Shown: positions 1 to 32,000 of the stretch, piece by piece | How the letters are laid out: each line of letters starts with the position of its first letter | Numbering within the stretch: the first letter of the stretch is position 1 | NCBI RefSeq assembly: GCF_000147335.1 | Contig: NC_014534.1 | Coordinates: 124,773 to 156,772 of the forward strand | DNA length: 32,000 nucleotides | Direction: 5' to 3' | Source: Gloeothece verrucosa PCC 7822 | GTDB taxonomy: Bacteria; Cyanobacteriota; Cyanobacteriia; Cyanobacteriales; Microcystaceae | Notes under the pieces: generated by a model | Database searches by the model: none | The model's input: only the letters and a program-made list of their open reading frames with translations | What the model was told of the DNA's origin: nothing | Translations under genes and position numbers: made by a program

Positions 1-228
1 GTGATTCTTTAAGATTTTTTCGGCTTGGGCTATTCGCTCTGGGTCACTTGATTGAACGTAGAACTCATCCAAGTGTCCTACACTGACGGAAATATCTGGA
101 CAAAATGATTCTAGCAAGCTATTAGAGAGCTTCTCGATCCAGTAAGGTTGCTCTTGACGTTGGTTAGCAAAAGGATTGGGAAGATATTCGCCAGATATCA
201 AATCGATGTGCTTAATGTGTAAAACCAT
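1..228 (-). CDS. hypothetical protein, N-terminal 76 codons (gene runs off the left edge)
   Basis: Uninterrupted minus-strand frame from ATG at 228 to base 1 (MVLHIKHIDLISGEYLPNPF...). It is absent from the ORF track only because no stop lies in the window. No family recognised. Confidence 0.3.
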   Translation of the reverse strand, partial: MVLHIKHIDLISGEYLPNPFANQRQEQPYWIEKLSNSLLESFCPDISVSVGHLDEFYVQSSDPERIAQAEKILKNH

Positions 229-267
229 AATTTAATTAAAAAAATTTATATTTTGAGGAGAAAAAAA

Positions 268-618
268 ATGGGAAAAAACCCAAATATGAGATTAGATGAT
301 TACGATAAACAGTTCTACGACGAGCAAGGGAATCTTCTGCCGGAATGGGAGTTTCCTTTTACTTTATGGGATGATAGTTACTCTTATTATCCCGACGGAA
401 CACCCCGTCCGGAATTCAAAGAAAGAGTCTGGAAGTCCGATATGAGTAGTGCCGGCGTTGCCTACGCTTTATCCTACAGAGAAGAAGAAGTTCAAGAATG
501 GCGTGAAAAAGAAGAACTTTGGCAGCAACAATTCGGAATTAGCCGTAGAGAGCGAATACGAGAAAACTATCTCAAACAGCAAGAAGAAATCCGTAACTCG
601 TTTAAACGGAGGAAATAA
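268..618 (+). CDS. hypothetical protein with Glu/Lys/Arg-rich C-terminus
   Basis: ORF track 253..618. A GAGGAG Shine-Dalgarno at 255-260 favours the ATG at 268 (MGKNPNMRLDDY...). No recognisable domain. Confidence 0.5.
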   Translation: MGKNPNMRLDDYDKQFYDEQGNLLPEWEFPFTLWDDSYSYYPDGTPRPEFKERVWKSDMSSAGVAYALSYREEEVQEWREKEELWQQQFGISRRERIRENYLKQQEEIRNSFKRRK

Positions 619-750
619 AGCTAATTTTTGCTTAAACCAAGTCCTAATGTCGGGGCGGGGGAAGAAGCGGCTTGGTTAAAGGAAAGGTGCATTTTTGAAA
701 ATTATAGCACTCGCTCGAAAAAAAGGCTTAAATAATCAAAACCTGATCAA

Positions 751-931
751 GTGATCAACGCTTTACAGCATCAAAGGTTAAAGCACAGGATGATAAAGGT
801 AAAACTAAGTCTATTTTAGGAAGTGATCAACGCTTTACAGCATCAAAGGTTAAAGCACTCTCATAATCGTCCATTTCTTCTAATTTTTTTGTCCGGTGAT
901 CAACGCCTTGCGGCATCAAAGGTTAAAGCAC
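751..931 (+). CRISPR. orphan CRISPR-like mini-array: three 36-bp repeats, two spacers (36 and 37 bp)
   Basis: GTGATCAACGCTTTACAGCATCAAAGGTTAAAGCAC at 751-786 and 823-858, plus a variant with 3 substitutions at 896-931. The spacers are unrelated to each other. The degenerate third repeat and the AT-rich left flank suggest plus-strand transcription, so orientation is tentative. No cas gene in the window. Confidence 0.6.
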
Positions 932-974
932 TTAATCAAGATTTAAAAGTCTAGAAACTAAAACTGTAATTAAT

Positions 975-1305
975 TTTTTTTAAGGTTTGACGCACGGTTT
1001 CATGGCTTACCTGCTCAACATAATTTAGTTCTATCATTTTTTCGGCTAATAATCGTAGAGTCCAACGTCCTTGCCCCTGTGGGGGTTCGCTACAGGCGTT
1101 CGGCGATTAAATGAGCTTCTTGCTCCCCATTGAAACGCGGCGCTTTGCGATTAACCTGTTCTTTGCGGGCTAATGCGGCTTCAATGCCGTCTTCAACAAA
1201 GCGTTTACGTACTCTCTCTAGTGTTGAGATACTCAGATCCAGAGCTTGACTGATAGCTTGGTCACTTAAACTCTCGGTCTGGGAGTTAATATCCGCTTTT
1301 AACAA
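975..1305 (-). pseudogene. IS630-family transposase, N-terminal HTH fragment (frameshifted, truncated)
   Basis: ORF 1090..1305 (LSISTLERVRKRFVEDGIEAAL...FNGEQEAHLIA) continues in another frame as SEPPQGQGRWTLRLLAEKMIELNYVEQVSHETVRQTLKK, the typical IS630 N-terminus. No DDE domain follows. Confidence 0.65.
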
Positions 1306-1364
1306 AAAAATTTTTTTCTATAATAATCCATTAGGATAATTGTTCGAGATTAAAAAACCTAAGA

Positions 1365-1463
1365 TATACTACATGGGTTAAAAATGAATAATTATACTAC
1401 AACGAATTTATAAGGTTTTGGATACCGAAAACAAGAGGATATATTGTCAGGTGTTGTAGTATA
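1365..1463. repeat. cluster of three TGTAGTATA motifs (two on one strand, one inverted)
   Basis: TATACTACA at 1365-1373 and 1393-1401, and TGTAGTATA at 1455-1463. The same 9-mer clusters again at 10710-10807. Confidence 0.5.
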
Positions 1464-1637
1464 GTCAGGAAATTATACCTTTTTACCAAGAAAAAACGGA
1501 GAGTATGATAATTCGTCGGCTGAATTTGGGTATTCTAAACGGAGAACAAGTATAATCACAAAGAAGATAAATCAAACGAGTTTTTGCATAATTTGCCTAA
1601 ACGTTGTGAGATTTGAGCCTAGTATAGGAGAGTTTTT

Positions 1638-1841
1638 GTGTCTAATTCAATTGAGGGTGCAATTGTTGGGGGTAAGTATGATATCCAAGTCAAACTTGGG
1701 CAAGGAGGAAGTAGTGTTGTTTATTTAGCTAAAAAGTTAGGTAGTAATGAACGTTATGCAATTAAAACTCTTTCTACTGATGAAGATAATGCTATTAAGC
1801 TTTTAATCAGAGAGACTGAAAATTTAAAACGACATGTTTAA
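1638..1841 (+). pseudogene. Ser/Thr protein kinase, N-terminal fragment only
   Basis: Glycine loop and VAIK-type lysine (GQGGSSVVYLAK...YAIKTL), GTG start. The ORF stops after 67 codons, 6 bp from the truncated end of tnsB. Confidence 0.55.
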
Positions 1842-1847
1842 TCATAC

Positions 1848-2865
1848 CTAAAATTTAAAGTCTAACTGGGTGGCCACGAGTTTCTTGTGGTCACTTTTAA
1901 ATTCTCTAGCTCTATCGGTTACAAGATATTCGGGAATCCCATGTTCAACCCATTCATTAATTAATCCATACTTTTCTTTTACCTGCTTAGGTAAAATGGC
2001 ATTACGCAGAGCTAATGCCACTCGATGAGAATCGGCTGCCACAAAGCCTAAATAATAACCGACAATACAGCCAAAATAACTGTCCATGATAATTGTTAAA
2101 TAAGGACGGATGGGTTCTCCTTTTCTATCTCGGATAATTTCGGGTTTGAGTAATGAATCTTTATTTTTAATATTTTCAACAATAAATACATCCAGTTGAG
2201 TATGGTCAGCTTGCCAAATTTGATTACTATGGGTGATATGTAGGTTTTCGTCAATCGTTTGCACTATTTGATGGTCAATATCCGCGCCCGGATGACGTGC
2301 TTTAAACTTATAGACAGTGACATGAGAAGGATATTTGAGCGCGATTAAATCTTCTAAGACTTCAGGATAAGGTTTTAAATATTTGGCAATACCATCTTTT
2401 TTCTGTACCTCTGTTCTGAGTTTTTCTCCTTGTGACGCTAAAGACGTTATTGCTACATAGAGTTGACTGATATTGCTTTTTGAACCTTCTTTTTGTCCCC
2501 ATTCGTAGAGTTTGATGATGAAATCACGCCACTGCGTAAGATATGCGGTACTGTCCTTTATCTTGACGACCAACCGCTAAAGTAGCCACCCCTTCATGAA
2601 CTATTTTTGCCAACAACCGTCTAATGGTGCGAGTGCTTTTTCCAAGGGTTTTAGCGGCTTGCTTGATAGCTTCTGCACGTTCGTTTTTATTGGATGCTTG
2701 CCCAATCGCACTCAGGACATCAAGTTTTTGTTCAACTTCGGGAGTAAGTTCGGTATTAATCAGCTTTAAGGGATTTTGAAGAATTTTTGAGCTTTTTACG
2801 GACTTTAGTTCCTCTTCATCAGCGCATAGTTCAATTTCATTAGGGTTGATGCCTGATAGCGTCAT
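1848..2865 (-). pseudogene. tnsB: Tn7-like transposase TnsB (frameshifted and 3'-truncated)
   Basis: ORFs 2524..2865 and 1848..2573 join across a 1-nt frameshift. The product has an N-terminal HTH (KSTRTIRRLLAKI...DKGQYRIS), then WRDFIIKLYEWGQKEGSK, then a DDE core (SNQIWQADHTQLDVFIVE, RPYLTIIMDSYFGCIVGYYLGF, PEYLVTDRAREFKSDH). It ends right after the second catalytic Asp region, so the third catalytic residue and the C-terminal half are missing. The layout resembles my recollection of cyanobacterial type V-K CAST TnsB. Confidence 0.75.
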
Positions 2866-2897
2866 GATAGTTTAAGACAAAGGTTGGCTTGAGAAAA

Positions 2898-3099
2898 CAA
2901 TAAATGACATCATTTACTTTAAAAAGTTTAGCAGGGTTTTTCAATAAATGACATCATTTACTTTAAAATGTGGGTTGAGGTTATTTTGGGTTCTTAAGTG
3001 GCTCAAAGCAAGATGCAGAGAGAGCTTAAGACTATAAGGAGGGGATTAAAAATTGTGACAATAATTCTTTAAACAGTGACAATAATTATTTAAAGTACA
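2898..3099 (-). mobile_element. Tn7-like (CAST-type) transposon left end with four TnsB-site-like repeats
   Basis: 27-bp direct repeats CAATAAATGACATCATTTACTTTAAAA at 2898-2924 and 2942-2968. Tandem 20-bp repeats GTGACAATAATT[C/A]TTTAAA at 3055-3074 and 3076-3095. All four share a TGACA..ATT..TTTAAA core. The element ends ...AGTACA at 3099, which is 5'-TGTAC on the tnsB strand. tnsB starts about 30 bp inside the innermost repeat. Confidence 0.6.
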
Positions 3100-3202
3100 C
3101 TAGCCGTAATCCTTGTACAGCAAAGGTTTCAGGATTTTGCAAGCACCTCGAGACAAAGGAAAGTTGTCTTTAATCCATACACAATAAGGGTTATAGATAT
3201 TT

Positions 3203-3841
3203 TTAAGGCTGAAATTGTGTCATTAACCATTTGCCAACCGCAGATTGATCGGATTGACGACTTTGACGTAAAGCGTCTTCTAAAATACCTATATCTAAGC
3301 TTGAGAGAACATTAGATCTAACTATCTGGTAAGACCCCTTATTTTGCATTTGATAAGCGATGATTTTAGTATTTTCGACATCAACAATCCAATATTCTTT
3401 TATCCCTAATGCTTCATAGAGAGAGCGCTTTGTGCCTAAATCATCAAGTAAACTGGTTTTAGCCACTTCAACAACTAAATCTGGGGAGGGATATTGATTG
3501 AGATTAACGATATTTGTTCCTTGAGGAATAATTTTAGCTTTATCGCCTACATAGCCAGAAATATCGGGTTGGCATTCTTTTATCCCTGCCTTACGATAAG
3601 AACAGTTATCCAATAAAGTGAGGGGAATCCCTGCGTAAACGCTAAATAAATTAATGGCAAAGACAATAACGCTATGGTCTTTACTATGATCAAAACCAAC
3701 GGGTAGCATTTCTAATCTCATGTGATGGTGATAATAATAAGCTTTAGCTTTTTTATAGGCAGGGTCTTCAATAATTTGCAGAAAATCCTCCCATTTGGCA
3801 GGAATCCAAATATCTGTTGCTATTAAGGTTGGATTGATCAT
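3203..3841 (-). CDS. Uma2-family (DUF820) restriction-endonuclease-like protein
   Basis: Typical C-terminal core PDLVVEVAKTSLLDDLGTKRSLYEALGIKEYWIVDV. This family is abundant in cyanobacteria. Confidence 0.8.
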   Translation of the reverse strand: MINPTLIATDIWIPAKWEDFLQIIEDPAYKKAKAYYYHHHMRLEMLPVGFDHSKDHSVIVFAINLFSVYAGIPLTLLDNCSYRKAGIKECQPDISGYVGDKAKIIPQGTNIVNLNQYPSPDLVVEVAKTSLLDDLGTKRSLYEALGIKEYWIVDVENTKIIAYQMQNKGSYQIVRSNVLSSLDIGILEDALRQSRQSDQSAVGKWLMTQFQP

Positions 3842-4031
3842 CGGCTTTTATTAAGAATTTACCTTTATTTTAGAGTGAGTTAATCGCCTAGCGGCATTAG
3901 ATAAGAGCAAAATCAATTAGGATTTCTGGGTATCCAAGTCTAGGCATACTTAGCAAGACTTAAGCAATTTTTATGGATAAAAAGGCAGCACCAAATGGCT
4001 ACCTTCTCCCCAAAAACTCGAATTAAAACAA

Positions 4032-4493
4032 TTAAAAAGGAATATCGTCGCAATTATCATCAATTGGCTTTTTACCATTCTGATGTGCCCCCGCTCCAAC
4101 TCCAGCACCTACAAGCTCTAGCTTAGGTTTGGAGACAGGAACGATAACTTCAGGTATAGCGACGGGAGCCGCGTCAATTGAAGCAGGAGCCGCATTAACC
4201 AAAAAGGCTTGCTGAATATGAAGCAACAAGGAATGATTAGGTGAGGTCTGAGATGGCTTGAAAATATCCAAGCGACCTACAGCTATCCAAACAGCATTTT
4301 CACCAGCATTTAAAATTGCTCCGCCTGTGCCGTTATACGCATCAAACTCGATAGAAGATTGAAGAGTTTGTTTAGAATTGGTGTCGTAAAACTGGAACCA
4401 GCAACTACCACTAACTTTTTTGACTCCGCCATCTTCACTATATTCAACGGGTGTAACTGATTCGATTTTAATTTTTAAGGTAGTTTGATTCAT
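4032..4493 (-). CDS. divergent SSB-like protein with a canonical acidic C-terminal tip (DDIPF)
   Basis: Start moved to the ATG at 4493 (MNQTTLKIK), which has a GGGAGA SD; the track start at 4544 lies inside the upstream terminator. It has a beta-rich N-domain with an SSB-like segment (ENAVWIAVGRLDIF), an Ala/Pro/Val/Gly linker, and ends ...IDDNCDDIPF, which matches the bacterial SSB C-terminal tip. Confidence 0.55.
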   Translation of the reverse strand: MNQTTLKIKIESVTPVEYSEDGGVKKVSGSCWFQFYDTNSKQTLQSSIEFDAYNGTGGAILNAGENAVWIAVGRLDIFKPSQTSPNHSLLLHIQQAFLVNAAPASIDAAPVAIPEVIVPVSKPKLELVGAGVGAGAHQNGKKPIDDNCDDIPF

Positions 4494-4519
4494 AATTCTC
4501 CCTAAAATACTGTTATTTT

Positions 4520-4543
4520 CCAAAAAAAAAGCCCGAAAGGGCA
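4520..4543 (-). terminator. putative intrinsic terminator (GCCC-UUUC-GGGC plus U9) after ssb
   Basis: Plus strand is A9 then GCCCGAAAGGGC at 4522-4542. A near-identical roughly 32-bp cassette recurs at 4970-4993. The stem is short (4 bp). Confidence 0.45.
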
Positions 4544-4566
4544 AAAATATCGAAAAAATTGCAGAA

Positions 4567-4944
4567 TTAAAAATTAGGTTTACTTACAACACCAGTAGCC
4601 AGTGCTGGCTGAGAAGTCGAGTTTTTGGTTACTAAAAGCTCTAAGGATTTAACTTTGATAACAGGCTTAGTGCGAACCTCCCCCGTGCTGTTGTCAGTCC
4701 AAGATTCGATCGTTAGTTCGCCTTTAACTCCCACGAGGGAGCCTTTGGAGCAATAATCACCCGCGACTTCAGCCGCCTTGCCCCAAACTTCGCAGGGAAA
4801 CCAGTTAGCCTCAGCATTTTTGCCCTCGCCACGATCGTCGGCTAGATTGAACTTAGCCAGAACGCTACCTGACTGAAAATAGCGAATTTCTGGATCTTGC
4901 CCTAAACGACCAGTAACGCTGATTTGATTGATGTTATTGTTCAT
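4567..4944 (-). CDS. ssb: single-stranded DNA-binding protein (OB fold) lacking the acidic tip
   Basis: MNNNINQISVTGRLGQDPEIRYFQSGSVLAKFNLA...WFPCEVWGKAAEVAGDYCSKGSLVGVKGELTIESW is the classic SSB OB-fold pattern. The C-terminus is ...VVSKPNF, with no DDIPF. Confidence 0.85.
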   Translation of the reverse strand: MNNNINQISVTGRLGQDPEIRYFQSGSVLAKFNLADDRGEGKNAEANWFPCEVWGKAAEVAGDYCSKGSLVGVKGELTIESWTDNSTGEVRTKPVIKVKSLELLVTKNSTSQPALATGVVSKPNF

Positions 4945-4969
4945 AATTTCTTGTGAAGTAATTTATTTT

Positions 4970-4993
4970 TCAAAAAAAAAGCCCGAAAGGGCA
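4970..4993 (-). terminator. putative intrinsic terminator, second copy of the cassette
   Basis: A9 then GCCCGAAAGGGC at 4972-4992, downstream of the 5015..5533 gene on the minus strand. Confidence 0.45.
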
Positions 4994-5014
4994 AACAACG
5001 CGAGGAAACTACAG

Positions 5015-5533
5015 TTATTTATATGTTCTTAATAATCGATATTTTTGCTTTTTGTCACCGCGAATTTCTAAATAATAATAGCTCCCTGAGAAATTAATAG
5101 TTTGTAGCAGAGGAAGACAAGACCAATTAAAGATAGGAAGAGAGGGAAATTTTTCTACTATTTCACCGTTCGGAAGAGTTACTGATTCTCCAATATGAAT
5201 ATATATCGGTTGTTGAGGTAACAAAGTAAAATTTTGAGAATCAACTAAATAACATTCCCCTTTTTTCGTTTGAATAATATCGCCTACGTCAGTTGAACGA
5301 GAACGAGTTAAAAGAATAACAGGAATATTATCCTCTAAATCGACATTTTGAGTATATGTCCAGCCATCGCTTAATTCATTACTTTCGATGATCGCCACTA
5401 AACTTAATTGTTCTTCATCGATTATTTCGGGCTGATAGTTTCTTTGATCGACCATAGCCCAAAGCCTTTCAAATATTTCTAATTGATTATGAATTACTAA
5501 CAACATAGTTTTGGTTAAAGATGAATTTTTCAA
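5015..5533 (-). CDS. hypothetical protein (172 aa)
   Basis: Clean ORF on the same strand as the ssb genes, bracketed by terminator-like hairpins. No motif recognised. Confidence 0.45.
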   Translation of the reverse strand: MKNSSLTKTMLLVIHNQLEIFERLWAMVDQRNYQPEIIDEEQLSLVAIIESNELSDGWTYTQNVDLEDNIPVILLTRSRSTDVGDIIQTKKGECYLVDSQNFTLLPQQPIYIHIGESVTLPNGEIVEKFPSLPIFNWSCLPLLQTINFSGSYYYLEIRGDKKQKYRLLRTYK

Positions 5534-5550
5534 GCAATTTTGCCAACGGC

Positions 5551-5577
5551 AGAAAAAAAACTCCTCAAAGAGGAGGA
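5551..5577 (-). terminator. putative intrinsic terminator (CCUCCUC-UUU-GAGGAG plus U8)
   Basis: Plus strand is A8 (5553-5560) then CTCCTCAAAGAGGAG (5561-5575). Confidence 0.5.
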
Positions 5578-5914
5578 AAAATTAAACTAAATAGCTAACA
5601 GAAAGAGCAATAAAGCTAATAGTAAAATACGAGTTTTTTCTCGGCATAAACCAGGAAGACGAAAATGAGTAATTGTCTTCATAAAAGTAAGCTATTTGTA
5701 AAAAATCGTAATTTATATCCGAAGGATAAAAAATAGAGTTATCAGCGATTTGCTGAAAATTAATAACTGATAACTCTACAAATTAAGCTCCTAAAATATT
5801 CAGCAATTCATCCTTTTTGCACTTAGAAAGTGATTTACCAAGTTTTTGCCTGATCACTGTTTGTAGATTATGTTTCTCTACTTGATGACTCTGCGCCTTA
5901 ACAGAGCGCAGATT

Positions 5915-6535
5915 CTAAGCCGAAAAACTTAAATTTTTCTTCTTAGCTGGCATGAAGAGTTTAATCTTCATGAGACACATCAAACTGCCCCTAGATACTT
6001 TCTCCAATGAGATTGTATTTACTTTTAATTGAAACCGCCTTAACAAATTGGCGGCTGCCTGAATATCCGCATTAACTAAAATGGCATTTTTCGATTTATA
6101 TAAACCTCGTTTGATTCGTTTTCCAGAGAATTGATATCCGTCGGGTTTCTCACCATATAAGGGAATCAAATCTCCATCGAGGTACGAACTTTTTGAGGTA
6201 TAAGCCTCGTTAATTTCTTCAAAAATTAGCGCATACTGTTCACATAATTGAGCGATTCTATTTTTTAATCGTGCAATTGGTATTTGTACAAAAGCTTGCG
6301 TATTGTTACCCAATTGACAATTCTGTTTTTGCTCTTTATTCCAGCCAAAAATGATTGTTCCAATGCCTTTGTCAAGACAATAATTGATAACCAGTCTTGC
6401 CGCTTTATTGATGCCGTCTCTCATCTGGCGATTCCGCTTTTCGGTGATGGTGGCTAACCGTTTTGACCAAAATGCTTGAGGTTTACCTTTTTTAAGCGTG
6501 GAGACTTTTTTATTGTACCATCGGTTTAAACTTTT
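5915..6535 (-). pseudogene. tnpB: TnpB (IS200/IS605 OrfB, RuvC-like), C-terminal part only
   Basis: KSLNRWYNKKVSTLKKGK...GIGTIIFGWNKEQKQ...EEINEAYTSKSSYLD...KRGLYKSKNAILVNADIQAAANLLRR contains the RuvC II/III motifs. The N-terminal half is missing and the open frame runs straight into the MITE at 6536. A hairpin TCTGCGC..GCGCAGA lies just 3' of the stop. Confidence 0.75.
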
Positions 6536-6679
6536 GGTTCTACCGACTGAAGTATGCTAACTAACACAACCTAATCAATATAGAATAAAGATTTCGGCTA
6601 GTTACTAATAGTTTCTAACTAAAATCATTCGTTTACATGGCTTACAGAGATGAATTAGCATACTTGAGTCTGAAGAACC
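6536..6679. mobile_element. 144-bp MITE with ISL3-type terminal inverted repeats
   Basis: Left TIR GGTTCTACCGACTGAAGTATGCTAA (6536-6560) and right TIR TTAGCATACTTGAGTCTGAAGAACC (6655-6679) match in 22 of 25 positions. Both are nearly identical to the ends of the ISL3 element at 22413 and 23725. No ORF inside. Confidence 0.65.
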
Positions 6680-6698
6680 AATTTACTTAAAAACTAAT

Positions 6699-7538
6699 AT
6701 GACAAATATTATTGATGAATTTCTCAACTTGCCTAATTTTAATCAAGCGTGGTTTAAGGTAGCCGATAATAAAGGTTGTGCAGGGATTGATGGAGAAACC
6801 ATAGAAAAATTTGCTCTAAATTTAGATAATAATCTAACTTTCTTACTCAATTCTGTAGCTAATAGTAATTATATTCCTCAGCCGCTTCAACAAATCTTAA
6901 TTCCTAAAACTCAAGAAAAATGGCGAGAGTTAAGAATTCCCACTGTGCGGGATAGAATTGTTCAACAAGCATTATTAAATGTTCTCTATCCCGTAATGGA
7001 AAAACGTTTTTCTGATGCGAGTTTTGCTTATCGTCCTAATCGTTCTTATCTTGATGCCGTCAAAAGAGCCGCTTATTGGCGAGATTTGGGTTATCAGTGG
7101 GTATTGGATGCGGATATTGTTGAGTATTTTGATAATATTTCTCATCCTATCTTGTTAAAAGAAGTCAGAAAAACTATTGACAATTCAGGAATATTGTGCT
7201 TAATAAAAGCTTGGATTTCGGCAGTAATTTCAACCGATAAAGGAATTATTTTTCCAGAGAAAGGAATCCCTCAAGGTGCGGTTATTTCTCCGATGTTAGC
7301 TAATATTTATCTCGATGAGTTTGACCATCATTTTACTGAATCTGATTTAAAATTAGTGCGCTATGCCGATGATTTTTTATTGTTATCTAAGACTGAAGAT
7401 GCAATAATGAGCGGCTATGCTCAAGTTGTCCAGTTACTTCATTTATTAGGACTAGAGTTACATCAAGAAAAGACCCAAAGGGAGCGTGTCACTTTCGCCA
7501 AAGTGACACGCTCCCATAACACCTTCCTTTATAAGTGA
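6699..7538 (+). pseudogene. group-II-intron-like reverse transcriptase, 3'-truncated
   Basis: RT motifs 0-6 are present: NKGCAGIDGETIEKF, RELRIPTVRDRIVQQALL, FAYRPNRSYLDAV, VLDADIVEYFDNISH, GIPQGAVISPMLANIYL, VRYADDFLLL, GLELHQEKTQ. Homology stops near 7478, where a 36-bp palindrome begins. There is no motif 7, thumb/X or En domain, and no intron RNA domains flank it. Confidence 0.75.
7480..7515. repeat. perfect 16-bp-arm palindrome at the RT truncation point
   Basis: GGGAGCGTGTCACTTT-CGCC-AAAGTGACACGCTCCC. GGGAGCGT recurs at 7592-7599, next to a second hairpin CCCTCACG-TCC-CGTGAGGG (7576-7594). Confidence 0.6.
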
Positions 7539-7603
7539 AAGCTTGTTAGATAAGTTGACTGGCTGAACTGAGAACCCCTCACGTCCCGTGAGGGAGCGTC
7601 AAA

Positions 7604-7981
7604 TCAATTTCCCAACGTCAATACTGAGGACGACATATCCACCACCAAACGGTGTGTTTTTAACCACTGACGACCCAGTAAAACTTCAGATAAACCTTGC
7701 CCTACATGAACAGGAACCTCAAATTCGTTGCCATTAATTCGCATTTTTCCTAAAAAAACATCAAATTGTGAATCTCCCTGCGCTGTTCTCATAGTTTGTT
7801 GATCAACATAAATCCAACCAAGAGCATCTAAATCTTGTTCGTTAATTGCCAACCAACCAGAAAAACCCGTATCAAACATGGCATCAACTGCTAGTTCTAA
7901 ACCATCAGCAGCAAGCAACTCTATTTCAAAAAATAACCCATCTTCATCCCCAAAATAACCGGAAATCATAGGGTTCCGCAT
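7604..7981 (-). CDS. retropepsin-like (clan AA) aspartic protease
   Basis: DTGFSG active-site motif in a roughly 125-aa protein. This is a common cyanobacterial small-protease family. Confidence 0.7.
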   Translation of the reverse strand: MRNPMISGYFGDEDGLFFEIELLAADGLELAVDAMFDTGFSGWLAINEQDLDALGWIYVDQQTMRTAQGDSQFDVFLGKMRINGNEFEVPVHVGQGLSEVLLGRQWLKTHRLVVDMSSSVLTLGN

Positions 7982-8283
7982 ACTCCGGTTTCATTGATGC
8001 GGAAAACATGGAGTTTGGCATTTGGGTATTTCTGATGCGCTATTTGAGCAACAACTAAATCATCCTGAGCGAGAAAATATTCTCCACTATCTGGTTCAAT
8101 TGCTACATACCAGTTGTAGTGAGTTTTAATTAATTCAGGCTGAATTCTTGCAAAAATTGGCTGGCAGCGTTGGTAAAATTCCTCGCGTTCGGCTCTCTTT
8201 TGAGCTTTTTGTGGTTCTGTCCACTGGATTTCGGGGAAAATTCGTCCTCTGCGGACTGTGGGAGTGGATTTATCTCTTGTCAT
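7966..8283 (-). CDS. hypothetical protein, upstream partner of the aspartic protease
   Basis: 105-aa ORF overlapping the protease start by 16 nt, which suggests translational coupling. No motif recognised. Confidence 0.45.
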   Translation of the reverse strand: MTRDKSTPTVRRGRIFPEIQWTEPQKAQKRAEREEFYQRCQPIFARIQPELIKTHYNWYVAIEPDSGEYFLAQDDLVVAQIAHQKYPNAKLHVFRINETGVCGTL

Positions 8284-8406
8284 AGTTGGTTCTCACTTTT
8301 GAACAAAGATGTTTCGCGCAGTCCCCTTCTATAATGAAAATTTAGGTGGGGTTAGCGAAACCAATAAATAAACCGCACAGCACGAACGCGCAGCGCCACT
8401 TCGTGT

Positions 8407-8800
8407 TCATTCCGGTTTTTCTTGATTCTGCACATATTCAATTAATTTATCTAAGGGAGCTTGTGCCCCAACACTAATAATAGCATAACTACTTGACCAA
8501 AATTGAGGTTTATCTCCCCAATAAAACTGAGATAAATGTTGAGAATATTCTGCCCTTAAACGGCGAGATGTTACGGTTTTAATATTATTAACCAATTTCG
8601 ACAGTTCAACGGATGGGTGACTTTCAAAAAGCGCGTGTATATGGTCGGCTTCCCCCCCCAAACGATAGGGAGGTCACATTCCCATTTTCCTAACAATTCT
8701 CTTAAGATAAATTCCATTTTTTCAAGAATATCACTGTTAAGAGATGGACGACAGAACTTAGTCACCAATACTAAATGGTAAATCAGGCGAAAAGCACTGT
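8407..8800 (-). pseudogene. tnpA: IS200/IS605 TnpA (HUH/Y1 transposase), frameshifted
   Basis: N-part FRLIYHLVLVTKFCRPSL (track ORF 8571..8768) and C-part GGEADHIHALF...SSSYAIISVG (8407..8661) lie in different frames. The shift is at the C8/G8 homopolymer at 8652-8659. No clear start codon. It sits immediately after the holB stop. Confidence 0.7.
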
Positions 8801-8834
8801 TAATACGAGTTTTGGGGTTATTTTCCCCGCACTT

Positions 8835-9719
8835 TCAATTGCGTCTAACTCGGTTTAAACAACATTGCCAAGCCAACAAGGCATTAGCTTTAGACAATTG
8901 AGATTTAACTAATTCTAAATATTGAACCAATTTTTCTTCTCGATTTTCCCAAGCTTTATGTTGCCAATAATCGGCAAGCAACAATTGATTTATTGTTTCT
9001 AATTCACAAATCAATTGAGATTTGCTAAAGGTTTCTGAAAAGGTTGAACAAAAAGGAGACGCTAATTCGGAGGGCAGTTCGTCCAATAATTGTTGATAAG
9101 CGATCGCTTTAGATACAGAACCGCCGGCTAAATTCAAAACAACAGGATCTACTTTTATTCCCAAGCCACTCAACACACTTTGGAGTTTAGATGTAGACAG
9201 GGGACAAAAGGGAATAATATGGGCGCGGCTAATGATCGTTGGCGGCACAGATTCAATATTATCTGTGGTAAGGATTAACAATGCTTGCCCAGGTTCTTCT
9301 AGTGACTTTAATAAAGCCTGAGCCGCATTAGGGGTTAGGGATTCCACGTTTAAGATAATGGCAACTAACCTTTGAGATTTTAAGGGAGCTTGAGCCAAAA
9401 ACCGAGTTAATTCTCTGATTTGCTCGATCCGAATCTGAGCGACTTGATTATTAAAAGATAGCTGTTGTTCTCTTGCAACAGAAAGGGGAATTAAATCGTC
9501 CTGTTGGCAATAAGTCGGTTCAATTATTGTCAAGTCAGGATTATGCCGTTCCTCATCTGCTATAAGTGCCCTAGCCAAAGCGAGCGCAGTAGTTCTTTTG
9601 CCTACCCCAGATACACCAGTGAATAGATAGGCATTGGGGATGCGACCAGAAGTTAACGCGGCAGTGAGTAGTTTTATTGCTCCCTGTTGCCCGTTTATAC
9701 TGGAAAATATTGCTGACAT
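8835..9719 (-). CDS. holB: DNA polymerase III delta-prime subunit
   Basis: INGQQGAIKLLTAALTSGRIPNAYLFTGVSGVGKRTTALALARAL, then a Walker-B-like region, then an SRC-position motif (ISRAHIIPF). The start overlaps the holA end by 25 nt. Confidence 0.8.
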   Translation of the reverse strand: MSAIFSSINGQQGAIKLLTAALTSGRIPNAYLFTGVSGVGKRTTALALARALIADEERHNPDLTIIEPTYCQQDDLIPLSVAREQQLSFNNQVAQIRIEQIRELTRFLAQAPLKSQRLVAIILNVESLTPNAAQALLKSLEEPGQALLILTTDNIESVPPTIISRAHIIPFCPLSTSKLQSVLSGLGIKVDPVVLNLAGGSVSKAIAYQQLLDELPSELASPFCSTFSETFSKSQLICELETINQLLLADYWQHKAWENREEKLVQYLELVKSQLSKANALLAWQCCLNRVRRN

Positions 9720-10654
9720 AGTTGAATGATGTAAAGTTTAAGGTTTTTGTTGCCGGAATTGAAGGCAATCTGAGCCTTTAAAAGAACTTCTTGGCAGAAG
9801 ATAAATCTTTCTAGGGAAATAGTTTCAACTTCCAACATCAGGTAGTAACATCTGCCCTTATAGATGCCAGTACAAGCTTCTAAATGATGGGTATCAGTGA
9901 CCCCCTCAGAAACTAAAGCCTTGGTCCAAGTCCATTGTCGAAACAAAGTAATTAGGGAGGCAAGGATTTTAGGGGCTGCTTCCCCACTATTGTTCAAGTT
10001 CTCAAGGGTAGCGATCGCGGTTTTGACATCTTGCTTCAAACAGGCTTTAGCTAAATCAATAGATGTAGCCGCACGATTATCCACCAATTGATTGACACTT
10101 TCAACTGTGACGGCTTCGTCGCCGACGAAAGTTTTGAGTTTCTCTAACTCCCCAGATAATAGACGGGTGTCATTACCAACAGCGATAATTAACTGTTTGG
10201 CTGCGGCTTGAGTGAGGTCAACACCAATCGAGGTAGCCATTTGGTAAAGCTGAGTGATGAGAGTGCCTTCATCCCAAGGGGAAATCAAGTTAAATTCTTT
10301 AAAGAGTGCGGCTTTGTCGATAAGCATCTTAACCACTTTTAGCCGCCGATCAATTTTAGACGCTGTTAAGATCAAGACGGTGGTGCTAGGAAGAAGATCG
10401 ATCTCCTTTTCAACCTGTGCAATACTATCGTCGTTAATCGTACCAAACCAAGGGCATTGAATAAGATGAACAACCCTGAAACCGTTACCAATAGGGGGCT
10501 GGTTCATGGTAATGATTGCCTCATTGAGGGAATCTGGAGGATATTCATTGTAATTGAACAAAGACCACTCAGGGGCTAGATATTGAGCTAGTAGTGCCTG
10601 AATTTCTTGGGAGATTAAAAAATCGTTGTCACCGGTCATTAAGTAAAGTGGCAT
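9695..10654 (-). CDS. holA: DNA polymerase III delta subunit
   Basis: N-terminus MPLYLMTGDNDFLISQEI...WSLFNYNEY and overall length and pattern are typical of HolA. Its position between dnaX and holB supports the call. Confidence 0.75.
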   Translation of the reverse strand: MPLYLMTGDNDFLISQEIQALLAQYLAPEWSLFNYNEYPPDSLNEAIITMNQPPIGNGFRVVHLIQCPWFGTINDDSIAQVEKEIDLLPSTTVLILTASKIDRRLKVVKMLIDKAALFKEFNLISPWDEGTLITQLYQMATSIGVDLTQAAAKQLIIAVGNDTRLLSGELEKLKTFVGDEAVTVESVNQLVDNRAATSIDLAKACLKQDVKTAIATLENLNNSGEAAPKILASLITLFRQWTWTKALVSEGVTDTHHLEACTGIYKGRCYYLMLEVETISLERFIFCQEVLLKAQIAFNSGNKNLKLYIIQLCQQYFPV

Positions 10655-10709
10655 AGTGCTTTGTTGAATTTAACTGAAAAAACTTTCATTCTCACCTGTT
10701 TTTTCTTGA

Positions 10710-10807
10710 TATACTACAACGCCTCCGAGTATTTCCCCGAGTTGGGGACATTCAAATGACGCAAAATCCTTGTAGTACAAAACGGGGAGAAATTGACTTA
10801 TACTACA
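10710..10807. repeat. second cluster of three TGTAGTA(T/C)A motifs around a hairpin, in the dnaX-holA intergenic region
   Basis: TATACTACA at 10710-10718 and at 10799-10807 (the latter overlaps the dnaX stop codon). Inverted TGTAGTACA at 10771-10779. Hairpin CCCCGAGTTGGGG at 10735-10747. Confidence 0.5.
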
Positions 10808-12231
10808 AGTTCAATATTGACCTTGTGCCCCAAGATCTTCTCAAACGAATCACTTAAAGTAGAACTCGATTGAGAAATTCTGGGTTTAAATACCTCTGGG
10901 ACTTGGATTGTAGCGACATTTTCTTGCAGGGCGACCAATTTCGCCTGCTGATTGAGTAAGGCACTCAGTGCCTTTTGGGTTTGAGCCGCTATAATTTGTT
11001 TCCACAGACTATCTAGATTGATAGGCTCGCAAGGAAGCGTGGCTATAGATGCAGGAAGCGGGGTCAGGAACTTGTTAACACTGGGGTGCGGAACTCGTTC
11101 CGCACTCCCACTCAACTCTTTAGAAGAATTGGGAGGAGAGGGCACATAGACATCATTGGGCGCAAATAACCCTATTAAAGTTACCTCTAAAATAATACGG
11201 GGAACTCTGGATAATTTAATCTGAGTTAAGCCGCTTTTGAGTTTGCTGATCTGTGCAATCAATCGGTGGTCTGGGATATTTAAGCCCTGTAAGATTTCCC
11301 AGGTGCTTGCGGTTACTTTCCCTAATTCTGCATTATCGGCAGTTTGAGCCAATAATGCCGTAATGTGGAATTCTAAAAGGTTTTGAGCAATCACTAGAGG
11401 ATCTAAACCGACTTCATACAATTCCCTGGTTCGCTTAATAACTTGCTCGGTATCTTCCTCTTGGATCGCATTGAACAACAACAGTAGATCCTGTTCGGGG
11501 ACGGACCCAGTTAACTCATAAACTTGCTCAGGGGTAAGGGTATTGGACAACAAACTAAGTTGCTCTAATAAACATTGAGCATCCCTGAGTCCCCCCTGGC
11601 AATGTTGGGCAATCAGCCGCAGGACATGAGGGTCGATGGTAATATTTTCCCGTTGGGCGATGGCGGCTAAATGCTCTATGATCACCGAATCGCTCTCGCG
11701 GCGGAAATTAAACCGTTGACAGCGAGAGATAATCGTGTCCCCCAAACGCTCAGGTTCGGTGGTGCAAAGGATAAATACGACCCTTTCTGGCGGATTTTCC
11801 AGAGTCTTTAAGAGCGCTTGAATGGCGAAATGGGATAGGGCGTGGCATTCATCCAGAATCCAGACTTTATAGAGATTATGGGGAACGAACTGGGATTTTT
11901 CAATTAAATCTCTAATTTGCTCTACGGAATTGTTGCTGGCTGCGTCAATTTCAATGACATCGAGGGAGTTAGACGAGGCGATCGCACCACAGGAATCGCA
12001 CTGACCGCAGGGGGTAACGGTGGGGTTGTCCTCTGATAGGCAGTTAAGGGATTTGGCCAAGATACGGGCGGTGGAGGTTTTGCCCGTGCCCCTCGGTCCG
12101 CTAAAGAGATAGGCCGGGGCGATGCGTCCTGTGGTTATAGCATTGGTTAGGGTGGTGGCGATTGGCTGTTGTCCCACCAAATCGGCGAGGGTTTGGGGAC
12201 GATATTTGAGATGGAAAGGTAAGTGTCTCAT
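10798..12231 (-). CDS. dnaX: DNA polymerase III gamma/tau subunit
   Basis: HLKYRPQTLADLVGQ, Walker A GPRGTGKTS, zinc module CGQCDSC, Walker B ILDECHAL, sensor SRCQRF. The ATG at 12231 is preferred over the TTG at 12243. Confidence 0.9.
   Translation of the reverse strand: MRHLPFHLKYRPQTLADLVGQQPIATTLTNAITTGRIAPAYLFSGPRGTGKTSTARILAKSLNCLSEDNPTVTPCGQCDSCGAIASSNSLDVIEIDAASNNSVEQIRDLIEKSQFVPHNLYKVWILDECHALSHFAIQALLKTLENPPERVVFILCTTEPERLGDTIISRCQRFNFRRESDSVIIEHLAAIAQRENITIDPHVLRLIAQHCQGGLRDAQCLLEQLSLLSNTLTPEQVYELTGSVPEQDLLLLFNAIQEEDTEQVIKRTRELYEVGLDPLVIAQNLLEFHITALLAQTADNAELGKVTASTWEILQGLNIPDHRLIAQISKLKSGLTQIKLSRVPRIILEVTLIGLFAPNDVYVPSPPNSSKELSGSAERVPHPSVNKFLTPLPASIATLPCEPINLDSLWKQIIAAQTQKALSALLNQQAKLVALQENVATIQVPEVFKPRISQSSSTLSDSFEKILGHKVNIELVV
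11082..11107. repeat. 26-bp palindromic element inside dnaX coding sequence
   Basis: TGGGGTGCGGAACTCGTTCCGCACTC. The core GTGCGGAAC-TC-GTTCCGCAC is a perfect palindrome. It encodes ...SAERVPHPS... in the DnaX C-terminal linker. A second copy lies at 12923-12948. Confidence 0.7.
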
Positions 12232-12290
12232 TGAGCAAATCAAAATAAATGAAGGGTAATCTCTTGAAAAACTAGAGAATTGATAGATGC

Positions 12291-13658
12291 TTAATTAACT
12301 TTCGCAAGTTCTTTATCTTTTGTTTGATTAGGGGGCAGGGAGGGTTCTTTATTAACTGTAGGAACCTGCGGAAATTGGTCGACCTTGACCGGCATCAGAA
12401 GGACAAATGCGGAACAGTCCGGTTCAAGAGAAACTAGGCGGGATGCTTGATCGGGATCGATCGCCTCAAACTTGAGTTCGTTTCCTGGAAGTGCCAATAC
12501 AGCGTCGTGGAAATATTTAGAATTAAACGCGATCGTTAAATCTCGTTCAACGACTGCCGGGATATTTTCTATGCCTTGATGGTGGTCGCTAGAGAGCCAA
12601 TATAATTTAATTTGCTGGCGCTGGGCCGAACACTCCAATACTAATACGTTTTTCTTGGGATTGAGGATGTTCAGACGATTAATCGCCCGTTTCATTTCTA
12701 AGACTTGAAAATTAATTGAGTTTGGATACTCAGAAGGCAACAATTGATGAGCATTTGGATATGTGCCCTGCAATAAGCGACTAATCATCATTTGATGAGC
12801 GCCTAACTCAAATTGGACTTGTTTGTTATCCCACGAAATTTTTACTGTGGAACAAACGGGTTCAGAAAAATTATTGTCTATTGTCGGTGATGGTTCGTCT
12901 TCTCCTTGAACCGATTCGGATTGGGGTGCGGAACGAGTTCCGCACTCATCTTCTTGTGGAGATTGTGATGGTTGTTCGACATCTTCCTTAAAACCTCTCA
13001 ATAACTTCACTAGCTGTTGACAAGTATCTCCAGGGATAGTGATTCCCTCACTTTCAATCTCATCAATTCCAGCAAGATCATCAAGAGACAATTTACTCAT
13101 AGACAGACGGTGGCCATCCGTCGAAATTAACTCAAGTTTTGAGCTTGAAAAGAGAAAATGAACTCCACGAAGAATCTGTTTTGTCTCGTCGGTTGCATAA
13201 GAGCGCAAAACGGGAATTAAAGCTGATAATAAAGAGTGAGACGGTAGAGTTACGGATAAAAGCGTTTCGAGGATAGGGAGTTCCGGATATTGATTCGATT
13301 CGATCCCTTGCAATCGATAGATACTATTTTCGGCTTGAACAATTAAAATTAAAGGATTTTCGTCCTCCTCAAAATCTTCTGTAGTTTCAAGTTTAAAAGT
13401 TAATTCGGTTGCATTTAATTTATTAATCAAGCCCACTAAAAGTTTACCATTTACGCAAATGCTACCTTCTTCTTCAATGGAAACCGGAAAGCTCGTCGTT
13501 AAGCCTAAAGAACTATCAAAAGTGGTTAGGATAAGTTGTTGATCTTTTGCCTTCATTAAAACGTTGCTTAAAATCGGATAAGAAGGCTTAGGTGGAAGAA
13601 TAGTTTTAATTTGGGCTAAATGCTCAGAAATTGTGGTTTGAGAAACGGTAAATTCCAT
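12291..13658 (-). CDS. dnaN: DNA polymerase III beta sliding clamp, enlarged (455 aa)
   Basis: YPILSNVLMKAKDQQLILTTFDSSLGL, ISTDGHRLS, ITIPGDTCQQLVKLL, YPNAHQLLP and a near-C-terminal LLMPVKV follow the beta-clamp pattern. It carries an acidic/Ser/Pro-rich insert (about aa 224-267, nt 12858-12989) and a roughly 29-aa tail after MPVKV. Confidence 0.85.
   Translation of the reverse strand: MEFTVSQTTISEHLAQIKTILPPKPSYPILSNVLMKAKDQQLILTTFDSSLGLTTSFPVSIEEEGSICVNGKLLVGLINKLNATELTFKLETTEDFEEDENPLILIVQAENSIYRLQGIESNQYPELPILETLLSVTLPSHSLLSALIPVLRSYATDETKQILRGVHFLFSSSKLELISTDGHRLSMSKLSLDDLAGIDEIESEGITIPGDTCQQLVKLLRGFKEDVEQPSQSPQEDECGTRSAPQSESVQGEDEPSPTIDNNFSEPVCSTVKISWDNKQVQFELGAHQMMISRLLQGTYPNAHQLLPSEYPNSINFQVLEMKRAINRLNILNPKKNVLVLECSAQRQQIKLYWLSSDHHQGIENIPAVVERDLTIAFNSKYFHDAVLALPGNELKFEAIDPDQASRLVSLEPDCSAFVLLMPVKVDQFPQVPTVNKEPSLPPNQTKDKELAKVN
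12923..12948. repeat. 26-bp palindromic element inside dnaN coding sequence
   Basis: TGGGGTGCGGAACGAGTTCCGCACTC. The flanks are identical to the dnaX copy and the central dinucleotide is inverted. It encodes ...ECGTRSAPQS... within the beta-clamp insert. Confidence 0.7.
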
Positions 13659-13692
13659 AATTTTTCAGATAAATGCTCAAAATGAAGTTTAT

Positions 13693-13720
13693 CCCGTTAT
13701 AATCCTCCGATTATAACGGG
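13693..13720 (-). promoter_or_regulatory. intercistronic 11-bp-stem hairpin between the 298-aa gene and dnaN
   Basis: CCCGTTATAAT-CCTCCG-ATTATAACGGG. On the mRNA strand the loop reads CGGAGG. No U-tract follows, so it is not a classical terminator. Confidence 0.3.
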
Positions 13721-13727
13721 AATAGTT

Positions 13728-14624
13728 TTATTCTTCTTCAGGTTTAGCGGCTGGCAAAGCCATAACACTATTCGATTGCCCTGGAATCATCAATGGCTGA
13801 GATGGCTGCAAACCATCCCAAGCCATCTTTTTCGCTTCGGGGGAGTAACCGAGGAAAAAGGTATGCCAATTTTCTAGAGTGGGAATGGTATGGGACGTTA
13901 CCCGACAGGTAAAAGATTTTTGTTTATCACCGACAAGCTCTCTAGCTACAGAGAACTCAAATGCACATAAACAGTTAAATTTGTTGTTTTTGGGACGAGC
14001 CGCAATTCCTCGACTAATAGCATGGCAGTTGGTCATCTCAGTGAGGAACTGATTATGATGCTCACTGAAGGTTGCGCCGTTGGCCCCTTTAGCGATATAG
14101 GCTAGGGGTACTTGATGCAGGGGTTTATTGTCGGGGGTAAGCAAAAATACTTCACACAACCGCAGGTTAGAGACATTTTTCTCCTGTTTGTACTCAGCTT
14201 TCCAGGGGCCTAGGATCACTAACTGCTGAGATTCTTGTGAGGCTTCCCGGTCATAGCCTAACAGGGGAGTACGGGGGATGACCAGCATTCTTGGAGTCTT
14301 TAGCAGAACTCCCGATTCCAGTTCTCCATTAGATTCAAAGGTATAATCGACAATATAGGGATCAACGTACTCAAAATCGAGCCAACCCGCCTTAGCCATC
14401 TGATCCATAGAGACGAAATAGCCGCATAGATCGGGGGTAGCCCCTCTGAGCGCTTGGATGCGGGGGAGACGCGCGAAAGGATCGATATATTCCGGAGAAC
14501 AGAACTCGTCAAGTTCAGGTGGGGGAATGATAATATTAGAAGAAGTTTCGTTGTCAATCTCGGTTTCTTTGATGTCGTTGTTCGATTGAGTTTCTTTGAT
14601 TTCTTGGGTTTTTGTTGTAGACAT
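13728..14624 (-). CDS. uncharacterised 298-aa protein, first large gene of the dnaN operon
   Basis: Clean ORF with an AGAGGA SD. Acidic/Thr/Ser-rich N-terminus followed by a globular region (...RIQALRGATPDLCGYFVSMDQMAKAGW...). No catalytic motif recognised. Confidence 0.5.
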   Translation of the reverse strand: MSTTKTQEIKETQSNNDIKETEIDNETSSNIIIPPPELDEFCSPEYIDPFARLPRIQALRGATPDLCGYFVSMDQMAKAGWLDFEYVDPYIVDYTFESNGELESGVLLKTPRMLVIPRTPLLGYDREASQESQQLVILGPWKAEYKQEKNVSNLRLCEVFLLTPDNKPLHQVPLAYIAKGANGATFSEHHNQFLTEMTNCHAISRGIAARPKNNKFNCLCAFEFSVARELVGDKQKSFTCRVTSHTIPTLENWHTFFLGYSPEAKKMAWDGLQPSQPLMIPGQSNSVMALPAAKPEEE

Positions 14625-14632
14625 AGTATCCT

Positions 14633-14758
14633 CTAATAATGTAAATCGATATCACTGTATGCAAGATACTGAGCTTCCCAAATTTCATAAGCTGTTTGAT
14701 AATAGATTTCTTCGCTCTGGAAAGCTTCTTTTTGTGTTTTTTTTTCTAACGTTTCCAT
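14633..14758 (-). CDS. possible 41-codon small ORF
   Basis: METLEKKTQKEAFQSEEIYYQTAYEIWEAQYLAYSDIDLHY. It stops 9 nt before the start of the 298-aa gene. It is below the ORF-track length cut-off and has no other support. Confidence 0.2.
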   Translation of the reverse strand: METLEKKTQKEAFQSEEIYYQTAYEIWEAQYLAYSDIDLHY

Positions 14759-14827
14759 ATTTTTCAGCTTGAAATAACCACATTGAAAGCGCAAAGCGCT
14801 TATAGTTAAGTTTGATTAAAGCCAAAA

Positions 14828-15076
14828 TTATCTCCGAGATAGTCTCATGAAAAAGTTAACTACTGGAGTGGCATTAGAAACTTTCCAACCCGCTTTATAA
14901 CAGGCTTGAATGGCTTTGTCTAGTTCCTCTTTAGTTGAAAAGAATTTGTATTTTATCGGTTCGCAATTGGGAGTAAAAAGATAAGTTTGATAACCCCCTA
15001 AAATTTCCAAATAGGACATTCTTTTTACAAGAGGATGATGGCGATTTATAAAAGGCTTAATGGTTTTTCTCTGCAT
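14828..15076 (-). CDS. hypothetical protein (82 aa)
   Basis: ORF overlapping the 3' end of the TGT-like gene by 31 nt. No motif recognised. Confidence 0.4.
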   Translation of the reverse strand: MQRKTIKPFINRHHPLVKRMSYLEILGGYQTYLFTPNCEPIKYKFFSTKEELDKAIQACYKAGWKVSNATPVVNFFMRLSRR

Positions 15077-15930
15077 TGATATTCCCCATAAGCTAAAAGG
15101 TTTTGAATTAAATTATGTGCCGCTAGTTTTAACTTATATTCCCTCCTTGAAAGAAGTTGAACGCCCAAAAATGAGCAAGCTGTACAAGAGCAAGAGGGAA
15201 GGTTAATACTCGATAATTTAAGCTTGTTAAGCTTGTTATTTTTCCAATGATAATAATAGCCAAGAAAAGCTTCCTTGATCCAAGTTGAGCTATCATGACT
15301 ATTAATTGCCAGTTGTCCAAACTTTCCCGCCAATTGGTAATTAGAAACACCTAAGATATGCAAATAGCAATTATCAGAAAGATGATTTTTAATTATCTCA
15401 ACAATGCCCAGAAGTTGATGTTGATTGTGGGAATTGGATAGTAAGCCGCCTACTGCAAAATAGCGATATCCCAAATGGTAAAGCCGTTTAAGCTCTTGAA
15501 GTTTTTGAGATATACCGATTCCATGAATAACGGCCATTGGATAACATTGAGGCAAATACAGTTTTGAGAGTTTCAAGAATTGTTGGGATGATTGACGGTT
15601 AAATTCCCTTCTTTCTTCATTATTAATCCCCATTAATAAATGGTCGATGGCGATAACAATATCTCCTGGTTTTGCCCGTTTTTGATATTGTTTTATCGCC
15701 CACAACGGTGTCACTAAATTATTGCCGATTCGGGGAATTTTTAAGTTTTTATAGGACCATACGCCGCAATCGGGAATAATCCTAAACGGGGGAATTAAGC
15801 CAGGATTGATATTTAGCGAAAGTAGCCAACTTAGAGGAAGAACCGGAGGGGGAATGAGTTGCCAAAGAGGGAGACGAGGATTGCTATTAAAATAATCAGT
15901 TTTCCCGATAAAAGGGACAAATTGAGTCAA
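15046..15930 (-). CDS. tRNA-guanine-transglycosylase (TGT) superfamily protein, DpdA-like candidate DNA 7-deazaguanine transglycosylase
   Basis: TTG start at 15930 preceded by an AAGGAGA SD. TGT-type zinc motif CSCTAC (CxCxxC) with a downstream His in LAAHNLIQNL. Also HILGV and HDSSTW segments at the positions of the TGT barrel catalytic strands. At 294 aa it is shorter than bacterial Tgt. Confidence 0.6.
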   Translation of the reverse strand: MTQFVPFIGKTDYFNSNPRLPLWQLIPPPVLPLSWLLSLNINPGLIPPFRIIPDCGVWSYKNLKIPRIGNNLVTPLWAIKQYQKRAKPGDIVIAIDHLLMGINNEERREFNRQSSQQFLKLSKLYLPQCYPMAVIHGIGISQKLQELKRLYHLGYRYFAVGGLLSNSHNQHQLLGIVEIIKNHLSDNCYLHILGVSNYQLAGKFGQLAINSHDSSTWIKEAFLGYYYHWKNNKLNKLKLSSINLPSCSCTACSFLGVQLLSRREYKLKLAAHNLIQNLLAYGEYQCREKPLSLL

Positions 15931-16001
15931 ATATTCTCCTTGTTTAAGAGTTGATTAGGAAGCGGATCTCTCCCTTTTTTATTGCCTAGTCGATGAGCAT
16001 T

Positions 16002-16276
16002 TTAATTACAAATAGGACAGAGGGATTTGTTATTATGCTTCCGTTTAAGATAGAATTCTACTGATTTACCCCCGTCCCAAATTCTCACTAAATTAAACGA
16101 GATTTTTTTTGAAAGAATGCCGCCGTTATTTTCGCTCCATTTCCCTTTCTATGTTCTAATAACCTAGATGCTAAATTATCAGTAGAGCCGAGATAATGTT
16201 GTGCCGATTCTAGAGGATTATTTTTATTACCGATTGGTTGCTCATAATGCAACAGATAGACTTTATTCTGACTCAT
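16002..16276 (-). pseudogene. GIY-YIG-like nuclease-domain protein, frameshifted at an A8 run
   Basis: KVYLLHYEQPI...HYLGSTDNLASRLLEHRKGNGAKIT (track ORF 16088..16276) continues in another frame as ISFNLVRIWDGGKSVEFYLKRKHNNKSLCPICN, ending at 16002. The shift is at the T8/A8 tract at 16103-16110. Confidence 0.55.
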
Positions 16277-17159
16277 TTACTGCCGTTTCTCCTATTAAAT
16301 AATTAAAAGCTTCATTAGCCTTCTGCGCGGCTTTTAAAAATGCGGTTTTATCTGAGGATAATACTTGTAACCAGGAATTTAAGTAAGAAGTATGATTTTC
16401 TAAGCTATAGTTAATTCCAAAATGATTGCAAAGAAAAGCAGAACCTAGATCGGCGATTAATTCTTCAAAAGCATAACCTGTTGAACCTTTAGGATTATCT
16501 AACGGGCGATCGCAACGACTTGAATGTCCTGTCCGATGAACAATTTCGTGAAGATAAGTTGAATAGAAGCCTTCAACTGAATTAAAGTCGGAAGGTTTTG
16601 GCATTCTGATAGTATCTGATGAGGGGATATAACAAGCGATCGGTCCGCCAAAGTGCCTAGCCAGTTGAAGCGAGTTAATAAAGGCTTCAACTTCGGGGAT
16701 GGCGTTAAAATCTTCTGATTTTTTCGGGCTAAAAGTTTCAAGGCGTTCCGCTATCTTGCGATCGCTCTTTGTATCATCCAAGCAAGCAATATTAAAAACT
16801 GAAAACCAGCGACAACCGTTTCTGTATTCTTTTTTGGTTTCCTTGGTTTGAGGATCTTCTACTTCAGCCGCGTAAACCCCTCCCCATCGAATCCAGGTTG
16901 CTTTACTTCCTTTCTTGACAAACCACCCTTGTGCTTTTGCTTGTTGATAGCTGAGAAAAAAGGGATGTTCCCAATTATTGAGGATCAAATCGATCTGGCA
17001 TAGCAAGGGATTAATGCCACGATAGATATGCGAAGTTAAAAAGTTTTGATACTGGGCTGTATGCCAAGGCTTTGCCCAGGGTTTAACTCCTGTCTCGATT
17101 AAAGTAATCAATTTATTGGTAATCAACTCATTTTTATCAATAGTTTTGGCAGCAACCAT
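16263..17159 (-). CDS. ardC: ArdC-like antirestriction protein (N-terminal ssDNA-binding domain plus zincin metalloprotease)
   Basis: GVKPWAKPW...YRGINPLLC is the N-domain signature, and the C-domain has HEIVHRTGH (HExxH). Strong GAGGAGGA SD. Confidence 0.8.
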   Translation of the reverse strand: MVAAKTIDKNELITNKLITLIETGVKPWAKPWHTAQYQNFLTSHIYRGINPLLCQIDLILNNWEHPFFLSYQQAKAQGWFVKKGSKATWIRWGGVYAAEVEDPQTKETKKEYRNGCRWFSVFNIACLDDTKSDRKIAERLETFSPKKSEDFNAIPEVEAFINSLQLARHFGGPIACYIPSSDTIRMPKPSDFNSVEGFYSTYLHEIVHRTGHSSRCDRPLDNPKGSTGYAFEELIADLGSAFLCNHFGINYSLENHTSYLNSWLQVLSSDKTAFLKAAQKANEAFNYLIGETAVNESE

Positions 17160-17183
17160 CTCTATTCTCCTCCTCGAAAATAA

Positions 17184-17735
17184 TTAAGAAATTCTGAGAT
17201 GTTGTCCTCGTGGCATCACCTTAGCCACCAGTCTCCCAGTTTGATCGCGTATCTCTCCGGCCTCGATCGCCGCATCAACCAATGCAGCTTTATTGAGAGT
17301 TGGCATATACTCTAAATATTCTTCGGGGAAGTCTTGTTCACTCAGTTCAGGGTTTACCCACACAGGTACTTTCCCGCCGTTGATGCACAGGGAAATGCGG
17401 GATAATTTTCCTTCTAACTTTTTCCCTTTATCCCCCAGTTCGGCTACACGGTTCTCCATAAACGCCTGTAATTTGGATTTGAGCCAAGTTACAGTGTTTT
17501 TAGAGGATTGAGCTAGTTTATTTAGCCGCTCGGCTTCTGATTGTCGATAATTAGCTATGGCTTCCTGAGCTTTAATCGCTTTTACATAGTTATCTATTTT
17601 GTTCTCTAAGCGTGGCAGAAAATCTTTGTTGAAGATCTCTTCGGCGATCGCTCTAGATTCTGGATCATCTGAATTCAGATGTTCTAAGAGCAGTTCTAAT
17701 TCTTGATCAAGTTCTGCTAAAGTTTCTGTCGGCAT
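17184..17735 (-). CDS. Siphovirus Gp157-like protein
   Basis: Coiled-coil N-half (ELDQELELLLEHL...IDNYVKAIKAQEAIANYRQSEAERLNKLAQSSKNTVTWLKSKLQAFM) and C-half (...LNKAALVDAIEAGEI...) match the remembered Gp157 family layout. Confidence 0.55.
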   Translation of the reverse strand: MPTETLAELDQELELLLEHLNSDDPESRAIAEEIFNKDFLPRLENKIDNYVKAIKAQEAIANYRQSEAERLNKLAQSSKNTVTWLKSKLQAFMENRVAELGDKGKKLEGKLSRISLCINGGKVPVWVNPELSEQDFPEEYLEYMPTLNKAALVDAAIEAGEIRDQTGRLVAKVMPRGQHLRIS

Positions 17736-17852
17736 AATATGGCGGTGAAATTGTTCAATAAAACGCGCTAACAGCGCGACAGAAAAGCCAAAAAAAAGCC
17801 GATATCCCGAATAATTTGAGAATAATCGACTTTTGATCGGCGCTCGGCGAGC

Positions 17853-18326
17853 TTAGTTGAGAATTTTCTTGATAATCGCTGACTTAGTTTGGGATTTTTT
17901 ACAAGTAATTCCCAAGTTTTGCCCGATAATCAACAATTCTTCCTTGGTTTTTTCTTGAAGTTGTTGCTCGGTGAATTTAGGCTTTCCTTGTAAATTACTT
18001 TCAACTTCAACGAGTTCTTCCATTTGAACTTGTTCATCGAGGGCAAGGGAAGGGATATCGAGAAGTTCCGCCACTTCGGGTGCAACCTGTGGAATTTTTT
18101 CTACAACTATTCCTTGTTCTACATATTCGGGAATGACGGGGATTCGATATTCTTGAAGTAGCTTTTCCGCCAGGGGAGTGATCTTTCTAAAGCTGATGAT
18201 TCTGTTGCCGTCTTCGGTAGAAGTAACAGACAACTTTGCTCCCGCCGCACGTAATTGTCTTGTTAGCTGATTAATTACGTCGAAGGGAACAATTACAGGT
18301 TCGATATTTTGAGAAATAGTAGTCAT
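17853..18326 (-). CDS. hypothetical protein with a C-terminal HeH/SAP-like helix pair
   Basis: 157-aa ORF. The C-terminus KEELLIIGQNLGITCKKSQTKSAIIKKIL resembles Rho-N/SAP-type motifs. The rest is unrecognised. Confidence 0.4.
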   Translation of the reverse strand: MTTISQNIEPVIVPFDVINQLTRQLRAAGAKLSVTSTEDGNRIISFRKITPLAEKLLQEYRIPVIPEYVEQGIVVEKIPQVAPEVAELLDIPSLALDEQVQMEELVEVESNLQGKPKFTEQQLQEKTKEELLIIGQNLGITCKKSQTKSAIIKKILN

Positions 18327-18446
18327 GGTGGCTAATTAAAAATTCATAAATTAATCACCGTAAGCAATACGAAAGCGCAGAAGCTCTGCATTTTTAAATC
18401 AGAAGGGAAGCGCGACACGACGATTTTAATCGTCGTCAATATAGCC

Positions 18447-19721
18447 TTAAAACTCATAGTTATATCCATCTTTTTTTTGAATAGCTGTGCAAAATTTATA
18501 GGTAATTCCTGTTGTTCTGCCTTGATGGGATGCTATGTCGAAGCGGCCCGAAGCTCGACATAAAACTCGACCTAAATAAACACCAACTTTTTTTCCTTTT
18601 GTAACTACTGCTTTTACTTGAGCTCCAGTTTGAAATCCTTTGTAAAATTTGTTTCTAGACCGATGTCGAATAGGAAAACCGTATTTATTGATTCCGCACA
18701 TCTGTCTATTTCCGTGTCCTGTCGCTTTAATTAACAATGGTTGCCTTGTTAATAGTTTTAAGCTTTCAAGATTTCCGACACATCCCGCATCTATAAAATG
18801 TCTTTTTTCTAGATTTAATCTACATCTGTTATATTTAGTTCTACCTCCTGTTCCTGTTTCAATTGATAATCCTGTTTCTTTCAGCTTGTTAAATAATGCC
18901 CAACGAGTTGTGTTAACAGCAGCGACATTCTTAAGGGATTGCTTAGATTGTTTTAGAATCTTTTCTAGTAAACTAGGTTGGTTAGATAAGAAATCTTTAA
19001 TATCTTGATTCCCTTTCAATTGATTACAAATTCTACAAGAAATAGTTAAATTTGAACATCTGTCTGATCCTCCTTTTGATTTTGCTAGAATATGTTCAAC
19101 TTCTAACGGTACATCTTTAATACCACAGTAAACGCATCGTCTCCCCCATTTTTCAAGTAAATATTCTCGAATCTCATATCCAAAAAGTTCTCCTTGTTGG
19201 TATTCTTTACCTGATATTTCGGGGTTATCTAAAGCTTGAGTATCAAATTTAACAAGTTCTACCGAAATATTAGTAACATGAACAAATTTGCAAATACGTT
19301 TTACCCAGGTCATGGTCGTTTCTACACGATGTCGGAGACTGGGAGGAAGCCAACCTTTAAGTCGAGTACGATTTAGAAATCGCGCTTGCCGATATCGGGT
19401 TTTTCGGTTTCTACGGCTACGACGAATTTGTCTTCGAGTTAACAAATTATCTTTAATCTGTTGTCCTCTGTGAATTAATTCTGCTCCCCAAATAAGCTTG
19501 TCTTGTTGAACTAATGCAATCCCAGTCGTCTTGCTTCCAGGGTCTAGCTTTAGTTTGATAGTTTCTGTGGGTTTTTGGCATTCTTTTTTCAAAATTATAG
19601 TAAAAGGATAACGCCTTAAAACCGCAGCTTTGCCCTGCTTGAGAAGTTTTCTAGCTACTGATGGATGACAGGGACTAAGAGGGTTTTTCTTCGCATCTAG
19701 AACAAATACAAAATTTGACAT
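18447..19721 (-). CDS. iscB: IscB (OMEGA RNA-guided nuclease: PLMP, split RuvC, bridge helix, HNH)
   Basis: PLMP-type N-terminus (KKNPLSPCHPSVARKLLKQGKAAV), RuvC-I (KLDPGSKTTGIAL), Arg-rich bridge (RRQIRRSRRNRKTRYR), HNH (CVYCG...LEVEHILAKSKGGSDRCSNLTISCRICNQLKGN), RuvC-II/III (AAVNTTRW, KRHFIDAGCVG). The 424-aa ORF is intact with an AAGGAGAG SD. Confidence 0.9.
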   Translation of the reverse strand: MSNFVFVLDAKKNPLSPCHPSVARKLLKQGKAAVLRRYPFTIILKKECQKPTETIKLKLDPGSKTTGIALVQQDKLIWGAELIHRGQQIKDNLLTRRQIRRSRRNRKTRYRQARFLNRTRLKGWLPPSLRHRVETTMTWVKRICKFVHVTNISVELVKFDTQALDNPEISGKEYQQGELFGYEIREYLLEKWGRRCVYCGIKDVPLEVEHILAKSKGGSDRCSNLTISCRICNQLKGNQDIKDFLSNQPSLLEKILKQSKQSLKNVAAVNTTRWALFNKLKETGLSIETGTGGRTKYNRCRLNLEKRHFIDAGCVGNLESLKLLTRQPLLIKATGHGNRQMCGINKYGFPIRHRSRNKFYKGFQTGAQVKAVVTKGKKVGVYLGRVLCRASGRFDIASHQGRTTGITYKFCTAIQKKDGYNYEF

Positions 19722-19990
19722 TTCTGTCTCTCCTTTCGGGTAAAGTTCGCTTCGCCAATGTTTTTAAGGCTTGTTGGGTTAACAACACTGTCTTACCCCT
19801 CGTAAAACTGTTTAATTGTTAACAATAGAGCTACAAACTAGCAACGTATTTGTAGGTATTATGACCTGAAAAACGTAGTCATTTAAGACTTAGGCTGGTC
19901 AACTAACTGAAACTGGGGGCATGGACGCGCAGCGAGGCGTAGCCTAGCCCCGCAATTTCAATGCGGGGTGCTGACAACATAACTGCGAAA
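19722..19990 (-). ncRNA. putative IscB omega-RNA (scaffold plus 5' guide region)
   Basis: A roughly 270-bp non-coding stretch immediately 5' of iscB on the same strand, which is where omega-RNAs are encoded. It contains several hairpins on that strand (CCCCGCATTGAAATTGCGGGG, CTGCTTTCGCAG, GTTAACA...TGTTAAC). The boundaries are guesses. Confidence 0.5.
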
Positions 19991-20009
19991 GCAGGAAAAA
20001 AGAGGAATT

Positions 20010-20312
20010 TTAAGCCAAACAACGCTTTACTAAATTATCAAGAAGGTTTTGAGAACATCCCCAGACTTTAACTTCCCAATTAAATAAAGTAAGTCGCTCA
20101 GAGTGTCTTACTTTAGCTGAAAAACATAGCTTTTTATTCATGATTGATTGTTTAAATTGTTCCGCTTTCTCTTTATCTTCAAAGCCAAAATAAGTTGTCT
20201 TTATTTCGCCGTGAGGCGCAGTGATTGTAGCGATTCTCTGAGTTATAATATTTAAGTACCAACCCTCACTTAATTGAATGAAAGGAATTTGAGAACTTGA
20301 TAATGTTAACAT
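20010..20312 (-). CDS. hypothetical protein (100 aa)
   Basis: ORF only. No motif recognised. Its stop abuts the IscB element. Confidence 0.35.
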   Translation of the reverse strand: MLTLSSSQIPFIQLSEGWYLNIITQRIATITAPHGEIKTTYFGFEDKEKAEQFKQSIMNKKLCFSAKVRHSERLTLFNWEVKVWGCSQNLLDNLVKRCLA

Positions 20313-20627
20313 GGTTTTAATTTTAAGCTATTGGTCAAAAAAAAAGCGCAATCCTTGAACTTCTTCCCTTAATTGCGCGATTCTACATCATGAGGTGCAA
20401 TAATTGGGGAAACATTAATGAAAAGATGTACATGGTCGGCATAATTTCTAGGGCTATAATATTCCAATCTTTTTCAAGACAAATATTCCAAATAATCTTC
20501 CTTAACCTTTTTATACATCTCCCACTAAAACTTTTTTTCGACGTTTGGAAATCCAAACTAAGTGGTAATTAACCAAAAATACTGTGTGACTTTTTGTTCG
20601 ATATTGTTGAGTCATTTGTCACAAATT

Positions 20628-22136
20628 ATGCTAGACTTAATTGTAGTTAATAGTATAACAACTAAAATAAAGGGGTTAAAATTGCTGCTAGGCTACGTCT
20701 ATAAGTTACGTCCCAATCTAGAACAATCAGCCAAAATAGATAGCTGGTTAGATAAGCTTCGCGCAACTTATAACTGGAGTCTAGCTGACAGAATCAATAC
20801 TTACCAACAAAGGTTTATACAGGGGGAATATTGCGATTTACGAACTCGCTCTGTAGCTTGTCCTTTAACCTGTTGTGTACTTAACAACAGCGCAACCGGA
20901 GAACCCTGGAGGAAAAACGGTGAGAAGAGAACGGCCAAAGAAATCCAAATCACTGCCTTGCCTCAACTGAAAAAAGCTAGACCCTGGTACAGGGAAATTG
21001 ATTCAACAGTTTTACAACAAAACTTAGAACGTTTAAATAAAGCTTATGAGAACTTCTTTGCTGGCCGAGGCTTTCCTAAGTTTAAAAACCGTAGTAATTT
21101 TAAATCCTTCACTTATGCTACTGGAGTCCAACTCAAAGGTAATAAAATCTATCTTCCCAAATTAGGATGGATGCGATATTACAATTCTCGTCCAATCCCT
21201 GACGGATTTAAAGTTAAATCGGTAACTGTTAGAAAAAAAGCCGATGGGTATTATGTGAGTATTAGGATTGAAAATAGTTCTATACCGTCTTTTCCTATCT
21301 TACCAATAGATGAGGTTAAAACTGTAATAGGAGTTGATGCCGGAGTGACCAAGCTACTGCATTGTTCCGATAAATCAGTGATAGAAAATCCTCGATTTGG
21401 TACTAACCCAAAAACTAAAAGGCAATTAAAAATCCGCCAAAGAAGATTAAGTCGTTGTAAGAAAGGCTCTAAAAATAGTAAAAAAAAGGCCACTCAACTA
21501 GCTAAATTACATCATAAAATTAAACAGAAAAGAGAGGCATACGCATGGAAAGTAGCTCATAAGATAGTTAAAAAAGCCGACTGTATTGTAGTAGAAGACC
21601 TGAACATACAGGGTTTATTAAAAAGATGCAAACCAATTAAATGTGAACAAACCGGACGATTTCTGCCCAATGATCAAAGTGCTAAAAAAGCACTCCATCG
21701 TTCTATCATAGATGCGTCCTGGCATTCTTTGTTTCAAAAGAGTGAGTATCTAGCTGCGAAGTTAGGAAAAGTTTTCTTAAAAGTTGACCCTAAAAAGACA
21801 AGTCAAACTTGTCCAAAATGCGGTTATGCTGACAAAGAAAATCGAAATAAAGAAAAATTTGTTTGCCTTGACTGCGGTCATTTTAGTGACTCAGATTGGA
21901 ACGCATCTATTAATCTAAAAAACCGAGCTATATCTCAGTTTAATCTAAAAATAAAACAGCCCAGAAAGGTACGACAGGACTTGTCGGAACCCAAGCAACT
22001 TAGTTTGTTTGAAACGCCCTCCCCTGAATTAACAGAGGTTCAAAGGAGACAACATTCTGCTAGAAATAGCAAACGGGATGTGCCGGGGAACCCGCCTACT
22101 CAATTGAGTTTATGGGATATTCAGGACTTGGCTTAG
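20628..22136 (+). CDS. tnpB: TnpB (IS200/IS605 OrfB, IS1341-type stand-alone), apparently intact
   Basis: GYVYKLRPNLEQSAKIDSWLDKLRATYNW N-terminus, RuvC-I IGVDAGVTKL, RuvC-II IVVEDLNIQGL, zinc finger CPKCGY...CLDCGH, RuvC-III DSDWNASINL. The ATG at 20628 is preferred to the track start at 20562. No tnpA adjacent. Confidence 0.85.
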   Translation: MLDLIVVNSITTKIKGLKLLLGYVYKLRPNLEQSAKIDSWLDKLRATYNWSLADRINTYQQRFIQGEYCDLRTRSVACPLTCCVLNNSATGEPWRKNGEKRTAKEIQITALPQLKKARPWYREIDSTVLQQNLERLNKAYENFFAGRGFPKFKNRSNFKSFTYATGVQLKGNKIYLPKLGWMRYYNSRPIPDGFKVKSVTVRKKADGYYVSIRIENSSIPSFPILPIDEVKTVIGVDAGVTKLLHCSDKSVIENPRFGTNPKTKRQLKIRQRRLSRCKKGSKNSKKKATQLAKLHHKIKQKREAYAWKVAHKIVKKADCIVVEDLNIQGLLKRCKPIKCEQTGRFLPNDQSAKKALHRSIIDASWHSLFQKSEYLAAKLGKVFLKVDPKKTSQTCPKCGYADKENRNKEKFVCLDCGHFSDSDWNASINLKNRAISQFNLKIKQPRKVRQDLSEPKQLSLFETPSPELTEVQRRQHSARNSKRDVPGNPPTQLSLWDIQDLA

Positions 22137-22176
22137 TTCTGAAGAATCACCCCAATTCAATTGGGGTGAGTGTCAA
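22000..22176 (+). ncRNA. putative TnpB omega/reRNA scaffold and IS right end
   Basis: By analogy with TnpB elements, whose guide RNA overlaps the 3' end of tnpB and ends at the right end. There is a strong hairpin CACCCCAATT-C-AATTGGGGTG at 22148-22168. The extent is not determinable by eye. Confidence 0.35.
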
Positions 22177-22412
22177 TTAAAACTCATCTTGACAAAAGAT
22201 TTCTTTCTCGCTAATCAATTCCTCTTCTTGAAACCAACAGATATCTCTAGTACCGTTAATCCATTTTAATCCATAAAGCCAGTAGGGGGCTTCAGATAAA
22301 TATTTTTGACTTTTTGACTTTTCCTCAACTAATATTAATCCATAAACTTGATAAAAATCGAGTTCTTCCTCTAATTCTTGGGAAGATTTTCCCTCGAATT
22401 CCTGATATTTTT
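22177..22412 (-). pseudogene. 3' part of a small gene apparently interrupted by ISL3
   Basis: Track ORF 22177..22494. Its first roughly 27 codons are IS-derived. The native part reads KYQEFEGKSSQELEEELDFYQVYGL... Confidence 0.4.
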
Positions 22413-23725
22413 GGTTCTTTAGATTTAAGTATGCTAAAATAATAAAAACAATAGCAAAAATAACAAGCCTAAACTTTAATGCCCTCTCCAGCACAACTAA
22501 AATTGATTCAAAATTTTCTCAACCTCCCCAATATTAAAGTTATAGATTATACAAGACAAGAAAATGTAGGAATGATTATTCAAGTTTTAGCTAATCATAA
22601 AGCTGCTATTTGCCCGCGATGTAAGACAAAAAGTGAAAAATTACATCAAAATCATTCATTTTTAGTCAGAGATTTACCTTTTAGTAATCAGGAAGTTTAT
22701 TTAAAAGTTACTCGAAGACAATTTAAATGCCAAAAATGCCAAAAACCTTTTAGTGAAGAGATTGATTTTATTAAAACAAGAAGAAGTTATACTAAACGTT
22801 TAGCCGCTCAAATTGTTGAGCAAGTATTAAATAGTAATATAAAAACGGTGGCAGAGCAAAATAATTTGAGTCAAGATATTGTAGAAAGAATGCTAAAAGA
22901 TATAGCCAGCGAAAAGCTTAAAGAAAAACCGAAAAATCTCAAAAAACTAGGAATAGATGAAATAGCTCTAGTAAAAGGGCATGGCAATTACTGTGCTGTT
23001 TTAATAGATTTGGAACAAGGTAAATTAATAGGGATGCTGCCTTCAAGAAAACAAGAAGATTTAAAACAATATTTAAAAAAATGGGGAAAAGAAATTCTTG
23101 AAGAGATAGAAGCAGTCAGTATAGATTTATGGAAATCTTATAAAACTTTAATTCAAGAATTGATGCCACAAGCTGAAATTATTGCTGACCGTTTTCATGT
23201 TATGAAAGCTATTAATACAGAATTAGATATGAAAAGAAAAACAATAAAGAAAAAAGCTTATACTCAAAAAAACAAATCTGAAAAAATTTTAGATGCCTTA
23301 AGTAAAAGTAAATATGCTTTGTTGAAAAATGAAAAAGACTTAACAGAAATTCAAAAAGAAAAACTTAAAAAAGTAAAGCAAGAAATTCCTATTTTAGGAA
23401 AAATGCACGAAATCAAAGAAGAATTTCGAGAAATTTTGGACAAGAATTATGATTGGTTAACAGGATTAGATAACTTAAGCGAGTGGCTATTAGCGGCTTC
23501 AACTTTATTTCCTAATAGTTCTAGGACAATTATTAGATGGTTTTCCGAAATCATGGGGTATTTTGAAAGTCGTATTACACAAGGTGTTGTAGAGGGAATT
23601 AATAATAAGCTTAAGTTGATTAAGCGGTCTGGCTATGGGTTCAAAAATTTTGAAAATTTTAAATTAAGATGTTTATTAAATTGGGCTATTACTTGTTAAC
23701 TTAGCATACTTAAATCTGAAGAACC
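22413..23725 (+). mobile_element. ISL3-family insertion sequence (1313 bp)
   Basis: 25-bp TIRs GGTTCTTTAGATTTAAGTATGCTAA (22413-22437) and TTAGCATACTTAAATCTGAAGAACC (23701-23725) bracket a single transposase ORF. Confidence 0.8.
22479..23699 (+). CDS. ISL3-family transposase
   Basis: N-terminal zinc-ribbon (CPRCKTKSEKLH...CQKCQKPF), GIDEIALVKGHGNYCAVLIDLEQGKLIGMLPSR, IADRFHVMK, and C-terminal VEGINNKLKLIKRSGYGFKNFENFKLRCLL, which is the classic ISL3/DDE_Tnp_ISL3 pattern. Confidence 0.85.
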   Translation: MPSPAQLKLIQNFLNLPNIKVIDYTRQENVGMIIQVLANHKAAICPRCKTKSEKLHQNHSFLVRDLPFSNQEVYLKVTRRQFKCQKCQKPFSEEIDFIKTRRSYTKRLAAQIVEQVLNSNIKTVAEQNNLSQDIVERMLKDIASEKLKEKPKNLKKLGIDEIALVKGHGNYCAVLIDLEQGKLIGMLPSRKQEDLKQYLKKWGKEILEEIEAVSIDLWKSYKTLIQELMPQAEIIADRFHVMKAINTELDMKRKTIKKKAYTQKNKSEKILDALSKSKYALLKNEKDLTEIQKEKLKKVKQEIPILGKMHEIKEEFREILDKNYDWLTGLDNLSEWLLAASTLFPNSSRTIIRWFSEIMGYFESRITQGVVEGINNKLKLIKRSGYGFKNFENFKLRCLLNWAITC

Positions 23726-23902
23726 GAAACAGTTAATTATCTTTTCTTTGAAAAATCGTTCACGGTTTATCTGTTCAACGATTTCCTGCATTTTTATATC
23801 GAGGATGATTTCGGTAAACAAATCTGGTTTGAAAGTTTTAATCTCTTCTATGATAGATGAATCAAACTCCGATTCCGAGCCATCTATAAAATCATAAAAC
23901 AT
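23726..23902 (-). pseudogene. 5' part of the small gene apparently interrupted by ISL3
   Basis: Track ORF 23696..23902. The native part, MFYDFIDGSE...FFKEKIINCF, ends exactly at the IS right TIR. Confidence 0.4.
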
Positions 23903-24151
23903 CTTGGCGTTTTCCTAATCGATTGAAACTCCCTTACTTAAAAGATAAAGGCTTTCAACGTTACCGATTATTTTTCGGTAATAAATAGCCACATATCTTC
24001 GAGGGCTATTGATCAATGCCGCTTTATAGAATATTTCTGGAAGAGTAATTGGAAGTTGGCAGAGCATAAAATTATATTAAAATATAAAAATGAGCATGGC
24101 AACTCCTTATTTTTAATAAAAAGCTGCCAGATCCTATCAGTTTTTGGGAAG

Positions 24152-24706
24152 TTATTGGCAATGCCGCAGGTAATAACAAAAAGAGGCAAAGAAAGCCAAA
24201 TGATTAACCGGAGAAAATTTAATTCTAGCTGACTTATCTAGCAAAATTCTGTCTCCAGCTAATCTTTCAAGATTAGGATAGTTTTCTTTTAAGCCAATAA
24301 AACGCGAGTAAATCCACCCAATTTGTTCAACATCTTTGAGAGTAAATACAAGATAAATTGAAGTTATTCGACTTTGAAGATCAGTGTAGAGAGTCGTGAA
24401 TTGAGTCGGTTCAATTTCTCCTAAAATATGAAGGAAGAAAAAAGGATCACAATCAAATTCTAGATCTAGAAAAGAAGTTGCATAATAACGTCTTTTATCT
24501 TTTCCGCTAAATGCTTCCCCTAAATACTCTCGAAAAGATTTTTCGTATCTAACTAAAGAAATGTGATTGTAAGTTTTAATTTTTATGAAGAATTTAATTC
24601 GAGGTTGAAATAACGTGATAGCAAAAGAAGATGACATTTCTTGAACCGGGGGGAAAGTTGCTATATCCATAGGAAAATCAAGCTGGATTACGCATAAAGC
24701 CGCCAA
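24152..24706 (-). CDS. hypothetical protein (about 172-184 aa, start uncertain)
   Basis: ORF only. Alternative starts are the TTG at 24706 and the ATG at 24670. No motif recognised. Confidence 0.4.
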   Translation of the reverse strand: MAALCVIQLDFPMDIATFPPVQEMSSSFAITLFQPRIKFFIKIKTYNHISLVRYEKSFREYLGEAFSGKDKRRYYATSFLDLEFDCDPFFFLHILGEIEPTQFTTLYTDLQSRITSIYLVFTLKDVEQIGWIYSRFIGLKENYPNLERLAGDRILLDKSARIKFSPVNHLAFFASFCYYLRHCQ

Positions 24707-24777
24707 CGGCGATTGGAAGGGTTTATTATTGTCCTATTTTTAAAAAAAGATAGGGCTATTATAGAACAATTTAAGGA

Positions 24778-24972
24778 TTAGTTAGAGATGATTTCATTAT
24801 ACAAATAATCAGCTAAGTTTTGGATTTCTTGAGGAAGATCGTCAATTTTCACAGGCTCACCCAATATATTAGTTAATCGATTATCTATATTTAGAGCAAT
24901 TTTACCTTGATATTCATCGATAAAATAGAGAATTAATCCAATTTGTTCCTTTGTTAATTCCAAATTTATCAT
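24778..24972 (-). CDS. hypothetical small protein (64 aa)
   Basis: ORF only, on the same strand as its neighbours. Confidence 0.35.
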   Translation of the reverse strand: MINLELTKEQIGLILYFIDEYQGKIALNIDNRLTNILGEPVKIDDLPQEIQNLADYLYNEIISN

Positions 24973-25023
24973 GACTAAAACTCCGGTATTTTCGATTATT
25001 TTTGCAGGAAATAGAAAATGGCA

Positions 25024-25791
25024 TTATATTAATTTTTGTTGTGCTATCTCATTTAAAACTTCGAGAATTTTTTTCTCCGTTTTATACTTAAATTTCTCCA
25101 CTTGGTAATGATATTTATGAGGAGTGGGTTTTTCGGTTTCTGGGAGTTCAACCAAATGGCTCAATCTTCCTAATTTACTTTTTAGTTCTGGCAACCAAGT
25201 TTTAGCGGCTTTTTGCGACTTAAAGCCGATAAAAACTCGGAAGAATTTTTTACTCTCACTCATTTGATAAACCACTTGAGCGGATAGATCAACTTGCGCC
25301 CAACGGCTAATGCCTTGAGAAATTAAGTCGTAAAGGTTATAATGTACAACAGTTGAATCTTGCCATTGAACCACCAAAGGCTTACTGGCTTCTGCGGCTA
25401 AGTCAAAGTCAATAATTTTGCCCTTCCGCAGTTGAGTATCCTCCAAAGTTTGAACAAGCCTATCGTCAATTTTAAACCCTTGAAAAGAGTTAAATCTTTT
25501 GGCATCTTTAATGTTGGCTTGCCAAACTTCTTCCCATAAACGCTCAAATTCTTCGTCGGAATAATCTTGATTTTCTAAGCTCTTACTTTGCTTGACCGAG
25601 CTTTTGAACTTTTGTTGATAATTTGGGTTTTGAAATTGAGCTTTAAGTTGCTCTAAAAAGTTATCGGGAGTTAGAAGCCTTAGCTCCCAAGCGATTCTCG
25701 CTTTTAAATCGGGTTCTACCATTGTGAGCGTACCGTCAAATGCTGCGCTATCAATGCCGCGAAAGCGGTTTGAAAAAAAGAAGGAGCGCAC
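25024..25791 (-). CDS. hypothetical protein (232-255 aa), divergent from parA
   Basis: ORF only. Starts are a GTG at 25791 or an ATG at 25722. No motif recognised. Its position next to parAB makes a replication or partition accessory role possible but unsupported. Confidence 0.4.
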   Translation of the reverse strand: MRSFFFSNRFRGIDSAAFDGTLTMVEPDLKARIAWELRLLTPDNFLEQLKAQFQNPNYQQKFKSSVKQSKSLENQDYSDEEFERLWEEVWQANIKDAKRFNSFQGFKIDDRLVQTLEDTQLRKGKIIDFDLAAEASKPLVVQWQDSTVVHYNLYDLISQGISRWAQVDLSAQVVYQMSESKKFFRVFIGFKSQKAAKTWLPELKSKLGRLSHLVELPETEKPTPHKYHYQVEKFKYKTEKKILEVLNEIAQQKLI

Positions 25792-25858
25792 CCGGAACTT
25801 TATCTAATTTTTTTTTCGTCCTCAATTAACAAATATGCTCTTTAAGAGCCTAGTTTTT

Positions 25859-25904
25859 ATGGCTAAAGTCGTTTCGATTTTTAATCAAAGTGGCGGGGTA
25901 GCCA
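25859..25904 (+). CDS. parA: ParA-type partition ATPase, exon 1 (15 codons plus 1 nt)
   Basis: ATGGCTAAAGTCGTTTCGATTTTTAATCAAAGTGGCGGGGTAGCCA encodes MAKVVSIFNQSGGVA, the start of a deviant Walker A box. It ends exactly where the intron GTGCG begins. Confidence 0.75.
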
Positions 25905-28378
25905 GTGCGATTCGTTCTCTCTAAACCTTGGAAAACAAAAGTTTCAGCCGTCTGAGGCTCCAAATCCAAGGGGGACGAGAGGCAAGGTAAAACGGAACAA
26001 CTAACCGAACCTTGACAACTTAATTCTCGATGTAGGGCGAGAAAGGTCAAACCACTAGCAGGAACGACCATTCAATTCCCTACCCTCTAGGTGATAGAGG
26101 ACAGCAATATCCCCAGAAGGTGACATGACAAACCACAATCTGACGCGGGATGTAAAGCGGGTCAAGCCTGAAAATCGGTAAGGTACTCCCGCAAGCTAGA
26201 TGGGTATGACTAGCGCAAGCAAACCTATGTTTGAATCTTCGTAACCGCCAACTTGCCTACCCGATTTCACGGGCAAGAGTCAAAAGACACAGCCGTTAGT
26301 AGAGGTTATTTGGCTATAACCTCTAATCACCCAACAAAGGCTCGGAGAATAGTAGGAGTCTAACCCCATCGCCAAACGAGAATTAGGAACGAAGTAACCC
26401 GTTAAGTATCTCTTAGAAAGGTCGATTTTCTAAGTAGTCAGTCAGGCGCATGGACTTAACGGGAAGGATTGTTTCAAAAGCCAACGCCTAGAGTAACGTC
26501 TAGGATAAGCTGACAGAAACACTGTTATGTGGAAGATAGAAACTCTAGTAAGAGACTAATGTCATGGACTCAGCTAACAAACTGAAGTATGAATGGGAAA
26601 CGATCCCTTGGCGCAAGCTAGAGGTACAAGTTTTCAAACTCCAAAAACGTATCTATCGAGCCGGTCAAAGTGGAAATGTCGTACTTGTCCGCAAGTTACA
26701 AAGGCTTCTGATGAAATCACTAGCAGCCAAACTCTTAGCAGTTCGTCGGGTAACACAAGATAACAGAGGAAAACGTACTGCGGGGATAGACGGAGTTAAA
26801 TCCCTCACCCCGAAACAACGGCTAGTTCTAGCCGAAAACCTCAACCTTTCCGACAAATCGACTCCAATCAGAAGGGTTTATATTCCTAAACCCAACAAAA
26901 AGGAGTTACGCCCACTCGGAATCCCGACTATGACAGAAAGAGCCAAACAAGCCCTAGTAAAACTAGCTCTAGAACCAGAATGGGAGGCTCGATTCGAGCC
27001 ACACTCATATGGTTTTAGACCCAGTAGGTCAGCCCATGACGCTATTGCTTACATAAAAATTGACATCCAAAGACTAGACAAATACGTTCTAGACGCGGAT
27101 ATCAGCAAATGCTTCGATAAAATCAACCACTCGGCACTTTTAACCAAGCTCAACACTTTCCCTAAAATGAGAAGACAAATAAAAGCTTGGCTAAAAGCAG
27201 GAATTATGGATGGGAATAAACTCTTCCCAAGCGAAGAGGGTACACCACAAGGAGGGGTGATCTCACCGCTACTAGCTAACATAGCTTTACACGGATTAGA
27301 AGAATACCTCACCAGTCACGTACCAAAAACCGCGTATATCAACAAAAAAGTAACCAATTGGAAACTAACGGTTGTTAGATATGCAGACGACTTCCTCATC
27401 CTCCATAGAGACCTAAATGAATTACTAAGAATCAAGGCTCTAGCCGAAAAATGGCTTTCAAATATGGGATTGGAACTCAACCCCAACAAAACCCAAATTG
27501 TACACACCTTTAACTCACATGAAGGAAAACAAGCGGGGTTTAACTTCCTCGGCTTCCACATTAGACACTACCCTGCGGGGATAAGAGACCGCAGATATAA
27601 ATCTGGTGGATGTAACCAAGGAGGACACCGTTGGACACAAATAGTTCCCTATGTAGTCCTAATAAAGCCAAGTGCCGAAGCAATCAAGCAACATAAGCGA
27701 AAACTAAGTCAAGTCATAGATGGATTGAAGACAGCCCCACAATCTCGACTAATCAGGGAACTAAACCCAATTATTAGAGGATGGGCAAATTACTACAGTT
27801 CAGTCAACTCAAAAGAAACTTTCTCCGATATTGACCACTGGCTATGGATAAAACTTAGAAGATGGTGTTTACGAAGACACCCCATGAAACCTGACAAATG
27901 GGTCTACAACAAATACTGGCACGTTGATGAACGACATAAAGGTAAGAAATGGGACTTTAACGATGGGGAACTATCCCTAACAGAACATCGCCAAACTCCC
28001 ATTAACAGACACATCAACGTGAAAGGAGACAGAAGCCCCTATGACGGAGATTGGATATATTGGAGTACCCGACTAGGGAAATACCCCAATATAAGAAGCC
28101 CAATAACAAAACTACTGAAGACCCAAAAAGGGAAATGTAGTAAATGCCAACTGTACTTCAGTCTCGAAGATATCCTAGAAATTCATCATATAGATGAGAA
28201 CAGGAATAACAACAGACTAACCAATCTCACCGTTTTACATGGACACTGCCACGATAATATACACCGATGACGAGGTACTCATATCAAGAGCCACCTAGCA
28301 GAGGAGCCGTGTGAAAAGAAATTTTCATGCACGGTTCTGAAGCCGAGTCAAAGAGGCGACTTTTTGGCTTAGGTTAAC
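25905..28378 (+). mobile_element. group II intron (2474 nt) with an RT/maturase/HNH ORF in domain IV
   Basis: 5' GTGCGA at 25905. Domain V GAGCCGTGTG...CATGCACGGTTC at 28304-28337, then domain VI, with the 3' end ...GGTTAAC at 28378. An EBS1-like loop TTGGCT (26310-26315), closed by an 8-bp stem, is complementary to AGCCA|A across the exon junction. Removing the intron restores a continuous parA frame. Confidence 0.85.
26564..28270 (+). CDS. group II intron-encoded protein (reverse transcriptase, maturase X domain, DNA-binding/HNH endonuclease)
   Basis: RT motifs (RPLGIPTMTERAKQAL, YGFRPSRSAHDAI, VLDADISKCFDKINH, GTPQGGVISPLLANIAL, VRYADDFLILH). Maturase region (RGWANYYS). C-terminal HNH (CSKCQ...EIHHIDENRNNNRLTNLTVLHGHCHDNIH). 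Confidence 0.9.
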   Translation: MDSANKLKYEWETIPWRKLEVQVFKLQKRIYRAGQSGNVVLVRKLQRLLMKSLAAKLLAVRRVTQDNRGKRTAGIDGVKSLTPKQRLVLAENLNLSDKSTPIRRVYIPKPNKKELRPLGIPTMTERAKQALVKLALEPEWEARFEPHSYGFRPSRSAHDAIAYIKIDIQRLDKYVLDADISKCFDKINHSALLTKLNTFPKMRRQIKAWLKAGIMDGNKLFPSEEGTPQGGVISPLLANIALHGLEEYLTSHVPKTAYINKKVTNWKLTVVRYADDFLILHRDLNELLRIKALAEKWLSNMGLELNPNKTQIVHTFNSHEGKQAGFNFLGFHIRHYPAGIRDRRYKSGGCNQGGHRWTQIVPYVVLIKPSAEAIKQHKRKLSQVIDGLKTAPQSRLIRELNPIIRGWANYYSSVNSKETFSDIDHWLWIKLRRWCLRRHPMKPDKWVYNKYWHVDERHKGKKWDFNDGELSLTEHRQTPINRHINVKGDRSPYDGDWIYWSTRLGKYPNIRSPITKLLKTQKGKCSKCQLYFSLEDILEIHHIDENRNNNRLTNLTVLHGHCHDNIHR

Positions 28379-29085
28379 AAACAACCCTAGCACACAATCT
28401 CGGTTGGCATTTAGGGCAGAGACAGCGCGTGCTGTTAGTGGATTTAGACCCTCAGTCGTCCCTAACCTCATTTATGGGGTTAGTTCCTTCAAATCTAGAA
28501 AAAACGGTTTATCATTCTCTAGTGGAACAGGAACCGTTAACCATCCAAAAAAACATTCACGATACTGTTGATCTGGCCCCGGCCAATGTTGGGTTAAGCG
28601 CAGCCGAGATGCAATTAGTCCCTTTAGTAGCGCGGGAAATGCGCTTAAAGAACGCGATCTTAGCTGTTGCCGACGATTATGATTTTATCTTAATTGATTG
28701 TCCGCCCAGCTTGGGATTGCTATCTATTTTAGGTCTTGTCGCTTCAACTCATGTGCTTGTGCCAGTCCAAACTCAAGTAAAATCTTTTGAGGGGACAGAC
28801 CTCTTATTAAAAACCGTCGCGGATATCAAAAGCTTAGTGAACCGTTCTTTATCTTTTGCAGGGTTCATACCGACTTTGTATGATAAGCGCACTATCCATC
28901 AATATGAAGTTTATAAGGCAATCTCGACTCAATTAAGTCAACTTGCACCGGTTTATGAACCCATACCTCATACGATTGCTTTCCCGGATTCATCTCTAAA
29001 GCGGCTTCCCCTCGCTCTATATAAACCCAATCACCCCGCAGTTCATATTATTGAATCCATTGCTCAACAACTAGAACAGCTATGA
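28379..29085 (+). CDS. parA: ParA-type partition ATPase, exon 2
   Basis: After splicing the frame reads ...GGVA-K-TTLAHNLGWHLGQRQRVLLVDLDPQSS...ILIDCPPSLG..., giving Walker A, A' and B of ParA/Soj-type ATPases. The track ORF 28429..29085 is the in-frame tail. Confidence 0.8.
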
Positions 29086-29987
29086 ATTTACAACTAAACA
29101 ACGTTGCCCTATTTCTCAATCATTCTCCAGAAGTTGAGGAAACCTCCGTTCAGCCAGTTTCTTTGCCTATCGACGCGATCCAAACTCGACCGTCTCAACC
29201 TCGACGATATTTTTCCCCCCAGGCGCATCAAGAGTTGGTCGACTCTATTCGTCAGCACGGAATACTCCAACCTATTCTTGTTCGTCCACTAGATGGGGGG
29301 ACTTACGAGTTGGTTGCCGGTGAGCGGCGTTACCGAGCGGCTATTGATGCCGGGTTAACCAATATCCCTGTTTTGATCAAACAATTGAGTGACGGGGAAG
29401 CATCTGAATTAACTTTAATTGAAAATCTGCAAAGAGAAAATCTTAACCCGTTAGAAGAGGCTGAGGGAATTCTTGAACTTTTATCTATTGCATTAGAAAA
29501 ACCGATTTCTGATGTCCCTAAAATTCTATATCGAATGCAAAATGAAGCGGTTGGTAAAGTTACTCAAAACGTTTTAAGTAGTGAGGAAGCTAATAAGATA
29601 AAAGAAGTTTTTCGGAGGGTGGGAACGATTTCTTGGGAGTCGTTTATTCCCTCCCGACTCTCTTTATTATCATTACCTAATGATATTTTGGCGGCTTTAC
29701 GTGAAGGGAAGATTGAATATACAAAAGCTGTGGCCTTGGCGAAAATTAAAGATGATAACTCCAGAAGAGACTTTCTCTTAAGAGCAATAGAAGAGAAGTG
29801 GACGCTTTCTCAAATTAAGGAAAAAATTAAGTCGCTTTCAACTAAAGAAGAAGAAACAATCAACCCACAGCAACGAATTAAATCCTTTGCCGCCAAGCTG
29901 AAAAAATCTAAATCTTTAGCCGATCAAAAAGTTTGGAAAAAAATCGAAGGGTATCTGTCAAAAATTGAAAGTTTGATTGAAGATTGA
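29082..29987 (+). CDS. parB: ParB-type partition protein
   Basis: ParB/Srx box ILQPILVRPLDGGTYELVAGERRYRAA, then an HTH region. The ATGA start/stop overlaps parA. Confidence 0.85.
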   Translation: MNLQLNNVALFLNHSPEVEETSVQPVSLPIDAIQTRPSQPRRYFSPQAHQELVDSIRQHGILQPILVRPLDGGTYELVAGERRYRAAIDAGLTNIPVLIKQLSDGEASELTLIENLQRENLNPLEEAEGILELLSIALEKPISDVPKILYRMQNEAVGKVTQNVLSSEEANKIKEVFRRVGTISWESFIPSRLSLLSLPNDILAALREGKIEYTKAVALAKIKDDNSRRDFLLRAIEEKWTLSQIKEKIKSLSTKEEETINPQQRIKSFAAKLKKSKSLADQKVWKKIEGYLSKIESLIED

Positions 29988-29991
29988 ACCC

Positions 29992-30027
29992 CCCCAATGC
30001 CTTGCGTTGGGGATTCTTTTTTCTTTT
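29992..30027 (+). terminator. intrinsic terminator after parB
   Basis: CCCCAA-TGCCTTGCG-TTGGGG followed by ATTCTTTTTTCTTTT. Confidence 0.6.
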
Positions 30028-30207
30028 CGCTTGTTTTTCTTATTTGGATAAAATTCATAGCGTTCCTTGGTGAGCGCTCTCTACAATTTGGGAGCAAGGA
30101 ATCAAACGACGTTGGTTCTTTAAAAAAGGAGCGCTTTCACCAGTTATAGCAACCGCTCCTGCGGTTAAGACATACAATAGAGAAAACATGAGCATTTGAC
30201 CACTCAC

Positions 30208-30396
30208 ATGGCTAAACCCTACAGTTATGACCTCCGCAAGCAGGTTATTGAAGCGATAAAGCTTGATGGACTTAAAAAGAGTGAAGCGAGCCAACTATTT
30301 AACATCAGTCGCAATACCATAAATTTATGGTGTAAGCGGCTTGAAGAAACAGGGGACTATCAAGCCAAGCTAAATAAACCACCTGGAAATGGTCAT
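30208..30396 (+). pseudogene. IS630-family transposase, N-terminal HTH fragment
   Basis: MAKPYSYDLRKQVIEAIKLDGLKKSEASQLFNISRNTINLWCKRLEETGDYQAK is the typical IS630 N-terminus. Similarity is lost after about codon 67 of the track ORF 30196..30510, and there is no DDE domain. Confidence 0.65.
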
Positions 30397-30567
30397 GCCA
30401 ATTGGTTTAGTTTATTTCGAGTATTATCATCCATGATTTCCCAACATTCATCTATCTCTTCAGCTAAAAATAAGGCAGGAGCCTCACACTATATTTTTAA
30501 ATTAATGTGAGACAGTCGCTCAGATGATTGACCGTGTGACGGTCAATCCGCGACTTCAGGAATACCG

Positions 30568-31690
30568 TCAAATTATTTCACAAATTCCTTCTCGTTTATA
30601 GATAGGAATAACTTGGTTAACTGGAGCCGTTAAATATTTGGTTGGACAACCAGCATAAGGTTTTAAACTAAGGCGAGTTCCCTTATTTTGCATTCCGACT
30701 ACTGGTATTATGCGTCCCTGATATTTAACTAGATCATGCTGTTTATAAGGATAACGAAGCTTTTTGATGGCTCGTCTCCCCTTGCTAACTTTCTGCCCTC
30801 GATATTTTCTCAAGTTTTCTCCATTGTGGTTTTTGTTACGGGTTCTTCTACCGGAGAAAAGAATGCTTCCCGACTTGACTTGTCCGTCTCTCGTATCGAT
30901 ATACTTAGCATCATAGAACTGTTCTAATGACCGTTTATGATGCCGTATCTGTTCTAAGTTAAGGGGATTACATCGAGTTTGAGTTGTCCCTCCGGCTATG
31001 ACAAAAGCATCATTTTGATGAGACTTTTCTAGATTAAGTTCTCGTCTTTTAGCTTTAGTTATATAACCATAAGTATGAGAGTAATCTTTGACTAATGCGG
31101 CTAAAATCCGACCCGTTTTGTATAAACCTTGTAGGTAGAGCCAAGAACAAACGGCATAGATTATACTTTTAGTTAATGTGGGAAACTCTGTTAATCTCCA
31201 CCTAACAGTTGACATAAAAGTTTCTCCTCTAAATGATTTTAAACGAGGTTGCCATCTGTAAAGAAACTTTCCTTTTTTATGATTAGCCGGAGTATGGCAT
31301 TTACTACAGAGTGTGATTAAGTTACTCGGTCTATCGGTTCGGTCATCTTTCCAAAACCCTAAATGATGCACTTGTAAAATGGGCTGCTTAGATTTATTTT
31401 TACAGTTAGGATTCTGGCATCTGTGATTGTCCCTATGCAGGATATATTTTCTCAAGTTGTCAAATCCATACTGTTCTCCCTGTTGATAATCTTCGCCCTC
31501 AATCGAAGGATTTTTTATCTTTTTGATGTCGAAGTTAGCAACTTCAATGATGACCTCCTCAATGGGCAAAACTGATTTAATGAGGTTGATTAATCGATGG
31601 TGGCTATCCAGTTTATGACCAATTGAAGGGGCTAACCAACCCAAGCTTCTCCTCCCGTGCTTCCATTTAAAATTATTAAGGCGGGTTTAT
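30568..31690 (-). pseudogene. iscB: IscB-like gene lacking the N-terminal PLMP/RuvC-I/bridge region
   Basis: It aligns by eye to the intact IscB from GWLAPSIGHK (compare GWLPPSLRHR) onward: IEVANFD, QQGEQYGFDNLR, HNH (CQNPNC...HVHHLGFW...NLITLCSKCH), MSTVRW, KSHQNDAFVIAG. The open frame begins only after a stop near 31690, and there is no ATG (TTG at 31644). A right-end-type hairpin ATTGACCG-TGTGA-CGGTCAAT lies at 30526-30546. Confidence 0.7.
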
Positions 31691-31850
31691 CATTGACTAT
31701 CTCACATATCCAATAAATTTTTTCTAGCGTTTCCTGTTGCGTTTTGCAATTAATTTTTATACCTTCTATATAAGCATAAAGATGTTTTTGAAGAAAACAA
31801 TAGTTTAAATCTTCGGGTTGGGTCGTTAAAAAGCGGTTAAAGTCAAACAT
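31632..31850 (-). CDS. hypothetical protein (72 aa)
   Basis: ORF only. Its 3' end runs into the truncated IscB, so it may itself be a truncated or chimeric frame. Confidence 0.3.
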   Translation of the reverse strand: MFDFNRFLTTQPEDLNYCFLQKHLYAYIEGIKINCKTQQETLEKIYWICEIVNDKPALIILNGSTGGEAWVG

Positions 31851-31866
31851 GGTACTTTACGGATTA

Positions 31867-32000
31867 TTAATTACTTTTAAGTTGTAGGTCGCTAAAAGCC
31901 GAAAATTTTTTGAGATTGGCAACCGTAATGTATTCAGAACGCGCACTTCCCCACTCACAGTTAAAATAAGTGGCGAAGCGATTGAGCGATCGCTGATTGA
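31867..32000 (-). CDS. hypothetical protein, C-terminal 43 codons (gene enters from the right edge)
   Basis: Open minus-strand frame from the window edge to a TAA at 31867-31869 (...NRFATYFNCEWGSARSEYITVANLKKFSAFSDLQLKSN). No family recognised. Confidence 0.3.
   Translation of the reverse strand, partial: NQRSLNRFATYFNCEWGSARSEYITVANLKKFSAFSDLQLKSN

Follow-up and report, generated by a model that had tools for sequence, protein, structure and literature searches.

In the general view, elongation during plasmid replication relies on the Pol III holoenzyme of the host. The closest described counterparts of the proteins considered here are the chromosomal Pol III β clamp and the minimal DnaX complex (γ/τ3-δ-δ′), which belong to the same families, arrange their domains in the same order and carry the same AAA+ motifs. 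DNA polymerase II of Escherichia coli, a family B enzyme, binds the β clamp via a C-terminal pentapeptide; the clamp-binding consensus is reportedly QL[SD]LF, and QLSLF is the canonical clamp-binding peptide. Such machinery is also known from mobile elements, that is, phage T4 brings its own clamp (gp45) and loader (gp44/62) for its own polymerase, and DnaN is encoded by some phages (PHROG 947).

A module with a bacterial-type clamp and a complete clamp loader is already annotated in RefSeq by PGAP on many cyanobacterial plasmids, namely on about 40 large, mostly conjugative plasmid records, and the DNA described here carries a polymerase-less copy of it. The initial annotation of this DNA knew of no described system of such composition; in agreement with this, literature searches found no paper describing the module, only its PolB having been discussed (Chenard et al. 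2016, PMC4916379).

The Replicon and Its Host

The stretch of DNA analysed (hereafter the window, 32 kb) belongs to plasmid Cy782202 (NC_014534, 474 kb) of Gloeothece verrucosa (Cyanothece) PCC 7822, so the supposition that it lies on an accessory replicon was correct. The host chromosome (NC_014501, 6.1 Mb) has its own dnaN and holA, and the canonical chromosomal copies that had been called for are Cyan7822_2379 (β, 393 aa) and Cyan7822_1292 (δ) (supplement of PMC4320622). In one proteome study, protein was detected for only seven of the 422 genes of Cy782202. The reading of the plasmid genes as the housekeeping dnaN, dnaX, holA and holB of a main chromosome is refuted, the contig being a plasmid; it is also contradicted by the β and δ genes of NC_014501 and by the phylogeny of DnaX described below. 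The family names are the sole point in favour of that reading.

The Clamp and Clamp-Loader Operon

Five genes on the minus strand at 8835-14624 encode a DUF5895 protein, a β clamp, a short DnaX, δ and δ′, and all five open reading frames are intact and of full length (Table 1). The gaps are 69 bp between the DUF5895 gene and dnaN, 59 bp between dnaN and dnaX (counted from the ATG of dnaX) and 143 bp between dnaX and holA, while holA runs 25 nt into holB. The latter two gaps and the overlap reproduce the values of the initial annotation, and profile searches back every one of its gene calls, including δ and δ′. The hairpin located between the DUF5895 gene and dnaN may serve in attenuation or as a site of RNA processing.

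Table 1. Features of the 32-kb window of plasmid Cy782202 (positions within the window).
Feature	Position	Strand	Evidence and remarks
Plasmid SSB, 125 aa	4567..4944	-	PF00436 E 1e-26; TIGR00621 94 bits
holB, δ′ paralogue, 294 aa	8835..9719	-	NF005638; PF13177 E 2.7e-32
holA, δ paralogue, 319 aa	9695..10654	-	TIGR01128, PF06144, PF21694
dnaX-holA spacer, 143 bp	10655..10797	-	empty; holds PolB/PolA and small genes in related plasmids
dnaX, short, γ/τ-like	10798..12243 (TTG start)	-	NF011510, TIGR02397, PF23007
dnaN, β sliding clamp paralogue, 455 aa	12291..13658	-	PF00712 + PF02767 + PF02768
Hairpin, 13-bp stem	13692..13721	-	within DUF5895-dnaN spacer
DUF5895 protein, 298 aa, first operon gene	13728..14624	-	PF19247 E 1.6e-40
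DpdA-like transglycosylase (TGT superfamily), upstream neighbour of operon	15046..15930	-	PF01702 E 8e-6
ArdC-like antirestriction/zincin protein	16263..17159	-	PF08401 + PF18818; 71% identity to pP742402 counterpart
Gp157-like protein, Mu Gam-like by PHROG	17184..17735	-	PF05565, phrog_253; 77% identity to pP742402 counterpart
ISL3 transposase gene, adjoins slot-gene fragment	22479-23699
Slot-gene N-terminal fragment	23972..24067	-	tblastn 78% identity over 32 aa, E 2.6e-14
parA-parB partition cassette	28429..29987	+	PF13614, PF02195

The plasmid β protein scores 220 bits with TIGR00663 (cutoff 138) and has three tandem β-clamp domains, and its best PDB sequence matches are solved β clamps. 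The pocket motifs TDGHRL and LMPV are visible; as a β clamp, the protein would be expected to form a head-to-tail dimer ring that is loaded on DNA and binds peptides of the QL[SD]LF type. The protein is only 26-32% identical to cyanobacterial clamps, plasmid and chromosomal alike. An acidic, Ser/Pro-rich insert at about residues 222-266, found in no other copy compared, and a tail of 29 residues beyond LMPVKV are the unusual features to which the initial annotation had pointed in this 455-aa protein.

DnaX is 477 aa long, as is the NCBI protein, when read from the ATG at 12231, and 481 aa from the TTG at 12243. It exceeds the cutoffs of NF004046 (408 bits, cutoff 400) and TIGR02397 (388 bits, cutoff 250), and falls short of that of the cyanobacterial chromosomal equivalog NF011510 (555 bits, cutoff 593), of which it is thus no member. 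AAA+ domains I-III (PF13177, PF22608 and PF12169) are followed by a C-terminal DnaA_N-like domain (PF23007, E 5e-8), and the Walker A (GPRGTGKTS), the Cys4 zinc module, the Walker B (DECH) and the SRC motif are intact, as in a clamp-loader ATPase. In the phylogeny, a tight clade of chromosomal cyanobacterial DnaX proteins (100% bootstrap) excludes all plasmid DnaX.

The δ protein matches TIGR01128 over its full length (residues 3-313; 157 bits, cutoff 80). The δ′ protein scores 232.7 bits with NF005638 (cutoff 230) and 131 bits with TIGR00678, under the cutoff of 180.6; its Walker B reads NVES instead of DE, with no acidic pair, as fits a δ′ subunit. As noticed at the outset, SRA replaces SRC in this protein (ISRAH, the arginine being retained), whereas SRC is retained in eight other plasmid δ′ proteins. 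Between sister plasmids, identity is only 31-49% for the proteins of the clamp and loader, compared with 71-77% for flanking genes, which could reflect relaxed constraint on the former. Judged by their sequences, the plasmid clamp-loader proteins are divergent paralogues of the chromosomal ones, and the early impression of divergence is thereby confirmed.

The gene heading the operon encodes a DUF5895 protein, a member of an uncharacterised family, and is 51% identical to the pP742402 gene that occupies this position. A confident AF2 model (pLDDT 88) gave no fold match against the PDB; against BFVD it matched viral DUF5895 proteins and, weakly, phage SSB and DUF669 proteins, which are weak hints of a structural likeness to ssDNA-binding proteins. 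The family is rare (348 clusters among 1.84e9 representatives). DUF5895 keeps company with replication genes.

The Neighbourhood and the Empty Slot

The window is dense in IS, IscB, TnpB and group II intron genes, and the neighbours listed in the initial annotation (ArdC, Gp157, a DpdA/TGT-like enzyme, ParAB and many IS elements) are all present, with two corrections: only one SSB is detectable instead of two paralogues, and the distance from the operon to the start of parA is 13.8 kb rather than about 12 kb. The DpdA-like protein scores 68 bits with NF041059, under the cutoff of 200. The SSB is 37.5% identical to the ssb product of pCC7120beta, and ParA and ParB are 53% and 47% identical to the pP742402 proteins.

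The 32-kb window was found to contain no polymerase, primase or replicative helicase and thus encodes neither a complete holoenzyme nor an autonomous replisome; likewise tblastn with PolB, PrimPol and the helicase gave no match there, and no open reading frame of the window carries a terminal clamp-binding motif. The earlier failure to see Pol III α, primase or helicase is thus upheld. The slot-gene fragment corresponds to a gene of which the intact pP742402 counterpart sits between dnaX and polB. Because this fragment abuts an ISL3 element, the polymerase cassette appears to have been lost here by rearrangement, and the slot was probably emptied in an IS-mediated manner. One close metagenomic relative (L009/L010) also has no polymerase in the slot, which makes it conceivable that the lack of a polymerase is a stable variant and not a sign of decay.

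The Module on Other Cyanobacterial Plasmids

The arrangement is not confined to this plasmid; synteny shows a conserved module on the approximately 40 plasmid records mentioned above. The carriers include pCC7120beta of Nostoc PCC 7120, pP742402 of G. citriformis PCC 7424, plasmids of Chroococcidiopsis, Anabaena, Calothrix and Aphanothece, and metagenomic contigs. By tblastn among cyanobacterial plasmid records, DUF5895 is found in 39, holA in about 40 and PolB in 19; 25 of the 39 DUF5895 plasmids and 28 of the 50 plasmids with a holA match are typed as conjugative (MOBP/MPF_T). The window shows the arrangement defined from these relatives, a par-bearing plasmid with the order DUF5895-dnaN-dnaX-[slot]-holA-holB and with Gp157, ArdC and SSB close by, and its synteny with pP742402 extends from ParAB through holB.

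In the relatives, a polymerase gene occupies the position between dnaX and holA. In part of them it encodes a family B polymerase (PF03104 + PF00136) with exonuclease and DTDG motifs; these compact PolBs are about 600 aa long and end in QLSLF in all five examined, the residues upstream being variable. Two slot polymerases of family A begin instead with MQLSILLF or ..QYSLLLF. As a control, the PolB of Nostoc phage N1, 41% identical, is without the QLSLF motif, and the 9.7-kb stretch around that gene has no annotated clamp gene. Furthermore, a PrimPol/PriCT-2 protein and a DEAD/MrfA-type helicase with the MrfA Zn-domain lie alongside the module, a PD-(D/E)XK nuclease adjoins DUF5895 or holA, and in a second architecture DUF5895 adjoins a type IV coupling protein. 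Related compact PolBs are present on Deinococcus plasmids. Since the slot polymerases bear clamp-binding peptides, the evident client of the clamp in this family is an element-encoded polymerase and not primarily host Pol III.

Possible Roles of the Module

It seems rather probable that the five genes of the window are the local copy of a replication or establishment module of cyanobacterial plasmids, one that brings its own clamp and loader and, in the family, its own polymerase, the slot being empty here. The β ring of the element itself would be placed on primed DNA by DnaX, δ and δ′ and, once loaded, would tether the element-encoded PolB by its QLSLF end or PolA by its QLSILLF or QYSLLLF start; in the family, PrimPol, the DEAD/MrfA-type helicase, SSB and DUF5895 would accompany the slot polymerase. 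With the slot empty, the partner of the loaded clamp of the window would have to be a polymerase with its gene elsewhere or polymerases of the host, and the use of host polymerases is possible for this copy. More broadly, and tentatively, large cyanobacterial plasmids might carry a self-contained orthogonal replisome independent of host Pol III, consisting of the clamp, a γ3-δ-δ′ loader, interchangeable PolB or PolA, PrimPol, helicase and SSB, together with DUF5895 as a novel part of the replisome or of ssDNA handling; polymerase-less variants would re-use the clamp and loader with host polymerases.

Other roles can be weighed against these. If the genes form part of a leading-type region, they would turn the incoming single strand into duplex after conjugation without the recipient's replisome and would take no part in vegetative replication. 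The ArdC, DpdA-like, Gp157 and SSB neighbours, the conjugative typing of many carriers and the coupling protein beside DUF5895 speak for such a role in establishment alone, but no oriT, relaxase or T4SS gene lies in the 32-kb window, an operon of 6 kb would need to be expressed while the complementary strand is still missing, and the adjacent ParAB and PrimPol suit vegetative replication equally; this role is considered doubtful. It is unlikely that the clamp and loader form an orthogonal pair that recruits or monopolises the host Pol III core, one of the two options in the initial annotation, or further polymerases of the host: most relatives encode a polymerase bearing the clamp motif (QLSLF in PolB, QLSILLF or QYSLLLF in PolA) within the module, which points elsewhere, and the C-terminal domain of DnaX shows no correlation with whether a polymerase is encoded. 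That domain is nevertheless retained as in chromosomal DnaX, β keeps the TDGHRL and LMPV motifs to which host clamp-client peptides could bind, and both the window and its metagenomic relative have slots without a polymerase.

Two further explanations are less probable still. Clamp, loader, PolB or PolA, MrfA-like helicase, PD-(D/E)XK nuclease, Gp157 and DUF5895 might work in gap filling or break repair instead of origin-dependent replication, in line with the MrfA Zn-domain of the helicase, the nuclease beside DUF5895 or holA, the classing of Gp157 as Mu Gam-like end protection and the compact PolBs of Deinococcus plasmids; however, the adjacency of PrimPol and ParAB and a full clamp loader exceed the needs of repair when host machinery is available. 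To much the same small degree, the five genes might be a nonfunctional remnant, decaying in an IS-ridden region after the loss of polymerase, PrimPol and helicase. The crowding by IS, IscB, TnpB and introns, the slot-gene fragment next to ISL3, the SRA and the low-complexity β insert peculiar to this copy and the few Cy782202 proteins detected would fit decay, whereas the full length of all five open reading frames, their intact catalytic motifs, the preserved holA-holB overlap and the polymerase-less layout in common with the metagenomic relative would not.

It is unusual for a plasmid to carry a bacterial-type clamp together with a full clamp loader; in these plasmids the combination is recurrent and is paired with swappable polymerases bearing clamp peptides, which suggests that there is an element-specific replisome in a phylum whose control of chromosome replication is atypical. 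Such a module would offer a natural orthogonal set of clamp, loader and polymerase, and it gives the rare DUF5895 family a functional context. Since pCC7120beta belongs to the genetically tractable Nostoc PCC 7120, the idea is directly testable.

Comparison with Known Systems

DnaX and δ′ are matched best by the models of two cyanobacterial subfamilies, NF011510 and NF005638, suggesting that the plasmid set descended from cyanobacterial genes. Unlike the chromosomal system, the plasmid genes are clustered in one operon headed by DUF5895, DnaX reaches only about 430-480 aa instead of 580-800 aa, β bears disordered extensions, the set is fast-evolving, with DnaX outside the chromosomal clade, and the window has neither DnaE nor DnaQ. 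With pP742402, pCC7120beta and others the window has in common the gene order and the flanking Gp157, ArdC, SSB and ParAB; it differs from those modules in having no PolB cassette, PrimPol/PriCT-2 or DEAD/MrfA helicase, and in the DpdA-like gene that has been inserted upstream and the numerous IS elements.

The PolBs of the related plasmids resemble E. coli Pol II in belonging to family B, in their 3′-5′ exonuclease domain and in the QLSLF end, and E. coli polB is a distant tblastn match of them. They differ from it in being compact and encoded beside their own clamp and loader, and the window has no comparable polymerase. Finally, the T4 clamp is a PCNA-like trimer with an RFC-like loader, whereas the plasmid machinery is bacterial-type, and the window β matches phrog_947; the phage DnaN matches are 20-26% identical.

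The Operon and Its Products

The operon of plasmid Cy782202 (8835-14624 of the window) consists of five intact, consecutive open reading frames (ORFs) on the minus strand, and profile searches assign all of them unambiguously to families (see the table). The initial annotation had described four clamp and clamp-loader genes of one strand with a 298-amino acid (aa) gene at their head, and this description holds, including the delta and delta-prime calls, which the profiles back, and the spacing, with spacers of 59 and 143 bp and a 25-nt overlap of holA and holB; the spacer between DUF5895 and dnaN is 69 bp. The best model for DnaX, NF011510, also fits the chromosomal DnaX proteins of cyanobacteria.

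Features of the window with their positions, strands and supporting data
Feature	Position	Strand	Size and support
holB (delta-prime)	8835-9719	minus	294 aa; NF005638, 232.7 bits (cutoff 230)
holA (delta)	9695-10654	minus	319 aa; TIGR01128, 157 bits (cutoff 80)
dnaX	10798-12243 (ATG at 12231)	minus	481 or 477 aa; TIGR02397, 388 bits; NF011510, 555 bits
dnaN (beta clamp)	12291-13658	minus	455 aa; three of three Pfam clamp domains; TIGR00663, 220 bits (cutoff 138)
Hairpin in DUF5895-dnaN spacer	13692-13721		13-bp stem
DUF5895	13728-14624	minus	298 aa; PF19247, E 1.6e-40
DpdA-like transglycosylase	15046-15930	minus
IscB RNA-guided endonuclease	18447-19721	minus	full-length; NF040563, 470 bits; RRXRR and HNH
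TnpB (IS605 OrfB)	20562-22136	plus	internal QLSLF at residue 479 of 524
ISL3 transposase	22479-23699
Slot-gene fragment	23972-24067	minus	32 aa
IscB-like ORF	30568-31644	minus	N-terminally truncated

In DnaX of the window, Walker A (GPRGTGKTS), the Cys4 zinc module, Walker B (DECH) and the arginine finger SRC are all kept. In delta-prime, SRA replaces SRC, as noticed earlier, and the acidic Walker B pair is missing; eight other plasmid delta-primes have SRC. The peculiarities claimed for the beta clamp are also present, namely an acidic/Ser/Pro insert at about residues 222-266, which is absent from all relatives compared, and a 29-aa tail beyond LMPVKV, and its best sequence matches in the PDB are solved beta clamps. 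Low-complexity N- or C-terminal extensions, long and often basic-ended, were seen in all plasmid beta clamps examined (loci L003, L004, L006 and L007), while chromosomal clamps lack them. The C-terminal domain of DnaX was dropped as an argument, because it correlates with neither the type nor the presence of a polymerase. The hairpin between DUF5895 and dnaN might serve as an attenuator, or as a site of processing that sets the stoichiometry of the operon products. Promoter and terminator scans performed no better than on shuffled sequence.

Accessory Nature of the Genes

NC_014534 is the plasmid Cy782202 of Cyanothece sp. PCC 7822, reported as linear and 474 kb in size, and the chromosome is NC_014501 of 6.1 Mb (PMC3187577, PMC4320622). 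The beta, DnaX and DUF5895 sequences of the window match NCBI proteins of Gloeothece verrucosa without a difference, and these are encoded on a contig of 473,846 bp. The chromosome encodes a 393-aa beta subunit of DNA polymerase III (Cyan7822_2379) and a subunit delta (Cyan7822_1292) (supplementary table, PMC4320622). A neighbour-joining tree built on domains I-III of DnaX places nine chromosomal proteins of cyanobacteria in one tight clade with 100% bootstrap, and the plasmid and short DnaX proteins, the window copy included, all lie outside it on long branches. Because of the plasmid location, the chromosomal beta and delta genes and this position of DnaX, the clamp and loader genes of the window are, as had been proposed, accessory paralogues and not the sole housekeeping copies.

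Distribution of the Module on Cyanobacterial Plasmids

The operon order recurs on other plasmids, so the arrangement is not a one-off. In PLSDB, tblastn with the beta clamp matched many plasmids of cyanobacteria; holA was found on about 40 such plasmids and delta-prime likewise, and DUF5895 on 39 plasmid records, all cyanobacterial and 25 of them typed as conjugative. The order DUF5895-dnaN-dnaX-...-holA-holB is shared by annotated regions of five plasmids: pP742402 of Gloeothece citriformis PCC 7424, pCC7120beta of Nostoc PCC 7120, pCHRO.01 of Chroococcidiopsis PCC 7203, a Calothrix plasmid and pANACY.02 of Anabaena cylindrica, but in the last no DUF5895 is annotated at that position. Near the module these plasmids carry PrimPol/PriCT-2, a DEAD/MrfA-type helicase, a PD-(D/E)XK nuclease, Gp157, ArdC, SSB and ParAB. 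In a second architecture, on Gloeocapsa and Planktothrix plasmids, an AAA ATPase is followed by dnaN-dnaX-holA, and DUF5895 lies about 10 kb away, adjoining a type IV coupling protein. Bacillus cereus-group plasmids were rejected as carriers, since their holA and delta-prime are scattered and do not form a module. Megablast of the operon against PLSDB, a collection that lacks the source record, gave no match, and a beta clamp search of genome contigs gave two Clostridia matches, both irrelevant.

Synteny with the sister plasmid pP742402 (L003) spans ParAB to holB. Identities are 53% for ParA, 51% for DUF5895, 31% for beta, 49% for DnaX, 37% for delta and 43% for delta-prime; within 8835-17735 the clamp and loader subunits are thus 31-49% identical, as against 77% for the adjacent Gp157 and 71% for ArdC. 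Such low identity beside such high identity points to fast evolution or exchange of the module.

Ubiquitin-like genes of the E2, JAB (MPN) and ThiF types lie directly upstream of the module on several plasmids (L004, 3409-5509; L015, 1655-3069; L016, 1780-4188). A 75-kb contig (L012, 3387-5594) has a sigma-70/ResT-TelK protelomerase fusion gene near Gp157 and DUF5895; linearity has been reported for Cy782202 itself. The DpdA-like gene lies directly upstream of the operon of the window, and the related module L013 has TGT-DndB, HMUDK and MazG base-hypermodification genes (2195-6237, 17023-19087), so some module-bearing elements may modify their own DNA.

Polymerases of the Slot

In relatives, the slot between dnaX and holA holds a gene labelled "3'-5' exonuclease", which is a compact family-B DNA polymerase (PF03104 and PF00136) with the exo, DxxSLYPS, KxxxNSxYG and DTDG motifs intact in most copies. 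Chenard et al. (2016) reported this PolB from three plasmids, as related to the polymerases of Nostoc phages A-1 and N-1, and did not mention the clamp genes (PMC4916379). All five plasmid PolBs examined end in an invariant QLSLF, directly preceded by variable residues; PolB of phage N1 is 41% identical and has a different end without this motif. QLSLF is the canonical beta-clamp-binding pentapeptide. The slot of Aphanothece hegewaldii holds a family-A polymerase starting with MQLSILLF. Another PolA, from a related metagenomic module, carries QYSLLLF close to its start, and on an Allocoleopsis plasmid PolA accompanies holA, delta-prime, SSB and a helicase. From PolB or PolA in the slot with terminal clamp-binding peptides we infer a swappable polymerase cassette, and the clamp and loader of the module would confer processivity on an element-encoded polymerase.

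The Window as a Polymerase-Less Member

The window carries a form of this module that has no polymerase. Its 143-bp dnaX-holA spacer is empty, tblastn with PolB, PrimPol and helicase found none across the 32 kb, in agreement with the absence of primase and helicase stated earlier, and no window ORF carries a terminal clamp-binding peptide. An internal QLSLF, the pentapeptide that ends the plasmid PolBs, is present in TnpB and may be a coincidence. A 32-aa fragment found by tblastn, 78% identical to the pP742402 gene between dnaX and polB, abuts the ISL3 transposase gene, and this cut slot gene fits an IS-mediated loss or relocation of the cassette.

The partner of the window clamp could be a host polymerase, the capture of which the initial annotation had envisaged, or one encoded elsewhere on the plasmid; if the genes are decaying, there could be no partner. 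In 2016 the slot-type PolB was reported as known in cyanobacteria from three other plasmids only (Chenard et al. 2016, PMC4916379), a weak hint that PCC 7822 has none. Against decay, all five ORFs are intact, and since the slot is also without a polymerase in a close metagenomic relative (L009/L010), the polymerase-less form may be viable.

Of the neighbours named earlier, ArdC, Gp157, the DpdA-like TGT, ParAB and many mobile elements are present, but of the two SSBs claimed only one is detectable; a second was sought in the window and not found. The mobile elements include a full-length IscB and a truncated IscB-like ORF. Also present are a complete group II intron RT/maturase with HNH (6699-7538, plus strand), another RT that is truncated (26564-28270, plus strand) and a small ORF for an aspartyl protease of retropepsin-like type (7604-7981, minus strand).

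The DUF5895 Protein

An AlphaFold2 model of DUF5895 from a 53-sequence alignment is confident (pLDDT 88, pTM 0.80). A Foldseek search of the PDB yielded no significant hit (best E 0.08, with faint traces of OB-fold, SSB, MCM N-terminal and Whirly structures), PDB sequence profiles gave no match, hhalign with T7 gp2.5 was negative (4% probability), and when 53 and 70 members were scanned with PHROGs and Pfam, DUF5895 was the only match. Matches in BFVD are viral DUF5895 proteins, one of them iridoviral, and iridovirus-type proteins are clear structural relatives; phage proteins that bear an SSB or DUF669 label match weakly. This small family accounts for 348 clusters among 1.84 billion representatives, and these contain no informative domain fusions. 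DUF5895 always occurs among genes of replication or recombination, such as Gp157, PD-(D/E)XK nuclease, PrimPol and clamp genes, and in cyanophage S-EIV1 (L020, 6842-7948) a homologue adjoins PolA and an annotated SSB. DUF5895 is tentatively regarded as a putative ssDNA-binding or strand-annealing protein, a role which is possible rather than probable.

Comparison with Known Systems

The initial annotation knew of no described system of this composition, and our searches of the literature for a clamp and loader module of cyanobacterial plasmids likewise found no description, while the composite is already annotated in databases. The component proteins all belong to well-known families. The composite unites a clamp of bacterial type and a complete DnaX-complex loader, a plasmid location with PolB or PolA as interchangeable, putatively clamp-tethered polymerases, and DUF5895 at its head; Nostoc PCC 7120 carries the module, so it is testable there.

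Follow-up and report, generated by a model that had tools for sequence, protein, structure and literature searches.

The parA locus and its interrupted reading frame

The window analysed here, a 32,000-nt stretch of Gloeothece verrucosa PCC 7822, lies on a replicon of 474 kb (C3) in a genome of seven contigs (7.84 Mb) with cyanobacterial relatives. It contains a parA reading frame that is split by a group II intron (Table 1), the insertion point falling after the first base of the codon (AAA) for the catalytic Lys16 in the Walker A motif, or P-loop. Joining the two exons in silico resulted in a single 250-codon ORF with one terminal stop, reading ..SGGVA-K-TT.. across the junction, so that exon 2 continues as K-T-T in the way the initial annotation had proposed. 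Among the in-frame shifts of the intron ends by up to ±4 nt, this register was the single one to keep both the GTGCG/AAC ends and an intact GxK-TT motif; the alternative registers lost one or the other.

Exon 2 is of the ParA type, with an AAA_31 match of 133 bits and matches to Soj/ParA structures (E 1e-23 to 1e-38) that begin just past the P-loop. Alone, it aligned to the AAA_31 and CbiA profiles from positions 16 and 13 onward, respectively, indicating that the start of the P-loop is absent from exon 2 and is supplied by exon 1. An intron-free plasmid ParA of Anabaena cylindrica begins with the same NQSGGVxK motif, which identifies exon 1 as a true ParA N-terminus. Intron-less relatives of parA, which the initial annotation had suggested looking for, were found in 142 public plasmid records. 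The adjoining parB gene matches ParB_N and HTH_ParB and scores above the cut-off of TIGR00180.

The window ParA retains the catalytic Lys16 and has Ser in place of the signature lysine of KGGxGK. Ser is also found at this position in the intron-free A. cylindrica homolog, and Ala in the ParA proteins of contigs C5 and C6. Since intron-free homologs share it, the Ser/Ala replacement is a trait of this ParA subfamily, unrelated to the intron. The replacement was also noted at L297:1453-1560.

Promoter and terminator scans were near chance. Without splicing, the parA frame stops after 21 codons, and the ORF that starts at an internal GTG (28429-29085) lacks a P-loop. As judged from the reading frames, an active ParA would be obtained here only through precise splicing, in agreement with the proposal that its expression depends on intron removal.

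Several other features were noted in the window. At 18447-19975 (minus strand), a HEARO RNA (160 bits) lies directly upstream of a 424-aa IscB-type RRXRR-HNH gene, and a second, N-terminally short IscB-type ORF occupies 30568-31644. A TnpB gene is followed by an ISL3 transposase (20562-23699, plus strand). A separate, shorter reverse transcriptase (RT) ORF (6699-7538, plus strand) is ~37% identical to the intron-encoded protein (IEP) over the RT core.

Table 1. Features of the interrupted parA locus (window coordinates).
Feature	Position	Strand	Basis
parA exon 1 (15 codons and first base of Lys16)	25859..25904	+	joined ORF; A. cylindrica N-terminus NQSGGVxK
IBS2a (T at -14; third base of codon before Gly-Gly)	25891	+	covaries with 26243 in 90 outgroup introns; PMC8643678
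IBS2 (GGCGG, P-loop Gly-Gly codons)	25892..25896	+	covariation
IBS1 (TAGCCA)	25899..25904	+	covariation
Group IIB intron, 2474 nt	25905..28378	+	RF00029, ends; identical copy C6:16988-14515
EBS2a (A)	26243	+	covariation
EBS2 (CCGCC)	26245..26249	+	covariation, clade alignment
ID3 hairpin with delta (26310) and EBS1 (26311-26316)	26300..26325	+	fold z -3.3; column-by-column covariation with exon -1 to -6
EBS3 (U), partner of exon 2 base +1 (A)	26350	+	covariation
IEP: RVT_N, RT (YADD), maturase X, C-terminal zinc-binding/HNH region	26564..28270	+	Pfam, TIGR04416, motifs, 6ME0 chain C
Domain V (34 nt, AGC triad, GAAA loop)	28304..28337	+	RF00029, fold
Domain VI with bulged A28371	28341..28375	+	fold
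parA exon 2 (completes Lys16; 235 codons to stop)	28379..29085	+	joined ORF, profiles, structure matches
parB, start overlaps parA stop (ATGA)	29082..29987	+	ParB_N, HTH_ParB, TIGR00180

Intron structure and intron-encoded protein

The intron starts with GTGCGA and finishes with TTAAC, in accordance with the GUGYG/AY rule. Domains V and VI matched Rfam RF00029 with 52.1 bits (gathering threshold 40) and folded with a z of -5.65 against shuffled sequences. With its AGC triad, domain V is canonical, as had been described; in domain VI the bulged branch-point A lies eight nt before the intron end. The Rfam search gave no match for domains I-IV.

The IEP (568 aa; first base 659 nt past the intron 5' end) passes TIGR04416 with 336 bits (cut-off 300). 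Its C-terminal HNH motifs (CxxC, EIHH and HGHCH) are intact, with Pfam HNH_3 scoring below its cut-off. Judged by these motifs, the intron is a candidate endonuclease-dependent mobile element. The closest solved IEP structure is 6ME0 chain C (E 8.5e-96), a CL1-type IEP; note that the IEP tree is without labelled CL1/CL2 references.

An identical intron in a second parA gene

Contig C6 (43.6 kb) holds a 100% identical copy of the intron in the same Lys codon of another parA gene, which shares 55% protein and 57% DNA identity with the interrupted parA of C3. The C6 copy shows both the same intron boundaries in a different parA and is therefore an independent check of the junctions. Together with the joined ORF, the RF00029 match and the IEP, it bears out the initial placement of a group II intron within the Walker A Lys codon, including its coordinates. 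The presence of an identical intron in two 55%-identical parA genes on different replicons points to recent retrohoming.

A third parA of the same family, on C5, is intron-free, and its product is 77.5% identical to the C6 ParA. On C6, the interrupted parA-parB is the sole pair found. C3 carries two additional, distant parA-parB pairs, and the window parA is thus not the one partition gene of its replicon, as had been assumed.

Two side observations concern other mobile DNA in this genome. A 3.7-kb segment is 100% identical between C6:428-4175 and C3:349194-352941, representing another recent exchange. Eight more distantly related group II IEP loci (48-70%) were detected, seven on C1 and one at C3:273161-275049; none of the seven among these eight that had a callable 5' end was at a P-loop site.

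An intron lineage at P-loop lysine codons

In a protein search, IEPs of 61-88% identity stood out as a group from a background of ~55%. These form a single clade on a long stem, with a support of 1.0 (FastTree) and 100 (SH-aLRT). Clade members were chosen by IEP alone and their flanks were read afterwards. In 13 of the 14 IEP clusters with readable flanks, the intron divides the P-loop Lys codon between its first and second bases, within the host motif [K/S/A]-G-G-x-[G/A]-K-[S/T]; this count leaves out six clade IEP clusters (P0002, P0005-7, P0010 and P0077). The corresponding number for outgroup loci with a callable 5' end was 0 of 127.

ParA-family support, by Pfam or by close identity to a Pfam-supported host, was obtained for 11 of the 13 hosts, the remaining two (L282 and L288) being assigned by motif alone, with a short exon 2 that has no Pfam match. 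Complete open frames are retained by 11 of the 13. The hosts fall into at least five subfamilies with 16-30% identity between subfamilies, and the IEPs are 62-85% identical. The nearest mapped relative of the window intron has an IEP of 85% identity in a host of just 21% identity, showing that intron and host trees are discordant.

The lone exception is cluster P0011 (L133-L142), whose site is a non-coding look-alike that still carries GG-T-GG in register with IBS2. This site resembles a motif flanking a tnpB gene at C1:2137733-2137758 of the window genome, and the P0011 EBS1 remains a better match to Val-Ala-Lys codons than to the site it now occupies.

The lineage is rare among the genomes covered. 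Matches were obtained in two of the 400 other genomes searched within the order, and one of the two was an outgroup intron. A metagenome scan returned one clade member, a viral scan returned none, and a plasmid collection contained no full-length relative. DNA searches gave a few matches in other families and none in sets of 144 and 236 genomes; an extra Mastigocoleus-like copy and a truncated copy recovered by DNA search were at the P-loop site. A search for the junction pattern (Gly-Gly-Val-Gly/Ala codons followed by GTGCGA) matched 18 of 401 and 31 of 401 genomes (controls, 4 and 3), with just 2 of 33 regions outside the window genome holding this intron. We did not take this count as evidence of a large family, as most of the other regions either encode GGVxSAI or overlap with HIP1, a cyanobacterial octamer.

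Individual loci showed further features. At L302 (G1102:C15:27700-29510, minus strand) the intron is cut off after ~720 nt, and the deletion extends into the first part of parA exon 2, so that the gene is dead. L282:1017-3999 is a GEKGGVGKS host with a stop and a frame change 73 codons into exon 2; the L288 host looks related. At L129:384-5378, the interrupted ParA-type gene has a psbA-type gene directly upstream of it and is followed by a 148-aa ORF.

In conclusion, assignment of the intron to a cyanobacterial lineage found nearly always at the P-loop Lys codon of distant partition-type ATPase genes is well supported at the sequence level. The clade members at this codon and the C6 copy answer the question of where related introns are inserted, and strongly support the proposal of retrohoming into a conserved ParA sequence. 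Moreover, plasmid parA is itself mobile DNA, so that the insertion site does not contradict the usual distribution of group II introns.

The initial annotation had also viewed the placement of the intron as a device coupling plasmid segregation to splicing. Such a domesticated regulatory intron, kept by the host so that the supply of ParA tracks splicing conditions, would fit the splicing requirement of the window locus and the finding that the interrupted gene is the sole parA found on C6; splicing has been reported to modulate some bacterial host genes (PMC12584367). However, the C3 and C6 copies are identical and hence recent, and the IEP retains its RT and HNH motifs. Uninterrupted relatives are present in the 142 plasmid records, C3 has two more parA-parB pairs, intron and host trees disagree, and the lineage is rare, with decayed copies such as L302 and L282. 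We therefore consider host regulation highly unlikely.

Intron-exon pairing at the target site

To avoid picking pairings by eye, we built a domain I alignment from 90 outgroup introns whose targets vary and sought, for each exon position, the complementary intron column. The top covarying columns corresponded to EBS1 (exon positions -1 to -6), EBS2 (-9 to -13), 26243 (-14) and 26350 (+1). In the window intron, EBS1 (UGGCUA) pairs with IBS1 (TAGCCA) at 6/6 positions. The EBS1/IBS1 pairing of the initial annotation thus holds, with the loop placed one nucleotide further on than the proposed 26310-26315, and the EBS2/IBS2 pairing that it had left to be confirmed is mapped. Position 26243 is the site of the described EBS2a interaction with IBS2a at -14 (PMC8643678).

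For position +1, EBS3 was the top column (0.61 paired versus 0.26 expected), compared to 0.48 versus 0.39 for the delta column. A delta pairing across the junction, as proposed initially, was consequently rejected: delta does not track +1, whereas the column of EBS3 does. A delta-prime partner was sought and not found. Tracking of the +1 base by EBS3 and not by delta assigns the intron to group IIB. An EBS2a-IBS2a pair of the IIB1/IIB2 type is present (A26243 with T25891), EBS2a being two nt before EBS2 with A26244 next. By these sequence criteria the intron is a chloroplast-like group IIB intron, the class being taken no finer than CL1/CL2 and IIB1/IIB2.

Opposite the Gly-Gly codons, EBS2 is almost invariant in the clade, as CC(G/U)CC, and EBS3 is always U, facing the second A of the Lys codon. 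EBS1 varies with the target: cognate EBS1-IBS1 combinations were Watson-Crick paired at 56/78 positions versus 45/78 when permuted (p 0.0004, with kin not independent). EBS2a is A in the window intron alone, matching the T at -14 of both its targets, and U in the 13 other aligned clade members, where its partner is the A or G that ends the signature Lys codon. For exon bases at codon positions one and two, Watson-Crick pairs were found in 13/13 members at -9, -10, -12 and -13, in 12/13 at -1, and in 11/13 at -3 and -4. Mismatches were concentrated at -2, -5 and -11, all third codon positions, where Watson-Crick pairing was found in 6/13, 7/13 and 3/12, respectively.

In the window genome, the occupied sites match at 13/13 (C3) and 11/13 positions (C6; mismatches at -11 and -5), so that one intron sequence resides in a perfect and in an imperfect site. 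The nine empty ParA-like sites reach at most 9/13, and no uninterrupted site reaches 11. The empty C5 site matches at 9/13, its four mismatches all being at third codon positions; the other ParA-like sites match at 7-9.

Five clade members have an EBS1 pairing of just 3-4/6 (3/6 in L243, L238 and L129), and five have U.G at EBS2a, a pair that is strictly Watson-Crick in EcI5 (PMC8643678). Some of the third-position mismatch may hence reflect drift of the host after insertion rather than tolerance, and the poor pairing of older members may have this origin. Such drift is also part of the possibility that the intron entered a ParA ancestor once and was inherited vertically with widespread loss, with no active re-invasion across subfamilies. 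The poor fit of L243, L238 and L129 to their present exons is in line with this scenario, as is the presence of the intron in all three of the near-identical hosts L011, L242 and L243. However, while these hosts are 83-92% identical, their IEPs are 71-75% identical and do not group together. Moreover, IEPs across the clade are far closer than the hosts, and the identical intron in the C3 and C6 genes largely refutes vertical inheritance, leaving it scarcely credible.

Proposed mechanism of homing

Taken together, the data make it probable that the window intron is a mobile, chloroplast-like group IIB intron and a selfish element that homes to a protein motif, its cyanobacterial lineage having specialised in the P-loop codons found in ParA/MinD-superfamily genes. 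By the known IIB mechanism, the intron would be co-transcribed with parA, and maturase-aided lariat splicing would restore the Lys codon. The lariat RNP would then reverse-splice into double-stranded DNA and prime with the HNH cut. According to the pairing table, the invariant GG-n-GG that encodes Gly-Gly would be read by EBS2, and the last base of the codon before it by EBS2a. The Gly/Ala and Lys codons would be the targets of EBS1 and EBS3. A few EBS changes could retune the intron to a new ParA subfamily, and with third-position mismatches partly tolerated, one intron would reach genes that share little beyond the P-loop motif. The advantages of this site for the intron would be its recurrence on many plasmids, the limitation of host escape to synonymous changes, and the destruction of the catalytic lysine by any imprecise loss. 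The dependence of ParA on splicing is, on this mechanism, a cost to the host and not a function.

The lineage could be real and yet splice poorly or not at all, with parA knocked down, the loss tolerated through other partition systems, and hosts often becoming pseudogenes. Complementing partition functions could come from the two further pairs on C3 and from the C5 ParA, Ll.LtrB is known to reduce its host mRNA (PMC6003770), and both the premature stop in the L282 host and the deletion at L302, which took part of exon 2 together with the 3' end of the intron, are of the kind expected. We nevertheless regard this outcome as unlikely for the window intron, given that its splicing elements are all intact with 13/13 pairing, that full open frames are kept by 11 of 13 hosts, and that recent spread needs a spliced lariat.

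A more far-reaching version of selfish homing can be likened to the manner in which Ll.LtrB acts on relaxase mRNA (PMC6003770). By this analogy, the excised intron might base-pair with and reopen parA mRNAs, its own and those of incoming plasmids, and convert newcomers by homing, as a broad-range weapon against, or regulator of, partition ATPases. We consider this improbable; if true, the lineage would shape plasmid stability and incompatibility in cyanobacteria.

Comparison with known intron lineages

[quoted passage not shown] Similar to the ParA lineage, they are mobile introns in a plasmid function gene that move between homologs and adapt to new sites (PMC5072309, PMC6003770). In contrast, they are near-identical introns in a transfer gene (relaxase), whereas the ParA lineage is IIB, resides in a maintenance gene and has hosts spanning 16-30% identity. 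B.th.I3, M.a.I5, UA.I3 and P.l.I2 home into the RYADD codons of RTs (Tourasse and Kolsto 2008, PMC2504315). They, too, are a related group II set (58-67% identical) aimed at catalytic-motif codons of distant homologs, and the set has also jumped into another RT family. These introns are without endonuclease and target other retroelements, whereas the ParA lineage is chloroplast-like, keeps its HNH motifs and targets a cellular/plasmid ATPase motif whose function would depend on splicing.

The IIB1 start/stop-codon lineage (Avi.groEL, EcKTE56.groEL), with retrohoming demonstrated for one member, is likewise monophyletic and holds a fixed position in protein-coding genes (PMC12584367). Unlike the window intron, it sits at gene ends and has a large 5' insertion, of which the window intron shows none. 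The IIB1 intron T.el4h (Th.e.I3; PDB 6ME0) has the closest solved IEP and is a class-level relative only. T.el4h and EcI5 share the same EBS1/EBS2/EBS2a/EBS3 scheme, with IBS2a at -14; we found no report in the literature of ParA targeting by either. Thus, the ParA lineage differs in host and site from the RYADD, relaxase and groEL lineages, and the resemblance is one of analogy, not membership.

Inteins and group I introns in conserved motifs similarly occupy constrained sites with lethal imprecise loss, while group II introns overall showed no conserved-site preference (p 0.49; Swithers 2009, PMC2814812). The ParA lineage is an exception to that rule. Reviews note that cyanobacterial CL introns are sometimes found in housekeeping genes, making one interrupted gene ordinary. 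A ParA-targeting intron lineage or a codon-matched EBS map was not found in the literature, though single members may be listed in older compilations or the curated intron database. Accordingly, the homing strategy is known, and the ParA-wide lineage with its codon-matched EBS map is the new part.

Significance

Because gene callers truncate or miss such interrupted parA genes, the annotation is corrected here. The lineage represents a natural, well-mapped retroelement that would recognise a protein motif via its codons and move among genes with just 16-30% identity. One genome offers a ready experiment, with a perfect site on C3, an occupied site with two mismatches on C6 and an empty site with four mismatches on C5, all mismatches being at third codon positions. 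This series would make testable the mismatch tolerance of IIB homing and the possibility that hosts gain immunity through synonymous codon choice.
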